Shown: positions 1 to 44,006 of the stretch, in pieces
How the letters are laid out: each line of letters begins with the position of its first letter
Numbering within the stretch: the first letter of the stretch is position 1
Assembly (NCBI GenBank): GCA_016207445.1
Contig: JACQPS010000270.1
Coordinates: forward strand, 1 to 44,006
DNA: 44,006 nucleotides
Origin: Gemmatimonadota bacterium
GTDB lineage: Bacteria > Gemmatimonadota > Gemmatimonadetes > Longimicrobiales > RSA9
Reading direction: 5' to 3'
Made by a program: the position numbers and the translations under genes
Notes under the pieces: generated by a model
What the model was told of the DNA's origin: nothing
What the model saw: the letters and a program-made list of their open reading frames with translations, nothing else
Database searches by the model: none

Positions 1-1
1 G

Positions 2-70
2 TTCGGGATCGCGATCGCCGGCGCGATCCTACTGCTGCTCGTCTACCGCATCCTGCTCTGGCGGCGATAA
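2..70 (+). CDS. 3' end of a small membrane protein (GlsB/YeaQ/YmgE-like C-terminal helix), truncated by window edge
   Basis: In-frame read FGIAIAGAILLLLVYRILLWRR* ending at TAA 68-70. Hydrophobic helix plus basic tail, GC-rich third positions. Confidence 0.4.
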   Translation, partial: FGIAIAGAILLLLVYRILLWRR

Positions 71-150
71 AGTTAACAGTTGACAGTTAACAGTTGACAG
101 TTTGCGATGCCATCGCGTGTGCGAGCTGTAAACCGTCAACTGTAAAATTT
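71..150. repeat. Family-1 heptad hairpin repeat (GTTAACA/GTTGACA units, inverted arms) between convergent genes
   Basis: 72-105 reads gttaac-a-gttgac-a-gttaac-a-gttgac-a-gtttgc. 125-150 carries the reverse-complement units (ctgtaaaccgtcaactgtaaaa). AT-rich island. Confidence 0.85.
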
Positions 151-166
151 GGCTTTCGACTGACCC

Positions 167-940
167 TCACCCCGACTCCAGCAACAGCCTCACCTCGTTC
201 GCGAGCGCCGCGTTGGTCGCGATGCCGTGGCCGCCGCGGTGCGTGCGGTGTCCGTCCCAATCGGTAAAGACGCCGCCGGCCTCCTCGATCACGGGGAGGA
301 GGGGCGCCGCGTCCCACGGCGCCAGGACGGGATCGACCATGACCTCGGCGCGGCCGGTGGCGACGAGCGCGTAGCCGTAGCAGTCTCCCCACGTGCGGAG
401 GAAGCGCGCAGCGGTGCGCAGCCGGTCCCAGCCGGCGCCGTGGCCGTGGGTCTCCACGCTCTCGGCGTCGGTGGTCAGCACGACGGCGTCCTCCAGTCGA
501 GTGACGTCGGACACGAGCGCACGGCGCCCGTTCCACCAGCAGCCGAGGCCGCGGGCCGCGTACACGGTCTCATCCAGCGCGGGGAAGTGCAGCACGCCGA
601 GCATGGCCTCCTCGCGCTCTTCCAGCGCGACCAGCACGCCGTAGAAGGGGACGCCGCGCAGGAACGAGCGCGTGCCGTCGATCGGGTCCAGGAGCCAGCG
701 ACGCCCCGCATCGGGTCGGGCGGCGCCATACTCCTCGCCCAGAATACCGTCGTGGGGAAAGCGGGTCGCGATCAGGTCGCGCGCGAGCCGCTCCGCTTCG
801 CGATCGGCGACGGTGACGGGCGACTCGTCCGGCTTCGTCTCGGCCGCGATGCCGGTCTGGTAGTGCGCGAGCGTGACGCGGCCGGCGCGCCACGCCACCT
901 CGACGGCGAACTCCAGAAGCTGCGAGAGGGACTCGCTCAT
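167..940 (-). CDS. Inositol monophosphatase family protein (possibly histidinol-phosphatase HisN type)
   Basis: 257 aa ORF with the WLLDPIDGTRSF (DPIDGT) and APWDAAP (WD-x-AA) motifs typical of the IMPase fold. Confidence 0.85.
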   Translation of the reverse strand: MSESLSQLLEFAVEVAWRAGRVTLAHYQTGIAAETKPDESPVTVADREAERLARDLIATRFPHDGILGEEYGAARPDAGRRWLLDPIDGTRSFLRGVPFYGVLVALEEREEAMLGVLHFPALDETVYAARGLGCWWNGRRALVSDVTRLEDAVVLTTDAESVETHGHGAGWDRLRTAARFLRTWGDCYGYALVATGRAEVMVDPVLAPWDAAPLLPVIEEAGGVFTDWDGHRTHRGGHGIATNAALANEVRLLLESG

Positions 941-943
941 TCT

Positions 944-997
944 AGTTCAAAGTTGAAAGTTGAAGGTACTTTCGACTTTCGACTTTCAACTTTTGAC
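944..997. repeat. Heptad hairpin repeat, variant unit AGTTGAA / TTTCGAC, overlapping the stop codon of the symporter gene
   Basis: agttcaaagttgaaagttgaagg-tac-tttcgactttcgactttcaacttttgac. Imperfect inverted repeat of 7-nt units. Confidence 0.8.
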
Positions 998-2224
998 CCC
1001 CACCCGCGCCAGTACCGTCGCCGCCGTCAGTTGCCCACTGACGTTGGCGGTGGTCCGGAACATGTCGGGGACGACGTCGACACCCAGGAGCAGTCCGGCG
1101 CCCTCCACCGGCACGCCCGCCGCGAGCAGCGCGGGCACCATCACGAGAATCGAGCCGCCGGGGATGCCGGGCACGCCGAACGAGACGACCACCGCGGTCG
1201 CGGCCGCGCCCACGAGCTCGGGCGCGGCGAGCGTGACGCCGTAGAGCCGGGCGCTGAACAGCACGCCCGTCATGATGCCGATTGCGCTGCCGATGCGGAA
1301 GAGCGACACGGTGATGGGCAGGAATACACCCGAGACCTCGCGCGGCAGCGCCAGCCGCTCCTCGGCTGCCTGGATCATGACCGGAAGCGAGGCCAGCGAC
1401 GAGCGCGAGCTCATGGCGACCGCCTGCGCCGGTGCGGCTGCACGCGCGAAGCGGCGCAGCGACACGCGCCCGCCCACGACGGCGACCGGGTAGAGCCCCG
1501 CAGTCGCGACGGTGCACAGCGCGCTCACGAGCGCGATGTAGTACAGGATCGCGCCCGCGGCACCGGCACCGAAACGGGTGGCGAGCGGCAGCGCCAGCGC
1601 GAACACGCCCACGGGCGCGGCGGCGAGCACCCAGCGCACGAGGGTGAAGAACGCGTCGGCCACGCCCTGGATCGCGCGCAGCACCGGCTCGCGTCGCGCT
1701 TCCGGTACACGCATCAGCGCGAGCCCGAACGCGAGCGAGGCGACGATCAGCGGCAGGATCGCACCGTCGGCCGCAGCCTTCACCGGGTTCGCCGGGACGA
1801 GCCCCACCAGCCAGTCGCGCAGCGTCGGCAGCTGGCGCGCGCCCTCGACGGCCGTGCGCTGCGCGTCGGCCGCGCTGGCGCGCAGCGCGGCCGCGGCCTC
1901 GGGGTCGACCGGCAGCCAGGCCAGGACGGGCGGCGCGATCAGCGTCGCGAGCAGCGCGCCTGCCGCCGTCAGCGCGAGGAAGAGCACGACGGCCGCGCCG
2001 CCCACGCGGCCGAGCCGACGCCCCCGCGCCGAGGCGACGCCCGCCACCAGCGTGGCCACGACCAGCGGGATGACGGTCATGCGGATGGCATTCACCCAGA
2101 GCGTGCCGAACGGCTCGATCCAGGAGACGGCGCGCAACAGCGTGGGGTGGTCCGCCGCCGCGACGAGTGCTCCCAGGAGGAATCCGGCGCCGAGGCCGAC
2201 GAGCACGCGCGCGGCGAGTCCCAT
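986..2224 (-). CDS. Dicarboxylate/amino acid:cation symporter (DAACS, GltP/DctA family)
   Basis: Multi-TM protein with DAACS-like stretches (FGTLWVNAIRMTVIPLVV, AMSSRSSLASLP, VVPDMFRTTANVSG). Start moved to ATG 2224 (MGLAARVLVGLG); the upstream extension is Arg/Ala-rich non-membrane sequence. Confidence 0.85.
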   Translation of the reverse strand: MGLAARVLVGLGAGFLLGALVAAADHPTLLRAVSWIEPFGTLWVNAIRMTVIPLVVATLVAGVASARGRRLGRVGGAAVVLFLALTAAGALLATLIAPPVLAWLPVDPEAAAALRASAADAQRTAVEGARQLPTLRDWLVGLVPANPVKAAADGAILPLIVASLAFGLALMRVPEARREPVLRAIQGVADAFFTLVRWVLAAAPVGVFALALPLATRFGAGAAGAILYYIALVSALCTVATAGLYPVAVVGGRVSLRRFARAAAPAQAVAMSSRSSLASLPVMIQAAEERLALPREVSGVFLPITVSLFRIGSAIGIMTGVLFSARLYGVTLAAPELVGAAATAVVVSFGVPGIPGGSILVMVPALLAAGVPVEGAGLLLGVDVVPDMFRTTANVSGQLTAATVLARVGVKS

Positions 2225-2330
2225 GCCGCGCTCAGCGCGAAGGCACGGGCGCGGACGCGGGAACGCGCTGGGACTGCCTCGGCGCGCTGCGCATGCGGCT
2301 CGGGAAGTGGAAGGAAGGAAAGCGCGGCCT

Positions 2331-2374
2331 GAAAGAAGGGCCGCGGCCCGGGCAAGCTTCACCCGCGGCCGCGG
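2331..2374 (-). terminator. Candidate intrinsic terminator after the small ORF 2411-2533
   Basis: GC stem ccgcggcccggg / cccgcggccgcgg (one bulge) with a 9-nt loop. On the minus strand it is followed by CCCTTCTTTC. Confidence 0.3.
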
Positions 2375-2410
2375 TTTGGCAAGAGCTGCTACTGCGGGGT
2401 GGTGGGTGGG

Positions 2411-2533
2411 TTACGCAAGCACCTGCGCGACCTGGGACAGCAGGGTCGCGATCACTGCCAGATACAGGAAGCCGACGCCGACCACCTCGGCGATCACGGC
2501 CACCTTCTCGTTCACCGTCGCACGCACGCTCAT
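2411..2533 (-). CDS. Small hypothetical membrane protein (40 aa), absent from the ORF track
   Basis: ATG 2533 preceded by GAGGA six nt upstream. Translation MSVRATVNEKVAVIAEVVGVGFLYLAVIATLLSQVAQVLA*, one TM helix. About 34 of 40 codons end in G/C. Confidence 0.5.
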   Translation of the reverse strand: MSVRATVNEKVAVIAEVVGVGFLYLAVIATLLSQVAQVLA

Positions 2534-2939
2534 GGCTTTTCCTCACGCTTTGCGGCCGGGGCCGCGGAAAACGGTTCGTTCGCGACTGCCGTCTGCTGCT
2601 GCACCCCTTACGGAGTGGGGGGTGGAAGAGTTTCAACCTCGGCGCGACCATCACGGCGAGCCCGACGCCAGGCGCGCCTGTCACATGGACGGTGCCGCCG
2701 GCTCCTGCCGTCGGCCCTGCTGGGCAGGACGGCGCGGGCGGCGGGCCTTTCATCGCCGTCAGCGCCCGTCACACCGATCGCCTTCTACCGATTGGACAGC
2801 CGTGGCGGGCCGGAGGGTTGCACGGCGCCCGGCTTTTCCCCGGCGGCCGCGCGCGCCAGATTGCCCGCGTGGCGGCCGACCCCGGGACGGGCAGCGGGGT
2901 ACAGGCAGTGTAGCTTCCAGCCCAGCAACGACTTCGCGA

Positions 2940-5870
<2,931 letters not shown>

Positions 5871-5878
5871 CATGCGGT

Positions 5879-5952
5879 TTCACGCGGAGCCGCGGAGAGC
5901 ACCAAGAGAAATTTCCATTCGGTTCTCCGTCTCCTCTGCGTCTCCGCGTGAG
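5879..5952. repeat. Family-2 hairpin element (74 bp, TTCACGCG...CGCGTGAG ends, CGCGGAG sub-repeats) downstream of uvrA
   Basis: ttcacgcggagccgcggagagcacc ... ggttctccgtctcctctgcgtctccgcgtgag; imperfect inverted repeat. Confidence 0.75.
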
Positions 5953-5994
5953 ATTTAAGTCGTGTAGTTGCAGCACGCTGGTCATTCGCGCGGC

Positions 5995-6024
5995 TTGACG
6001 AACCCCCGCGTTCGCCGGTATTCT
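5995..6024 (+). promoter_or_regulatory. Possible sigma70-type promoter for the M16 peptidase operon
   Basis: TTGACG (5995-6000), 18-nt spacer, TATTCT (6019-6024), about 40 nt upstream of ATG 6066. By-eye match only. Confidence 0.25.
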
Positions 6025-6065
6025 CAAGCGCCCGCCGAAGCTGGACCATTTTTCCGGAGCTTCCC

Positions 6066-7439
6066 ATGCGATACTGCCGGCACGGCGCCGTCGTCCTGAG
6101 CCTGCTCGCCCTGGCCGCGCCCGCAGCGGCGCAGGAGGCGCCGCCCATCGCCTACGAGACGTTCACGCTCGAGAACGGCCTCCGCTTCATCGTGCACGAA
6201 GACCACTCCACGCCCGTGGTGGCCGTGGACGTGTGGTACGACGTGGGCAGCGCGCACGAGCCGGCGGGCCGCACCGGCTTCGCGCACCTGTTCGAGCACA
6301 TGCTCTTCCAGGAGACGAAGAATCTGAAGAAAGGCGAGTTCGACCGTCTGGTCCGGAGCGCGGGCGGCACGCTGAACGGGACGACGAGCGAGGATCGGAC
6401 CGCCTACTTCGAGACGCTGCCGTCGAACCGGATCAACCTGGCGCTCTGGCTCGAGGCCGAGCGCATGGCGCAACTCGCCGTGACGCAGCAGAACTTCGAG
6501 CGGGAGCGCGAGGTGGTGAAGGAGGAGCGGCGGCTGCGCGTGGAGAACCAGCCGTATGGCGAGTCCTTCATGGTGCGGGATTCGGTGGCGAACGACTACC
6601 AGCCGTACAACCATCACCCGATCGGCAGCATGGCCGACCTGGACGCCGCCACGCCCGACGACGTGCACGCGTTCTATAAGCAGTTCTATGTGCCGAACAA
6701 CGCGACCATCGTCGTGGCGGGCGATGTCGACGTCCCGCAGGTGAAGGAGCTCGCCGGGCAGTACTTCGGCTGGATCCCGCGCGGGCTGGAGCGCGCGCCG
6801 CTCCCCGAGCCGCCGCCGGTGCCACGCCTGGACGGCGAGCGGCGCGTCACCGTCGAGGACAAGCTCGCCAACACCCCGCTCTTCCAGTCCGCGTACACGA
6901 TCCCGGGCCACGGCCACCCGGACACGTACGCGCTGCAGTTGCTCACGAGCATCTTCGGCGAGGGCGAATCCAGCCGGCTGCACCAGCGGTTGGTCAAGGA
7001 CGAGAAGGCGGCGCTGGGTATCTTCTCCGGCTCGAACAGCCGCATCGGACCCGGCCTCTTCTACCTGATCGCGCTGCCGAACCAGGGCGTCCCGATCGAG
7101 CGCATCGAGGCGCTGATCAATGACGAAGTCGAAAAGCTGATCCGGGAAGGCGTGCCCGAGCGGGAGCTGCGGAAGGCGAAGAACCAGCTCCGGGCAGGGA
7201 TGGTGATGGACCGACTGCGCGTGCAGTCCAAGGCGGAGGCGCTCCACCACTACCGGCTGCTGCACGGTGACGTCGCTCAGGTCAACACCGATCTGGACCG
7301 GTACACGGCGGTCACGCCCGCGCAGATCGTGGAGGCCGCCCGCAAGTATCTGGCGCCGGCGAACCGAACGGTGGTGATCGTGCTTCCAGCGCAAAAGGCC
7401 GCGGCGGCGGGGGCGACCCCGATGCCGGCGGGGAAGTGA
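6066..7439 (+). CDS. M16 family zinc peptidase (pitrilysin/insulinase-like, catalytic subunit), secreted
   Basis: Signal peptide, then HxxEH zinc motif in FAHLFEHMLFQ. GGAG upstream of the ATG. Confidence 0.9.
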   Translation: MRYCRHGAVVLSLLALAAPAAAQEAPPIAYETFTLENGLRFIVHEDHSTPVVAVDVWYDVGSAHEPAGRTGFAHLFEHMLFQETKNLKKGEFDRLVRSAGGTLNGTTSEDRTAYFETLPSNRINLALWLEAERMAQLAVTQQNFEREREVVKEERRLRVENQPYGESFMVRDSVANDYQPYNHHPIGSMADLDAATPDDVHAFYKQFYVPNNATIVVAGDVDVPQVKELAGQYFGWIPRGLERAPLPEPPPVPRLDGERRVTVEDKLANTPLFQSAYTIPGHGHPDTYALQLLTSIFGEGESSRLHQRLVKDEKAALGIFSGSNSRIGPGLFYLIALPNQGVPIERIEALINDEVEKLIREGVPERELRKAKNQLRAGMVMDRLRVQSKAEALHHYRLLHGDVAQVNTDLDRYTAVTPAQIVEAARKYLAPANRTVVIVLPAQKAAAAGATPMPAGK

Positions 7440-7449
7440 GGAGACTCTC

Positions 7450-9738
7450 ATGAGACTGCGTACGATTGCGCCCCTGGTCCTCGCCGCGCTCGCGGCGTGT
7501 GGCGGACGTCAGCCGGTCGAGGAGCCGCCGCCGCCGCCGCTTCCGCCGCCCGCGGTGGAGGAGGCGAAGCTGCCGGCGGAACCGCCGGTCGCGCTCCCGC
7601 TTGAGGCGGTGGCGTTCCCGGCGTTTCACGAACGCACGCTCGCGAACGGTGCGCAGGTCATCATCGTGGAGAATCACGAGCAGCCGGTCGTCACGGTGGA
7701 CCTGCGGCTGCGCACCGGCAGCAGCGCGGATCCCAGGGACAAGCCGGGCGTGGCCGAGCTGACGACCGGAGTTCTGGACAAGGGCACGAAGACGCGCAGC
7801 TCGAAACAGATCGCCGAGACGATCGATTTCGTGGGCGGATCTCTGAGCGTCGGCTCGAGCGCGGACTGGAGCAGCGCGAGCGCGACCGTGCTCACCGCGT
7901 TTCTGGATACTGCGCTGGTTCTGCTGAGCGACGTCGTGCTGAACCCTGCGTTCCCGGATGATGAGCTCGAGAACTACCGCCAGCGCACGTTGACCGCCCT
8001 GCAGGTGCTGCTCAGCCAACCCGGCGCGCTGGCCGATCGGCGCTTCTTTCAGGAGGTCTACGGCGAGCACCCGTACGGAAGACAACCGACGCCCGAGTCC
8101 GTGAAGGCGATCAAGCGGTCCGACCTCGTCGCCTTCCATCAGCGGGCGTTCCGGCCCGGCAACGCGCTCTTCGTGATCGCCGGCGACGTGAACCCGGACG
8201 AGATCGTGGTGCGCCTGAACCAGCATTTCGGCGGCTGGCGGGCGGGCGCCGCGGCGCGACCGGTCATGACGGCGGCGAAGGAACGGGCGCAGCAGGAGGT
8301 AGTGTTCGTCCACAGGCCGGGCGCGGTGCAGGCGGTGATGCGCGTCGGTCACGTGGTCGAGCCCGCCACGAACCCGGACTGGGTCGCGCTCGATGTGGCG
8401 CTCCAGGTGCTGGGCGGCGGCTCCACCGGCTGGGTGAACCAGGTGCTGCGCGAGCAGAAGGGATACACCTACGGCGCCTCGGCCGCGGCGGACAAGCGGC
8501 TGGACCGCGGCCATTTCGTCGCGCGCACGGAAGTGCGTAACGAGAAAGCGGACAGCGCGCTGGCCGAGCTGCTCGCGCTGATCCGCAAGATGCGCGAGGA
8601 GCCCGTGCCCGCGGCCGACCTCGCGCTGGCCAAGGACTTCATGACCGGCTCCTTCCCCCTGCGCATCGAGACGCCGCAGCAGATCGCCGGCCAGGTCGCG
8701 AGCACGCGCCTGCTCGGTCTGCCCGCCGACTACCTCGAGAAGTACCGCGAGCGCGTGGCCGCCGTCACGGCGGAGGACGTGCAGCGCGTCGCGCGCACGC
8801 ACCTGCATCCGGACCAGGCCGTCATCGTCGTGGTCGGCGACGCGGCGCAGTTGCATGACAAGCTCTCGGCGGTGTTCGAGGGCAGCGCGCTGCGCGCGGC
8901 GACGCCGGCGCCCGCACCCGCGCCGGGCGCCGAGCCCGCGGCGGCGGTGCCTGCAGGCGCGGCGGCGGCCACGCCGGCGCCGGCAGGTGCAGCGGCGGCG
9001 CCGGGAGCTGCGCCCGCGGCGGCCGCGGCCGAGAAGCGCGTGCCGGTCAAGATCTCGCTCTACGATCCGGCAGGGAAGCCACTGGCGCTCAAGGACGTCG
9101 TCGCCAAGAAGGTGGTGATGAAGTTCGACGGCCGCTCGATTCAGCCGGGCGAGCGCACGTACGTGCTGAAGTTCCAGGGCAACCCGGTGGGCGAGTCGGT
9201 GGCGTCGATCACGCGCGAGCAGGTGGGCGGGAAGGACCTGATTCGCTCCGTCAGCAAGATCGGCGGCGTGATCGCGGTCGAGGCCGAGGTCGTGTTCGAG
9301 GCGCCGGACTTCACGCCCGTTTCGGCCCGCTTCAAGGGCGGCCGCATGGCCGAGGCCGAGTTCCACTACCAGGCCGGGCGCGCCGTCGGCGAGATCGCGG
9401 AGACGCAGGGCGAGAAGAAGCCGGTGGACCTGGCGCTCCCCGAAGGCGCGCTCTTCCCCGGCATGGACGAGTTCGCGCTCGCGGTCACGGACCTCGAGCG
9501 GCACCGCGAGTTCGAGCTGCCGGTGCTCGAGCCGACGGGCAGCGTGACGACCGTCGCGGTCAAGGTCGTGGGCGAGACCACGGTCGAAGTGCCCGCCGGC
9601 AAGTTCGAGGTGTACGAGGTCGAGATGTCGGGCCCGCAGAGCATGCGCGCCTACGTGCGCAAGGCGGCGCCGCACATTCTCGTGAAGCAGGAGCTGCTGG
9701 GCGCGCCCATCGTGATCGAGCTGAAGCAAGGGTCCTGA
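7450..9738 (+). CDS. M16 family peptidase-like lipoprotein (no HxxEH) fused via an Ala/Pro-rich linker to a C-terminal domain of about 230 aa with unknown function
   Basis: Lipobox LAALAACGG. M16 N and C domain layout without a zinc motif. Linker about 8896-9040 (AATPAPAPAPGAEPAAAVPAGAAAATPAPAGAAAAPGAAPAAAAA), then a beta-rich domain. GAGGAG RBS. Confidence 0.85.
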   Translation: MRLRTIAPLVLAALAACGGRQPVEEPPPPPLPPPAVEEAKLPAEPPVALPLEAVAFPAFHERTLANGAQVIIVENHEQPVVTVDLRLRTGSSADPRDKPGVAELTTGVLDKGTKTRSSKQIAETIDFVGGSLSVGSSADWSSASATVLTAFLDTALVLLSDVVLNPAFPDDELENYRQRTLTALQVLLSQPGALADRRFFQEVYGEHPYGRQPTPESVKAIKRSDLVAFHQRAFRPGNALFVIAGDVNPDEIVVRLNQHFGGWRAGAAARPVMTAAKERAQQEVVFVHRPGAVQAVMRVGHVVEPATNPDWVALDVALQVLGGGSTGWVNQVLREQKGYTYGASAAADKRLDRGHFVARTEVRNEKADSALAELLALIRKMREEPVPAADLALAKDFMTGSFPLRIETPQQIAGQVASTRLLGLPADYLEKYRERVAAVTAEDVQRVARTHLHPDQAVIVVVGDAAQLHDKLSAVFEGSALRAATPAPAPAPGAEPAAAVPAGAAAATPAPAGAAAAPGAAPAAAAAEKRVPVKISLYDPAGKPLALKDVVAKKVVMKFDGRSIQPGERTYVLKFQGNPVGESVASITREQVGGKDLIRSVSKIGGVIAVEAEVVFEAPDFTPVSARFKGGRMAEAEFHYQAGRAVGEIAETQGEKKPVDLALPEGALFPGMDEFALAVTDLERHREFELPVLEPTGSVTTVAVKVVGETTVEVPAGKFEVYEVEMSGPQSMRAYVRKAAPHILVKQELLGAPIVIELKQGS

Positions 9739-9748
9739 GCCCGCAGGT

Positions 9749-10765
9749 ATGCCCCGGGTCTCCATCCTGCTCCCCTGCCGCAATGCAGAGGAGCACCTGC
9801 CCGAAGCCATCGCGTCCCTCGCGGCGCAGACGTTCCGCGACTTCGAGGTCGTGGCCGTGGATGACGGCTCCGCCGACGGCACGTTCGCGGAGCTGTTCAC
9901 GTGGGCGCAGCACGATGGACGCGTCCGGGTGCTGCGCACCGGTGCATCGGCACGGGGCGCCGGGCTGGTCCCCGCCCTGGCCACGGCGCTGTCGGGCGCG
10001 CGCGGCGAGCTGGTCGCCCGCATGGACGCGGACGACATCGCGGAGCCGGAGCGACTGGCCAAGCAGGTCGCACTGCTCGATCAGCGTCCGGGCATCGCTG
10101 CCTGCGGCACCGGCGTCCGCTACTTTCCGCGCGAGCACGTGCGCGGCGGCGCCCGGCGCTACGAGCGCTGGCTGAACGCGCTGGTCGAGCCGGACGAGAT
10201 CGCGCGCGACATCTTCGTCGAGTGCCCCATCGCGCACCCTACCCTCGTGGTGCGGCGCGCGGCGCTGCTCGCCGTGGGCGGATACCGCGACCTGGACTGG
10301 CCCGAAGACTACGACCTCATCCTGCGTCTCTGGGCGTCCGGTTACCGTCTGGCGAAGGTCCCCGACGTCCTGCACCACTGGCGCGACCGCAGCACGCGCG
10401 CCTCGCGCACCGATCGCCGCTACTCGCCCGCTGCGTTTCGCCGCTGCAAGGTGCACTTTCTCCGCCGCACGCTGCTGGCCGGCCGCGAGGGTGCCGTGGT
10501 CTGGGGCGCCGGCCCGGTCGGGAAGAGCTTCGCGCGCGAGCTCGCGCGGCAGGGGGTGACGTTACGCGCGTTCGTGGATCTGGACCGCCGCAAGATCGGC
10601 CAGACCATACACGGTGCGCCGGTGATCACCCCCGCCGAGATCGACCGGTTCCGGAGCGCGGTCGCGCTCGCCGCCGTGGGCTCGCCCGGCGCGCGCGAGC
10701 AGATCCGCGGCGAGCTTCGGCAGCGCGGTTGGAAGGAGCTGGAGGATTTCTGCGCCGTGGCATGA
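9749..10765 (+). CDS. Glycosyltransferase family 2 protein with C-terminal Rossmann-like (GxGxxG) extension
   Basis: N-terminus VSILLPCRNAEEHLPEAIASLAAQTFRDFEVVAVDDGSADGT and DADD motif. C-terminus VVWGAGPVGKSFARELARQGVTLRAFVDLD. Confidence 0.85.
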   Translation: MPRVSILLPCRNAEEHLPEAIASLAAQTFRDFEVVAVDDGSADGTFAELFTWAQHDGRVRVLRTGASARGAGLVPALATALSGARGELVARMDADDIAEPERLAKQVALLDQRPGIAACGTGVRYFPREHVRGGARRYERWLNALVEPDEIARDIFVECPIAHPTLVVRRAALLAVGGYRDLDWPEDYDLILRLWASGYRLAKVPDVLHHWRDRSTRASRTDRRYSPAAFRRCKVHFLRRTLLAGREGAVVWGAGPVGKSFARELARQGVTLRAFVDLDRRKIGQTIHGAPVITPAEIDRFRSAVALAAVGSPGAREQIRGELRQRGWKELEDFCAVA

Positions 10766-10767
10766 TG

Positions 10768-10920
10768 TTCACCGCGGAGGCCGCGGAGAGCGCGGAGATC
10801 GCCATCGCGGAGAACCGAGCGGTACCGGGAGCCCAACTTCGAAAATTGACGTTTTGAATTTCGTTGCGTCTGCGGATTGGCGACAAAGGTCTCCGCGGTC
10901 TTTGCGTGCTCTGCGGTGAA
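10768..10920. repeat. Family-2 element, full-length copy (153 bp between TTCACCGC and GCGGTGAA ends)
   Basis: Left arm ttcaccgcggaggccgcggagagcgcggagatcgcc, right arm ggcgacaaaggtctccgcggtctttgcgtgctctgcggtgaa, AT-rich core cttcgaaaattgacgttttgaatttcg. Confidence 0.8.
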
Positions 10921-10942
10921 ATTCTTGACGCTGGAGGCTGCC

Positions 10943-11443
10943 ATGGAGCTGGAGCGCATCCGGGAGATGTTCGAGTACAATCGCTGGGCGAACGAGCGCA
11001 TGCTCGAGGCGGCCGCGACGCTGACGCCGGAGCAGCTCACCCGCGACCTGCGGAACAGCTTTCCCTCCGTCCGCGACACGCTCGCTCATATCGTCGGCGC
11101 GGAGTGGGTCTGGCTCATGCGCTGGCAGGGGACGTCGCCGCAGAAGCTGCCGGACCCGGATGGCTTTGCCACGGTGGCATCGCTGCGCGTCCGTCACGAC
11201 GAGATCGTGCGCGACCGGCAGGAGCTGCTCGACGCGCTGACGGAGGCTGAGCTCGAGCGGGTGATCTCGTACCGCAACTTCAAGGGCGAGCCGTTCGCGT
11301 ATCCGCTCTGGCAGCTACTGCGGCACGTGATCAACCACTCGAGCTACCATCGCGGTCAGATCACGACCCTGCTCCGGCAGCTCGGCGCGCAACCCGTGGG
11401 CACGGACCTGCTGCGCTTCTACGACGCGCGCGCGCCGCGCTGA
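10943..11443 (+). CDS. DinB family (DinB_2-like) metal-dependent protein
   Basis: Start at ATG 10943 after GGAGG. MELERIREMFEYNRWANERMLEAA...LAHIVGAEWVWL...HVINHSSYHRGQI is the typical DinB four-helix-bundle His pattern. Confidence 0.85.
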   Translation: MELERIREMFEYNRWANERMLEAAATLTPEQLTRDLRNSFPSVRDTLAHIVGAEWVWLMRWQGTSPQKLPDPDGFATVASLRVRHDEIVRDRQELLDALTEAELERVISYRNFKGEPFAYPLWQLLRHVINHSSYHRGQITTLLRQLGAQPVGTDLLRFYDARAPR

Positions 11444-11455
11444 TCGTAAGCGAAT

Positions 11456-11478
11456 TTCACCGCGCCCTTTGCGGTGAA
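11456..11478. terminator. Minimal family-2 hairpin (8-bp stem TTCACCGC/GCGGTGAA, 7-nt loop) just after the DinB stop
   Basis: ttcaccgc-gcccttt-gcggtgaa, 13 nt after the TGA at 11441-11443. Confidence 0.55.
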
Positions 11479-11568
11479 CTATTCCATCCTGACCCTCGAC
11501 TTGCCCAAGTTCTTGCCCCAGGCTAGGTTTCCACGCTTTTCGACAACTCGAGCCAAGGGAGTCCTGCC

Positions 11569-12966
11569 ATGCAGCTACGAGCGTCCTGGGGGGCGCTGGC
11601 GGCGCTGGTCCTGGCGGGGTGCGCCCGCGCCGCACCGCAGCCGCCGGCGCCCCGGCCGGAACCGGCCGCGGCGGCCGAGCCTTTCGCCTCCACCTACCGC
11701 CCGCTTCCGTCGCAGCCCACGCTGATCCACAACGCCACGATCCTGACCGCCGTCGGTCCCCGGCTGGAGAACGCTTCGATCCTGCTGCGCGACGGTAAGA
11801 TCGTCGCGGTGGGCCAGGACGTAACGGCGCCGGCGGACGCAGTCGTGATCGACGCGGCCGGCAAATGGGTGACGCCGGGCGTGATCGACACGCACTCCCA
11901 TCTGGGGGTCTATGCCGCGCCGGGCGGCGCCGCGCTCTCGGATGGCAACGAGGCGACCGAGCCGAACACGGCCGAGGTCTGGGCCGAGCACTCGGTCTGG
12001 CCCCAGGACCCGCAGTTCGGCCTCGCGCTCGCCGGCGGCGTGACCAGCATGCAGATCCTGCCCGGCTCGGCCAACCTGTTCGGCGGCCGCGCCGTGACCG
12101 TCAAGAACGTGCCGTCCCGCACGGTGCAGGGGATGAAGTTTCCGGGCGCGCCGCACGGACTGAAGATGGCGTGTGGCGAGAACCCGAAGCGCGTCTACGG
12201 CAACCGCGGCAAGACGCCATCCACGCGCATGGGCAACGTGGCCGGCTACCGCGCCGCCTGGGCGCGCGCGCAGGAGTACGAGCAGGAGTGGCAGCGGTCC
12301 TCGACCGGCCGCAACGGTGATGAGCGCCCCCATCGCGATCTCGAGCTCGAGACCCTGGTCGGCGTCCTCAACGGCAAGATCCTGGTCCAGAATCACTGCT
12401 ACCGGGCCGATGAGATGGCGATCATGATCGACATCGCCCGGGAGTTCGGCTACCGGATCTCCTCCTTCCACCACGCGGTCGAAGCGTACAAGATCGCCGA
12501 CCTGCTCGCGGATAACGGCATCTGCGCCAGCATGTGGGCCGACTGGTGGGGCTTCAAGATCGAGGCCTACGACGGCGTGAAGCAGAACATCGCGCTGGTG
12601 CATGCCGCCGGCGGCTGTGCCATCGTGCACTCCGACTCGCCCGAGGGCATCCAGCGGCTGAATCAGGAGGCGGCCAAGGCGATGGCGGCGGCGAACCAGG
12701 AGGGGATGAACATCACGCGGGAGGATGCGATCCGCTGGATCACCCTCAACCCGGCGAAGGCGATCGGGATCGACCAGTGGACCGGCTCACTCGAGCCGGG
12801 CAAGATGGCGGACGTCGTCATCTGGTCGGGCGATCCCTTCAGCGTCTACAGCAAGGCCGAAAAGGTGTTTGTGGACGGCGCGCTGCTGTACGACCGCCAC
12901 GATCCGCGGCGCCAGCCCAAGAGCGATTTCGAGCTGGGCCTTCTGCCGAAGGAGGTGGCATCGTGA
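11569..12966 (+). CDS. Amidohydrolase family protein (metal-dependent, secreted/lipoprotein)
   Basis: Signal/lipobox VLAGCA; HxH metal motif in GVIDTHSHLG; amidohydrolase-like C-terminus (GSLEPGKMADVVIW). AAGGGAG RBS. Confidence 0.85.
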   Translation: MQLRASWGALAALVLAGCARAAPQPPAPRPEPAAAAEPFASTYRPLPSQPTLIHNATILTAVGPRLENASILLRDGKIVAVGQDVTAPADAVVIDAAGKWVTPGVIDTHSHLGVYAAPGGAALSDGNEATEPNTAEVWAEHSVWPQDPQFGLALAGGVTSMQILPGSANLFGGRAVTVKNVPSRTVQGMKFPGAPHGLKMACGENPKRVYGNRGKTPSTRMGNVAGYRAAWARAQEYEQEWQRSSTGRNGDERPHRDLELETLVGVLNGKILVQNHCYRADEMAIMIDIAREFGYRISSFHHAVEAYKIADLLADNGICASMWADWWGFKIEAYDGVKQNIALVHAAGGCAIVHSDSPEGIQRLNQEAAKAMAAANQEGMNITREDAIRWITLNPAKAIGIDQWTGSLEPGKMADVVIWSGDPFSVYSKAEKVFVDGALLYDRHDPRRQPKSDFELGLLPKEVAS

Positions 12967-14228
12967 GGATCGTGCGCCTCTTCAGCGCGGCGCTGCTCGC
13001 CGCCGCCGCGCCGGCCGCGGCACAGACGGTGGCCATTACGAACGCGAAGCTCTACACCGGCACGGGGACCGTCATCGACGGCGGAACCGTCGTCTTCCGC
13101 GACGGCAGGATCACGGCCGTCGGCGCCGTGGGGGTCCCGGCCGGCGCCCGCGTGATCGACGCGGCCGGCAAGGTGGTCACGCCGGGCTTCCTGGATTCCT
13201 CCACGCAGGTGGGCGTGGTCGAGATCGGGCAGTACGAGGAGACACGCGACGAGGCCACCGCAGACGACCGGATCACGGCCGCGTTCAATGTGGCGGATGG
13301 GATCAACCCCCGCTCCACGCTCATCCCCGTCACGCGCGTGGAGGGGATCACGCGCGTGGTGGTGGCGCCGGGCTCGGGATCGTCGCTCATCGCGGGGCAG
13401 GGCGTACTGATGGACCTGAGCGGCGACCCGCTGTCCGTCACACTGCACCGGAACCCCGTCGCGATGTTCGCGGTGCTGGGCGAGACGGGCGCGGCCCTGG
13501 CGGGGGGCGCGCGCAGCGCGGCACTGCTGCGCCTGCGCGAGGCGCTGCAGGACGCCCGTGACTACCTGGCCAACCGCGAGGCGTTCGAGACCAACCGCCG
13601 CCGCGACTACGCCATCAGCCGGCTCGACCTCGAGGCGCTGGCGCCGCTCGTCCGGGGCGAGCTGCCCCTGGCCGTGCGCGCGGACCGCGCGTCCGACCTG
13701 CTCGCCGCCGCACGGTTCGCTCAGGAGTCCGGCGTCCGGATCGTACTGCTCGGCGCCGCCGAAGGCTGGATGGTGGCCGGCGAGCTCGCGCGCGCCGGCG
13801 TCGCCGTGGTGATCAATCCCATGCAGAACCTGCCCGGCTTCGACAACCTGGGCGCGACGCTGGAGAACGCGGCGCGGCTGCACGCCGCCGGCGTCACGGT
13901 CGCGTTCGCGACCTTCGACGCGCACAACTCGCGCAACCTGAAGCAGGCGGCGGGGAACGCGGTCGCGTACGGCATGCCATGGGAAGCGGCGCTGCGCGCC
14001 GTGACGGCGACGCCCGCCCGCATCTGGGGCGTGGCCGATCGCTTCGGCACGATCGAGGTGGGCAAGGACGCCGATCTCGTCGTCTGGTCGGGCGACCCCT
14101 TCGAGCTCTCGACCGCAGTCGAGCACGTTTTCATCCGCGGGCGTGAGATGCCGAAAGACAACCGCCAGCGGGAGCTCTTCCAGCGCTACCGTGCGCGCGA
14201 GGCGCTGCCGCAAGCGTACGACCATTAA
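12963..14228 (+). CDS. Amidohydrolase family paralogue lacking the HxH motif, translationally coupled to the upstream gene
   Basis: GTG 12963 overlaps TGA 12964-12966 (GTGA). Signal peptide. TPGFLDSSTQVG sits where HxH is expected. C-terminus GTIEVGKDADLVVWSGDPF. Confidence 0.8.
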   Translation: MRIVRLFSAALLAAAAPAAAQTVAITNAKLYTGTGTVIDGGTVVFRDGRITAVGAVGVPAGARVIDAAGKVVTPGFLDSSTQVGVVEIGQYEETRDEATADDRITAAFNVADGINPRSTLIPVTRVEGITRVVVAPGSGSSLIAGQGVLMDLSGDPLSVTLHRNPVAMFAVLGETGAALAGGARSAALLRLREALQDARDYLANREAFETNRRRDYAISRLDLEALAPLVRGELPLAVRADRASDLLAAARFAQESGVRIVLLGAAEGWMVAGELARAGVAVVINPMQNLPGFDNLGATLENAARLHAAGVTVAFATFDAHNSRNLKQAAGNAVAYGMPWEAALRAVTATPARIWGVADRFGTIEVGKDADLVVWSGDPFELSTAVEHVFIRGREMPKDNRQRELFQRYRAREALPQAYDH

Positions 14229-14232
14229 CGAC

Positions 14233-14310
14233 GGTCGACAGTCGACAGTTTACAGTTGACAGTGCCGCTACCGTCAGCCGGTTTACTGTGAACTGTAAAC
14301 TGCAAACTGC
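14233..14310. repeat. Family-1 heptad hairpin repeat after the amidohydrolase operon
   Basis: gtcgac-a-gtcgac-a-gtttac-a-gttgac-a-gtg ... tactgtgaactgtaaactgcaaactgc. Confidence 0.85.
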
Positions 14311-14340
14311 TTGTCCGCGAACCCGACAGGAGCGACGAAC

Positions 14341-14709
14341 ATGAAGAAGGCGAGTGCAATCCTGGCACTGGCGGCGCTCGCAGCCGCGTGCGCCAGCGCA
14401 CCCAAGCTGGCGCCGAAGGCGGGCCCGGAGCAGGTCCAGCTCTTCGATCCGGAGGTCGGCCAGTTCCCGGAGCCAGGCTACAAGACCATCGGCCCGGTAA
14501 AGGCTCGGGTGCCCCTGGGCACGCCCCAGGCCGAGCTGCTCCTCGCCCTGCGGGCGGAGGCCGCGAAGCTGGGGGCGGACGCCGTCGTCGTCCAGAAGAT
14601 CCGCCGCAGCACGGAGGGCGAGACCGGCCTCAGCATGGAGCGGGAAGAGATGATGATCGCCGAAGGCCTAGCCATCTACTGGCCGGCCCCGTCGCAGCCC
14701 AAGCCGTAG
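14341..14709 (+). CDS. Hypothetical lipoprotein
   Basis: ATG 14341 after AGGAG. MKKASAILALAALAAACASAPK lipobox. GC-rich third positions. Confidence 0.7.
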   Translation: MKKASAILALAALAAACASAPKLAPKAGPEQVQLFDPEVGQFPEPGYKTIGPVKARVPLGTPQAELLLALRAEAAKLGADAVVVQKIRRSTEGETGLSMEREEMMIAEGLAIYWPAPSQPKP

Positions 14710-14833
14710 TCGGTTCCGGGGGCCGGGAGGCCGGGCGGTGCTGCCCGCCTCGCGCGGGCGCACGCGCACGCGTGCGTATTTACCAGAGAACGGACCCCCG
14801 CCTTCGGGGTAGGATGGGGGACCCGTAGCGGAC

Positions 14834-14864
14834 GGAAGCGCCCTCGCGCCGGGAGGGCGCTTCC
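14834..14864 (+). promoter_or_regulatory. Perfect 11-bp stem hairpin in the gyrA upstream/leader region
   Basis: ggaagcgccct-cgcgccggg-agggcgcttcc. A 12-bp palindrome CGCACGCGTGCG also lies near 14764-14775. Confidence 0.35.
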
Positions 14865-14896
14865 GCATTAGACCCCTGGCCAGGAACGTGATGCCA

Positions 14897-17446
<2,550 letters not shown>

Positions 17447-17460
17447 TTTGGGGTTTTCGC

Positions 17461-18423
17461 ATGCCTGATCTGGTAACCCCGCAAAGCATCCAGGACGCCG
17501 CGCAACGGCTGCGCGGCGTCGCCATTCGTACGCCGCTCTTACCCGCGCACTGGCTGCAGCAGGAGCTGGTGGGCGAGATACGCCTGAAGTGCGAGAACCT
17601 GCAGCGCGCGGGCGCCTTCAAGATTCGCGGCGCCTACACGATGCTATCGCGCCTGCCGGAGGAGGCGAGGCGCCGCGGCGTCATCACCTACTCCTCCGGC
17701 AACCACGGGCAGGCCATGGCGCTGGCGGGCCGGCTCTTCGGCGTGCCTGCGGTCGTGGTCATGCCGACCACGGCGCCGGCCGTGAAGGTGGAGGGCGTGC
17801 GGCGGCTGGGCGCCGAGATCGTATTCGAGGGGACGACGTCGCTCGAGCGGCAGGCGCGCGCAGAAGCGATCGCGACAGAGCGTGGGCTCACGATCGTGCC
17901 CCCGTTCGATCACCCGGACATCATCGCGGGGCAGGGCACCGTGGGGCTCGAGATCCTCGAGGACTGGCCCGAGGTGGATGGGGTCCTGGTCCCGATCGGC
18001 GGCGGCGGGCTGATCAGCGGCGTCGCGGCATGGCTGAAGCGGGCGCGCCCGCAGTGCGCGCTCATCGGCGTGGAGCCGGCCGCCGCAGACGCGATGCGCC
18101 GGTCGCTCGCGGCTGGAAAGCCGGTCACCATCCCGGCGGCTCCCACGATCGCGGACGGTCTTGCGCCGGTCCGGCCGGGCGATCTCACCTTTGCGCACGC
18201 GCGTGCGCTCGTAGATGAGGTAGTGACGGTCGAGGATGCCGAGATCGCCGCGGCCACGAGGCGGCTCTTGTGGGACGGCAAGCTCGTGTGCGAGCCATCC
18301 GGTGCGGCGACGCTGGCCGCGCTGCTGAGCCGGGCGTGGTGGCCTCGCGGGCGCAGGAGCGTCGCGGTGCTTTCGGGCGGGAATCTCGATTCGAACCGGC
18401 TGGCCGAACTCACCGCGGCGTGA
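17461..18423 (+). CDS. PLP-dependent threonine/serine ammonia-lyase (short form, no ACT domain)
   Basis: CENLQRAGAFKIRGAY (PLP lysine), SSGNHGQA, GGGGLISG motifs. Confidence 0.88.
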   Translation: MPDLVTPQSIQDAAQRLRGVAIRTPLLPAHWLQQELVGEIRLKCENLQRAGAFKIRGAYTMLSRLPEEARRRGVITYSSGNHGQAMALAGRLFGVPAVVVMPTTAPAVKVEGVRRLGAEIVFEGTTSLERQARAEAIATERGLTIVPPFDHPDIIAGQGTVGLEILEDWPEVDGVLVPIGGGGLISGVAAWLKRARPQCALIGVEPAAADAMRRSLAAGKPVTIPAAPTIADGLAPVRPGDLTFAHARALVDEVVTVEDAEIAAATRRLLWDGKLVCEPSGAATLAALLSRAWWPRGRRSVAVLSGGNLDSNRLAELTAA

Positions 18424-18515
18424 GTCGGCCGGCGGCGTTCCCGCCATTGCCCCGCCCGAGGCGCGGGCACTATCTTTTCAGCGGATCCCCCGGCCCACCC
18501 GCCGCAACGTCATTT

Positions 18516-18606
18516 TTCATCGCCAAGCGCGCAAAGACCGCGAAGAACAAAGTTGTAAGAATCTTGTCCATCCTTTCTCTGCGGTCCTTGCGTCCCTTGC
18601 GGTGAA
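18516..18606. repeat. Family-2 element (91 bp) upstream of the GGDEF-STAND gene
   Basis: ttcatcgccaagcgcgcaaagaccgcgaagaacaaag ... cctttctctgcggtccttgcgtcccttgcggtgaa. Confidence 0.75.
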
Positions 18607-18625
18607 TCGGCTAGCCGACTGATCC

Positions 18626-21600
18626 ATGGCCCCCGAGAGCACGACCCGCGATCTCGCGACCCCGACGTTCTCCAAGGCGGACCTCGCCGTCCGATTGGAG
18701 GAGGAGGTCGAGCGCGCGCTGCTGGAGGGCTACCCCCTCTCGTTCCTGATCGTCGACCTCGACCACTTCAAGAGCATCAACGACGCGTTCGGGCACGGGC
18801 GTGGGGACGAGGTGCTGCAGGAGTTCGTGCAGCGCGTCCACAAGACGATGCGCAGTACGGACCTGCTGTTTCGCTTCGGCGGCGACGAGTTCGTGCTGCT
18901 CGCGCCCAACACGTCGCTGGTGCAGGGCGGCATGCTCGGACGCCGCGTGCTGGAGGCCGTCCGTGCGACCCCGTTCGAGGGCACGCCGCCCGTCTCGCTG
19001 GCGCTCAGCATCGGCGTAGCGAGCCTGCCGGAGGACGCCCAGACGGGCGGTGAGCTGTTCCAGCGGGCGGACCGGCGCCTGTACGAAGCGAAGCGCCGCG
19101 GCCGCGGGCGTGTGGCCTGGGACGACCACGCCGCGCCCGAGCCACTGGCATTCGATCGCGGTGCCCGCATGATCGAGTGCGACGAGGACCTGGAGACGGT
19201 GCGTGCATTCCTCCAGGGTGTGCTGGAGAAAGGCAAAGGCGCACTCGACGTACGCGGTGCCCCCGGCTCCGGTCGCTCCCGCTTCCTGGTGGAGACGAAG
19301 AGCCTGGCGCGGCTGCTCGGATACGAGATCCTGGAGGTCTCGGGCGAGCCGACGCTGCGCGGGCGCGCGTTCGCCACGCTGAGCCGCGGCCGGACGGGCT
19401 TCGAGGGTGGGATCCCGCGCACAGCCGAGCAGCTGGTGACGGCGCTTCGCGACGAGCTCGAGCGCAAGGCGAAGCCGGGCGTGCTGATCGCGCTCGACGA
19501 CCTCCCCTTCTTCGACCAGGAAACCATCGAGCTCATGACGGCTGCGTTCGCGGCGCCCGAGCTGCCCGTGGTCGCCCTGGCCTACGTCACCGATGGCCAG
19601 ACGCATCCCGTGCTGCCCTCGTCCGAGGGCACATGTGATGCCACTATCGAGCTCACGGGGTTGAGCCCGGCCGGCGTGCGGACGTGGCTGCGCGAAGTGC
19701 TGCGCTGGGAGCCGCCCGAGTCATTCGTCGACTGGCTGCATGCCGAGACGGACGGCTTGCCCGCGCGCGTGCGCGATGGCCTGCTTTACCTCACGGAGAA
19801 GTCGCTGCTGCGCCGCGAGGACGAGGGTTGGATCTTCCCCGATCCACCGCTCACCACGCCGCTGCGCGAGCAGCTGCGTTTCCGCTCCACCGTGCCGCCG
19901 CACAACCTGCCGAAGGTCGAGTCCAGCATTCTGGGCCGGGAGCGGGAGATCAACGAAGCCAAGCGCCTCTTGCGCGCCGGCCGTCTCGTCTCGCTGCTCG
20001 GGCCCGGCGGGATGGGAAAAACCAGGCTCGCGCTCCAGGTCGCGTGGGAGCAGCTGCGGCTCTTCCCGGACGGCTGCTTCTTCGTCGGCCTGGCGGCGAT
20101 CGATTCGCCCGAGCTGCTCGTGCCCACTATCGCGGAAAGCATCCACTTCGAGTTCGCGGGCAGCGCGGACCCGCAGACGCAGCTCTTCGACCATCTGCGC
20201 GGCAAGCGCATGATGCTCGTGACGGACAACTTCGATCACCTGGTCCAGGGCGCGGAGCTGCTGCCCGAGCTGATGGCGTGCTCCTCCGACCTGCGGGTGC
20301 TCGTCACCTCGCGCGAGCGGCTCAATGTGCGGGGCGAGGCGATCCTCGAGTTGCAGGGGCTGTCGGCGGACGCGACGGAGGGAACGACGTCGGCTGCGGC
20401 GCAGCTCTTCCTGAACCGCGCGCGCGCGAGCGTCCCCGGCTACACGCCCTCGGCGGCGGACGGCGCGCAGATCCAGCGTATTTGCCGGCAGGTGGATGGT
20501 TTGCCGCTCGCGATCGAGATCGCGGCGGCGCTGGTGCGCGTGCTCACGTGCGTGGAGATCGCCGCGGAGATCGGCCGCAGCTTCGACGCACTGGTCGCCC
20601 GTCGGCGCGACATGCCGGAGCGACACCGCAGCCTGCGGGCGGTCTTCGACTATTCCTGGAACCTGCTCACGGCGCACGAGCAGACGGCGCTGCGCCGGGT
20701 CTCGGCGTTCCGCGGTGGCTTCCGCGCCGAGGCCGGCCGGCGCGTGGCCGGGCTGTCCGTGCCCGCACTCGCGGCGCTACTCGACAAGTCGTTGTTGCGC
20801 CGCGGCGCCTCGGGCCGCTACGAGCTGCACGGCGTCATCCGCCAGTACGCGGCCGAACGGTTGGGGGCGGACGCCGCCGAGCGCGAGATGGTGGAGCGGC
20901 TCCATTGCGAGTATTTCGCCGACTTCCTCCAGGGCCGCGCGGACCGGCTGCGAGGCCGCGGCCAGCAGCAGGCCCTGGAGGAGATCGGCGCCGAGATCGA
21001 CGATGTGCGAGCCGGCTGGCAGTGGGCGGTCGAGCACGGGGAGGAGCAGCTGATCGAGCGGCTCCTGCCCGCGCTGCACCTGTTCTACGAGCGCCGCGCC
21101 TGGTACCGGGAGGGAGAAGAGTTGCTCGGCTGGGCAGCACGCAAGCTGGGCCGACAGTCCCGGCTCGCGGCGCGCGTGCTCGCGCGGCAAGCGCACTTCT
21201 GCCTGCGGCTGGCACAGTTCACCAAAGCGCGGCGGCTCACCAAGGCCAGCCTGCGCATCCTGCGCGAGTTCGGTCACGATACCGACACGGCATTCGCGCT
21301 CTGGCTGCTCGGCGGCATCGCGCTCAAGACGGGGCAGTACGAGCGCGCGGGCAAGCTCTACCTGCGCTCGGAGCAAATCTACCGCCAGAGCCATTCGCCC
21401 CTCGATCTGGCCGATTGCCTGAACGATCGCGGCTCGGTGGCCATGGCGCAGGGACAGTACGAGCTCGCCGAGCAGCTGTTCCGGCGCAGCCTGCGCATCC
21501 GCCGGCTGGTGGGCAACCAGGCGGGCGTGGTCATGTGCCTCACCAATCTGGGTGTGCTGGCGGACGCACTCGGCAAGGCGGAGGAGGCACAGCGGCTGTT

Positions 21601-22177
21601 CGAGGAAAGCCTGCGCCGCTCGCGCGAGCTGGGCGATTTCCGCAACACGGCCATCGGCCTGGTCAACCTGGGCGCGTTCACCCTCAGCATGGCGAAGCGT
21701 GAGCGCTCGACGCGGCTGCTGCGCCAGGCGCGGGAGCTGCTGGAGCAGAGTCTGGCGATGTTCCGCGAGGTCGGCGACCGCACGGCCACGGTGATCGTGC
21801 TTCACAACCTGGGTGACCTGGCCCGGGAAGAAGGGCTATCGGAAGACGCGCTCGGCTACTATCGCGAGGCGACGACCCTGGCGGCCGAGACCAACGCGCT
21901 GCCGTTGCAGGCACGGGTCGCCGTGGGCTTGGGGCGGCTTCTGGTCGCGTTGGGTCGAACGGCCGAGGGACTCCGCCTGCTCGCCTGCGTCTGCGAGCAC
22001 CCGGCCACGGACCAGTCCGATCGCGAGGAGGCGAAGCAGGCGATCGCCGACCTGCGCGCGAAGCTGCCGGATGATCTCTTCAGCCTCGCGGAAGATGCCG
22101 GCCAGCGCGCCCGGCTCGAGGATCTGCTGCTGGAAACGCTCACGTCCACCCCCGTGTTCGCGAACGCGCCCGCCTGA
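18626..22177 (+). CDS. GGDEF diguanylate cyclase fused to two tandem STAND-type P-loop NTPase modules and a TPR array (1183 aa)
   Basis: GGDEF domain (DLDHFKSINDAFGHGRGD, RSTD-x5-GGDEF). Module 1: GAPGSGRS, VLIALDD, TDGLP (AAA_16-like). Module 2: GPGGMGKT, LVTDNFDHL, RVLVTSRE (NB-ARC/AfsR-like). About 350 aa of TPR-like repeats follow. Confidence 0.9.
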   Translation: MAPESTTRDLATPTFSKADLAVRLEEEVERALLEGYPLSFLIVDLDHFKSINDAFGHGRGDEVLQEFVQRVHKTMRSTDLLFRFGGDEFVLLAPNTSLVQGGMLGRRVLEAVRATPFEGTPPVSLALSIGVASLPEDAQTGGELFQRADRRLYEAKRRGRGRVAWDDHAAPEPLAFDRGARMIECDEDLETVRAFLQGVLEKGKGALDVRGAPGSGRSRFLVETKSLARLLGYEILEVSGEPTLRGRAFATLSRGRTGFEGGIPRTAEQLVTALRDELERKAKPGVLIALDDLPFFDQETIELMTAAFAAPELPVVALAYVTDGQTHPVLPSSEGTCDATIELTGLSPAGVRTWLREVLRWEPPESFVDWLHAETDGLPARVRDGLLYLTEKSLLRREDEGWIFPDPPLTTPLREQLRFRSTVPPHNLPKVESSILGREREINEAKRLLRAGRLVSLLGPGGMGKTRLALQVAWEQLRLFPDGCFFVGLAAIDSPELLVPTIAESIHFEFAGSADPQTQLFDHLRGKRMMLVTDNFDHLVQGAELLPELMACSSDLRVLVTSRERLNVRGEAILELQGLSADATEGTTSAAAQLFLNRARASVPGYTPSAADGAQIQRICRQVDGLPLAIEIAAALVRVLTCVEIAAEIGRSFDALVARRRDMPERHRSLRAVFDYSWNLLTAHEQTALRRVSAFRGGFRAEAGRRVAGLSVPALAALLDKSLLRRGASGRYELHGVIRQYAAERLGADAAEREMVERLHCEYFADFLQGRADRLRGRGQQQALEEIGAEIDDVRAGWQWAVEHGEEQLIERLLPALHLFYERRAWYREGEELLGWAARKLGRQSRLAARVLARQAHFCLRLAQFTKARRLTKASLRILREFGHDTDTAFALWLLGGIALKTGQYERAGKLYLRSEQIYRQSHSPLDLADCLNDRGSVAMAQGQYELAEQLFRRSLRIRRLVGNQAGVVMCLTNLGVLADALGKAEEAQRLFEESLRRSRELGDFRNTAIGLVNLGAFTLSMAKRERSTRLLRQARELLEQSLAMFREVGDRTATVIVLHNLGDLAREEGLSEDALGYYREATTLAAETNALPLQARVAVGLGRLLVALGRTAEGLRLLACVCEHPATDQSDREEAKQAIADLRAKLPDDLFSLAEDAGQRARLEDLLLETLTSTPVFANAPA
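18851..18892 (+). other. I-site (RSTD) and GGDEF active-site motif
   Basis: cgc agt acg gac = RSTD at 18851-18862. ggc ggc gac gag ttc = GGDEF at 18878-18892. Five residues lie between them, the canonical spacing. Confidence 0.85.
19256..19279 (+). other. Degenerate Walker A of NTPase module 1 (GAPGSGRS, Arg in place of Lys)
   Basis: ggt gcc ccc ggc tcc ggt cgc tcc read directly. Confidence 0.8.
20000..20023 (+). other. Canonical Walker A of NTPase module 2 (GPGGMGKT)
   Basis: ggg ccc ggc ggg atg gga aaa acc read directly. Confidence 0.85.
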
Positions 22178-22214
22178 TCGTTCCTTCCTTCCGATCCTCA
22201 CCTCCAGCAGTGAT

Positions 22215-22232
22215 TTCACCGCACAGACCGCC
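22215..22232. repeat. Orphan left end of a family-2 element (TTCACCGCACAGACCGCC), no partner arm
   Basis: gatttcaccgcacagaccgcc lies between the STAND stop and the next gene. No GCGGTGAA arm nearby in the spacer. Confidence 0.5.
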
Positions 22233-22307
22233 GGCCCGACTGTTGCACCCGTGGGGCGCGGGTGCCCGCGCAAGGGATCGGCCATCGCAGCGCGCGCAGG
22301 AGACAGC

Positions 22308-23459
22308 TTGGGTCGCAGCGGCTTCTTCGGGATCGCGACGTTCCTCTACCTGTGGCTGATGGTGGGCTTCGCGACCGGGACGGCCACGCTGCTCGGACCG
22401 GTGAAGTGGCTGACCAGCGCGCTGCGGAGCGCCGGCTGGAGCCAGCACGGGGAAGACCTGGCGGTGAACGGCCTCATCGTGCTGTACCTCGCCGTTTCGT
22501 TCGTGCTCGCCCGTCATCTCCTCCGACGCATGCGCGCAGCGAACCGGCGCCGTGTCCGCATCGGCATCCCCCTCGTCGTCACCGCCGCCGCCACGCTCTC
22601 CCTCTGGGGGTGGCTGCACCCCGCGTTGCTCGCGCGTGCCGCCGGCGGGCCCGGCGGCAGCCTCACGTTCCAGGGGGGAGCCGAGCTCGTCTTCGGGCCG
22701 TATCCGGACCGCGCTCGACTGGCCGAGCTGAAGCGCGCGGGCTTCACGGCCGTCATCTCGCTGCAGCACCCGGCGGTGCTCCCGTTCGAGCCGCGGGGGA
22801 TCACGGCGGAGCGGGAGGCCGCGCGGGAGGTCGGCATCGCGTTCATCCACGCGCCCATGCTGCCGTGGGTCAGCGAGAACGCGGGGTCGCTGCGGAAGAT
22901 CCTGGCGCTGGCGCGGGGGCGCGGACGCTACTACGTGCACTGCGGCCTCGGTCGCGACCGCGCCAACGTGGTCAAGCGCTGGCTGGAGCGAAACGGCGCC
23001 CGCGTGGCCGCGGCTCGGGATTTCACGGCCGCACGCAGCTTCGCGCGCCGCGTGGCCGAGGGCCGCTGGCTCATGGAGCGCGGCCGCATCGTGCGTCTCG
23101 AGCCAGACCTCTGGCTCGTTCCCTATCCGAACCGCCACGAGCTGTTCGGCAACATGCTCGCGGGGCAGCTCGCCTACGTGTTGCTCCTGCTCGACCCGAG
23201 CGACGCCGAACAGCGGGAATGGCTCGCCGAGGCGGAGCGCCTGTTCCGGGAGTTCGATGTGCCGTTCGGCCACCGGCCGGTGGCTGCGAGCGACCGTGCA
23301 GAGATCGGCAGGGCGGCCGCCGCGGCGCGGCGGCTCCCGCGGCCCGCCGCGGTGGTAGTCGCGCGTACGGCGCCGCGCGAGCCCGCGGACCTGGCCCGGG
23401 AGTTCGCGCGCGCCTATGGCGGGACCACGGGAGCCCACGGGCAGGAGGCGGCGCGATGA
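22308..23459 (+). CDS. 3-TM membrane protein with CX5R cysteine phosphatase (DSP/PTP-like) domain plus degenerate second phosphatase-like domain (paralogue 1)
   Basis: TTG 22308 preceded by AGGAG (start chosen by alignment to paralogue 2). Three hydrophobic helices; YYVHCGLGRDRANVVKRWL (HCX5R). The C-terminal half repeats the fold signature without the Cys. Confidence 0.8.
   Translation: MGRSGFFGIATFLYLWLMVGFATGTATLLGPVKWLTSALRSAGWSQHGEDLAVNGLIVLYLAVSFVLARHLLRRMRAANRRRVRIGIPLVVTAAATLSLWGWLHPALLARAAGGPGGSLTFQGGAELVFGPYPDRARLAELKRAGFTAVISLQHPAVLPFEPRGITAEREAAREVGIAFIHAPMLPWVSENAGSLRKILALARGRGRYYVHCGLGRDRANVVKRWLERNGARVAAARDFTAARSFARRVAEGRWLMERGRIVRLEPDLWLVPYPNRHELFGNMLAGQLAYVLLLLDPSDAEQREWLAEAERLFREFDVPFGHRPVAASDRAEIGRAAAAARRLPRPAAVVVARTAPREPADLAREFARAYGGTTGAHGQEAAR
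22938..22961 (+). other. HCX5R phosphatase P-loop of paralogue 1 (HCGLGRDR)
   Basis: cac tgc ggc ctc ggt cgc gac cgc read directly; Cys is codon 212. Confidence 0.8.
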
Positions 23460-24571
23460 AGCAGCGGCCGGTCGTCGTCGTCTTCCTGTTCCTCTACCTC
23501 TGGCTGGTCGTCGGGTTCTTCGCCGGAACCGTTACGCTGCTCGGTCCCGTCCGCTGGCTGACCGCGCTCGTGCGCGCGGCGAGCTGGACGCAAGGCCGCG
23601 AGAATGTCGCGGTCGCGGGCGTGATCGCGGCGTACCTGATCGCCTCGCTCGCGCTCGCACGCTGGCTGCTGCGTGTCGTGCTGCGCGCACAGCGCCGGGG
23701 CGTACGCTTCGGGATCCCCCTGGGCATCACGGTCGCGGCAGCAGTCTGTCTGTGGGCGTGGATGCAGCCGGGCACGCTGGCGCGGCCCGACGCCGGTCCC
23801 TCCCAGCGCGTCGCGCTGGCCAGCGGCGCCCAGTTCGTGTTCGGTCCCTATCCGGATGCGGAGCGGCTGCGGCGCCTGAAAGCAGACGGCTTTACGGCCG
23901 TCATCTCGCTGCTGCATCCGGCGGTGCTGCCGTTCGAGCCGAAGATCCTGGCGGAGGAGCGGCGGAACGCGCGCGCGGCGGGACTTGCCCTGATGCACGC
24001 CCCCATGCTGCCGTGGGTCGGATCGAACGAGCGCTCGCTCGCCGAGATCCGGCGCCTGGCCACGGGCGCGGGGCGCTATTACGTGCACTGCTATCTGGGG
24101 CGCGATCGCGCCAACGTGGTCAAGCGGGTGCTCGAGGACATGGGCAGGGCCGTGGCGGGTGCCGCCGACCTGCAGCAGCTGCGCGGATTCGAGGAGCGGA
24201 GCGAGCCGTTCGAGCGCGGTCCGCTCCAGCGTCTCGAGCGCGGCGTGTGGCTGATCCCGTATCCCAACCAGCACGAGCTGTTCGCGTACCTGCTGTTCGG
24301 GTCGGTTCGTCACGTCGTGCTGCTGCTCGACCCCGCGTTTCCGCAGCAAAGAGGATGGCTGTCCGAAGCCGAGCGCCTCTTCCGGGAATATGCCATGCCG
24401 TTCACACTCGAGCCGCTGCGCGGGGGCGATGCCGCGCGTGCGGCCGAGATCGCACGGCGCGTGCGAGTGCTGCCCCGACCGGTCGCGGTCGTCGCGGCCT
24501 TCACGGACGCGGCGAAGGATACGCGCGTGGCACGCGCCTTCCGGGCGGCGTACGGCGTCGGGACACAGTAA
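23456..24571 (+). CDS. 3-TM membrane protein with CX5R cysteine phosphatase domain plus degenerate second domain (paralogue 2)
   Basis: ATG 23456 overlaps TGA 23457-23459 (ATGA). About half of residues identical to paralogue 1 by eye. YYVHCYLGRDRANVVKRVL. Confidence 0.85.
   Translation: MKQRPVVVVFLFLYLWLVVGFFAGTVTLLGPVRWLTALVRAASWTQGRENVAVAGVIAAYLIASLALARWLLRVVLRAQRRGVRFGIPLGITVAAAVCLWAWMQPGTLARPDAGPSQRVALASGAQFVFGPYPDAERLRRLKADGFTAVISLLHPAVLPFEPKILAEERRNARAAGLALMHAPMLPWVGSNERSLAEIRRLATGAGRYYVHCYLGRDRANVVKRVLEDMGRAVAGAADLQQLRGFEERSEPFERGPLQRLERGVWLIPYPNQHELFAYLLFGSVRHVVLLLDPAFPQQRGWLSEAERLFREYAMPFTLEPLRGGDAARAAEIARRVRVLPRPVAVVAAFTDAAKDTRVARAFRAAYGVGTQ
24086..24109 (+). other. HCX5R phosphatase P-loop of paralogue 2 (HCYLGRDR)
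   Basis: cac tgc tat ctg ggg cgc gat cgc; Cys is again codon 212. Confidence 0.8.
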
Positions 24572-24727
24572 TTCACCGCAAAGGACGCAAAGACCGCAAA
24601 GGGGTTCGTCGCAGAACGCCGCAGGCCCAGCGAGATTCAAGACTTCAATTATTGAAGTTTCGATTTCTGGCAACGGACGGATCTCGCGTTGCCGGACCTC
24701 GGCGTCCTTTGCGATCTTTGCAGTGAA
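24572..24727. repeat. Family-2 element, full-length copy (156 bp) filling the gap between two convergent stop codons
   Basis: ttcaccgcaaaggacgcaaagaccgcaaagg ... cgtcctttgcgatctttgcagtgaa. The core holds the AT-rich palindrome acttcaat-t-attgaagt and the hairpin ggcaacg...cgttgcc. Confidence 0.8.
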
Positions 24728-24728
24728 A

Positions 24729-26198
24729 CTACTCGCCTGGCCCCGCCGGCTGCGGCCCGGGTGCGAACGCCTGCCAGCCGGTCGGCCCGATGAGCGGGCG
24801 CCCCTGCAGCTTGTAAAGGGCCGCCTCCAGGATCACGGCGGCGGTATTGATGTCCGTGACGCCGGTCGGGACGAGCGACTCCTCGTACAGCCCCGAGTGC
24901 CAGCCCTCGTCGCTGCGCGCCTTGCGCAGCTCTGTGAGCACGCGCTCGGTGTACTCGTTGGGGAAGAGCGCGTGCCAGCCGAAGGCGGCCTTGGTGCTGA
25001 TCCAGCGCGGGCGGTCGAAGTTCTTGCCCGGTGAGGCCGCGTCAATGACCCACGCCTTGCCGTTGCAGAAGACGCAGTAGTAGTAGAAGTAGTACGGCGG
25101 CACGCTGAGCGCGTCCTCGCTCACCATCGTGAGCTTCCCCGTCTGCCGGTACCTTGCCTCCTGCGCTGCGAGGACGTTGCGCGCCAGCTCGCGGACCTCG
25201 GGCGTCCAGCCCAGCTCGATGCCCATGAGGAAGAACGGCTCGCTGGTGAGGCGGTCCAGCTTGCGCCGGTCCCGGTAGAGCGGTACGCCCAGCAGCGTCA
25301 TCGGCTGCGCGTTGGCCATCAGGTCCAGCGCCTTCTCGGCGCGATGCCCCCAGACGGCGAAGCCGATCGCGGCGTACTGCTCGTAGCCGATGCGTCCTTC
25401 CAGGTAGCGCCAGCGTTTCCCCTTCTGACTCGCGCTCGGCTGCTCGCCGTGCAGGTAGCCGCCCCGGATGACGCGCCCGAAGTCGGTGCGGTTCACGATC
25501 GCCTGCACGTCCTGCGCGTACTGCGGCTGGTTCACGGCCACGATCTTCAACCACACGAGGAAGCGGCCGAGGTCGATGGCGGACCAGCCGTGCGCCAGCG
25601 GCCGTTCGGCCCGGGTCGGCAACACGCCGGTGCGCGTCGCGTAGTCCTTGTTGTACGTGATGCCGTCGACGAGCGGCGCTCGCTTCAGCGTTGCGAGCAG
25701 GCGGCGCATGCGACGGTCGTACTCGGCATCGCGCAGCAGGTCGAGCTCGTGGGCGGAGTAGAGGGCGGCGATCCCGCTGGCGATGTCCCAGGTGGTCGCG
25801 TAATCCCAGTGCGGCGTCGCGCTCATCAGCCCGGTCGCGGGCTGGTAGGTTCGCTCCACCAGCCGCCACGCGGTCCGCGCCGCGTCCAGGTAGAGGTTCA
25901 GGTCCGCACCGGCGTTCTCCGGCTCGATGCCGGGGCGCGCTCCGGCCGCCGGCGCGGTGCCGGCCGACGGGGGCTCGCTCGCGGGGCCGCCTGGCCGTGG
26001 CGCCTCCTGCGAGCAGATCGCGAGCAACAGACCTGCGCCCAGCGCCAGCACGGGGGCCGCCACGAGCGCCTGCCCACGGACGCGGCTCCCGATCCGGCCG
26101 TGCAGAGATGCGACGACGCCCGCCACGCGCCCCACGCCGCGGACCGTCTGCGTCGGCGCCTCTGCTCCGCCGTGCATGATTCCGGGCTTCCTTGTCAT
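24729..26198 (-). CDS. Secreted or N-terminally anchored Trp/Tyr-rich helical protein, possibly DUF3131-type (glycan hydrolase/binding-like)
   Basis: TM/lipobox-like LVAAPVLALGAGLLLAICS, Pro/Ala linker, then about 380 aa with TTWDIASGIAALY, GWSAIDLGRFLVWL, YYFYYYCVFCNGKAW. Family call is from memory only. Alternative start ATG 26177. Confidence 0.6.
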   Translation of the reverse strand: MTRKPGIMHGGAEAPTQTVRGVGRVAGVVASLHGRIGSRVRGQALVAAPVLALGAGLLLAICSQEAPRPGGPASEPPSAGTAPAAGARPGIEPENAGADLNLYLDAARTAWRLVERTYQPATGLMSATPHWDYATTWDIASGIAALYSAHELDLLRDAEYDRRMRRLLATLKRAPLVDGITYNKDYATRTGVLPTRAERPLAHGWSAIDLGRFLVWLKIVAVNQPQYAQDVQAIVNRTDFGRVIRGGYLHGEQPSASQKGKRWRYLEGRIGYEQYAAIGFAVWGHRAEKALDLMANAQPMTLLGVPLYRDRRKLDRLTSEPFFLMGIELGWTPEVRELARNVLAAQEARYRQTGKLTMVSEDALSVPPYYFYYYCVFCNGKAWVIDAASPGKNFDRPRWISTKAAFGWHALFPNEYTERVLTELRKARSDEGWHSGLYEESLVPTGVTDINTAAVILEAALYKLQGRPLIGPTGWQAFAPGPQPAGPGE

Positions 26199-26458
26199 CT
26201 CCGTTCAGTTCGCCGGCGTTCCGTGACCCGTAGCGGGCGGTCTTGCGCGAGCGCGACCAGGGCAAGCTTTGCGCCAGGCGCTCGGCGTGCGGGGTCATGA
26301 ATCCTGCTGGCGCACAGCGCTTACTCTGGCGGCCGAGTCCGTCGCGCCGCGCGGCACGAGAGCGGGGCAGGGCACGAATCTTCCGATTCGGATCGCGGGT
26401 CGGCGCGCCGAGCGCACACGAAGGCCCGTTCCTGGGCGGGAGGGGTGGTGGAGGAGAG

Positions 26459-28780
26459 ATGAGCGAGGCTTCCGTGGATTCCGGGGGCGGAGCCGCCATG
26501 CTCGAGCCAGTGTCGATCCCGCCCGCGGACGCCACGCCCCGGCTTCCCGAGTGGCAGGAACGCATCATTCGATTCGTCGCGGCGCTGGCGCTGGCGTTCG
26601 GCTGCTACTGGGTCACCTGGCGCTGGACGAGCACGCTCAATCTCTCCGCACTCTGGTTCTCGCTCCCGCTCGTGCTCGCGGAGACGTGGGTCGCCGTCCG
26701 CAGCTTCTTCACCACGTTCACCACCTGGAAGCTGCGGCGCCGCGAGCCCCGGCCCGCGCCGCCGGGTCTCTCGGTCGACGTCTTCATCACGACCTACGAC
26801 GAGCCGCTCGAGATCATTCGTCGCACGGCGGTCGCGGCGCGCCAGATCCGCTACCCGCACCGGACCTACCTCCTGGACGACGGCAAGCGCGAGGAAGTGC
26901 GGGCGCTGGCCGGGGAGCTGGGCGTGGACTACATCCGGCGTGCGGGCAACGAGCACGCGAAGGCCGGGAACCTGAATCACGCGCTCTCGGTCACACAGGG
27001 CGAATTCATCCTCCAGCTCGACGCCGACCACGTCCCGCTGCCGCACATCCTCGACCGGCTGCTCGGCTTCTTCGACGATGCTCGCACCGCCTTCGTACAG
27101 TCGCCGCAGGACTTCTACAACGTGGACTCGTTCACGCACGACGTGAACGAAAAGGCGCGCCGGATCTGGGAGGAGCAACGGCTGTTCTTCTCCATCATCC
27201 AGCCTGGAAAGGACCACTGGAACGCGGCCTTCTTCTGCGGGAGCTGCGGCGTGATCCGTCGCGCGGCGCTCGACCATATCGGCGGATTCTCGACGCTGAC
27301 CCTGACGGAGGACATGGAGACGTCGCTGGTGCTGCACGGCCGCGGCTGGCGCTCCGTCTTCTGGGGAGAGAGCCTCGCCTATGGTCTGGCGCCCGCCTCG
27401 GCCGCCGCCTACCACGTCCAGCGCCTGCGCTGGGGCCAGGGGGCGATGCAGATCCTGCGGAAGCTGAACCCGCTGCGCTACCCCGGGCTCACGCTGGCGC
27501 AGCGCATCTGCTACCTGGATTCGGTTTCCTCGTATCTCGACGGCTTTGCCAAGCTGGTGCTGTACCTGTCGCCCATCGTGTTCTTCTTCAGCGGGGTCCT
27601 GCCGATCCATACGACCGATCACGAGTTCCTGGTGCGGTTCATCCCGTTCCTGGCGCTGCAGCTGACCGCCCACACGCTGCTGTTCCGCGGCTCCGCCTTC
27701 CTGCGATTGGCCGAGCGCTACAACATGTCGAAGTTCTTCACGTACGTGGTGGCGATCAGCGGCTACTTCGCGAAGGGACGGCTGCGCTTCCACGTGACGC
27801 CGAAGGGGCCGGGCGACGTTCCGTTCAAGACCTATGCGCCGCAGCTCGTGCTGGTCGTGCTCACCGTGCTCGCGGTGAGCTGGGGCACGCTCGCGTCGAC
27901 GCTCGGGTGGATGAACTACCAGGTGCCGGGGTGGGGATCGCTCGCGTTCTGGTTCAACTTCGGCTGGGCGCTCTACCACTTCGCCTTCGCCGGCTACGTG
28001 TTGCAGCTCAGCCTGTACGTGAAGCAGCAGCGTGCGGACCAGCGGTTTCGCGACGAGTTCCCGGTCGAGGTGTCGCTCCTCGACCCGGGGGGTCGCGAAG
28101 CGGGTCGCTGCGTCGCGCTCACGAGCAATCTGCATCCCGGGGGCGTCGCGCTGCGGGCGATGGCGCCGGTGGAGCCCGGTACGCGCGTGCTGGTACGCTT
28201 GCCGCTGCTGCCCCGCACGGTGGCAGCGCACGGCGTGATCGTGCACCGCCAGGCGCGGCAGACGCGGCACGGGCCGGTGTACGCGCACGGAGTGCGATTC
28301 GAGGGGTTGTCCCTGGACGACCGCGATGCGATCGAGCTGCACTGCACGCAACACGCCGCGCCGGCGCGGCGGCTGCGCTACCGCGATGCCTCCGACCTGT
28401 TCAACGGCGCGGTCCGCTGGATCTACGATGCGCGCTCGGATCGTCGGCGCGTCGTACGCTTGCCCGTGCGCATCTCGCTCGAGGCGCCAGATGGGCCGGC
28501 CGCCCTGGGGCTCGGACTGCTCGAGGATGTGAGCCGGCGCGGCGCCCGGCTTCAGCTCGGCCACCCGCTGCCGCCGGGCGCCCGGATCGGCTACGAGATC
28601 CCCGGCTCCGAGATCGCCGGGGCCGGCGTGGTCGTCTTCACGCGCGCGCTGGAGACGCCGCTGGGCGTGCAGTTCACGGTGGGGGTGAAGCTCGACGTGG
28701 TCGCGGCCACCGGCCGTTCGTGGCGGCGCCTCGGCGCCGCCAGGCTGGTACGGAGAGTGCAATCACTGACACGGGCCTGA
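26459..28780 (+). CDS. BcsA-like processive GT2 glycan synthase with two C-terminal PilZ domains
   Basis: ATG 26459 after GGAGGAG. Motifs TTYDEP, HAKAGNLN, LDADH, QSPQDF, FFCGSCGVIRR, LTEDMETS, QRLRWGQG (27419-27433). Multiple TM helices. PilZ-1 RADQRFR...SNLHPGG; PilZ-2 DRRRVVRLPV...EDVSRRGARL. Confidence 0.9.
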   Translation: MSEASVDSGGGAAMLEPVSIPPADATPRLPEWQERIIRFVAALALAFGCYWVTWRWTSTLNLSALWFSLPLVLAETWVAVRSFFTTFTTWKLRRREPRPAPPGLSVDVFITTYDEPLEIIRRTAVAARQIRYPHRTYLLDDGKREEVRALAGELGVDYIRRAGNEHAKAGNLNHALSVTQGEFILQLDADHVPLPHILDRLLGFFDDARTAFVQSPQDFYNVDSFTHDVNEKARRIWEEQRLFFSIIQPGKDHWNAAFFCGSCGVIRRAALDHIGGFSTLTLTEDMETSLVLHGRGWRSVFWGESLAYGLAPASAAAYHVQRLRWGQGAMQILRKLNPLRYPGLTLAQRICYLDSVSSYLDGFAKLVLYLSPIVFFFSGVLPIHTTDHEFLVRFIPFLALQLTAHTLLFRGSAFLRLAERYNMSKFFTYVVAISGYFAKGRLRFHVTPKGPGDVPFKTYAPQLVLVVLTVLAVSWGTLASTLGWMNYQVPGWGSLAFWFNFGWALYHFAFAGYVLQLSLYVKQQRADQRFRDEFPVEVSLLDPGGREAGRCVALTSNLHPGGVALRAMAPVEPGTRVLVRLPLLPRTVAAHGVIVHRQARQTRHGPVYAHGVRFEGLSLDDRDAIELHCTQHAAPARRLRYRDASDLFNGAVRWIYDARSDRRRVVRLPVRISLEAPDGPAALGLGLLEDVSRRGARLQLGHPLPPGARIGYEIPGSEIAGAGVVVFTRALETPLGVQFTVGVKLDVVAATGRSWRRLGAARLVRRVQSLTRA
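28027..28330 (+). other. PilZ domain 1 (RxxxR present, DxSxxG degenerate: NLHPGG)
   Basis: QQRADQRFRDEFPVEV...ALTSNLHPGGVALRA...GVRFEGL. Confidence 0.6.
28432..28720 (+). other. PilZ domain 2 (canonical RxxxR and DxSxxG)
   Basis: RSDRRRVVRLPVRISL...LLEDVSRRGARLQL...GVQFTVG. Confidence 0.7.
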
Positions 28781-28816
28781 GAAGGTGCCCGCGGTCCGGC
28801 TATGGAGGCGAATGGC

Positions 28817-29581
28817 ATGAAACAGCTCACCTTTACAAGCAGGGCGGCCATCGGCGGGGCGCTGGCTCTGACCCTGGCCGCGCTGAATCCGCTGTCCGCG
28901 CAGGTGGTCACAGGGGTCGGCGTCGGCGAGGTGTCGGGCGACGACGTGTCCCTGATCCTGCTGGGCGGCGCCGTCCATCCGGGCGGTCTCGGGTGGAAGC
29001 CGGTGGCGAGCCTGACGGGCTACCGGGTCTCCTTCCCGGCCACTGCAGACGAGAACGCGGAGATCTGGGCGCTGACGCCGGCGGTCGGGCTGCGCTATCG
29101 CATGAGCACCGGGGCGGTCCAGGCGAAGGTCGGCTACACATTTCAGAGCGAGGACCGCGAGGAAGCGTTGGGGCGTGTCTTCGGCGGCGGGAACAGCGGC
29201 GTCGTGACCTCGGCCCAGGCCGACTACTGGGGCGACGGCCGCTGGGGCCTGCAGGCGATCGGCGCCCTCAACCTGGAATCGGAGTACCTGTGGAGCCGCG
29301 GCCGCGCCATGCGGCGCGTGTACGGCTGGGATACGGGCTCCGCGCTCGCCGGCCTCGACGCCACCTGGCAGGGTGACATCGACGGCAGCGACCTGAACCG
29401 CTATCGCGCGTTCCAGATCGGGCCCGTCGCGCAGTGGGTGATCAACCCACTCGGGCTGATCGTCATCGGCGGCGCCGGTATCAAAGACGACAACACGATC
29501 CGGGACGAGACCTGGTACGCGCGCCTCGAGCTCGTCTGGTCGTCATCGCTGCGGCGGCGGGAGACAGTGGCGCGGGATTAG
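28817..29581 (+). CDS. Putative outer-membrane beta-barrel protein
   Basis: ATG 28817 eight nt after GGAGG. Signal peptide ending LSAQ. Alternating hydrophobic/polar strands rich in G, Y, W (VGLRYRM, AKVGYTFQ, WGLQAIGALNL, ARLELVW). Confidence 0.6.
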   Translation: MKQLTFTSRAAIGGALALTLAALNPLSAQVVTGVGVGEVSGDDVSLILLGGAVHPGGLGWKPVASLTGYRVSFPATADENAEIWALTPAVGLRYRMSTGAVQAKVGYTFQSEDREEALGRVFGGGNSGVVTSAQADYWGDGRWGLQAIGALNLESEYLWSRGRAMRRVYGWDTGSALAGLDATWQGDIDGSDLNRYRAFQIGPVAQWVINPLGLIVIGGAGIKDDNTIRDETWYARLELVWSSSLRRRETVARD

Positions 29582-29645
29582 TGCAGGGCCGCTCCGTCGC
29601 GGCCGCCTCCGCGCCTTGCCCACCAGCCCGCTCGGCCTTTAGCTT

Positions 29646-30020
29646 CTATTTCTGCTCGAGCCGGCGCAGCCGCGCCGCGCATTCGCGCATCACCTCGAGA
29701 CGGTCGCGGTGTCCGGCCTCGTACTGGAGCATGGCGCGCAGCTGCTCGAGATCGGGGTCGGCATCGCGGATCCATTCGAGGACGCCGTCCACCTCCAGGC
29801 CGTCGTACCCCAGGATCGGCTCGGCCGCCTCGACCTCGCCCGGTGGCACCGGGGTATCCACAAGGTCGGGCGGGAGCCTGGCGACCCGGCGGGAGGCCGC
29901 GGCTTCCCCTCCGATGTCTGCTTCCGCGCCGGCGGGGGCGGGCGGCATGTACGGCGGCGCGACGTCGTACGCCCTGGGGTCGAGTCTCTTCGAATTGCCT
30001 GATTGCCTCGGCTCGGCCAT
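29646..30020 (-). CDS. Hypothetical protein (124 aa) with Pro-rich N-terminus and conserved-looking helical C-terminus
   Basis: ATG 30020 after GGAGG. GC-rich third positions. C-terminus ILGYDGLEVDGVLEWIRDADPDLEQLRAMLQYEAGHRDRLEVM. Confidence 0.6.
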   Translation of the reverse strand: MAEPRQSGNSKRLDPRAYDVAPPYMPPAPAGAEADIGGEAAASRRVARLPPDLVDTPVPPGEVEAAEPILGYDGLEVDGVLEWIRDADPDLEQLRAMLQYEAGHRDRLEVMRECAARLRRLEQK

Positions 30021-30189
30021 GGCTGCCTCCGGACGCGCACCGAGAATCCGCGCGCCCGCGGGAGCGGGCGCCGGAGGGTTTGGGGTGCAAGACTTACGCC
30101 GGTCGTCACGCAGGGACGCTGAGGCGCGGAGGAATCCCTCCGTGACTCCGCGTCTCTGAACAGCGATGCGCTCTTTGATGGGAGGCTGC

Positions 30190-31314
30190 ATGCGCTCTCG
30201 CGCTTTGGGACTCGTCGGACTCGTGCTCGTGGCGTGCGGGCCCTTCGGCCGCGGCCCGGACTCGGCCACGCCGCGGCCGATGGGCCCGCCGCGCGTCGTG
30301 CTCTTCATCGGCGACGGCGCCGGGCTCGCCTACTGGAGCGCGGCCCGCTTCCGCGACGAGCCGCTCGCGGTCGAGGAGTTCCGCGTGGTCGGGCTGGTGG
30401 ACACGCGCAGCGCGTCGCACAAGGTGACGGACAGCGCGGCCGGCGCGACGGTGTACGCCACTGGCGTACGCACGTACAACGGCGCGATCGGCGTGGGGCC
30501 GGATTCGCTGCCACGTCGCACGGTGCTCGAGCTGGCGGAGATGAGCGGCCTCGCGACCGGGCTGGTCGCGACGTCGAGCATCACGCACGCGACGCCCGCC
30601 TCGTTCACGGCGCACGTGTCCAGCCGTCAGGCGGAGCCGGAGATCGCACGGCAGATGGCCGGCGCGGAGATCGACGTCCTGCTGGGGGGCGGGCGCGGCT
30701 ACTTCGACGGCTCGCTGCGACCGGACTCGCAGGACCTGCTCACCGGGATGCGCCGCCGCTACAGCTACGTCGAGGATGCCGCCGCGCTGCGCACGCTGCG
30801 GGCCGATACGGTACGCGCGCTGCTCGGGCTGTTCGCGCCCAGGCACCTCCCGGCGGCCGCCGAGCGGCGGCCCACCCTCGCCGAAATGACCAGTGCGGCC
30901 CTGGCCGTGCTGGATCACGATCCCGAGGGGTTTTTCCTGATGGTCGAGGGCTCGCAGCCCGACTGGCGCGGCCACGAGAACAACACGCTCGAGTCGGTCA
31001 CGGCCGAGATGCTCGATCTCGATCGCGCGGTCCGCGCGGCGCTCGTGTACCGGGAAAAACACCCGGAGACCTTGATCGTCGTCGTCGCCGATCACGAGAC
31101 CGGCGGACTCGCGCTGGAAGAGGATTCGCCCGGCACGCTGCGCGCCGACTATACCACCGAAGGCCACACGGGCGAGATGGTGCCGCTCTTCGCCATCGGC
31201 CCCGGCGCGGAGCGCTTCGGCGGAATCCTGCCGAACACGCGCGTGGGCGAGCTCCTGCTCGAGGCCGCGCGGCGGCCCGGGCAGGTGGCACAGCTCACTT
31301 TAGAGCGGCAGTAG
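30190..31314 (+). CDS. Alkaline phosphatase family lipoprotein (paralogue 1)
   Basis: ATG 30190 after GGGAGG. Lipobox LVLVACG. FIGDGAG, VTDSAAGATVYATG (Ser nucleophile motif), VADHETGG. Confidence 0.88.
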   Translation: MRSRALGLVGLVLVACGPFGRGPDSATPRPMGPPRVVLFIGDGAGLAYWSAARFRDEPLAVEEFRVVGLVDTRSASHKVTDSAAGATVYATGVRTYNGAIGVGPDSLPRRTVLELAEMSGLATGLVATSSITHATPASFTAHVSSRQAEPEIARQMAGAEIDVLLGGGRGYFDGSLRPDSQDLLTGMRRRYSYVEDAAALRTLRADTVRALLGLFAPRHLPAAAERRPTLAEMTSAALAVLDHDPEGFFLMVEGSQPDWRGHENNTLESVTAEMLDLDRAVRAALVYREKHPETLIVVVADHETGGLALEEDSPGTLRADYTTEGHTGEMVPLFAIGPGAERFGGILPNTRVGELLLEAARRPGQVAQLTLERQ

Positions 31315-31401
31315 CGTGAGAACTTCCGCCGGTTGACGCTGATCGTGGACCCCAATCCGATATACGGGGAGAGAGTAATCCCCCCAAATTGAGGTGAAGT
31401 C

Positions 31402-32541
31402 ATGCTGCGGCCCTATTGCCTCGTCCTGGTGCTGGGCTTCCTGACCGCGGCGTGTGCTCCCCTGCGCCGCGCGGAACCGCCCGCTGCCGCCGCGCCGGCC
31501 CGGGTGCTGCTCTTCATCGGCGATGGCGCCGGCGTGGGCACCTGGACCATCGCGCGGATCGCGGCCGAGAGTCTCGCGATCGAGAAATTCCCCGTCGTCG
31601 GACTGGTAGATACTCGCAATGCCTTCGGCAGGATCACGGACAGCGCGGCTGGGGCGACCGCTCTCGCAACCGGTGTCCGCACCTTCAACCGAGCCGCCGG
31701 CGTGGGGCCGGACTCTGTGCCGCGCCGCACGGTCCTGGAGCTCGCCGAAGAGCGCGGCCTCGCGACTGGATTGGTCACGAACTCGTATCTCACGGATGCG
31801 ACGCCGGCCGCGTTCGCCTCGCATGTGCCCAACCGATCCCTGCGCGCAGAGATCGCGGATCAGATCGCTGCGCAAGGCATTGATGTCTTGCTGGGTGGCG
31901 GACGCGGCTGGTTCGACGGCTCGCTCCGGCCGGACTCCCAGAACCGGCTGCCGGACCTGTGCACGCACTACGCGTGTCTCTGGAGCGCCGCGGAATTTCG
32001 GGGCTTGGATCTCGCCAGGACGCAGACCCTCCTCGGGCTCTTCGCTCGGTCGGAGATGTTCTACACGGAAGAACCGGTGCCGTCACTGCCGGAGATGACG
32101 GCGGCGGCACTTGCCGTGCTAGACGGGGATCCGGATGGCTTCTTCCTCATGGTGGAGACGGAATCGACCGACGAATGGACGCACGAGCGCAAGGCGCTCG
32201 ATCCGGTCAGGGCGGCCGCGCTCGAGCTGGATCGGGCCGTTGCCGTGGGGTTGCAGTATCAGGCCAGGCACGCGGAAACACTGATCGTCGTGGTGGGCGA
32301 TCACGAGACCGGCGGACTATCGCTGGACCAGGACACGGCCGGCGTGTGGTCCCTCGCCTATACCTCGGCGCCGCCCGCACCCAGCAACGTCGGGGGACAC
32401 ACTCCCATGCTGGTGCCGGTCTTCGCACGAGGGCCTGGTGCCGAGCGCTTCGGCGGGATGCTACCGAACACGCGCGTGGGCGAGCTCCTGCTCGAGGCCG
32501 TGCGGCGGCCCGGCCGGGTCGTGGCGCAGCTCGCGCAGTAG
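31402..32541 (+). CDS. Alkaline phosphatase family lipoprotein (paralogue 2)
   Basis: Lipobox FLTAACA. FIGDGAG, ITDSAAGATALATG, VGDHETGG. GAGGTG RBS. Confidence 0.88.
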   Translation: MLRPYCLVLVLGFLTAACAPLRRAEPPAAAAPARVLLFIGDGAGVGTWTIARIAAESLAIEKFPVVGLVDTRNAFGRITDSAAGATALATGVRTFNRAAGVGPDSVPRRTVLELAEERGLATGLVTNSYLTDATPAAFASHVPNRSLRAEIADQIAAQGIDVLLGGGRGWFDGSLRPDSQNRLPDLCTHYACLWSAAEFRGLDLARTQTLLGLFARSEMFYTEEPVPSLPEMTAAALAVLDGDPDGFFLMVETESTDEWTHERKALDPVRAAALELDRAVAVGLQYQARHAETLIVVVGDHETGGLSLDQDTAGVWSLAYTSAPPAPSNVGGHTPMLVPVFARGPGAERFGGMLPNTRVGELLLEAVRRPGRVVAQLAQ

Positions 32542-32560
32542 CGGCGCAGCAGCGGCGGGC

Positions 32561-33295
32561 ATGTCGCCTCTGGTCGCCGTCACCGCAACGCTGGTGCCGG
32601 AGGCGGGCCCGCACCGGCGGCCGGAGGTGGCGCTGTACGCCAACTATCTCTCCGTGCTGGAAAGCTTCGAGCTGTCGCCCGTGCTGGTCACGCCGGCGCA
32701 CTCCCCGCGCTCGCTTCGAGCGCTGCTCTCGCACTGCTCCGGGTTCGTGCTCACGGGCGGCGAAGACGTCGATCCCGCGCGCTACGGCGAGGCGCCCGTC
32801 CCCGAGCTCGGAGCGGTGAGCCCGGCGCGCGATGCCATGGAGCTGTCCGCGCTCGAGCTCGCGCTGGAGCAGCGCATCCCCGTGCTCGGCATCTGCCGCG
32901 GCTGTCAGCTGCTGAACGTGGCGTTCGGCGGTACGCTCTACCAGGATCTGGACACGCAGCGTCCGGGCGAGGTGCGCCATCGGCAGACCGAGCCATGGGG
33001 TCGGCGCACGCACCGTGCGCGCGCGCGACCGGGGACGCGCCTGGCATCGATGCTCGGGAGCGGCGAGCTGCTCATCAACTCCTTCCACCACCAGGGCATC
33101 AAGGAGGTGGCCGCGGGCCTCGAGGTTGCCGCCGTGGCCGATGATGGCCTGATCGAGGCGATCGAGGCGCCCGGGCGTTGGGTCGTCGGCGTGCAGTGGC
33201 ACCCGGAGCGCCACGAGGCGACGGCGCCCGCGAGCGATCCGGACCGATTGCTGTTCGCGGCGTTCCGCCAGGCCGTGGCCGCAGGCGTGGCCTGA
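32561..33295 (+). CDS. Class I glutamine amidotransferase-like hydrolase, peptidase C26 (PuuD/gamma-glutamyl hydrolase type)
   Basis: GGEDVDPARYG, GICRGCQLLNVAFGGTLYQDL (nucleophile Cys), SFHHQG, VQWHPE. Confidence 0.85.
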   Translation: MSPLVAVTATLVPEAGPHRRPEVALYANYLSVLESFELSPVLVTPAHSPRSLRALLSHCSGFVLTGGEDVDPARYGEAPVPELGAVSPARDAMELSALELALEQRIPVLGICRGCQLLNVAFGGTLYQDLDTQRPGEVRHRQTEPWGRRTHRARARPGTRLASMLGSGELLINSFHHQGIKEVAAGLEVAAVADDGLIEAIEAPGRWVVGVQWHPERHEATAPASDPDRLLFAAFRQAVAAGVA

Positions 33296-33296
33296 C

Positions 33297-34229
33297 GTGG
33301 CCGGCCTGACCGCGGTCCCCGGGATCCGCATCGGGCACGCGACCGACGCCGACGCCCGCACCGGCTGCACCGTCCTGCTCGGCCCGTTTCGGGGCGCGTG
33401 CGAGGTACGCGGCCTGGCGACCGGCACCCGCGAGCTCGAAGTCCTCTCCCCCCTGCATCTCGCGACGCAGGTCGATGCGCTGCTCCTGACCGGCGGCTCG
33501 GCCTTCGGCCTCGCCGCCGCGCACGGCGTCGTGCAGTGGCTGGAGGAACGCGGCGCCGGCTTCGACACCGGCGTCGCGCGCGTGCCCATCGTGCCGGCCG
33601 CCGTGATCTTCGATCTGGGCGTCGGCCGGGTCGACCGGCGGCCCGACGCCGCCATGGGACGCGCGGCGTGCGATGCGGCCGGCACGGGCGACGTCGCCGA
33701 AGGCGCTGTGGGCGCGGGTACGGGCGCCACCGTGGGGAAGCTGCGGGGGATGGCTGGTGCGATGCCGGGCGGCATCGGCAGCTGGAGCATTCACGGGCCG
33801 GAGTACGTGGTGGGCGCGCTCGCGGTCGTGAACGCGCTCGGCGACGTGCTGGATGCGCACGGCCACATTCTGGCCGGCGCCCGGGACGAGACGGGCCGCC
33901 TCCTGGACAGCGCCGCGCTGCTGCGCGCGGGCGCGGTCTCGGGCGAGCTCGAGCAACTGGCGGTGCGGCCCGGCGCGAACACCACCCTTGCGGTGGTCGC
34001 GACGGACGCGCCTCTGACCCGCACTGCGCTGCAGGCGCTGGCCCGCGCGGCCGGCGTGGCGCTGGCCCGGCGCATCTCGCCCGTGCACACGCCCTACGAT
34101 GGCGACATCGTCTTCGCCCTGTCCACGGCGCCCGAGGGGCGCGAGCTGAGTCCCCCGTTCCTGCTGGCGCTCGGCGCGCTGGCCACGCACGCGCTCGAGG
34201 GTGCCATCGAGAGAGCGGTGGTCAGGTAG
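33297..34229 (+). CDS. P1/S58 family peptidase (DmpA-like aminopeptidase)
   Basis: GTG 33297. GIRIGHATDADARTGCTVLL...VRGLATGTRELEVL...GGSAFGL pattern. Confidence 0.8.
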   Translation: MAGLTAVPGIRIGHATDADARTGCTVLLGPFRGACEVRGLATGTRELEVLSPLHLATQVDALLLTGGSAFGLAAAHGVVQWLEERGAGFDTGVARVPIVPAAVIFDLGVGRVDRRPDAAMGRAACDAAGTGDVAEGAVGAGTGATVGKLRGMAGAMPGGIGSWSIHGPEYVVGALAVVNALGDVLDAHGHILAGARDETGRLLDSAALLRAGAVSGELEQLAVRPGANTTLAVVATDAPLTRTALQALARAAGVALARRISPVHTPYDGDIVFALSTAPEGRELSPPFLLALGALATHALEGAIERAVVR

Positions 34230-35109
34230 GATGCGCGCTCGCTGAATCCGCAGCCACGGAATCGCGCACAGGCGGCGCAGGCGCCGGCATCTCCAGCTCC
34301 GGCAGCTCGATGTCCGGCAGCTCGATCTCGATGGCCGCCGGCTCGAGCGGTACGGTTTCGACCGGTCCGGTCGCTCCCATGCGCGCGAGGATGAGGCGCT
34401 GGCGCCAGGCCATGCGGCCTGGCCGCAGCTTCGGGTTGGAGCGGAGGGGGTGCGGCAGCGTAGCCGCGAGCGCCGCCGCCTGGTCGCGCGACAGCGCGGC
34501 GGCGGACCGCCCGAAGTAGTGGCGCGCCGCCGCCTCGACGCCGAAGATGCCCGGACCCCATTCCGCCACATTGAGGTACAGCTCGAGGATCCGGTCCTTC
34601 TCGAGCCAGCGTTCGAGCCGCCGCGCGATCACGAACTCCTGGAGCTTGCGCAGCAGCGACCGGTCGGGCGAGAGGTACAGGTTCTTCGCGAGCTGCTGCG
34701 TGATGGTGCTGCGGCCGCGGACCCTGCCGCGGTGGGCGCGGTAATAGCGGGCGGCCGCGAGCGCGGCGGAAAGGTCGGCGCGACTGGTCCAGGAGAAGTC
34801 TTCGTCGCCACGGTAGCGCAGCTCCTCGCGCAGCGCGGCCCAGTCGATGCCGGCGTGCTCGTAGAAGCGCGCGTCTTCGGCGACGATGACCGCCCGGCGC
34901 AGATGCTTCGAGATGCGCTCGAGCGGCACCCACTCCTGGCGCAGCTCGAGCGGCGTGCCCTGGCGCTCCGCCTCCGCGAGCCGGTACTCCATGAAGGCGG
35001 TGCGCGACGGATCGCGCCAGCGCAGGAGCAGGCCCGAGGGCAGCGCGAGGTACTCGAACCAGAGTGCGCCCAGGAGCGCGAGCGGGAGTGCGAGGGCGAG
35101 ACGCTTCAT
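34222..35109 (-). CDS. mtgA: Monofunctional peptidoglycan glycosyltransferase (GT51)
   Basis: EDARFYEHAGIDW, TITQQLAKNLYL, RKLQEFVIARRLE, ILELYLNVAEWG. N-terminal anchor helix. Confidence 0.9.
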   Translation of the reverse strand: MKRLALALPLALLGALWFEYLALPSGLLLRWRDPSRTAFMEYRLAEAERQGTPLELRQEWVPLERISKHLRRAVIVAEDARFYEHAGIDWAALREELRYRGDEDFSWTSRADLSAALAAARYYRAHRGRVRGRSTITQQLAKNLYLSPDRSLLRKLQEFVIARRLERWLEKDRILELYLNVAEWGPGIFGVEAAARHYFGRSAAALSRDQAAALAATLPHPLRSNPKLRPGRMAWRQRLILARMGATGPVETVPLEPAAIEIELPDIELPELEMPAPAPPVRDSVAADSASAHPT

Positions 35110-35112
35110 GAA

Positions 35113-35259
35113 CTTCAGTTTACAGTTGACAGTTTACAGTTGACAGTAACCACGCCGGATTGCAGGTACGCACCTGGAGCTGTATGAACTGTCGACTGTC
35201 GACTGTCGACTGTCAACTGTCGACTATCAACCATTGATTGTTAACTGTTACTGTTGACC
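35113..35259. repeat. Largest family-1 heptad array (about 14 units in three blocks) in a divergent intergenic region
   Basis: cagtttacagttgacagtttacagttgacagtaac ... ctgtatgaactgtcgactgtcgactgtcgactgtcaactgtcgactatcaac ... gttaactgttactgttgac. Confidence 0.85.
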
Positions 35260-35288
35260 ATCGACGAACCCAGGACTCCTACACGTTG

Positions 35289-35981
35289 ATGAAAAGACTG
35301 ATCCTGTTCGACATCGACGGCACGCTGCTCACCACCGACGGCGCCGCGCGGCGCGCCTTCCACCGCGCCCTGCTCGAAGTGTACGGCACGGCCGGGCCGA
35401 TCCACGCGTACGAATTCGATGGCAAGACGGACCCGCAGATCGCGCGGGAGCTCCTGCACAGCGAGGGGCTGAGCGACGCCGCGATCGACCGGTGCTTTCC
35501 GCACTTCTGGCCCACCTACCTCCGGCATCTGGCCGCCGAGCTGTCGCAGCCGGGGCAGGCGACCAGGCTTCTGCCCGGGGTGCGCGAGCTGCTGGACGCG
35601 CTGGCGGAGCGGGACGAGGCGCTGGTGGGGCTGCTCACCGGCAACGTGGAGCGCGGCGCCGAGCTCAAGCTGGCGGCCGTCGGCCTGGAGAGCCGGTTTC
35701 GCCTGGGCGCCTACGGGTCGGATCACGAGGATCGCGGCAAGCTCCCCGCACTGGCCGTGCAGCGCGCGCGCCGGCTGACCGGCCGGCGTTTCCGCGGCCG
35801 GGACGTCGTGATCGTTGGCGATACGCCGAACGATATCGCGTGCGGACGCCCGATCGGAGGGCACGCCATCGCGGTGGCGACGGGCCGCCACGACCCCGCC
35901 GCGCTCGCGCGGGCCGGCGCCGATGCCGTGCTCCCGGATCTCGCCGATACTGCCCGTGTGCTGGCGTGCCTGCTGGACTAG
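35289..35981 (+). CDS. HAD superfamily hydrolase (phosphoglycolate phosphatase-like)
   Basis: ATG 35289. MKRLILFDIDGTLL (DxDGT), LLTGN, VIVGDTPNDI. Confidence 0.85.
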   Translation: MKRLILFDIDGTLLTTDGAARRAFHRALLEVYGTAGPIHAYEFDGKTDPQIARELLHSEGLSDAAIDRCFPHFWPTYLRHLAAELSQPGQATRLLPGVRELLDALAERDEALVGLLTGNVERGAELKLAAVGLESRFRLGAYGSDHEDRGKLPALAVQRARRLTGRRFRGRDVVIVGDTPNDIACGRPIGGHAIAVATGRHDPAALARAGADAVLPDLADTARVLACLLD

Positions 35982-36000
35982 GGCGGCGGCTCTGTGTGCG

Positions 36001-36426
36001 CTACGGGTCCAGGAGCTGTAGCTCCGCCGAGCGCGCGCGCAAGGCGACGTCGCGTACGATCAGGCCGGAGCGCGCCGGCGTGCCGGTCCAGGCCGGCGCC
36101 GGGACCAGGCGCTCCAGGATGCCCACCACGGTGACGGCCGCGCCGACCGAGGGCAGGGCCTCCAGGCCATCCGCAACGATCACGTACACGAGATAATCGC
36201 GGAAGTCGCGCACCCACAGGCCGCGGCCATCGACGCGCGCGACCGTGCCATCGAGGCGGGCGGTCTTGCCGACGTCGTCACTGGCATCGGGGAGGAGCCG
36301 GTGCAGCTCCACGGCAGCGGCGCTTCTGGCGGCCGCGGGCGCATCCGCCGCCGGAGTCGGATCGGCCGGCCGCAGCAGGTCGACGATGCCGGCGCTCAGG
36401 AGCAGCGCGGCGGCCCCGGCGACCAT
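36001..36426 (-). CDS. Hypothetical N-terminally anchored protein
   Basis: MVAGAAALLLSAGIVDLL anchor, then a beta-rich region. Start uncertain (the ORF extends to 36588 but overlaps the upstream gene). Weak RBS. Confidence 0.45.
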   Translation of the reverse strand: MVAGAAALLLSAGIVDLLRPADPTPAADAPAAARSAAAVELHRLLPDASDDVGKTARLDGTVARVDGRGLWVRDFRDYLVYVIVADGLEALPSVGAAVTVVGILERLVPAPAWTGTPARSGLIVRDVALRARSAELQLLDP

Positions 36427-36463
36427 CCAGCCGCCGGAGCCGAGGCGCCGCTCGCACCGTGGC

Positions 36464-36847
36464 TCAGCCTCGCCGGTCTCCGCGCCGGCGCCGCTCCGCG
36501 GAATCCGCGCGCCGCTCGAGTGGAGCCGGGCCGAAGTCCCCCAGTGTCTCCGGCTCCTGTGTATACTCCGGAAGGTCTTGGACCTCATCCCTCGTCATCC
36601 CCGGGATCCATACCACGTCCTCGGCCTCGTCCACGCGCGCGCGCCCAACCGGGAGCAACACGTGCCGGCGCAACGCCCCCACGTCCACATCGAGGTAGCG
36701 CGGCCGCCCACCCTCATCGAGCAGGATGTCGTCGATCTTGCCAATGCACTCCCCGTCGCGCATGGTGCGCACGTCCCAGCCTCGCACGTCGTCGGGCCCG
36801 GCCGTGAGGGCGAGGTCCGGTCGCCGGGAAAGCGGCGTGAATGGCAT
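36464..36847 (-). CDS. PRC-barrel domain protein
   Basis: ATG 36847 after GGAGGGAGGAAGGG. VRGWDVRTMRDGECIGKIDDILLDEGGRPRYLDVDVG...VLLPVGRARVD is the typical PRC-barrel pattern. Confidence 0.75.
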   Translation of the reverse strand: MPFTPLSRRPDLALTAGPDDVRGWDVRTMRDGECIGKIDDILLDEGGRPRYLDVDVGALRRHVLLPVGRARVDEAEDVVWIPGMTRDEVQDLPEYTQEPETLGDFGPAPLERRADSAERRRRGDRRG

Positions 36848-37137
36848 CCCTTCCTCCCTCCGGTCCGCCGGGGAGCCCTGCCTCGAGGGTGGGAGCAGGC
36901 AACGCCCGGCGGGACGCACGGGCGCCTGCGGGCCGCGGCGTCGCCGAGAATTTGTGAAAAGAGGGAGTGCAATTCATATTCCAGCCGGAATCGCTGCCGC
37001 CAAGTCGTCCTGCCCGGTCCTGGTCGTGGCCGCGCCGGAGCGAGCCGGGGGTTGATCGGGGCCCGCCGATTGGCCATCTTCTTTTGCATGGCCGTGTTGG
37101 CGCCCCGTTCCGGGTTCGCCGCAACCCGAGGGAATCC

Positions 37138-37860
37138 ATGGTGACACAGAAGAAGAAGGCGACGGCGTCCGCTGCCTCCGGGTTGCGCCGTTTCTACATC
37201 GTGCTCGGTCTGGTGGCAGTCGTGGGCGCGCTCGCGCTCGCATACGCCCTGCTGCGCGGAGGCGCGGGCGGCGCGGCGATCGAGCCCGTGGAGCTCGCGG
37301 GCGTCGACGATCCACGCGCGCTGTACGCCCGGGCGCAGGGCGTCGTGATCGGCCCGGAGACCGCACCCGTCAAGCTGGTCGTGTTCAGCGACTTCATGTG
37401 CCCGTACTGCGGGCAGTTCGCCTCACAGATCAAGCCGCGGCTGCAGGAGGCATTCGTCGACGGCGGTCGGCTCCAGATCGTCTACTACGATTTTCCGCTC
37501 GGCGGCACGCACCGCCACTCGTTCCTGGCGGCGCGGGCGGCGCGCTGCGCCGGGGATCAGGGCAAGTTCTGGGAGTACCACGATCTGCTCTTCGGGCGTC
37601 AGTCGGAGTGGTCGCCGGAGGCATCACCGCCGGTCGACGACTTCATCGAGTATGCCGGCGTGGTCGGAGTGGAGCGGGGCGCCTTCGAGCGCTGCCTGAA
37701 GAGCGATCGCTATGCTGACACGGTCACGGCCAACCGGCTGCTGGGCGAGCAGCTGGGCGTGAACGCCACGCCGTGGGTGATCGTGAACAACCGCTACGTC
37801 CGCAACGCCCTCGATTACGGCGATCTGAAGCAAGTCATCGAGCAGGAGCTGGGCGCGTGA
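37138..37860 (+). CDS. DsbA-family thiol:disulfide oxidoreductase, membrane-anchored
   Basis: N-terminal TM, VVFSDFMCPYCGQF (CPYC), GKFWEYHDLLF, ATPWVIVN. Confidence 0.85.
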   Translation: MVTQKKKATASAASGLRRFYIVLGLVAVVGALALAYALLRGGAGGAAIEPVELAGVDDPRALYARAQGVVIGPETAPVKLVVFSDFMCPYCGQFASQIKPRLQEAFVDGGRLQIVYYDFPLGGTHRHSFLAARAARCAGDQGKFWEYHDLLFGRQSEWSPEASPPVDDFIEYAGVVGVERGAFERCLKSDRYADTVTANRLLGEQLGVNATPWVIVNNRYVRNALDYGDLKQVIEQELGA

Positions 37861-38345
37861 GCGTGGGGGCGAATGTTCTGACGGGCGCGCTCCGGCCGGA
37901 GCCGCGCGAGGCCAGCTTGCCGCGCAACCGCATGGCCATCGCGGTGCTGGCACTGGTGGGCGCATTCATTTCCAGCTATCTGCTGCTGCACAAGCTCGGG
38001 CTGATCGGCGCGCTCGCGTGCGGCACCGGCTCCTGCGAGACGGTGCAGGCCTCGCCCTGGGCGGTGTTCCTGGGCGTGCCCGTGCCGGCGTGGGGGATCG
38101 TGGGGTATGGGGCGCTCTTCGGGACGGCGCTCGTGGGACTCCAGCCGTCGCACATCGAGAGCCGCCGCGTGGCCTGGGCGCTGCTCGGCCTGGCCGTGGC
38201 TGCGTTCGCGTTCTCCCTCTACCTGACTGCGCTCGAGGCCTTCGTCATTCACGCGTGGTGCCGGTGGTGCATCGTTTCCGCGCTGCTGACCAGCTCGATC
38301 TTCGCCCTCTCGCTCGCGGAGTTGCCGCGCGTGCGCCGTGCCTAA
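37857..38345 (+). CDS. Vitamin K epoxide reductase (VKOR) family protein
   Basis: GTG 37857 overlaps TGA (GTGA); alternative ATG 37932. Four TM helices, loop cysteines CGTGSC, active-site CRWC. Confidence 0.8.
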   Translation: MSVGANVLTGALRPEPREASLPRNRMAIAVLALVGAFISSYLLLHKLGLIGALACGTGSCETVQASPWAVFLGVPVPAWGIVGYGALFGTALVGLQPSHIESRRVAWALLGLAVAAFAFSLYLTALEAFVIHAWCRWCIVSALLTSSIFALSLAELPRVRRA

Positions 38346-38568
38346 GCCGCCGTCCGACCGCCGCCGCGTCCCGGTCCGTCTGGTCTTCGCGGACCGCGGC
38401 TCGTTTCACGACCTGGTGATCCGTCTGCCCGCCGACGTGCTGGGGCGCTACGAGCGTCTGATCGACGCCTTGCGGGAAGAGCCGAGCATCACGGGCGAGA
38501 TCTACGTGGATCCCCGGCGGCTGGTAGCGGCGTACGTGGAGGGGGAGGAGGATTCGGCCAAAGGTTGA
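38338..38568 (+). CDS. Hypothetical small protein (76 aa) overlapping the VKOR stop
   Basis: GTG 38338 overlaps the 3' end of the VKOR gene by 8 nt. GC-rich third positions throughout. No recognisable motif. Confidence 0.5.
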   Translation: MPKPPSDRRRVPVRLVFADRGSFHDLVIRLPADVLGRYERLIDALREEPSITGEIYVDPRRLVAAYVEGEEDSAKG

Positions 38569-38582
38569 CGTGCCGCTGCGAC

Positions 38583-39176
38583 TCACCGCTCGCGCCCCGC
38601 GGCCGATGCCTCGCCCACCACCTGCCTCACTCGTTCGAGTGTCCACTCGTCCACGACGCGTGGCGGCCACTCGCCGCGCCCGGCCAGCTCCACCACGCGC
38701 GCCGCCTCCGCTCGCGCCGCGCGCGCGTGGGCCGGCTCGAGCCAACCTCGCGCCTCCGCCTGCGCCAGCTCGTCCTCGTCCAGGACGGTGATCCCGCCGG
38801 CGTGGTCGAGCCAGACGTCGAGATAGAGGTCGGTGGTCTCCCAGCTGAGCTCGTCCAGGAACCGCACGGGAGTCAGGATGTTGGCGTAGATGCCGGTGAA
38901 GGTGCCGTCGGGCAGGTGAAACCGGCCGACGTCGTACCATGCACCGGGAAAGGTGAACCACACGACCGGCGAGCCGTCCTGCAGCACTGGCCGGCCGTGC
39001 ACGACGAGGTCGCGGGACAGCGGAGTGGCAGGCATGTAGCTCACGAGTACGGACGAGTCCCGGTGAACGAGCCGCTGGATGAAGAGCGCATCCGGGGCAT
39101 GCGGGCGGCGGTAATGGATCCGCACTTCTTGCCGCGCCGGCTCCCCCGCTGCGCGCGCCCGATCACGATGGATCAT
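38583..39176 (-). CDS. DUF402 domain protein (nucleoside di/triphosphatase-like)
   Basis: FPGAWYDVGRF...GIYANILTP...TDLYLDVWLD...VLDEDEL pattern. Confidence 0.75.
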   Translation of the reverse strand: MIHRDRARAAGEPARQEVRIHYRRPHAPDALFIQRLVHRDSSVLVSYMPATPLSRDLVVHGRPVLQDGSPVVWFTFPGAWYDVGRFHLPDGTFTGIYANILTPVRFLDELSWETTDLYLDVWLDHAGGITVLDEDELAQAEARGWLEPAHARAARAEAARVVELAGRGEWPPRVVDEWTLERVRQVVGEASAAGRER

Positions 39177-39183
39177 GAGGCCA

Positions 39184-39212
39184 GTTCGACTGTCAACTGT
39201 AAACTGTCAACC
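39184..39212. repeat. Single-arm family-1 heptad repeat overlapping the fadJ-like stop codon
   Basis: gttcgac-t-gtcaac-t-gtaaac-t-gtcaac-c. The TGA of the minus-strand gene (39207-39209) lies inside the last unit. Confidence 0.8.
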
Positions 39213-41378
39213 GAAGTCTCCGTAGAACCCACGTCCTTGCCGAACGTACTCCCGCAACAGCGCCGCCGGGTGGAAGCGCGGCCCGTGCTCGCGCTCGAGC
39301 GCCTCCAGCCGCTCCAGGATGTGGCGCACTCCCAGTGAGTCGGCGTAACGGAGGAGCCCGCCCCGAAACGGAGGAAAGCCGGTGCCCGTGATCATTCCGA
39401 GGTCGACGTCGCCCGCGCCGGCGACGGTTCCTTCCTCGAGCGCGCGGGCGGCCTCGTTCACCATCGCGAACACGCACCGGTCGCGGATCAGCGCCGCGGG
39501 AAGCCGTCGGCGCGCGGCCGGGACGCTCGCGCCCAGCTCCGCGTACAGCGTCTCGTCCGGGCCCTTCGATCGCTCCGCCTCGTAGAGGTAGAAGCCGCGA
39601 CCGCCCTTCTTACCGAGGCGCTGCGTCTTCTGCAGCGCCACCAGCGCGGGCGCGGGGCGCATGCGGTCGCCGAACGCCTCGTACAGAATCCCGGCGACGT
39701 GTCGGGCCACGTCCAGGCCGATCTCGTCGAGCAGGCGGAGCGGGCCCATCGGCATGCCGAAGTCCAGCAGGGCACGGTCGATCGCCTGGATGGCCGCACC
39801 CTCGGCGAGCAACCAGCCCGCCTCGTTCAAGTAGGGCGCGAGCAGCCGGTTGACCAGGAACCCCGGCCCATCGTTTACAATGAGCGGCGTCTTCTCGAGC
39901 CGCCGGACCAGCGCGAACACGGTCGCGACCGTTTCATCCGAGGTGGCGGCGCCGCGCACGATCTCGACCAGCGGCATACGATGCACGGGGTTGAAGAAGT
40001 GCATGCCGCAGAGATTCTCGGGATGGGCGAGCGCGTGCTGCATCTCGGTGAGCGAGAGAGAGGAGGTATTGCTGGTCAGCACACAGTCCGGCCGGGCGCG
40101 CGCTTCGACTTCCCGCAGGACCTGTTGCTTGACGTCCATGCGCTCGACCACCGCTTCGATCACCAGGTCCGTCGTGGCGAGGCCGGTGTACTCGAGCGTG
40201 GGCGCGATGAGCGCGAGCTTCTGCTCCGCTTCGCGGCGAGAGATGCGCCCGCGCTTCGCCACCTGGTCGAACAGCTCGCGCGCGTGGCGGAGCCCCTGGC
40301 CGAGTGCGTCCGCGTCGATGTCCTTCAGCCGGACGGCTACGCCGCGGTAGGCGAGGAGCTGCGCGATGCCGCCGCCCATGACGCCCGCGCCCAGCACCGC
40401 GACGCGCTCGACGGGCCGCGCGGGCGCGGGTGGGGCCGCTTTCTTCGCGCCCTCCGTCAGCCGGAAAACGTGCACCAGGTTCTTGCATTCGGCGGTCGTG
40501 ATCAACCGCCCGAGCGCGTGTGCCTCGCGCCGGAAGGCTTCCTCCAGCGGCGCGCTCAACGTCTTCCGGATCGTATCGAGTGCGACGAGAGGCGCGGGAT
40601 AGTGCCCGCGCGTTTCCCGCAGTACTCGCCGGCGCGCCTGCCACAGCAAGAAGCAGCGCCCGGGTGCGGTGTCGTCCAGGACGCGCTGGGAGAGGGAGCG
40701 ACGGCGCCGGGATCCGCCTTCGGCGTGGTCGATCCGCTCCCATGCCAGGCGCCGTACGCGCTCGAGCAGCAGGTTCGGAGGCACGGTCTGGTCCACCAGC
40801 CCGATGCGTTCCGCGCGGCGCGCGGAGATGGGGCGTCCGCCCAGGATCAGCTCGAGCGCGTGGCGCAGGCCGACCAGGCGTGGCGTGCGCACCGTGCCGC
40901 CGAAGCCCGGCAGGATCCCGAGCATCACCTCCGGGAAGCCGATGCGTGTCTCGGGCCGGTCGGTGGCGATGCGCCAGGTGCAGCCGAGCGCCAGCTCGGT
41001 GCCGCCGCCGAGACAGACGCCGTCGATCGCGGCAATCGTCGGAATCGCAAGCGCCTCGAGGCGGCGAAAGATGCGCTGCCCTTCCCGCGCCTTCGCTTCG
41101 CCCTCGGCCGCATCGGCGATGGCGCCGATCTCGTCCACATCCGCGCCCGCGATGAATACGCCTGGCTTGCTGCTCCGGATGACCAGCGCCTTGACGCGAC
41201 CGAGGCGCGCTCCTTCTTCGGTCTGCGCCAGCAGGGCGTCCAGCCGCAGCATGACCGGCGTGGTCAGGAGGTTGACTTTGCTCTGGGGGCGATCGAAGAC
41301 GAGCCAGGCGACGCCATCGCCGTCGACTTCCAGCGTCAGCGCCGCCTGGTCGGGAGCTACGGCGGGATGCGTGGCCAT
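39207..41378 (-). CDS. fadJ: Bifunctional enoyl-CoA hydratase / 3-hydroxyacyl-CoA dehydrogenase (FadJ/FadB type)
   Basis: ATG 41378 after AGGAAGG. Crotonase N-terminus (VFIAGADVDEI, GGGTELAL), VAVLGAGVMGGGIA NAD site, HFFNPV. Confidence 0.9.
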   Translation of the reverse strand: MATHPAVAPDQAALTLEVDGDGVAWLVFDRPQSKVNLLTTPVMLRLDALLAQTEEGARLGRVKALVIRSSKPGVFIAGADVDEIGAIADAAEGEAKAREGQRIFRRLEALAIPTIAAIDGVCLGGGTELALGCTWRIATDRPETRIGFPEVMLGILPGFGGTVRTPRLVGLRHALELILGGRPISARRAERIGLVDQTVPPNLLLERVRRLAWERIDHAEGGSRRRRSLSQRVLDDTAPGRCFLLWQARRRVLRETRGHYPAPLVALDTIRKTLSAPLEEAFRREAHALGRLITTAECKNLVHVFRLTEGAKKAAPPAPARPVERVAVLGAGVMGGGIAQLLAYRGVAVRLKDIDADALGQGLRHARELFDQVAKRGRISRREAEQKLALIAPTLEYTGLATTDLVIEAVVERMDVKQQVLREVEARARPDCVLTSNTSSLSLTEMQHALAHPENLCGMHFFNPVHRMPLVEIVRGAATSDETVATVFALVRRLEKTPLIVNDGPGFLVNRLLAPYLNEAGWLLAEGAAIQAIDRALLDFGMPMGPLRLLDEIGLDVARHVAGILYEAFGDRMRPAPALVALQKTQRLGKKGGRGFYLYEAERSKGPDETLYAELGASVPAARRRLPAALIRDRCVFAMVNEAARALEEGTVAGAGDVDLGMITGTGFPPFRGGLLRYADSLGVRHILERLEALEREHGPRFHPAALLREYVRQGRGFYGDFG

Positions 41379-41407
41379 GCGGCCTTCCTGCGGGCCGGCC
41401 CGGGCCG

Positions 41408-42181
41408 CTACAGCTTGGGTCGGACCAGCGCGTTCTCGCGCGTGAGCGGGACCTGCGTGGGATCGCCGCGCCCCACATCGACCCGCACGTTCCAGTACAG
41501 CTCCTGGTAAGGGAGCTCGTAGCGGGACACGACCCACCACTCCCCCGGATCGACCGGAACGCGCGCGATGCCCTGCGCGTCGGTCGTGTCGGTGTGGATC
41601 TGCTTGTCCAGCGCTTCCAGACGGACCGCGATCACGCTGTCCACGGGCGCGAACGCCTCGTCGGCCCACTGGGCCCGGCGCAGCCGGACCTCCTCGGAGG
41701 CCTGGTTGTAGCGACTCTGGAGCTCGGTGAAACGGCCGAACGCCGCGTCCATTCGCGACTTGCTCTGCTGTTCCTGCGGCTCCAGCTCCTGGAAGGCGCG
41801 GAAGCGGAGCACGTACTGTGCGTCGGCGCGGCTCAATCCCTTCATCTGGTCTACGAGCTGCTTGAGGCTGTCCCGCACCGCGTTCCAGCGGGATTCGGCC
41901 ACCTGCCACTCCTCCTGTGCGCGCGTGATTTCGTCCTGCAGCCGCACGAGCGAATCGGGAACGCTGGGCTCGGGCCGGTCGAACGCCTTCGCCAACGAGT
42001 CGAAGAGCTGATCGCGGTCGAACGGGAACAGGCGGATCTCGAGATCCTTCAGCGGCACCGCGGCGGCTTCGGCGTCATCCTGCTGCGCCAGCTGCGCCTG
42101 GACCACGAGTTCCCCCGCACCGCACGCGCCCGTGCCCGTGGCGGCGGCAGCGGTCGCGAGAACCAGCAGCAGTCGTTTCAT
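41408..42181 (-). CDS. Hypothetical lipoprotein with coiled-coil region and CarboxypepD_reg-like C-terminus
   Basis: ATG 42181. MKRLLLVLATAAAATGTGACG lipobox, Gln/Glu-rich helical middle. C-terminus TDAQGIARVPVDPGEWWVVS. Confidence 0.7.
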   Translation of the reverse strand: MKRLLLVLATAAAATGTGACGAGELVVQAQLAQQDDAEAAAVPLKDLEIRLFPFDRDQLFDSLAKAFDRPEPSVPDSLVRLQDEITRAQEEWQVAESRWNAVRDSLKQLVDQMKGLSRADAQYVLRFRAFQELEPQEQQSKSRMDAAFGRFTELQSRYNQASEEVRLRRAQWADEAFAPVDSVIAVRLEALDKQIHTDTTDAQGIARVPVDPGEWWVVSRYELPYQELYWNVRVDVGRGDPTQVPLTRENALVRPKL

Positions 42182-42317
42182 GGACACAATTCTCCCGGGA
42201 GACTGGTTTTCGTGGCGCCCATTGTAGGGGGCTCTCGCTGGTTTATCAAGCGACCACAGCGAACTGCGGGTGAGGGCGAGGGCGAGCGCGGGGGTGAGGG
42301 CACAGCGGGAACCCAAC

Positions 42318-42345
42318 GGGCGGGGGCCGGGGCGGTCCCCCGCCC
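42318..42345 (-). terminator. Candidate terminator hairpin after the M16-like gene
   Basis: gggcggggg-ccggggcggt-cccccgccc, perfect 9-bp GC stem about 60 nt downstream of stop 42407. Confidence 0.35.
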
Positions 42346-42406
42346 GTCGTGCTCCCGCCGTGCACCCGCCTTCGCCCGCGCCCGCGCCCCCGCCCGCTGT
42401 TGCTGT

Positions 42407-43591
42407 TTACCTCGGCCCCAGGATGGCGACGATGGGCTCCTCCAGCGAAGCCGCCGCGCGGCGCAGCCGGTCGGCGGTGAGCCGCCCGAGGCGCTGGGCC
42501 GGGGCGCGGTAGCGCCCCCGAAAGAACAGCTCGAGTGCCGCGTCCGCCGCCCGCGCCTCGGGCGTGGCCAGCTCGAGCAGTCGAGCGCCGCGGTAGCGGC
42601 GGAGCAGGGCATCGAAGGCGGGCCCGGGCAGCGGCGCGGCGGCCAGCTCCTCGACGGTCCGGCGCAGCCGGCCGACGCCCGCCTCGGCCCCGCCCGGCGC
42701 GAGCACGAGCTCGGCCATGAGCGCGGCGCTCGCGCCGAAGCGCTGGACCTGGATGCCGGCATCGAAGAGGTCCGGGCGCGTGGGCGCGGGCTCCAGCACC
42801 TCGGCCAGTCGGAACGCGAGCAGCCCCAGCGCATCCGTGTCGGGCGCCCCGATGACCGGGAACGCCAGCTCCGCCCAGGTCGTGACGCTCTCGTCCTCCC
42901 TCAGCAGATCGGCGGGAGCGGCCAGGAGGTCTGGATGCGGCAGCACGATCGGTCCAGCGGCGTCGCCCAATGCATGCCGGAGTACGGGATCCGCGCGCGC
43001 ACGATCGATCGGGCCCACCAGCGCTGCCGTCGCGCGCGATGGCAGGAAGCGCGAGTGGATCAGCGCGCTCACCTCCGCGGCGGTTGCAGCCCGCCACGCC
43101 TCGGGCGCCACGCACGCCGTGGGACCTGCCGCGGGCGAGCCGAACAGTGCCTCGGCCAGCGCCTGGCGCGCGCCGGCGACCGGGCTGCCCGCCTCGATCT
43201 GCGCGGCCCGCAGCAGCGCGCCGCGCGCCCGCTCCATGGTCTCGTCAGCGATGGGGGCCTGAAAGATGGCTTCGAGGAAGATCTCGGCCGCGACCTGCCA
43301 GTGCGCGGGCGCTGCCATGAGCGTGAACCGGACGAAAGCAGGTGCGCATTCGGTGGTTGCGCGGGCACCGAGAAACGCGAGCGCGTCGCGCGCCGATTCG
43401 ACCAGCGTCCGTGCCGCCAGCGGGATCAGTGCGCTGCCCGACGAGTCGCCCTCCCGCGGGGCGGTGCTCACGACCACCGCGAGCGCGACCGCGGTCCCGT
43501 TCGGCTCCGGCAGCGCCGTCCATCGCTGCTGCGCGGGCGCGGCCGCCGCGCCGGCCAGCAGGAGCGCCAGACAGGCGAGAAACCGACTCAC
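42407..43591 (-). CDS. M16 (insulinase)-like protein without HxxEH, secreted
   Basis: GTG start in a GTGA overlap with the upstream stop. Signal peptide LLLAGAAAAPAQ. Two-domain M16-like layout. Family call by eye only. Confidence 0.55.
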   Translation of the reverse strand: MSRFLACLALLLAGAAAAPAQQRWTALPEPNGTAVALAVVVSTAPREGDSSGSALIPLAARTLVESARDALAFLGARATTECAPAFVRFTLMAAPAHWQVAAEIFLEAIFQAPIADETMERARGALLRAAQIEAGSPVAGARQALAEALFGSPAAGPTACVAPEAWRAATAAEVSALIHSRFLPSRATAALVGPIDRARADPVLRHALGDAAGPIVLPHPDLLAAPADLLREDESVTTWAELAFPVIGAPDTDALGLLAFRLAEVLEPAPTRPDLFDAGIQVQRFGASAALMAELVLAPGGAEAGVGRLRRTVEELAAAPLPGPAFDALLRRYRGARLLELATPEARAADAALELFFRGRYRAPAQRLGRLTADRLRRAAASLEEPIVAILGPR

Positions 43592-44006
43592 GGCGAGAGC
43601 TCGACCGCGAGCGGGATCGCGAGCTCAAGCTCGGCCAGCAGGTTGGCGACCGCCCCCAGCTCGACGCGCGCGAGCGCGGCGCCGTACTCCAGCACGCCCT
43701 CGGCCGTGCCGGAGCGCGCGAGCTGTTCGGCGATGCGTCCGGCGAGGCCTTCTGGTGTGCGCGACTCGAGCAGCCACCTCGACGCCAGCGCCCGCCGTGC
43801 GTCTGCCACCTCGCCCGGCTCGAAGTAGAGGATGGCCTCTCGCACGAGCGAGCGCAGCAGCACGGCCGTGCCCCCGGGCGTGACGTCGGCCGGGCCCGCG
43901 CCCAGCAGCACGAGCAGCGGTATCGGCTCCTGCCACACCTCGGCGCGCGCCCAGCGCAGGCCCGCCCGCTCGAGGCGCCGCTCCAGCAGCTCGGCCGTCA
44001 CCTCCA
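43588..44006 (-). CDS. 3' part of an M16-like peptidase gene, truncated by window edge
   Basis: The open frame runs to the window end. C-terminal region resembles an M16 C-domain. Coupled to the downstream gene by a 4-nt overlap. Confidence 0.5.
   Translation of the reverse strand, partial: EVTAELLERRLERAGLRWARAEVWQEPIPLLVLLGAGPADVTPGGTAVLLRSLVREAILYFEPGEVADARRALASRWLLESRTPEGLAGRIAEQLARSGTAEGVLEYGAALARVELGAVANLLAELELAIPLAVELSP

Follow-up and report, generated by a model that had tools for sequence, protein, structure and literature searches.

A predicted diguanylate cyclase on a STAND (NLR-like) NTPase-TPR chassis in a Gemmatimonadota bacterium

The GGDEF proteins PleD and WspR are known to become active when forced into dimers or tetramers. 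In the STAND proteins PH0952 and MalT, an ADP-bound closed form gives way to an ATP-bound open multimer, and autoinhibition is exerted through contact between the NBD and the sensor (PMC6468293). In AfsR, the N-terminal effector is inhibited by the NOD and the TPRs and is relieved on ATP binding (PMC10936776). Finally, GGDEF domains and class III cyclases have a common fold (Pei and Grishin 2001, as cited in PMC7159879). Here we describe a gene whose product joins a GGDEF domain to NTPase modules and TPRs. The window is the whole stretch of DNA that was analysed, 44,006 nucleotides from a Gemmatimonadota bacterium (GCA_016207445.1 JACQPS010000270.1:1-44006).

The gene and the domain order of its product

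18626..22177, plus strand: whole gene for a GGDEF / pseudo-NOD / NB-ARC / TPR protein (ORF and translation, 1183 aa)
19121..19162, plus strand: flexible linker from GGDEF to module 1 (aa 166-179; AF2)

The ORF at 18626-22177 is a real gene. Its product is identical to a protein in the public records (P0001), 'MAG: diguanylate cyclase [Gemmatimonadetes bacterium]', and its GC content by codon position (0.74/0.47/0.90) is like that of the neighbouring genes. The stop-to-stop frame opens at 18623 and an in-frame stop codon lies directly 5' of the start; an N-terminal extension is therefore impossible.

The domain order is a GGDEF domain from residue 9, two P-loop modules and then about eight TPRs, with no sensor or TM segment N-terminal to the GGDEF domain. 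This agrees with the original prediction of a 1183-aa ORF starting directly with GGDEF, followed by NTPase modules and TPRs, as judged by Pfam, the TIGRFAM-type model TIGR00254 and AF2. Indeed, HMM searches matched GGDEF, NB-ARC and TPR alike. The AF2 model has a mean pLDDT of 86.7, but its pTM of 0.53 means that interdomain geometry is not predicted; therefore, a productive placement of the GGDEF domains in an oligomer is not supported by the model. The linker between GGDEF and module 1, a tether of ~15 residues predicted to be flexible, has pLDDT values below 50 at aa 169-173, within a stretch modelled without secondary structure (aa 158-185).

Predicted cyclase, NTPase and sensor parts

18650..19120, plus strand: GGDEF diguanylate cyclase domain (aa 9-165; Pfam PF00990, TIGR00254, Foldseek)
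18851..18862, plus strand: I-site RxxD (R76-S-T-D79; conservation among homologues)
18878..18892, plus strand: GGDEF active-site motif (aa 85-89; present in 119 of the 120 homologues listed)
19163..19921, plus strand: module 1, AAA_16/Cdc6-like STAND NOD with NBD, helical and winged-helix parts (aa 180-432; family profiles, AF2)
19256..19279, plus strand: module 1 Walker A-like loop GAPGSGRS (aa 211-218; Arg217 at the Lys position)
19922..20875, plus strand: module 2, NB-ARC (AP-ATPase type) NOD with NBD, helical and winged-helix parts (aa 433-750; Pfam, NCBIfam, motifs)
20000..20023, plus strand: module 2 Walker A GPGGMGKT (aa 459-466, K465; conservation)
20876..22150, plus strand: arm, about eight TPR pairs and helical cap (aa 751-1175), presumed sensor (Pfam TPRs, AF2)

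The GGDEF assignment is strong, with PF00990 matching at aa 9-161 (E 1.6e-36; 125.9 bits, cut-off 23.8) and TIGR00254 at 6.4e-40 (136.6 bits against 37.4). Solved GGDEF domains, active DGC structures among them, superpose on the AF2 model at an rmsd of 1.5-1.8 A in Foldseek, and the matches include PleD 2v0n, WspR 3i5a/3bre and the GCN4-WspR fusion 3i5c. The intact GGDEF motif and the RSTD I-site five residues upstream, both read from the DNA in the original prediction, are found at aa 85-89 and R76-D79, with five residues from D79 to G85. The I-site R and D are present in all the commonest variants among the 120 homologues; in a 51-sequence alignment D79 is invariant and R76 is conserved in at least 90%. 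The same alignment shows D44, N52, D61, K156 and R160 to be invariant, and we take these to be the equivalents of the PleD metal- and GTP-binding residues. By comparison with Hypr GGDEF enzymes, the invariant Asp61 at the specificity position points to c-di-GMP, rather than cGAMP, as the predicted product. By motif and residue content, the GGDEF domain is thus predicted to be catalytically intact.

Receptor-type GGDEF domains usually lack the A-site and the substrate-binding residues. This weighs against a reading in which the domain acts via its I-site as a c-di-GMP-binding scaffold or receptor, with the NOD-TPR part recruiting partners and little catalysis. The strictly conserved I-site and the TPRs, which are protein-interaction modules, would fit such a role, and, to judge by module 1, enzymatic motifs can be lost within the family. 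However, 119 of 120 members retain the A-site motif, the metal- and substrate-binding residues are all invariant, and we regard a scaffold as very improbable.

Both NTPase modules are predicted to be STAND NODs, arranged in tandem. The original prediction spoke of P-loop modules in the plural: two do exist, but the first is recognisable only via the family. No Pfam model matches aa 180-432 of the query protein, whose weak AAA_16 match falls at aa 436-473, outside module 1. In four homologues (P0003, P0008, P0011, P0048), near-full-model AAA_16 matches lie at the module 1 position; the proteins as a whole score 37-54 bits (cut-off 32.6). The module 1 family profile finds Cdc6 in the PDB at 6.2e-13, and hhalign relates module 1 to module 2 with 95.6% probability (E 1.3e-8). 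Its AF2 model (pLDDT 84, pTM 0.80) is matched by Foldseek to Cdc6/Orc1, CED-4 and Sr35. The canonical Walker A lysine is absent, being replaced by Arg217; among 120 homologues this position holds R in 67, K in 28 and other residues in 25 (I 9, H 6, A 4 and C 3 among them).

Module 2 is better defined. Pfam NB-ARC (PF00931) matches at aa 453-678 with 27.2 bits against a cut-off of 23.5, five homologues scanned gave 28.5-36.3 bits, and the NCBIfam AfsR model aligns over aa 405-753. K465, named earlier as the Walker A lysine, does lie in a GPGGMGKT loop; G462, G464 and K465 are shared by every one of 51 sequences, and all the Walker A variants listed among 120 homologues end in GK[TS]. The Walker B MLVTDNF has an invariant D534, R563 of the 'TSR' or sensor-1 motif VTSRE is conserved in at least 90%, and the GLPL motif is GLPLA (625-629). 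His735 in 'YELHGV' (family consensus 'YEMHELLRQYA') is equated with the MHD histidine by position only. Since Walker B reads 'DN' and not 'DD', hydrolysis by module 2 may be slow. Judged by these motifs, module 2 is an intact NB-ARC with conserved switch motifs, among them a putative MHD histidine. The AF2 model, the Foldseek match to 6MFV and the AfsR alignment agree on an NBD-helical-WHD core that leads into an arm and then a repeat sensor, the effector being a domain apart.

The C-terminal region forms an unbroken helical repeat from about 750 to 1175 in the AF2 model. Pfam places TPR_12 (three stretches), TPR_10, TPR_1/2/8 and TPR_MalT over aa ~850-1120, TPR_MalT scoring 38.7 bits, under its cut-off of 45. 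This is the most divergent part of the protein across the family (28-31% identity), and the arm/TPR region is presumed to be the sensor. The effector-NTPase-repeat logic of STAND proteins, proposed from the outset, is upheld by the NB-ARC motifs, the AfsR alignment from NOD to TPR and the PH0952 fold match; the NOD-TPR part resembles AfsR in sequence and PH0952/MalT in fold. Altogether, sequence analysis suggests that this cytoplasmic protein very probably makes c-di-GMP, controlled by an ATP switch of NLR type to which a repeat sensor is joined.

The sensor might instead respond to energy or nucleotide state, with ATP alone lifting NOD/TPR inhibition, no dedicated ligand, and output tracking ATP/ADP or phosphorylation. 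AfsR is the sole solved protein that aligns in sequence from NOD through TPR, its NOD/TPR inhibition is removed by ATP binding (PMC10936776), and the family has no conserved partner gene to encode a ligand. However, about eight well-formed TPRs are kept and yet are the most divergent part (28% identity), which suits varied ligand binding better than a structural lid, and PH0952/MalT-type STANDs with TPR sensors use inducers (PMC6468293). Such an energy sensor seems unlikely to us.

Gene neighbourhood and family distribution

18451..18468, plus strand: terminator-like hairpin after cysK, 5' of the cyclase gene (consensus scan)
22308..24571, plus strand: two tandem paralogous membrane PTP-like (CX5R) genes of the EPS module (frame plot, translations)
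24729..26198, minus strand: DUF3131 protein of the EPS module (Pfam PF11329, 7.5e-97)
26243..28780, plus strand: BcsA-like GT2 synthase with two PilZ-like regions (Glycos_transf_2, Cellulose_synt, PilZ 1.2e-15)
28802..29581, plus strand: 259-aa protein of the EPS module, homologous to ~250-aa genes beside the synthase in loci L097 and L099

The hairpin after cysK is a weak indication of a separate promoter for the cyclase gene. The gene ends 75-130 bp 5' of a conserved PilZ-gated EPS module that comprises two PTP-like membrane proteins, a DUF3131 protein, a BcsA-like GT2 with tandem PilZ and a ~250-aa protein. The PTP-like genes, called at 22308-23459 and 23456-24571 in public records, share 53% identity, and their homologues are named 'PTP superfamily (DUF442 family)'. 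They belong to the EPS module and not to the cyclase; in L095, L097 and L099 they are co-located with GT2-PilZ and DUF3131. DUF3131 orthologues adjoin the synthase in L095 and L097. The synthase carries the PilZ motifs RADQR...NLHPGG and RSDRR...DVSRRG, scores 398 bits against TIGR03030 CelA (cut-off 699), and is a candidate local c-di-GMP receptor. The 259-aa protein is 35% identical to the L097 gene and 45% to the L099 gene; a weak Phenol_MetA_deg match was its only one.

It had been proposed that the cyclase supplies c-di-GMP to an adjacent PilZ synthase. The synthase is not strictly adjacent, starting 4 kb downstream, past two same-strand genes and one opposite-strand gene. The cyclase gene does abut the EPS module here, but the pairing is not conserved: in the syntenic relative L099, cysK is followed directly by the EPS module without a cyclase; the module is absent from all 13 other family loci examined; and no GGDEF gene lies within 8 kb of the EPS modules of L095 and L097, the two with wide flanks. 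The cyclase-EPS pairing is lineage-specific and no family-wide property, and the case for the cyclase as c-di-GMP source for the PilZ-gated synthase is only circumstantial.

The original prediction also considered, as its less likely reading, a defence-type sensor with the downstream membrane proteins as effectors. In such an Avs/NLR-like anti-phage or conflict sensor, TPRs would recognise a foreign protein and a c-di-GMP burst would trigger downstream effectors. The effector-NOD-repeat layout and the variable TPR array fit this, and STAND clades with a defence role are mixed in among those without one (PMC13581612). Anecdotally, an NNH3-NACHT-pentapeptide gene lies near one family member (L081) and phage-tail-like genes ~7 kb from another (L088). 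However, PADLOC matches the protein only by the generic 'TPR repeats containing protein' PDLC01169 and has no match for six neighbours. The window is a housekeeping context, with gyrA, cysK, peptidases and amidohydrolases and no mobile or defence genes; no neighbour gene recurs across 14 family loci, and no full-length member was found in 2.9 million viral contigs (IMG/VR). Moreover, the downstream membrane proteins are EPS module components, c-di-GMP is a housekeeping messenger and the homeostatic I-site is retained, and fused HD-GYP or EAL domains in relatives suggest regulated turnover. The defence proposal is thus unsupported, and we give it hardly any credence.

The family is widespread and comprises ~286 clusters at 50% identity, with named members in Gemmatimonadota, Chloroflexota, Symbiobacteriaceae, Polyangiaceae and Deinococcota. 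GGDEF comes first in the members whose domain position was readable. Extra c-di-GMP domains occur in 8 of 120 listed homologues, HD-GYP in P0011, P0012 and P0023 and EAL in P0044, P0063, P0065, P0066 and P0093, and at Longimicrobiaceae loci the operon-like array that holds the family gene also has a TPR-HD-GYP gene. From this we conclude that c-di-GMP turnover is what the chassis is dedicated to. Public databases label the family merely "diguanylate cyclase". The possibility raised at the start, of a common and already characterised family with no conserved link to its neighbours, held in part: this domain arrangement is a common one and is not tied to any conserved neighbour, but no paper describing or characterising the GGDEF-STAND-TPR family was found in the searchable literature.

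Proposed mechanism and comparison with known systems

The reading that we favour, and consider reasonably likely, is a soluble diguanylate cyclase, gated by a signal and carried on a STAND (NLR-like) chassis, in which TPR- and ATP-gated oligomerisation would unite the GGDEF domains. From homology with PH0952/MalT and AfsR we infer the following steps. At rest, the NB-ARC would be ADP-bound and closed by arm/TPR contacts, with GGDEF monomeric and idle. A ligand in the TPR groove (protein, peptide or metabolite), together with ATP, would open the NOD and lead to a multimer. This would concentrate the tethered GGDEF domains into a GTP-loaded catalytic dimer that makes c-di-GMP, and the RxxD I-site would cap output through product inhibition. 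Module 1 would probably serve as a non-hydrolysing spacer or a second oligomerisation layer, although this step is speculative. The c-di-GMP made in this genome may be read by the EPS module's BcsA-like synthase with its tandem PilZ.

An extension of this scheme, which we hold to be improbable, would make these proteins bacterial NLR-like cytosolic receptors with a non-lethal second-messenger burst. The TPRs would sense a macromolecule (a foreign, kin or developmental protein) and the tandem NODs would form a two-layer oligomer, the degenerate first NOD forming its own ring and positioning GGDEF pairs. If this were true, matrix production, here by the PilZ-gated EPS module, would be an inducible protective response.

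Returning to the signal-gated cyclase, its NOD-TPR part resembles in sequence that of AfsR (Streptomyces coelicolor, SARP-NOD-TPR; PDB 8K60, 8JKE), and the two can be aligned for ~670 residues through the NB-ARC-type NOD, the arm and the TPRs. The effector is N-terminal in both, but in AfsR it is a SARP DNA-binding domain and not GGDEF, and AfsR has a single NOD. Identity with AfsR was rejected (NF053617, 67.6 bits against a cut-off of 1430, aligned only to AfsR 268-618), as was a SARP regulator, the N-terminus being GGDEF and not an OmpR-type wHTH plus BTAD.

In fold, Foldseek ranks PH0952 (PDB 6MFV) first for the full model (E 2.7e-14, 762 columns, TM 0.57 on target). However, identity is 16%, MalT is a member of the MalT-type STAND clade but module 2 is of NB-ARC type, and the MalT effector is a C-terminal LuxR HTH.

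The mycobacterial proteins Rv0386, Rv1358 and Rv2488c likewise have an N-terminal nucleotide cyclase, with an AAA_16/MalT-type ATPase and TPRs directly after it (10.1101/2024.03.06.583649). Their cyclase is a class III adenylyl cyclase, they have only one NTPase and they end in an HTH, whereas the present protein has GGDEF, a degenerate AAA_16 module plus NB-ARC, and no HTH. An Rv0386-type protein was rejected, no Guanylate_cyc or GerE/LuxR match being found in Pfam up to E 0.1.

Avs and the other bacterial NLR-like antiviral STANDs share the effector-NOD-TPR order and a variable repeat sensor, but the present protein differs from them in having no specific PADLOC match, toxic effector, defence island or viral-contig occurrence. 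Finally, PleD and WspR have the same canonical GGDEF with an RxxD I-site. Their regulatory domain (REC) is N-terminal and coupled through a helical stalk, whereas here GGDEF comes first and is connected to regulation solely at its C-terminal end, where a flexible tether leads to a STAND NTPase.

Domain architecture of the cyclase

The cyclase gene (ORF 18626-22177, plus strand) translates to 1183 aa. An N-terminal extension was ruled out because an in-frame stop lies just upstream of the start ATG, and the codon-position GC (0.74/0.47/0.90) agrees with that of the surrounding genes. A listed protein of identical sequence, P0001, is recorded as 'diguanylate cyclase [Gemmatimonadetes bacterium]'. 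The GGDEF domain was matched by Pfam at aa 9-161 (E 1.6e-36) and by TIGR00254 (6.4e-40), and in the AF2 model it superposed on solved cyclases at 1.5-1.8 Å (Foldseek).

Residue conservation was assessed by aligning 120 full-length homologues (31-46% identity), some positions being scored in 51 sequences. The GGDEF motif (aa 85-89) was present in 119 of the 120. Within the 51 sequences, the I-site RSTD (aa 76-79) displayed an invariant D79 and an R76 conserved in at least 90%, and D44, N52, D61, K156 and R160 were invariant; on the basis of the PleD literature, we take these five to be metal-, guanine- and phosphate-binding residues. From the conservation of the motif, the I-site and the ligand-binding residues, the cyclase is predicted to be an active, product-inhibited and GTP-specific enzyme. 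A Hypr-GGDEF (cGAMP) reading was dropped, since the invariant Asp61 lies at what is presumably the Hypr specificity position.

The second of the two NTPase modules (module 2) was recognized by Pfam as NB-ARC (aa 453-678, 27.2 bits for a cut-off of 23.5). Over this stretch AAA_22 also exceeded its cut-off, and NACHT fell slightly under it. The NCBIfam AfsR model aligned in part, over aa 405-753. The Walker A motif GPGGMGKT is found at aa 459-466, K465 and D534 are invariant, and at least 90% of the sequences keep R563 of 'TSR'. GLPLA follows at 625-629, with a histidine at the MHD position, an equivalence judged by position only. Read from its motifs, module 2 carries a complete switch set.

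The 250 residues between GGDEF and NB-ARC (module 1, aa ~180-432) gave no Pfam match in the cyclase itself. In homologues, AAA_16 matches this region along almost its full model length, and the whole-protein scores exceed the cut-off (for instance 53.9 bits at aa 201-330 of the homologue P0008). Searched against solved structures, the module 1 profile matched Cdc6 (6.2e-13) and, more weakly, ORC1 (E about 1e-3). Profile-profile comparison of modules 1 and 2 gave 95.6% probability (E 1.3e-8, 184 columns), with one-to-one pairing of motifs: RLIERD with FVGRE, GxxGSGRS with GPGGIGKT, VDDL with LDNF and GLP with GMPLG. An AF2 model of module 1 alone (pLDDT 84, pTM 0.80) resembled Cdc6/Orc1, CED-4 and the Sr35 NB-ARC in a structure search. 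The AAA_16 matches, the Cdc6 match, the comparison with module 2 and the predicted fold identify module 1 as a second NOD, and the cyclase accordingly holds a tandem of STAND NODs whose divergence is ancient (17% identity). A recent internal duplication as their source was rejected on this low identity and on the different best Pfam families. In module 1 the Walker A lysine position is occupied by arginine. Among the 120 homologues, this position was R in 67, K in 28, I in 9, H in 6, A in 4 and C in 3; the arginine is therefore a family trait and not a quirk of one sequence.

Several TPR families and TPR_MalT matched aa ~850-1120 (Pfam). The full-length AF2 model (mean pLDDT 86.7, pTM 0.53), confident inside domains and not between them, left the tether at aa 166-180 disordered, and its helical hairpins ran continuously from ~750 to 1175. 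Its top PDB fold match was the STAND-TPR protein PH0952 (6MFV, E 2.7e-14, 762 columns). AfsR (8k60, 8jke) was the sole solved protein aligned by sequence from the NOD through the TPRs. The GGDEF, P-loop NTPase and TPR elements of the original prediction were each backed by domain searches, and its placement of the RSTD, GGDEF and GPGGMGKT motifs, hence of K465 as the Walker A lysine, was right.

Distribution and variants of the family

The module 1 profile was used as a family-specific marker. Against 1.84 billion cluster representatives it retrieved 286 proteins at E <= 1e-30, which gives the rough family size in clusters at 50% identity. In most of the best 150 of these 286, module 1 starts at about residue 170-185, as expected for GGDEF-first proteins; the exceptions were fragments and longer variants. 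Scanning a genome collection with the full-length alignment yielded at least about four true family loci among the matches listed, and scanning metagenomes with the module 1 alignment yielded four loci. Named members belong to Longimicrobiaceae and other Gemmatimonadota, Anaerolineales, Roseiflexaceae, Chloroflexaceae, Symbiobacteriaceae, Polyangiaceae and Deinococcota, and source records uniformly name them just 'diguanylate cyclase'. Identity to the cyclase is 52% in GGDEF, 44-45% in NB-ARC, 31% in the arm, 30% in the module 1 NBD and 28% in the TPRs. Some members combine the family architecture with further domains: a C-terminal HD-GYP fusion in P0011, P0012 and P0023, and an EAL domain in P0044, P0063, P0065, P0066 and P0093.

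At three Longimicrobiaceae loci, a sigma54 activator (enhancer-binding protein, 327-351 aa), for which no receiver domain match is on record, lies 3' of the cyclase homologue. At two of the three it is followed by a separate TPR-HD-GYP protein, which shares 53% identity with the C-terminal fusion of P0011; this TPR-HD-GYP unit is also the one fused in P0012 and P0023. This set could form a cassette that makes, breaks and reads c-di-GMP.

Coordinates of the possible Longimicrobiaceae cassette on the comparison contigs
L081, 8471-11205
L082, 5619-8386
L084, 8390-9373
L086, 10001-15253

L081 also encodes another STAND, an NNH3-NACHT-pentapeptide protein (382-3087), whose gene lies 1.5 kb before that of the cyclase homologue. 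On another comparison contig, L093, the family gene is immediately followed, on the other strand, by a second ORF that clusters with the cyclase family (8613-10076, minus strand), perhaps a TPR or GGDEF paralogue.

Genomic neighbourhood and the exopolysaccharide module

The window is an ordinary chromosomal stretch. Genes for an inositol monophosphatase, a symporter, a UvrA-like protein, M16 peptidases, a GT2, DinB and amidohydrolases, as well as gyrA and cysK, occur alongside genes for alkaline phosphatase, further peptidases, a transglycosylase, a HAD hydrolase and a DsbA-like protein. The UvrA-like ORF (1542-5870, plus strand; 1442 aa) has duplicated ABC ATPase and UvrA DNA-binding domains. 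Its N-terminus is probably over-called, because it overlaps the sodium:dicarboxylate symporter gene on the opposite strand (986-2410, minus). Two successive M16 peptidase genes occupy 5952-9738, the second with a fused C-terminal DUF3108 domain.

The cyclase gene abuts a PilZ-gated exopolysaccharide (EPS) module. A 769-aa ORF at 22262-24571, taken as a single downstream gene, proved to be a high-GC artefact, as the frame plot and translations show two genes.

Genes of the EPS module
about 22308-23459, plus strand, first of two tandem paralogous PTP-like genes (frame analysis, translation)
about 23456-24571, plus strand, second of the two (frame analysis, translation)
26243-28780, BcsA-like synthase with two PilZ-like regions

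The two PTP-like proteins share 53% identity, and both have N-terminal TM helices and a CX5R phosphatase-like motif, 'HC(G/Y)LGRDR'; in JGI records the homologues are called 'PTP superfamily phosphohydrolase (DUF442 family)'. The synthase scored 398 bits with TIGR03030, under the cut-off of 699. Its first PilZ-like region has RADQR but NLHPGG (His for the Ser of DxSxxG), and the second has the canonical RxxxR...DxSxxG, as RSDRR...DVSRRG. Translation probably begins downstream of the annotated TTG, since the first ~70 residues are Arg/Gly-rich.

The EPS module, at 22308-29581 here, comprises one or more PTP-like membrane proteins, DUF3131, the BcsA-like GT2 and a ~250-aa protein. It recurs in Gemmatimonadota- and Acidobacteriota-type contigs, usually with PilZ on the GT2. 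Contig L097 groups together homologues of DUF3131 (47% identity), the GT2-PilZ synthase (54% over 737 aa), the PTP-like gene (49%) and the ~250-aa gene (35%). L095 carries a similar set, its synthase having no PilZ match on record. That a cellulose-synthase-like enzyme has a CX5R phosphatase-like membrane protein for a fixed partner seems not to have been described before. Beside the L097 module lies a further STAND gene, for a 1256-aa TIR-NB-ARC-WD40 protein (10693-14463, minus strand).

The original prediction had considered, as the less likely reading, a defence-type sensor with the downstream membrane proteins as effectors. Such effectors were rejected: the PTP-like proteins had no match in PADLOC, Pfam, NCBIfam or PDB sequences and are conserved parts of the EPS module. 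PADLOC returned just a generic TPR model for the cyclase and no match for six neighbours, and no full-length family member occurred among 70 GGDEF matches in IMG/VR. A recent census of prokaryotic STANDs classed 198 of 589 clades as defence-associated, where defence genes lay within 5 kb or the clade had an immune effector (PMC13581612); on the evidence available here, neither applies to the GGDEF-STAND family. The defence reading found no support.

The preferred reading of the original prediction, a c-di-GMP source for the PilZ-gated synthase, agrees with the position of the gene here, but the pairing was not seen at the other loci compared. The syntenic relative L099, with orthologues 59-70% identical, runs cysK, PTP-like A, PTP-like B, GT2-PilZ, ~250-aa gene, alkaline phosphatase, and C26 and S58 peptidases, with neither the cyclase nor DUF3131. 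Homologues of the window neighbours were found at none of 13 other family loci, and when the flanking ORFs of 14 family loci were clustered, nothing but a generic ABC ATPase recurred apart from the Longimicrobiaceae set. No GGDEF gene lies within 8 kb of the L095 and L097 modules. The association of cyclase and EPS module is thus not conserved.

No insertion scars were found flanking the cyclase gene. A GC-rich hairpin with a T-rich run (18451-18468), just 3' of cysK, may serve as a terminator between cysK and the cyclase gene; the same scan found no such hairpin 3' of the cyclase gene. The 10-mer GTTGCACCCG precedes the first PTP-like gene in the window (22242-22251), where it lies downstream of the cyclase, and in L099 (781-790), where it lies downstream of cysK. 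Possibly it is a regulatory element that has been retained; the EPS genes would then seem to have kept control sequences of their own.

Proposed switch and comparison with known systems

In the protein, an intact cyclase domain bearing an I-site is joined by a flexible tether to a pseudo-NOD, which is followed by an intact NB-ARC and a TPR array; the protein has homology to AfsR and PH0952. GGDEF catalysis requires two GTP-loaded domains, as established for PleD and WspR; the domain would therefore be switched on by induced proximity, with RxxD giving feedback inhibition. By analogy with PH0952/MalT, the resting state would be ADP-closed and autoinhibited by the arm/TPR, and inducer plus ATP would open the NOD and drive multimerisation, as described for those proteins (PMC6468293). 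ATP would also relieve inhibition of the effector, as described for AfsR (PMC10936776). Speculatively, module 1 is a non-hydrolysing spacer or a second oligomerisation layer, and the local PilZ synthase the main reader of the signal. For the source genome, this predicts a dedicated regulator of the EPS module.

Most diguanylate cyclases are governed by sensor domains at the N-terminus, coupled through a helical stalk, and the switching of many 'orphan' cytoplasmic cyclases is less well understood. This family would represent a different control principle, in which an ATP/ADP STAND switch and a repeat sensor act through a flexible tether on a first-domain GGDEF. Moreover, as a naturally occurring tandem-NOD STAND in which one P-loop is degenerate, it could reveal what pseudo-NTPase modules do in NLR-type assemblies. 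The family occurs in lineages of complex lifestyle (Chloroflexota, Gemmatimonadota, Myxococcota), in which c-di-GMP signalling is, to our knowledge, little studied.

No description of a GGDEF-STAND fusion was found in the searchable, mostly non-subscription literature; a passing mention in other papers, e.g. the 2004 STAND classification, is possible. Kaur et al. 2020 name GGDEF just as a rare effector in vWA-MoxR systems. The original prediction had raised the case of a common, already characterised family with no conserved link to its neighbours: common and unlinked it is, but no characterisation was found in that literature. The family is well populated, database-visible and uncharacterised, with known parts plausibly joined, and its one unusual feature is a tandem NOD whose first P-loop is degenerate.

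The effector-NTPase-repeat logic of STAND proteins, as first proposed, is borne out by the NB-ARC motif set, the AfsR alignment from NOD to TPR and PH0952 as top fold match, and by analogy we infer that the cyclase works like a STAND. Altogether, membership tests identify the protein as a GGDEF cyclase and an NB-ARC-type STAND, and distinguish it from AfsR, from Rv0386-type cyclases and from Avs proteins.

Follow-up and report, generated by a model that had tools for sequence, protein, structure and literature searches.

A candidate β-glucan secretion module around a two-PilZ BcsA-like synthase in Gemmatimonadota

The 44-kb window analysed here, an entire contig of a Gemmatimonadota MAG, carries a gene core at 24.7-29.6 kb that, together with two PTP-like genes, probably makes up a Gemmatimonadota-type module for synthase-dependent β-glucan secretion (we place this reading at about 60%). 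The locus would be a new variant of such secretion, one without BcsB and BcsC. A preliminary description had joined six genes into a single c-di-GMP locus, with a diguanylate cyclase as writer, two membrane phosphatases as modulators and a PilZ-bearing synthase as reader. All six genes and the flanking repeat are real and as described there, and a GC3 frame plot and a codon-usage gene caller move the gene ends by a few codons at most. The BcsA-like, c-di-GMP-gated synthase with linked partners also survives from that interpretation, whereas the dedicated writer and the phosphatase modulators are left without support. In Gemmatimonadota and Acidobacteriota, two phyla abundant in soil, matrix polymers are practically unstudied, and our literature search found no paper that ties together Gemmatimonadota, cellulose synthase and c-di-GMP.

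The survey sample comprised 83 GT2-anchored Gemmatimonadota loci, and presence was counted in the 23 non-type-A loci with at least 5 kb on both flanks. DUF3131 genes are found in all 23, BcsS-like genes in 18 and PTP-like genes in 7 (about a quarter to a third), while GH6 genes occur in 15 and GH26-like genes in 6. The conserved unit consists of four gene families, which are a two-PilZ GT2, a divergent exported DUF3131 protein, a BcsS-like protein and, in part of the loci, a PTP-like protein. The full set of GT2, DUF3131, BcsS-like and PTP-like genes is found in Gemmatimonadota and Acidobacteriota, in the latter with PilZ-less GT2 genes, and the GT2-DUF3131 core is also present on Pseudomonadota plasmids. 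Across the survey, GH6 genes lie at 22 related loci, DUF5009 (acyltransferase-like) genes at 13, and a gene for an HD-GYP-like protein with REC upstream of GT2 at 7. A tblastn search of the window for the GH6, GH26-like, DUF5009, PIG-L, f30, HD-GYP and STAND-LuxR families gave nothing significant; related loci commonly have GH6 and GH26-like genes, and their absence from the window weighs against the main explanation.

The synthase gene (26459..28780, + strand) encodes a BcsA-like processive GT2 of 773 aa, for which an exact look-up returned no record. The GT2 domain and both PilZ domains (+ strand; PilZ-1 at about nt 28025-28345, PilZ-2 at about nt 28439-28678) pass Pfam, PilZ-2 alone scoring 31.3 bits against a cut-off of 22.5, and residues 40-550 align to BcsA structures from E. 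coli and R. sphaeroides (E = 5e-78 to 1e-70). The motifs DDG, DAD, TED, FFCGS and QRLRW and the gating loop FHVTPK are all present. Among 13 homologues, the segments LLDDGKR, QLDADHV, TLTEDMETS, QRLRWGQG and AAFFCGSCG, which include the GT2 catalytic and FFCGS acceptor motifs, are invariant, as are F444, V446, T447 and K449 of the FxVTxK loop and the RxxxR arginines of both PilZ domains (R525/R529 in PilZ-1, R659/R663 in PilZ-2). The DxSxxG motif is canonical in PilZ-2 only (DVSRRG, with G695 invariant and S692 conserved in at least 90%), and PilZ-1 has NLHPGG without the canonical Ser. These motifs argue for a BcsA-like enzyme with c-di-GMP gating elements, as had been proposed. The synthase nevertheless falls under the equivalog cut-off of TIGR03030 CelA (398 bits vs 699.1) and under that of NF008558 (312 bits vs 992); the CelA score and the missing Ser of PilZ-1 both count against the main explanation.

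The BcsS-like gene (28802..29581, alternative start 28817, + strand) begins 21 nt past the synthase stop and encodes a small β-rich protein of 259 aa with a signal peptide, predicted from its sequence pattern to form an outer-membrane barrel of about 12 strands. Its family profile matches acidobacterial PF17036 BcsS-like proteins with an hhalign probability of 97% (E = 8.6e-11), and 6 of 28 family members match PF17036 directly (best E = 5.5e-8); the window protein itself has no PF17036 match at E ≤ 0.1, which counts against the main explanation. By profile comparison, the protein is probably a distant BcsS relative. Moreover, in some relatives it is fused in frame to the synthase: one such fusion, P0010, occurs on 8 contigs and matches the BcsS-like family profile with E = 8.9e-38, and the BcsS-like part of the fusions keeps a signal-peptide-like segment with an AxA-Q site. 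A hypothetical protein from a GT2/DUF3131 cluster on a Salmonella plasmid was also considered as a BcsS relative and was ruled out for want of a match. The earlier statement that canonical partners are missing from the window holds for BcsB, BcsC, BcsZ, HlyD and TolC, none of which was found by Pfam in the 34 window ORFs scanned (six short ORFs of 76-257 aa fall outside that set), but it overlooked the probable BcsS relationship. Likewise, neither BcsB nor BcsC or another TPR outer-membrane porin appears in the Pfam lists of nine related loci (L001-L004, L085-L087, L092-L093). BcsB is essential for BcsA activity in Proteobacteria, and its absence here stands against the main explanation.

The exported DUF3131 protein (24729..26198, - strand; Pfam E = 7.5e-97) probably starts at a GTG near 26078 and is probably a lipoprotein, judging from an LAIC lipobox; nearly all of its homologues carry signal peptides or lipoboxes. 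Its structure model, with core pLDDT above 95, is an (α/α)6 barrel whose top 19 PDB matches in Foldseek (E = 1.5e-10 to 8e-6) all belong to GH144, GH162, GH189, GH192 or GH194, which suggests a clan GH-S fold. Superposition on clan GH-S enzymes gives TM scores of 0.53-0.60 on the length of the 489-residue model and 0.39-0.68 on that of single-domain targets. At the sequence level, phmmer gives no PDB match for the protein, the family profile finds a single PDB entry, 8wy1, a CGS cyclisation domain (GH189, E = 0.002), and these searches place it in no defined GH family. The literature that we found on DUF3131 consists of incidental mentions.

The structural neighbours of the model are all β-1,2-glucan enzymes (PMC12102758), not cellulose-acting ones, an observation that speaks against the main explanation. 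The product might then be a β-1,2 or other non-cellulosic glucan, possibly cyclic or periplasmic like the osmoregulated periplasmic glucans, with DUF3131 as a β-1,2-glucanase or a transglycosylase, a counterpart to the cyclisation domain (GH189) of cyclic glucan synthase; the profile match to such a domain fits this idea. We consider such a product possible, if on the unlikely side. DUF3131 genes lie on plasmids of Salmonella, Pantoea and Paracoccus (Pseudomonadota) and of Nostoc, and both plasmid records inspected (Salmonella, Paracoccus) show clusters of GT2, three DUF3131 genes and OpgC. A further relevant gene is BMEI1837 of B. melitensis, which we take to be a cyclic glucan synthase. It is annotated as DUF3131-containing (PMC6382750), and K. 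pneumoniae carries an accessory block resembling the GT2/DUF3131/OpgC cluster (PMC12974863). The acyltransferase-like DUF5009 genes at related loci point the same way. Against a non-cellulosic product, the nearest match of the synthase is BcsA, with FFCGS and the channel motifs retained, and an outer-membrane BcsS-like partner with c-di-GMP gating is typical of secreted matrix polymers. A GH6 or GH26-like gene is present in 21 of the 23 complete loci, and to our knowledge GH6 comprises β-1,4-glucanases only. Furthermore, a Group 4 protein of clan GH-S has no detectable β-1,2 activity (PMC12102758), so that the fold does not fix specificity.

The two PTP-like membrane proteins are encoded in tandem on the + strand, PTPa (383 aa, TTG start) at 22308..23459 and its paralogue PTPb (371 aa) at 23456..24571, whose start overlaps the PTPa stop (ATGA). 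They share 54-55% identity, and both have three hydrophobic N-terminal segments (aa 4-27, 49-70 and 83-102 in PTPa) and a CX5R motif, HC(G/Y)LGRDR (HCYLGRDR in PTPb). In PTPa, a PTP/DUF442-fold domain with the loop H211-C212-x-L-G-R-D-R218 is followed by a second α/β domain. The AlphaFold model (pLDDT 84) has its best PDB fold matches in DUF442, PFA-DSP, KAP, TpbA and LSF2, with Foldseek probability 1.0 to 3gxg/3gxh, 7mol, 1fpz and 4r0t; the HCx5R P-loop on a PTP fold, as modelled, is that of the PTP superfamily. Apart from a weak NCBIfam match to the DUF442 domain of Blh (E = 0.009), however, the two proteins have no Pfam, NCBIfam or PDB sequence match, and no Asp is conserved at the WPD-like general-acid position in 46 PTP-like sequences. 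DUF442 domains are also linked to sulfur transfer, as the NCBIfam name Blh indicates. The catalytic domain is predicted to be periplasmic from the positive-inside rule alone. This topology basis, the missing Asp and the sulfur-transfer link weigh against the main explanation. Three PTP-like homologues were looked up, each with GT2 and DUF3131 genes close by; two of these belong to Acidobacteriota and have BcsS-like neighbours.

The phosphatases had been proposed as a possible third regulatory layer. This role is not supported: PTP-like genes also accompany PilZ-less GT2 genes in Acidobacteriota, and this, with the predicted periplasmic domain, points to a part of the envelope machinery rather than a cytoplasmic c-di-GMP layer. 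The PTP-like proteins therefore look like envelope components. What they do there could be read in another way, namely that they are TpbA-type protein phosphatases, or catalytically unrelated sulfurtransferase-like or scaffold proteins, which leave the polymer untouched and instead regulate the machinery or hold it in place. Fold matches to protein phosphatases (KAP, Tk-PTP, TpbA), the Blh match (a sulfur transferase/dioxygenase) and the duplication of the gene, here and in locus L021, agree with this. The PTP-like gene also sits tight against a BcsS-like gene in at least 13 loci out of 17, which suggests a structural partnership. Nevertheless, we regard this reading as doubtful: H211, C212, L214, G215, R216, D217 and R218 are invariant in the 46 sequences, a pattern that speaks for catalysis, the loci share no conserved kinase partner, and a glucan phosphatase (4kyq, LSF2) and inositol-pyrophosphate phosphatases are likewise among the fold neighbours.

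A broader departure would make GT2, DUF3131, the BcsS-like barrel and the periplasmic PTP a distinct exopolysaccharide or periplasmic-glucan system, whose glucan would be non-cellulosic and possibly phosphorylated or β-1,2-containing. In that case a new family of glycoside hydrolases or transglycosylases would begin with DUF3131, and the PTP-like protein would be the first envelope phosphatase of bacteria, acting on glucan or lipid, to be dedicated to a synthase. We hold this reading to be rather improbable.

The repeat on the left of the block (18515..18607) is a palindromic intergenic element of two ~30-nt arms (TTCACCGCAAAG..GCAAAG type) with a ~30-nt spacer. A second copy (24571..24727; arms 24571-24601 and 24697-24727, AT-rich core) separates the convergent PTPb and DUF3131 genes. 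The motif GCAAAGRMCGCRAAG has 5 matches against 0.03 expected, which form these two inverted pairs and also occur at 10880-10925. Both copies are thus real as first reported, but because the motif recurs near 10.9 kb the repeat is no specific boundary of the block. A role as mobile-element boundary was likewise ruled out by the 10.9-kb copy and by flanking genes that match the syntenic relative L001. Presumed promoters of DUF3131 and the synthase would lie in their divergent intergenic region (26199..26458), as the gene positions suggest; no sigma-70 consensus and, in the scan, no promoter-like site was found there, and terminator-like sites are no commoner than in shuffled sequence.

Upstream lies the cyclase gene (18626..22177, + strand), whose 1183-aa product combines GGDEF, an AAA_16-like P-loop, NB-ARC/STAND and TPR. 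The GGDEF domain (aa 9-161; Pfam E = 1.6e-36, 125.9 bits vs a cut-off of 23.8) has an intact motif and an RxxD site (RSTD) 5 residues upstream, in the sequence RSTDLLFRFGGDEF, from which the protein is probably active as a diguanylate cyclase, with RxxD as its I-site. The AAA_16-like P-loop is degenerate (GAPGSGRS), NB-ARC reaches 27.2 bits (cut-off 23.5) with the Walker A GPGGMGKT, and TPR_12 has E = 6e-30, giving the STAND order of P-loop followed by repeat sensor. The full-length architecture is common to about 116 of the best 149 cluster representatives and to 7 of 7 sampled family members; the family is large, common and not tied to the synthase module, and as far as could be found it is unstudied. 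A defence-system reading was dropped, as PADLOC on the cyclase and both PTP proteins gave a generic TPR match only.

The synthase, DUF3131, small β-rich and PTP-like genes are linked in many genomes, whereas a GGDEF gene is near the synthase at 0 of 87 related loci (tblastn with the GGDEF domain, no hit below E = 2 within 10 kb on either side). A self-contained writer-reader unit is therefore unsupported by conservation. Close cyclase relatives in the metagenome scan amount to two partial matches, and the one checked (L089) is without GGDEF. Because the closest syntenic relative, L001, ends early upstream, the cyclase-synthase pairing could persist in very near relatives. That all six genes form one signalling unit, the STAND cyclase supplying the adjacent PilZ synthase and the phosphatases tuning signalling, is quite improbable given this distribution, the generic cyclase family, a cyclase with no TM segment as opposed to a predicted periplasmic PTP domain, and PTP-like genes beside PilZ-less synthases, even though the genes are described as adjacent on one strand, the 131-nt cyclase-PTPa gap is without a terminator-like site, the GGDEF motif and I-site are intact, TpbA is among the PTP-like fold matches, and the HD-GYP-like protein with REC beside GT2 in relatives hints that local c-di-GMP control may be a recurring theme. 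In P. aeruginosa, the periplasmic phosphatase TpbA is said to exert control over a cyclase, and it is linked to c-di-GMP and EPS control. A PilZ synthase with a cyclase as its neighbour does not by itself argue for a dedicated signalling circuit.

For the β-glucan secretion module, the data show domain identities, motifs, folds, synteny and fusions; in the following course we infer substrate, linkage, topology, c-di-GMP binding and any coupling of cyclase and synthase. By homology with BcsA, the PilZ region of GT2 would bind c-di-GMP and free the FxVTxK gating loop, after which the enzyme would polymerise UDP-glucose processively and push the chain through its own membrane channel. The exported DUF3131 enzyme may trim or remodel the glucan in the periplasm, as BcsZ does in Bcs systems. 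The BcsS-like protein, whose gene is presumably transcribed together with that of the synthase and in some relatives is fused to it, would be the envelope partner of the synthase and probably provide outer-membrane passage. The two PTP-fold proteins, each with 3 TM helices, would act at the periplasmic face and may dephosphorylate the polymer or lipid-linked species, or serve as scaffolds. The GGDEF-STAND-TPR protein would be a soluble cyclase in which ligand sensing by the TPR arm makes the STAND part oligomerise and so unites GGDEF domains, its output being limited by product inhibition at the RxxD site; it may feed the synthase, but its position here is lineage-specific and outside the conserved system.

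The module would illustrate a way for a BcsA-type synthase to operate in the absence of both BcsB and BcsC, using a different envelope set, and it offers functional hypotheses for DUF3131, BcsS and the unnamed PTP-like family (about 200 detected proteins), all without known function. Among STAND NTPases (MalT, AfsR), the cyclase has the familiar order of effector, P-loop NTPase and TPR sensor, but its effector is a GGDEF cyclase and its P-loop domains are two in tandem, the first degenerate. The PTP-like proteins share a Cys-based CX5R P-loop and a small PTP fold with TpbA, DUF442 and atypical dual-specificity phosphatases; unlike in these, their domain is anchored by 3 TM helices, precedes a second α/β domain and is recognised by no Pfam or NCBIfam model, and the genomic association is with a glucan synthase instead of a cyclase. 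DUF3131 superposes best on clan GH-S (GH144, GH162, GH189, GH192-194; PMC12102758), whereas it has no significant sequence match to any of these families (best E = 0.002, GH189) and no characterised member. With BcsA-BcsB (PDB 4hg6, 7lby), the locus shares a processive GT2 with D,D,D,QxxRW, FFCGS, TED and the FxVTxK loop, a C-terminal PilZ with RxxxR, a periplasmic glycoside hydrolase alongside and a probable BcsS relative. It differs in lacking BcsB, BcsC and BcsZ (GH8), in a synthase that has a second PilZ domain and scores under the CelA cut-off, in a DUF3131 hydrolase of clan GH-S fold, in a β protein the size of ~12 strands in place of the 16-strand BcsC porin with its TPR domain, and in an added PTP-fold membrane protein. 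In-frame BcsA::BcsB (AcsAB) fusions occur in Proteobacteria and Acidobacteriales (PMC9693552), and the GT2::BcsS-like fusions similarly join a synthase to its extracytoplasmic partner in some lineages, with a partner that is unrelated to BcsB.

The window spans an entire contig of 44,006 bp from a Gemmatimonadota MAG. The six genes of the locus are backed by both the GC3 frame plot and the codon-usage gene caller with start trimming, which were chosen because at a G+C content of ~70% the raw ORF lists of the window are crowded with spurious frames; the observation of the locus as a whole made in the preliminary description is confirmed. The sole ambiguous stretch, 22.2-24.6 kb, consists of two genes in different frames, PTP-like a (22308-23459, plus strand), which starts at a TTG preceded by an AGGAGA site, and PTP-like b (23456-24571, plus strand), with an ATG overlapping the stop of PTP-like a.

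The BcsA-like GT2 synthase (26459-28780, plus strand) aligns to BcsA structures across amino acids 40-550 (E = 5e-78); its score against the CelA model, 398 bits, is under the equivalog cut-off of 699. The catalytic and channel motifs of BcsA and the FxVTxK gating loop are all invariant in the synthase and 13 homologues, as is RxxxR of both PilZ domains in these homologues. PilZ-2 is by itself above the Pfam threshold (31.3 bits), and PilZ-1 has N-L-H-P-G-G at the position expected for DxSxxG. The downstream BcsS-like protein (28802-29581, plus strand) has a signal peptide with an AQ end, and period-2 hydrophobicity alternation is found in 20% of its sliding windows versus 8% after shuffling. 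The match of its family profile to acidobacterial PF17036 (BcsS) proteins has a probability of 97%, and 6 of 28 family members match PF17036 directly. Several relatives encode the synthase and BcsS-like protein as a single in-frame ORF; one such fusion, P0010, is present on 8 contigs, and the BcsS-like family profile matches the last 252 amino acids of its C-terminus (E = 8.9e-38). The fused BcsS-like part retains an internal signal-peptide-like segment with an AxA-Q end. GT2-PilZ-PilZ::BcsS-like fusions were recorded as P0010, P0011 and P0082 and at L092 (7175-10162) and L093 (6624-9611), and P0082 bears an extra ~290-aa N-terminal extension resembling a putative degenerate ParA/MinD domain. 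A separate small soluble-type GT2 (338 aa, 9749-10765) is encoded upstream, at a distance of 16 kb from the synthase, and has no apparent connection with the module.

To survey related loci, GTDB was scanned with the synthase alignment, contigs from exact protein look-ups were added, genes were called on all contigs and the products were clustered. The GTDB scan returned 80 loci, all in Gemmatimonadota. In 21 Gemmatimonadaceae loci, the surroundings of the synthase differ, and DUF3131, BcsS-like and PTP genes are all absent from them. Most of these 21 encode a ~1000-aa AAA_16-TPR-LuxR (MalT-like STAND) regulator immediately downstream of the synthase, or else gene family f9 is found upstream of it; this separate GT2-PilZ clade comprises L003-L020, L022, L025, L067 and L080. 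Among the other 62 loci, the 23 in which each flank is 5 kb or longer were used for counting. DUF3131 is present in all 23 and the BcsS-like gene in 18, followed by GH6 (15), PIG-L (10), DUF5009 (9), PTP-like (7) and GH26-like (6) genes. The locus had been proposed to be a self-contained unit of c-di-GMP writer, modulators, reader and exporter; the reader-exporter half of this model is supported and is here broadened into a conserved module, read as a variant form of synthase-dependent glucan secretion.

Conservation does not tie the writer to this set of genes. The cyclase (18626-22177, plus strand) starts with a GGDEF domain (Pfam E = 1.6e-36; TIGR00254 E = 6e-40) with an intact GGDEF motif and an RxxD site at the canonical five-residue spacing (RSTDLLFRFGGDEF), followed by a weak AAA_16-like region in which the Walker A lysine is substituted (GAPGSGRS), an NB-ARC/NACHT-type NTPase (GPGGMGKT) and TPR repeats. 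HMMER was run exhaustively against 1.84 billion cluster representatives; of the top 149 matches, ~116 align to the cyclase starting within the first 45 residues, with 31-46% identity and similar length, and GGDEF, AAA_16, NB-ARC/AAA_22 and TPR are all present in 7 of 7 sampled relatives. This domain layout is thus common, and the predicted cyclase is a typical representative of a large family of STAND-type cyclases that has gone unstudied. A PADLOC scan of the cyclase gave no defence-system match. A tblastn search with the GGDEF domain against 87 related loci found nothing better than E = 2, and the cyclase is better regarded as a lineage-specific neighbour. A metagenome scan for its relatives found only two, both partial, and the one inspected (L089) is without GGDEF. 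In seven Longimicrobium-type loci (including L023, L024, L033, L046, L061 and L074), an HD-GYP-like (HD_5) and receiver-like (REC) protein of family f25 is encoded directly upstream of the synthase; the PilZ synthase there would adjoin a c-di-GMP-degrading enzyme instead of a cyclase.

The two PTP-like proteins, ~55% identical to each other, have no Pfam, NCBIfam or PDB sequence match, and some of their JGI homologues bear the label "PTP superfamily (DUF442)". Across 46 aligned homologues there is no variation in the loop H211-C212-x-L214-G215-R216-D217-R218. The AlphaFold model (pLDDT 84) has N-terminal helices and then two α/β domains, with DUF442 phosphatases, plant PFA-DSP1, KAP, Tk-PTP, NMA1982, P. 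aeruginosa TpbA and the glucan phosphatase LSF2 as the best PDB folds. Of the three hydrophobic segments, the second and third are joined by a loop with a family mean of 4.9 Lys+Arg versus 0.04 Asp+Glu, and by the positive-inside rule the catalytic domain is therefore predicted to face the periplasm. The two PTP-like proteins, suggested to be modulators, fit better as components of the envelope machinery on its periplasmic side. All three homologues looked up lie near GT2 and DUF3131 genes. Two of them are Vicinamibacterales loci, where the GT2 is without PilZ and a BcsS-like gene directly follows the PTP gene, and L021 shows the same PTP-PTP-(convergent DUF3131) order as the window. The acidobacterial version of the module also encodes a PAP2 lipid-phosphate phosphatase and an unnamed ~240-aa membrane protein (family f30), the latter recurring beside PTP or BcsS-like genes at several loci; the entries recorded for these genes are L085 (7708-8457 and 9245-9964), L001 (3448-4185), L021 and L053, and neither gene is present in the window.

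The downstream genes (Peptidase_C26, S58, HAD, DsbA, DUF402 and FadJ-like) are in the same order in L001, the closest relative, with a synthase 65% identical to that of the window; L001 is cut off upstream, where the cyclase and PTP genes lie in the window, and this synteny covers the downstream side. Because of the matching gene order, the synthase is a stable chromosomal resident. L032 and L044 likewise have gyrA and cysK close to the module. In the window, the module is followed closely by two tandem PhoA-type alkaline phosphatase paralogues, ~60% identical (30166-31314 and 31402-32541), which are probably a local insertion or duplication because they are absent in the otherwise syntenic L001. 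The palindromic repeat, taken as bounding the block, is real (5 matches observed versus 0.03 expected), but does not delimit it because the motif occurs at three intergenic sites, one of them at 10.9 kb. Another family of intergenic repeats, built from short tandem units of ACAGTTGACAGT / TCGACTGTCGACTGT type, is found in both orientations at 61-101, 972-998, 14223-14308, 35093-35246 and 39186-39212, and the longest inverted repeat of the window is at 42262-42401 (65-nt arms, 77% complementary, 10-nt loop).

The DUF3131 protein (24729-26198, minus strand) matches PF11329 (E = 7.5e-97). Almost every homologue has an N-terminal signal peptide and many have a lipobox-like Cys, and the start of the window gene is probably an internal GTG, giving ...LLLAIC. 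The model has a core pLDDT of >95, and each of its 19 best PDB matches is a β-1,2-glucan-active enzyme: GH144 (4qt9, 3eu8, 5gzk, 5z06 and 8xul), GH192 (8xuj), GH194 (8xuk), GH162 (6imu) and GH189 (8wy1 and 8rf9), the last being the domain responsible for cyclisation in cyclic glucan synthase. The GH8 cellulases BcsZ and CMCax rank far lower. Because the fold matches the clan described in PMC12102758 and the family profile reaches only 8wy1 at the sequence level (E = 0.002), DUF3131 is a separate, uncharacterised family within that clan; its mentions in the literature are only incidental. ~650-aa DUF3131 proteins fused to ankyrin repeats were also seen (P0280, P0293, P0312, P0322, P0327 and P0355).

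A tblastn search of plasmids found DUF3131 genes in Salmonella, Pantoea, Paracoccus, Sulfitobacter, Vibrio and Nostoc. The two plasmid records inspected, from Salmonella (L090, CP053577.1) and Paracoccus (L091, NZ_CP040760.1), both carry a ~605-aa BcsA-like GT2, that of Salmonella sharing 28% identity with the window synthase (E = 2e-61), and adjoining it three DUF3131 genes, OpgC and partner-switching regulators, namely STAS, an anti-sigma kinase-like protein and a PP2C-type (SpoIIE) phosphatase, the last fused to a response-regulator domain in Salmonella. GH2 or GH16 is found nearby. This conserved plasmid cluster appears to be uncharacterised. As to the polymer, the similarity to BcsA, together with the GH6 genes that adjoin the module at related loci, suggests β-1,4 linkages, and the fold of DUF3131, together with the clusters that contain OpgC, suggests β-1,2 or OPG-like chemistry. 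An accessory block resembling the plasmid clusters is described in K. pneumoniae (PMC12974863). Because of this block and the plasmid clusters, the pairing of GT2 with DUF3131 is old and cross-phylum, with regulatory input that varies by lineage.

Follow-up and report, generated by a model that had tools for sequence, protein, structure and literature searches.

A predicted family of inner-membrane proteins with PTP-fold domains, encoded beside exopolysaccharide synthases and lipid kinases

Several described systems resemble, each in part, the tandem gene pair analyzed here. The small bacterial proteins of the DUF442/BLH_phosphatase group (Shewanella 3gxh and Neisseria NMA1982, 2f46) have the same CX5R cysteine-phosphatase fold, but the matched structures comprise 142–157 residues and carry neither a 3-helix membrane anchor nor a dead repeat, nor do they share the synthase or kinase context. 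TpbA (PA3885) of Pseudomonas aeruginosa is a periplasmic DSP-fold cysteine phosphatase which has been linked to the control of polysaccharide and biofilm and represses TpbB (PMC2691606, PMC4409338). It is a soluble protein acting on a membrane cyclase, TpbB/YfiN, and differs from the present proteins in architecture and P-loop. SEX4, LSF2 and laforin also have the DSP fold and are functionally tied to a glucan polymer, but they act on starch or glycogen in the plastid or cytosol and lack both a membrane anchor and a partnering lipid kinase. PTPMT1, the myotubularins and the Sac domain apply the cysteine-phosphatase mechanism to lipid head-group phosphates, being eukaryotic or cytosolic and devoid of the 3-TM anchor and dead repeat. 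Periplasmic lipid-phosphate enzymes operating with lipid kinases include the PAP2-type PgpB and LpxT, BacA, and the head-group transferases OpgB, BcsG and LtaS, these last linked to diacylglycerol recycling by DgkA or DgkB. In these systems, an outward enzyme uses up a head group or lipid phosphate and the lipid is restored by a kinase facing the cytoplasm, with OpgB and BcsG being tied to glucan modification; however, the folds involved are PAP2, BacA and the alkaline-phosphatase superfamily, none with a PTP-fold cysteine nucleophile. Finally, the receptor PTPs (D1-D2) and Cdc14 (A/B) combine an active PTP domain with an inactive PTP-like one on a single polypeptide, as do the proteins described below, but these are eukaryotic protein phosphatases with a different domain order and orientation and no homology beyond the fold.

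The window, that is, the whole stretch of 44,006 nucleotides analyzed here, contains 2 adjacent genes, gene 1 and gene 2, the coordinates of which are collected in Table 1 with those of their neighbors. Gene 1 starts with TTG, preceded by GGAG with a 5-nt spacer, and its product matches P0001, the protein called by NCBI, at every residue; gene 2 starts with ATG, with GGAGG 7 nt upstream. The initial annotation described 2 genes of about 380 codons with roughly half of their residues identical, an ATGA overlap and the catalytic cysteine at codon 212 in both, all of which was borne out: the products, of 383 and 371 residues, are 54% identical over 363 aa (BLASTP, E = 3e-125), a similarity far beyond chance, and both contain YYVHC[G/Y]LGRDRANVVKR with the cysteine at residue 212. 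As read from the sequence, the overlap makes the 2 genes translationally coupled. Their designation as tandem paralogues stands as far as adjacency, coupling and similarity are concerned, but not as a recent duplication. In the identity matrix, the gene 2 product is closer to P0121 and P0122 (57–58%) than to the gene 1 product (54–55%), and P0109 is a further relative nearer to the gene 2 product. Thus, the 2 genes are not recent tandem duplicates; they are members of different old sub-lineages.

Table 1. Features of the gene pair and its neighbors, with positions in the window.
Feature	Position	Strand	Description	Basis
GGDEF-STAND gene	18626..22177	+	GGDEF / NB-ARC-type STAND NTPase / TPR, 1183 aa	Pfam
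Gene 1	22308..23459	+	383 aa; 3 TM helices, PTP-fold D1 (HCGLGRDR type, predicted active), degenerate PTP-like D2	
Gene 1 membrane region	22314..22616	+	aa 3-103; TM1, amphipathic helix 31-41, TM2, TM3	AF2 model and hydropathy
Gene 1 P-loop	22938..22961	+	H211-C212-G-L-G-R-D-R218 (CX5R)	Invariant in 48-sequence alignment
Gene 1 D2	23079..23423	+	aa 258-372; degenerate PTP-like repeat with no Cys or P-loop	
ATGA start/stop overlap	23456..23459	+	Gene 2 ATG on gene 1 TGA	Direct sequence reading
Gene 2	23456..24571	+	371 aa; architecture as gene 1, HCYLGRDR-type P-loop	Translation
Gene 2 P-loop	24086..24109	+	H211-C212-Y-L-G-R-D-R218	
DUF3131 gene	24729..26198	-	489 aa (ORF list) / 482 aa (as called)	Pfam DUF3131, E 7.5e-97
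BcsA-like synthase gene	26459..28780	+	Processive GT2, 773 aa as called; 2 C-terminal PilZ domains	
259-aa protein gene	28802..29581 (ORF-list coordinates)	+	Possible outer-membrane barrel	Weak Pfam Phenol_MetA_deg match

The family was analyzed through 266 homologues, a 48-sequence alignment and 69 species-level GTDB loci. The initial annotation had not recognized a characterized family, and none emerged: no Pfam or NCBIfam model matches the family above threshold. The 2 window proteins match no Pfam PTP-clan model even at E values up to 1, nor DUF442/BLH_phosphatase (PF04273), nor any Bcs subunit (BcsB, C, G, Z and others) in Pfam and NCBIfam. Among the 48 aligned members, the matches to PTP-clan models (DSPc, Y_phosphatase3, PTP-SAK, Tc-R-P and PTP-NADK) all remained below the curated cut-offs, with Tc-R-P touched by 20 (best E = 1.6e-4, surpassed by no other model), PTP-SAK by 19, Y_phosphatase3 by 7 and DSPc by 3; PF04273 was touched by only 2 of the 48 (best E = 0.0033), and the NCBIfam scan gave only a weak match, at the N-terminal end of Blh (E = 0.009). 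Several members are labeled "PTP superfamily phosphohydrolase (DUF442 family)" in the JGI annotation. With approximately 720 clusters at 50% identity, the family is sizeable yet has no model in either database, and for most of its carriers, which include Gemmatimonadota and Acidobacteriota, metagenome-assembled genomes are all that is known.

In the AlphaFold model of the gene 1 product (pLDDT 86.9), D1 matched DUF442, KAP, TpbA, LSF2, SEX4, Tk-PTP and PFA-DSP structures with a Foldseek probability of 1.00, which agrees with the DSP/PTP-like fold with a CX5R motif proposed from the sequence. The best match was the DUF442 protein 3gxh (E = 2.7e-4), with a sequence identity of approximately 16%; TpbA matched at E = 4.4e-3, and Cdc14B was listed with 256 aligned columns and an rmsd of 14.8. 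Because both protein and glucan phosphatases are among these neighbors, the fold cannot discriminate between substrates. The P-loop has the form HCxLGxDR, with HC..G.DR present in 255 of the 266 homologues and H211, C212, G215, D217 and R218 each conserved in at least 95% of them, while conservation reaches at least 90% in 28 of the 119 columns of D1. Just 2 acids, E161 and D217 of the P-loop, are invariant; the conserved loop HAPMLPWVxxN contains no such acid, and no canonical general-acid Asp loop, expected some 30 residues before the cysteine, was identified in the family alignments. The loops of myotubularins (CSDGWDR) and Sac domains (CxDCLDR) end in D-R, as does CGLGRDR, which we take as a lead only; membership of the family in the PTPMT1, myotubularin or Sac groups was undetectable in Pfam scans.

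The further C-terminal domain seen in the initial annotation exists and is best described as a degenerate, catalytically dead copy of the phosphatase domain, as judged from profile and model. D1 and D2 profiles align with 97.8% probability over 107 columns (hhalign, E = 8.8e-13), and the order of strands and helices in D2 is the same as in D1. In 53 homologues, an extension (D3) matches D2 (E = 1.9e-13), so that 2 of the 3 modules of these long forms are catalytically dead. The 3 N-terminal TM helices claimed for each protein were recovered as hydrophobic segments in both products by hydropathy and as helices 3–29, 46–77 and 81–103 in the gene 1 model. Across the 266 homologues, TM1 comes close to D1 in conservation and carries a G20xxxG24 motif, with G20, G24 and L28 at least 95% conserved. 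Family-wide, the net charge of the TM2-TM3 loop is +4.7 and that of the segment after TM3 is −0.1, so that, by the positive-inside rule, D1 and D2 are predicted, solely from charge bias, to be periplasmic; loop 1, with a net charge of +2, is an imperfect fit to this N-in/C-out arrangement. Taken together, sequence and model indicate an undescribed family of inner-membrane proteins with 3 TM helices, a PTP/DSP-fold domain and a dead repeat.

Downstream of the pair lie a DUF3131 gene, the product of which has an N-terminal hydrophobic anchor (segment 44–62 by hydropathy), a synthase gene and the gene for a possible barrel. The synthase aligns with E. coli BcsA structures over approximately 510 residues (E = 5.5e-78), has Pfam GT2 and PilZ matches, and retains the FFCGS, TED and QRLRW motifs as well as RSDRR and DVSRRG in the second PilZ domain. 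The combination of a BcsA-like GT2 with DUF3131 recurs in loci L001, L003, L004 and L006-L008; DUF3131 genes stand beside the family gene there and in 16 of the 69 GTDB loci, and many Gemmatimonadota loci have a homologue of the 259-aa protein close to the family gene. A second operon type, found in L057 and its relatives, has the order HEAT, PgaC-like GT2, TPR-YaiO barrel, family gene and kinase-like gene. Overall, a processive GT2 is encoded within 5 kb of the family gene in 32 of the 69 loci. The expected synteny with c-di-GMP or glycan genes is thus seen for the latter but not for the cyclase: only 5 of the 69 loci have a GGDEF gene within 10 kb, each time at least 2 kb away and never adjacent.

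The second conserved association is with lipid-kinase-type genes of 2 unrelated families (COG0170-like or DAGK_cat), one of which is located within 1 kb on the same strand in 47 of the 69 loci. A CdsA/dolichol-kinase-like membrane protein is encoded next to the family gene in 16 loci, and the corresponding domain is fused to the family protein in 15 of the 266 homologues. This partner is called "phytol kinase" in the JGI annotation but could instead be a cytidylyltransferase: its WGDAxGExxGxxxGKH motif aligns with the counterpart in E. coli CdsA (a short alignment, E = 0.02), and its top structural match, a weak one, is TmCdsA (E = 0.057, TM about 0.3). In 31 loci, a DAGK_cat/YegS-type soluble lipid kinase (E = 1.7e-27) is encoded directly upstream on the same strand. 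Such adjacency and fusion fit a lipid-phosphate phosphatase working with a lipid kinase, although the 44-kb window itself encodes neither kinase type.

Our best reading of these associations is that the family serves synthase-dependent exopolysaccharide systems as an accessory module, the present system comprising a c-di-GMP-gated BcsA-like synthase, DUF3131 and a putative barrel. Because the family sits beside synthases and lipid kinases, a lipid-phosphate role outside the cytoplasm is probable, rather than control of a cyclase. The suggestion that the proteins could be lipid or glycan-carrier phosphatases serving the adjacent glycan synthase is accordingly the one favored by comparative genomics, and an outward-facing lipid-phosphate phosphatase or phosphotransferase of exopolysaccharide export, with substrate and orientation both inferred, is the assignment that we tentatively prefer, at somewhat short of even chances. 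The likeliest substrate would be a polyprenyl-phosphate- or diacylglycerol-phosphate-type lipid on the outer side of the inner membrane. Its phosphate would be bound by the HCxLGxDR loop and attacked by Cys212, setting free the lipid alcohol, and in most other genomes the adjacent or fused cytoplasm-facing kinase would phosphorylate it again, completing a cycle across the membrane. With no kinase encoded in the window, this cycle cannot be read from the present locus. The 2 products may act together, for instance as a heteromer formed through the TM1 GxxxG motif. Against this reading stand the missing general-acid loop and the weakly supported identity of the membrane kinase-like partner; moreover, BcsA-type synthases are not known to need lipid carriers, nor are synthase-dependent exopolysaccharide systems in general. 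The conserved company of phosphatase, synthases and lipid kinases would then suggest that polysaccharide export includes an unrecognized phosphate modification or lipid-phosphate step, and PTP would become the fourth fold handling lipid phosphates at this membrane face, after PAP2, BacA and the alkaline-phosphatase superfamily.

Phosphate modification is at the core of an alternative that we consider unlikely, if well short of negligible, in which the enzyme acts on the polysaccharide, either dephosphorylating the nascent glycan, in the manner of SEX4, LSF2 and laforin, or passing a phosphoryl group from a lipid phosphate to it through Cys212. In the latter version, the kinase-charged lipid would shuttle phosphate across the membrane. 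The dead D2 and D3 would serve to bind the glycan chain. The constant association with 2 types of processive GT2 and with outer-membrane barrels speaks for it, as do the presence of LSF2 and SEX4 among the Foldseek matches, the identity of LSF2 as the only PTP-type PDB match of the sequence profile (E = 0.11, not significant) and the multiplication of non-catalytic repeats in longer homologues; moreover, placing kinase and phosphatase on opposite faces would escape futility provided that the phosphate is finally delivered to a product. A precedent is LpxT, which has a phosphatase fold, works in the periplasm and uses a lipid pyrophosphate as the donor of the phosphate it transfers. However, in the 31 loci with a DAGK_cat kinase, mostly no synthase was detected in the available DNA of up to 10 kb on each side, the CGLGRDR loop (CxLGxDR across the family) is unlike the CxAGxGR of glucan phosphatases, no carbohydrate-binding module was detected in Pfam scans of the window proteins and the 48 members, and there is no literature report of a phosphorylated polysaccharide from these organisms.

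More doubtful still is a full transmembrane phosphoryl relay, of which the family would form the outward half as a PTP-fold phosphotransferase, its paralogues docked as a heteromer on the synthase. A cytoplasm-facing kinase, either CTP-dependent and CdsA/dolichol-kinase-like or ATP-dependent and DAGK-like, would charge a lipid alcohol, the lipid phosphate would flip to the outer leaflet, and Cys212 would accept the phosphoryl group and hand it to the polysaccharide as it emerges, or to some other acceptor in the envelope, instead of water. If true, a PTP-fold phosphotransferase would phosphorylate polymers in a compartment devoid of ATP.

It is improbable, in our estimate, that the charge-based prediction is wrong and the domains are cytoplasmic, where they could act on the synthase, a partner-switching component, a sugar phosphate or a kinase-made inner-leaflet lipid. 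The cytoplasm is the more usual location for cysteine phosphatases, the acidobacterial clusters contain genes for cytoplasmic phospho-signaling proteins (STAS, RsbW-like and SpoIIE), and the loop 1 charge noted above is imperfect; but 2 independent anchors, the TM2-TM3 loop charge and a K/R-rich segment (gwlrmnrnvqTPYTRK) that trails a TM helix located after the soluble domains in the fused homologues, both place the domains outside, and a cytoplasmic phosphatase and kinase acting on one lipid would amount to a futile cycle. Little probability also attaches to a mainly structural protein, a membrane-anchored periplasmic synthase partner in place of BcsB guiding the polymer, its catalysis having become secondary or disappeared. 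The called genes and the domain scans of the neighboring genes revealed no BcsB-like gene, most modules of the long forms are dead, and the conserved GxxxG of TM1 suggests helix packing with a partner, yet the conservation of the 5 P-loop residues is hard to explain if catalysis is dispensable, and the family also occurs with no detected synthase nearby.

The gene immediately upstream had invited the view that the pair are TpbA-like protein phosphatases governing the GGDEF-STAND cyclase and hence c-di-GMP and polysaccharide output. Its product contains a GGDEF domain from residue 9 (Pfam, E = 1.6e-36) with an intact RFGGDEF motif, followed by STAND and TPR regions (NB-ARC, NACHT and TPR matches), and the 130-nt gap between its stop codon (22177) and gene 1 has no terminator-like hairpin, in line with the initial annotation. 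TpbA as a structural neighbor, an N-terminal GGDEF-like domain in homologue P0125, and GGDEF and HD-GYP genes located 7–8 kb upstream of the family gene in 4 acidobacterial loci point in the same direction. Hydropathy revealed no N-terminal TM segment in the GGDEF-STAND protein, only 2 weak internal peaks, and the protein looks cytoplasmic, so that direct contact with PTP domains predicted to be periplasmic is unlikely; since, in addition, the arrangement beside family genes was seen in no contigs but this organism's own and cyclase synteny is as rare as noted above, we regard this tempting regulatory story as highly improbable and correct it here as unsupported. The nearby c-di-GMP link is more simply explained by the 2 PilZ domains of the synthase, to which the GGDEF-STAND protein is likely to supply c-di-GMP, its gene being probably co-transcribed with the pair.

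The 2 genes lie in approximately 70% G+C DNA, and every element of the initial annotation's sequence description of the pair (the ATGA overlap, Cys212, the transmembrane [TM] helices and the 130-nt gap from the end of the GGDEF-STAND gene to gene 1) is present. Their lengths match public gene calls. The 2 products are 54% identical across 363 residues (E 3e-125), contain 3 hydrophobic helices each and share the sequence YYVHC[G/Y]LGRDRANVVKR, which includes Cys212. No terminator-like site was found in the 130-nt gap. The GGDEF-STAND gene occurs in this exact arrangement beside the phosphatase genes in no contigs found other than those of the same organism (L009-L011). A 769-aa open frame at 22262-24571 (+) was rejected as a gene: it is the gene 2 frame staying open across gene 1 in DNA of 72% G+C, a high-G+C artefact that could mislead gene callers.

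Coordinates of the gene pair, its neighbors in the window, and partner genes and an operon at other loci
Feature	Location	Strand	Description
GGDEF / NB-ARC/NACHT-type STAND NTPase / long TPR array	18626-22177	+	1183 aa; RFGGDEF intact; without N-terminal membrane segment
Gene 1	22308-23459	+	TTG start behind GGAG; 383 aa
Gene 2	23456-24571	+	ATG start behind GGAGG; 371 aa
DUF3131 protein	24729-26198	-	Downstream of pair; DUF3131 E 7.5e-97; N-terminal hydrophobic anchor
Kinase-like partner (multi-TM)	L004 9192-9935; L006 7255-7938; L001 9269-9946; L008 9247-9966		Absent from window
DAGK_cat/YegS-type lipid kinase	L030 8905-9864 and 30 other Gemmatimonadota-type loci (L022-L067)
Second operon type	L057 6195-12203		HEAT-repeat, PgaC/chitin-synthase-like GT2, TPR + YaiO-type barrel, family protein, kinase-like protein

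The AlphaFold model of the gene 1 product (input of 48 homologues; mean pLDDT 86.9) contains helices at residues 3-29, 46-77 and 81-103 together with a short amphipathic one (31-41), and 2 soluble domains, D1 and D2, which share one strand/helix order. The top Foldseek matches of this model in the PDB are all cysteine phosphatases, the first being the DUF442 protein 3gxh (E 2.7e-4), followed by KAP, TpbA, LSF2, Tk-PTP, SEX4, NMA1982 and PFA-DSP. Single-sequence scans of both products against Pfam and NCBIfam gave no model above threshold, a profile search of PDB sequences with the family returned non-significant matches only (endolysin, E 0.089; LSF2, E 0.11), and among 48 family members the matches to several Pfam PTP-clan families were all weak (best E 1.6e-4). 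Judged by the lack of an above-threshold Pfam or NCBIfam model together with the weak PTP-clan matches, D1 is a new family inside the PTP superfamily.

Among 266 homologues, the D1 residues conserved in at least 95% of sequences are F127, G130, Y132, P133, L141, L152, P159, E161, E168, P183, L185-W187, N191, Y209, H211, C212, L214, G215, D217 and R218; G20, G24 and L28 of TM1, which carries a GxxxG motif, are equally conserved. All family-invariant residues are kept in both products, and the soluble part holds a single cysteine in 43 of 48 family members. The P-loops of myotubularin and Sac lipid phosphatases end in D-R, and the family loop, with the same ending, resembles them, a likeness to be taken as a lead only. 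The family comprises approximately 720 clusters at 50% identity (E up to 1e-3), or 273 at E up to 1e-30. Although its fold and chemistry are already known, the family itself, its architecture of 3 TM helices, an active domain and dead repeats, and its predicted extracytoplasmic site appear to be undescribed in Pfam (a copy with the newest models from 2025), in NCBIfam 20.0 and in the literature open to search. Literature searches on DUF442 or Gemmatimonadetes with cellulose synthase, polyprenol kinase, COG3453, DSP-PTPase or DUF3131 yielded nothing relevant.

Profile comparison shows D2 to be a degenerate repeat of D1: profiles built from approximately 260 diverse homologues align over 107 columns (hhalign probability 97.8%, E 8.8e-13), and the D2 segment opposite the HCxLGxDR loop of D1 is devoid of cysteine. 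The comparison was decisive only with 265 diverse sequences, the probability from 48 close sequences being 10%. A further domain, D3, present in 53 fetched homologues, is homologous to both D2 (E 1.9e-13) and D1 (E 2.8e-8). In 4 proteins of 946-994 aa (P0130, P0148, P0246 and P0265), the dead D2-D3 modules are doubled ahead of a kinase-like membrane domain, giving up to 5 PTP-like modules between 2 membrane anchors, of which only the first is catalytic.

The pair did not arise by a recent tandem duplication, which is ruled out by the closer relatives of gene 2 elsewhere. The gene 2 product is 57-58% identical to the homologues P0121 and P0122 compared with 54-55% to the gene 1 product (a third homologue, P0109, is about equal to gene 1, with 55% over a shorter alignment), which makes the 2 genes old sub-lineages. 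Of the 336 family members scored, 174 score higher against gene 2 than against gene 1; the loop HCGLGRDR of gene 1 type occurs in 130 of 266 homologues and HCYLG[RK]DR of gene 2 type in 100. Adjacent family pairs recur but are uncommon: tandem pairs of 2 G-type copies occur at L006/L016 and at L083, and a divergent pair at L082 combines, like that of the window, a G-type with a Y-type copy. An apparent tandem pair at L080 (9980-11049) proved to be one gene split into 2 overlapping frames (HMM positions 5-173 and 169-371), probably by a frameshift or sequencing error. Given the translational coupling and the conserved GxxxG motif, a heteromer of the 2 products is plausible.

The distribution of charge bears on the side of the membrane on which the soluble domains lie. 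Family-wide, the net charge is +4.7 in the TM2-TM3 loop, −0.1 in the 15 residues after TM3 and +1.9 at the N-terminus, and in homologues with a membrane domain after the soluble domains, a segment rich in K and R (...gwlrmnrnvqTPYTRK) comes after the first helix of that membrane domain. From these 2 charge-based anchors, the TM2-TM3 loop and the K/R-rich segment, we infer that D1-D2 are located outside the cytoplasm; loop 1, with a net charge of +2, is the one element fitting poorly with this prediction.

The membrane domain at the C-terminus of the long homologues (approximately 600-1000 aa) is multi-TM, with the motifs TPYTRKIFHF, GWGDAVGEPVGxxWGKHKY, RSLEGS and HGLDNLT, and in many loci the same domain, at 60-69% identity, is encoded beside the family gene as a separate 225-250 aa gene. 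Its invariant motifs are RK.FH, GWGDA.GEP.G, EGS and DN, and JGI annotates it as "phytol kinase." Searches of Pfam, NCBIfam and PDB sequences gave nothing, bar a match of one divergent member to CTP_transf_1 (E 0.004). With hhalign, only the signature motif aligned with Escherichia coli CdsA, to WGADSGAYMFGKLFGKHK (E 0.02), and the top Foldseek match of its model (pLDDT 95.8) is TmCdsA, a weak one (E 0.057). We assign it with moderate confidence to the CTP-dependent CdsA/dolichol-kinase/phytol-kinase superfamily, of which it looks like an undescribed branch devoid of its own Pfam or NCBIfam model.

We collected 69 loci from species-representative genomes with 2 exact peptide patterns and scored their neighbors from six-frame translations. 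They belong to Gemmatimonadota, Acidobacteriota, Ignavibacteriaceae and Myxococcota, and all are from MAGs, with no cultured carrier among the matches. Fusion of the kinase-like domain to the family protein occurs in 15 of the 266 homologues retrieved; in 16 of the 69 loci, its gene adjoins the family gene. In the Gemmatimonadaceae subgroup, a soluble DAGK_cat/YegS-type lipid kinase (E 1.7e-27) is encoded immediately upstream, at 56-131 nt on the same strand (31 loci); the downstream genes there are ordinary lysine-biosynthesis genes, and a polysaccharide synthase was undetected in most of these loci. Thus, 2 unrelated lipid-kinase families adjoin one phosphatase family, in 47 of the 69 loci in total. 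The window contains neither, as judged for the kinase-like partner by an HMM search over all 6 frames and for DAGK_cat by a search that found no such gene.

The other recurrent neighbor is a polysaccharide synthase. In the window, the next gene after that of the DUF3131 protein encodes a GT2 synthase with matches to structures of BcsA (E 5.5e-78), the FFCGS, TED and QRLRW motifs and 2 PilZ domains, of which the second contains RSDRR and DVSRRG; the 259-aa protein encoded next, with a weak Pfam match only, may be an outer-membrane barrel. In all 6 homologue loci analyzed by gene calls (Acidobacteriota, including 2 Vicinamibacterales, a second Gemmatimonadetes MAG and unclassified metagenome contigs), the family gene adjoins a BcsA-like GT2 gene and a DUF3131 gene, several of the loci also encoding a BcsS-like protein, ankyrin-repeat proteins, a KaiC-like ATPase, sugar-nucleotide transferases and a STAS/RsbW-like/SpoIIE module. 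Across the 69 loci, a processive GT2, either BcsA-like or PgaC/chitin-synthase-like, is present within 5 kb of the family gene in 32, the latter type in operons ordered HEAT, GT2, TPR-YaiO barrel, family gene and kinase-like gene. A synthase or a kinase is nearby in 26 of the 28 loci flanked on each side by 5 kb or more. The partnership of the family with lipid kinases and polysaccharide synthases likewise appears to be undescribed in Pfam, NCBIfam and the literature open to search.

Several features of individual clusters were also observed. DUF3131, for which a sequence search found no solved relative, is the constant companion of the BcsA-like synthase in these clusters. At L006 (12527-14627), the DUF3131 gene is followed by 2 genes of the cellulase family GH6, a hint at a beta-glucan as the polymer. 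The acidobacterial clusters L004, L007 and L008 encode 2 ankyrin-repeat proteins, a KaiC-like ATPase, a PIG-L deacetylase, 2 sugar-1-phosphate nucleotidyltransferases and STAS/RsbW-like/SpoIIE proteins; since their synthases lack PilZ, c-di-GMP regulation seems to have been exchanged for partner switching. At L008, a PAP2 lipid phosphatase gene directly follows the synthase gene. The family protein of L057 is 510 aa long with a D3 extension, and upstream lie a response-regulator HD-GYP gene and a Reg_prop/Y_Y_Y-GGDEF gene.

Collectively, the invariant loop, the anchor with its conserved TM1, the predicted outside location, the partnership and fusion with lipid kinases and the placement in polysaccharide clusters favor a reaction with a membrane lipid phosphate on the outer side of the inner membrane, in support of polysaccharide export, over a protein-phosphatase switch acting on a cyclase. 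The acceptor of the phosphate would be either water, as for a phosphatase, or the glycan, as for a phosphotransferase, and phosphorylation and dephosphorylation of one lipid would not amount to a futile cycle if the kinase and the phosphatase work on opposite membrane faces. Periplasmic transfer of a head group or phosphate coupled to cytoplasmic re-phosphorylation of the lipid is a known pattern, exemplified by OpgB or BcsG with DgkA, LtaS with DgkB, and LpxT, which uses undecaprenyl-PP. OpgB, BcsG, LtaS and LpxT follow a similar lipid-phosphate or head-group logic, but their folds differ from the PTP fold of the family.

The initial annotation had favored phosphatase control of a c-di-GMP cyclase, by analogy with TpbA, over a role on lipid or glycan carriers. 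This proposal is not borne out by the wider synteny, in which a GGDEF gene occurs within 10 kb of the family gene in 5 of the 69 loci and is never adjacent; the link to c-di-GMP is sufficiently explained by the PilZ domains of the window synthase. Residual hints come from 4 acidobacterial loci with GGDEF and HD-GYP genes 7-8 kb upstream and from P0125, a 943-aa metagenome protein in which the 3-TM/D1/D2/D3 module is preceded by TM segments at the N-terminus and a domain resembling GGDEF (E 1.9e-10). Both are what c-di-GMP-controlled polysaccharide operons would be expected to show. In P0125, inspection by eye shows no GGDEF motif, and the fusion is putative or possibly a gene-calling artefact.
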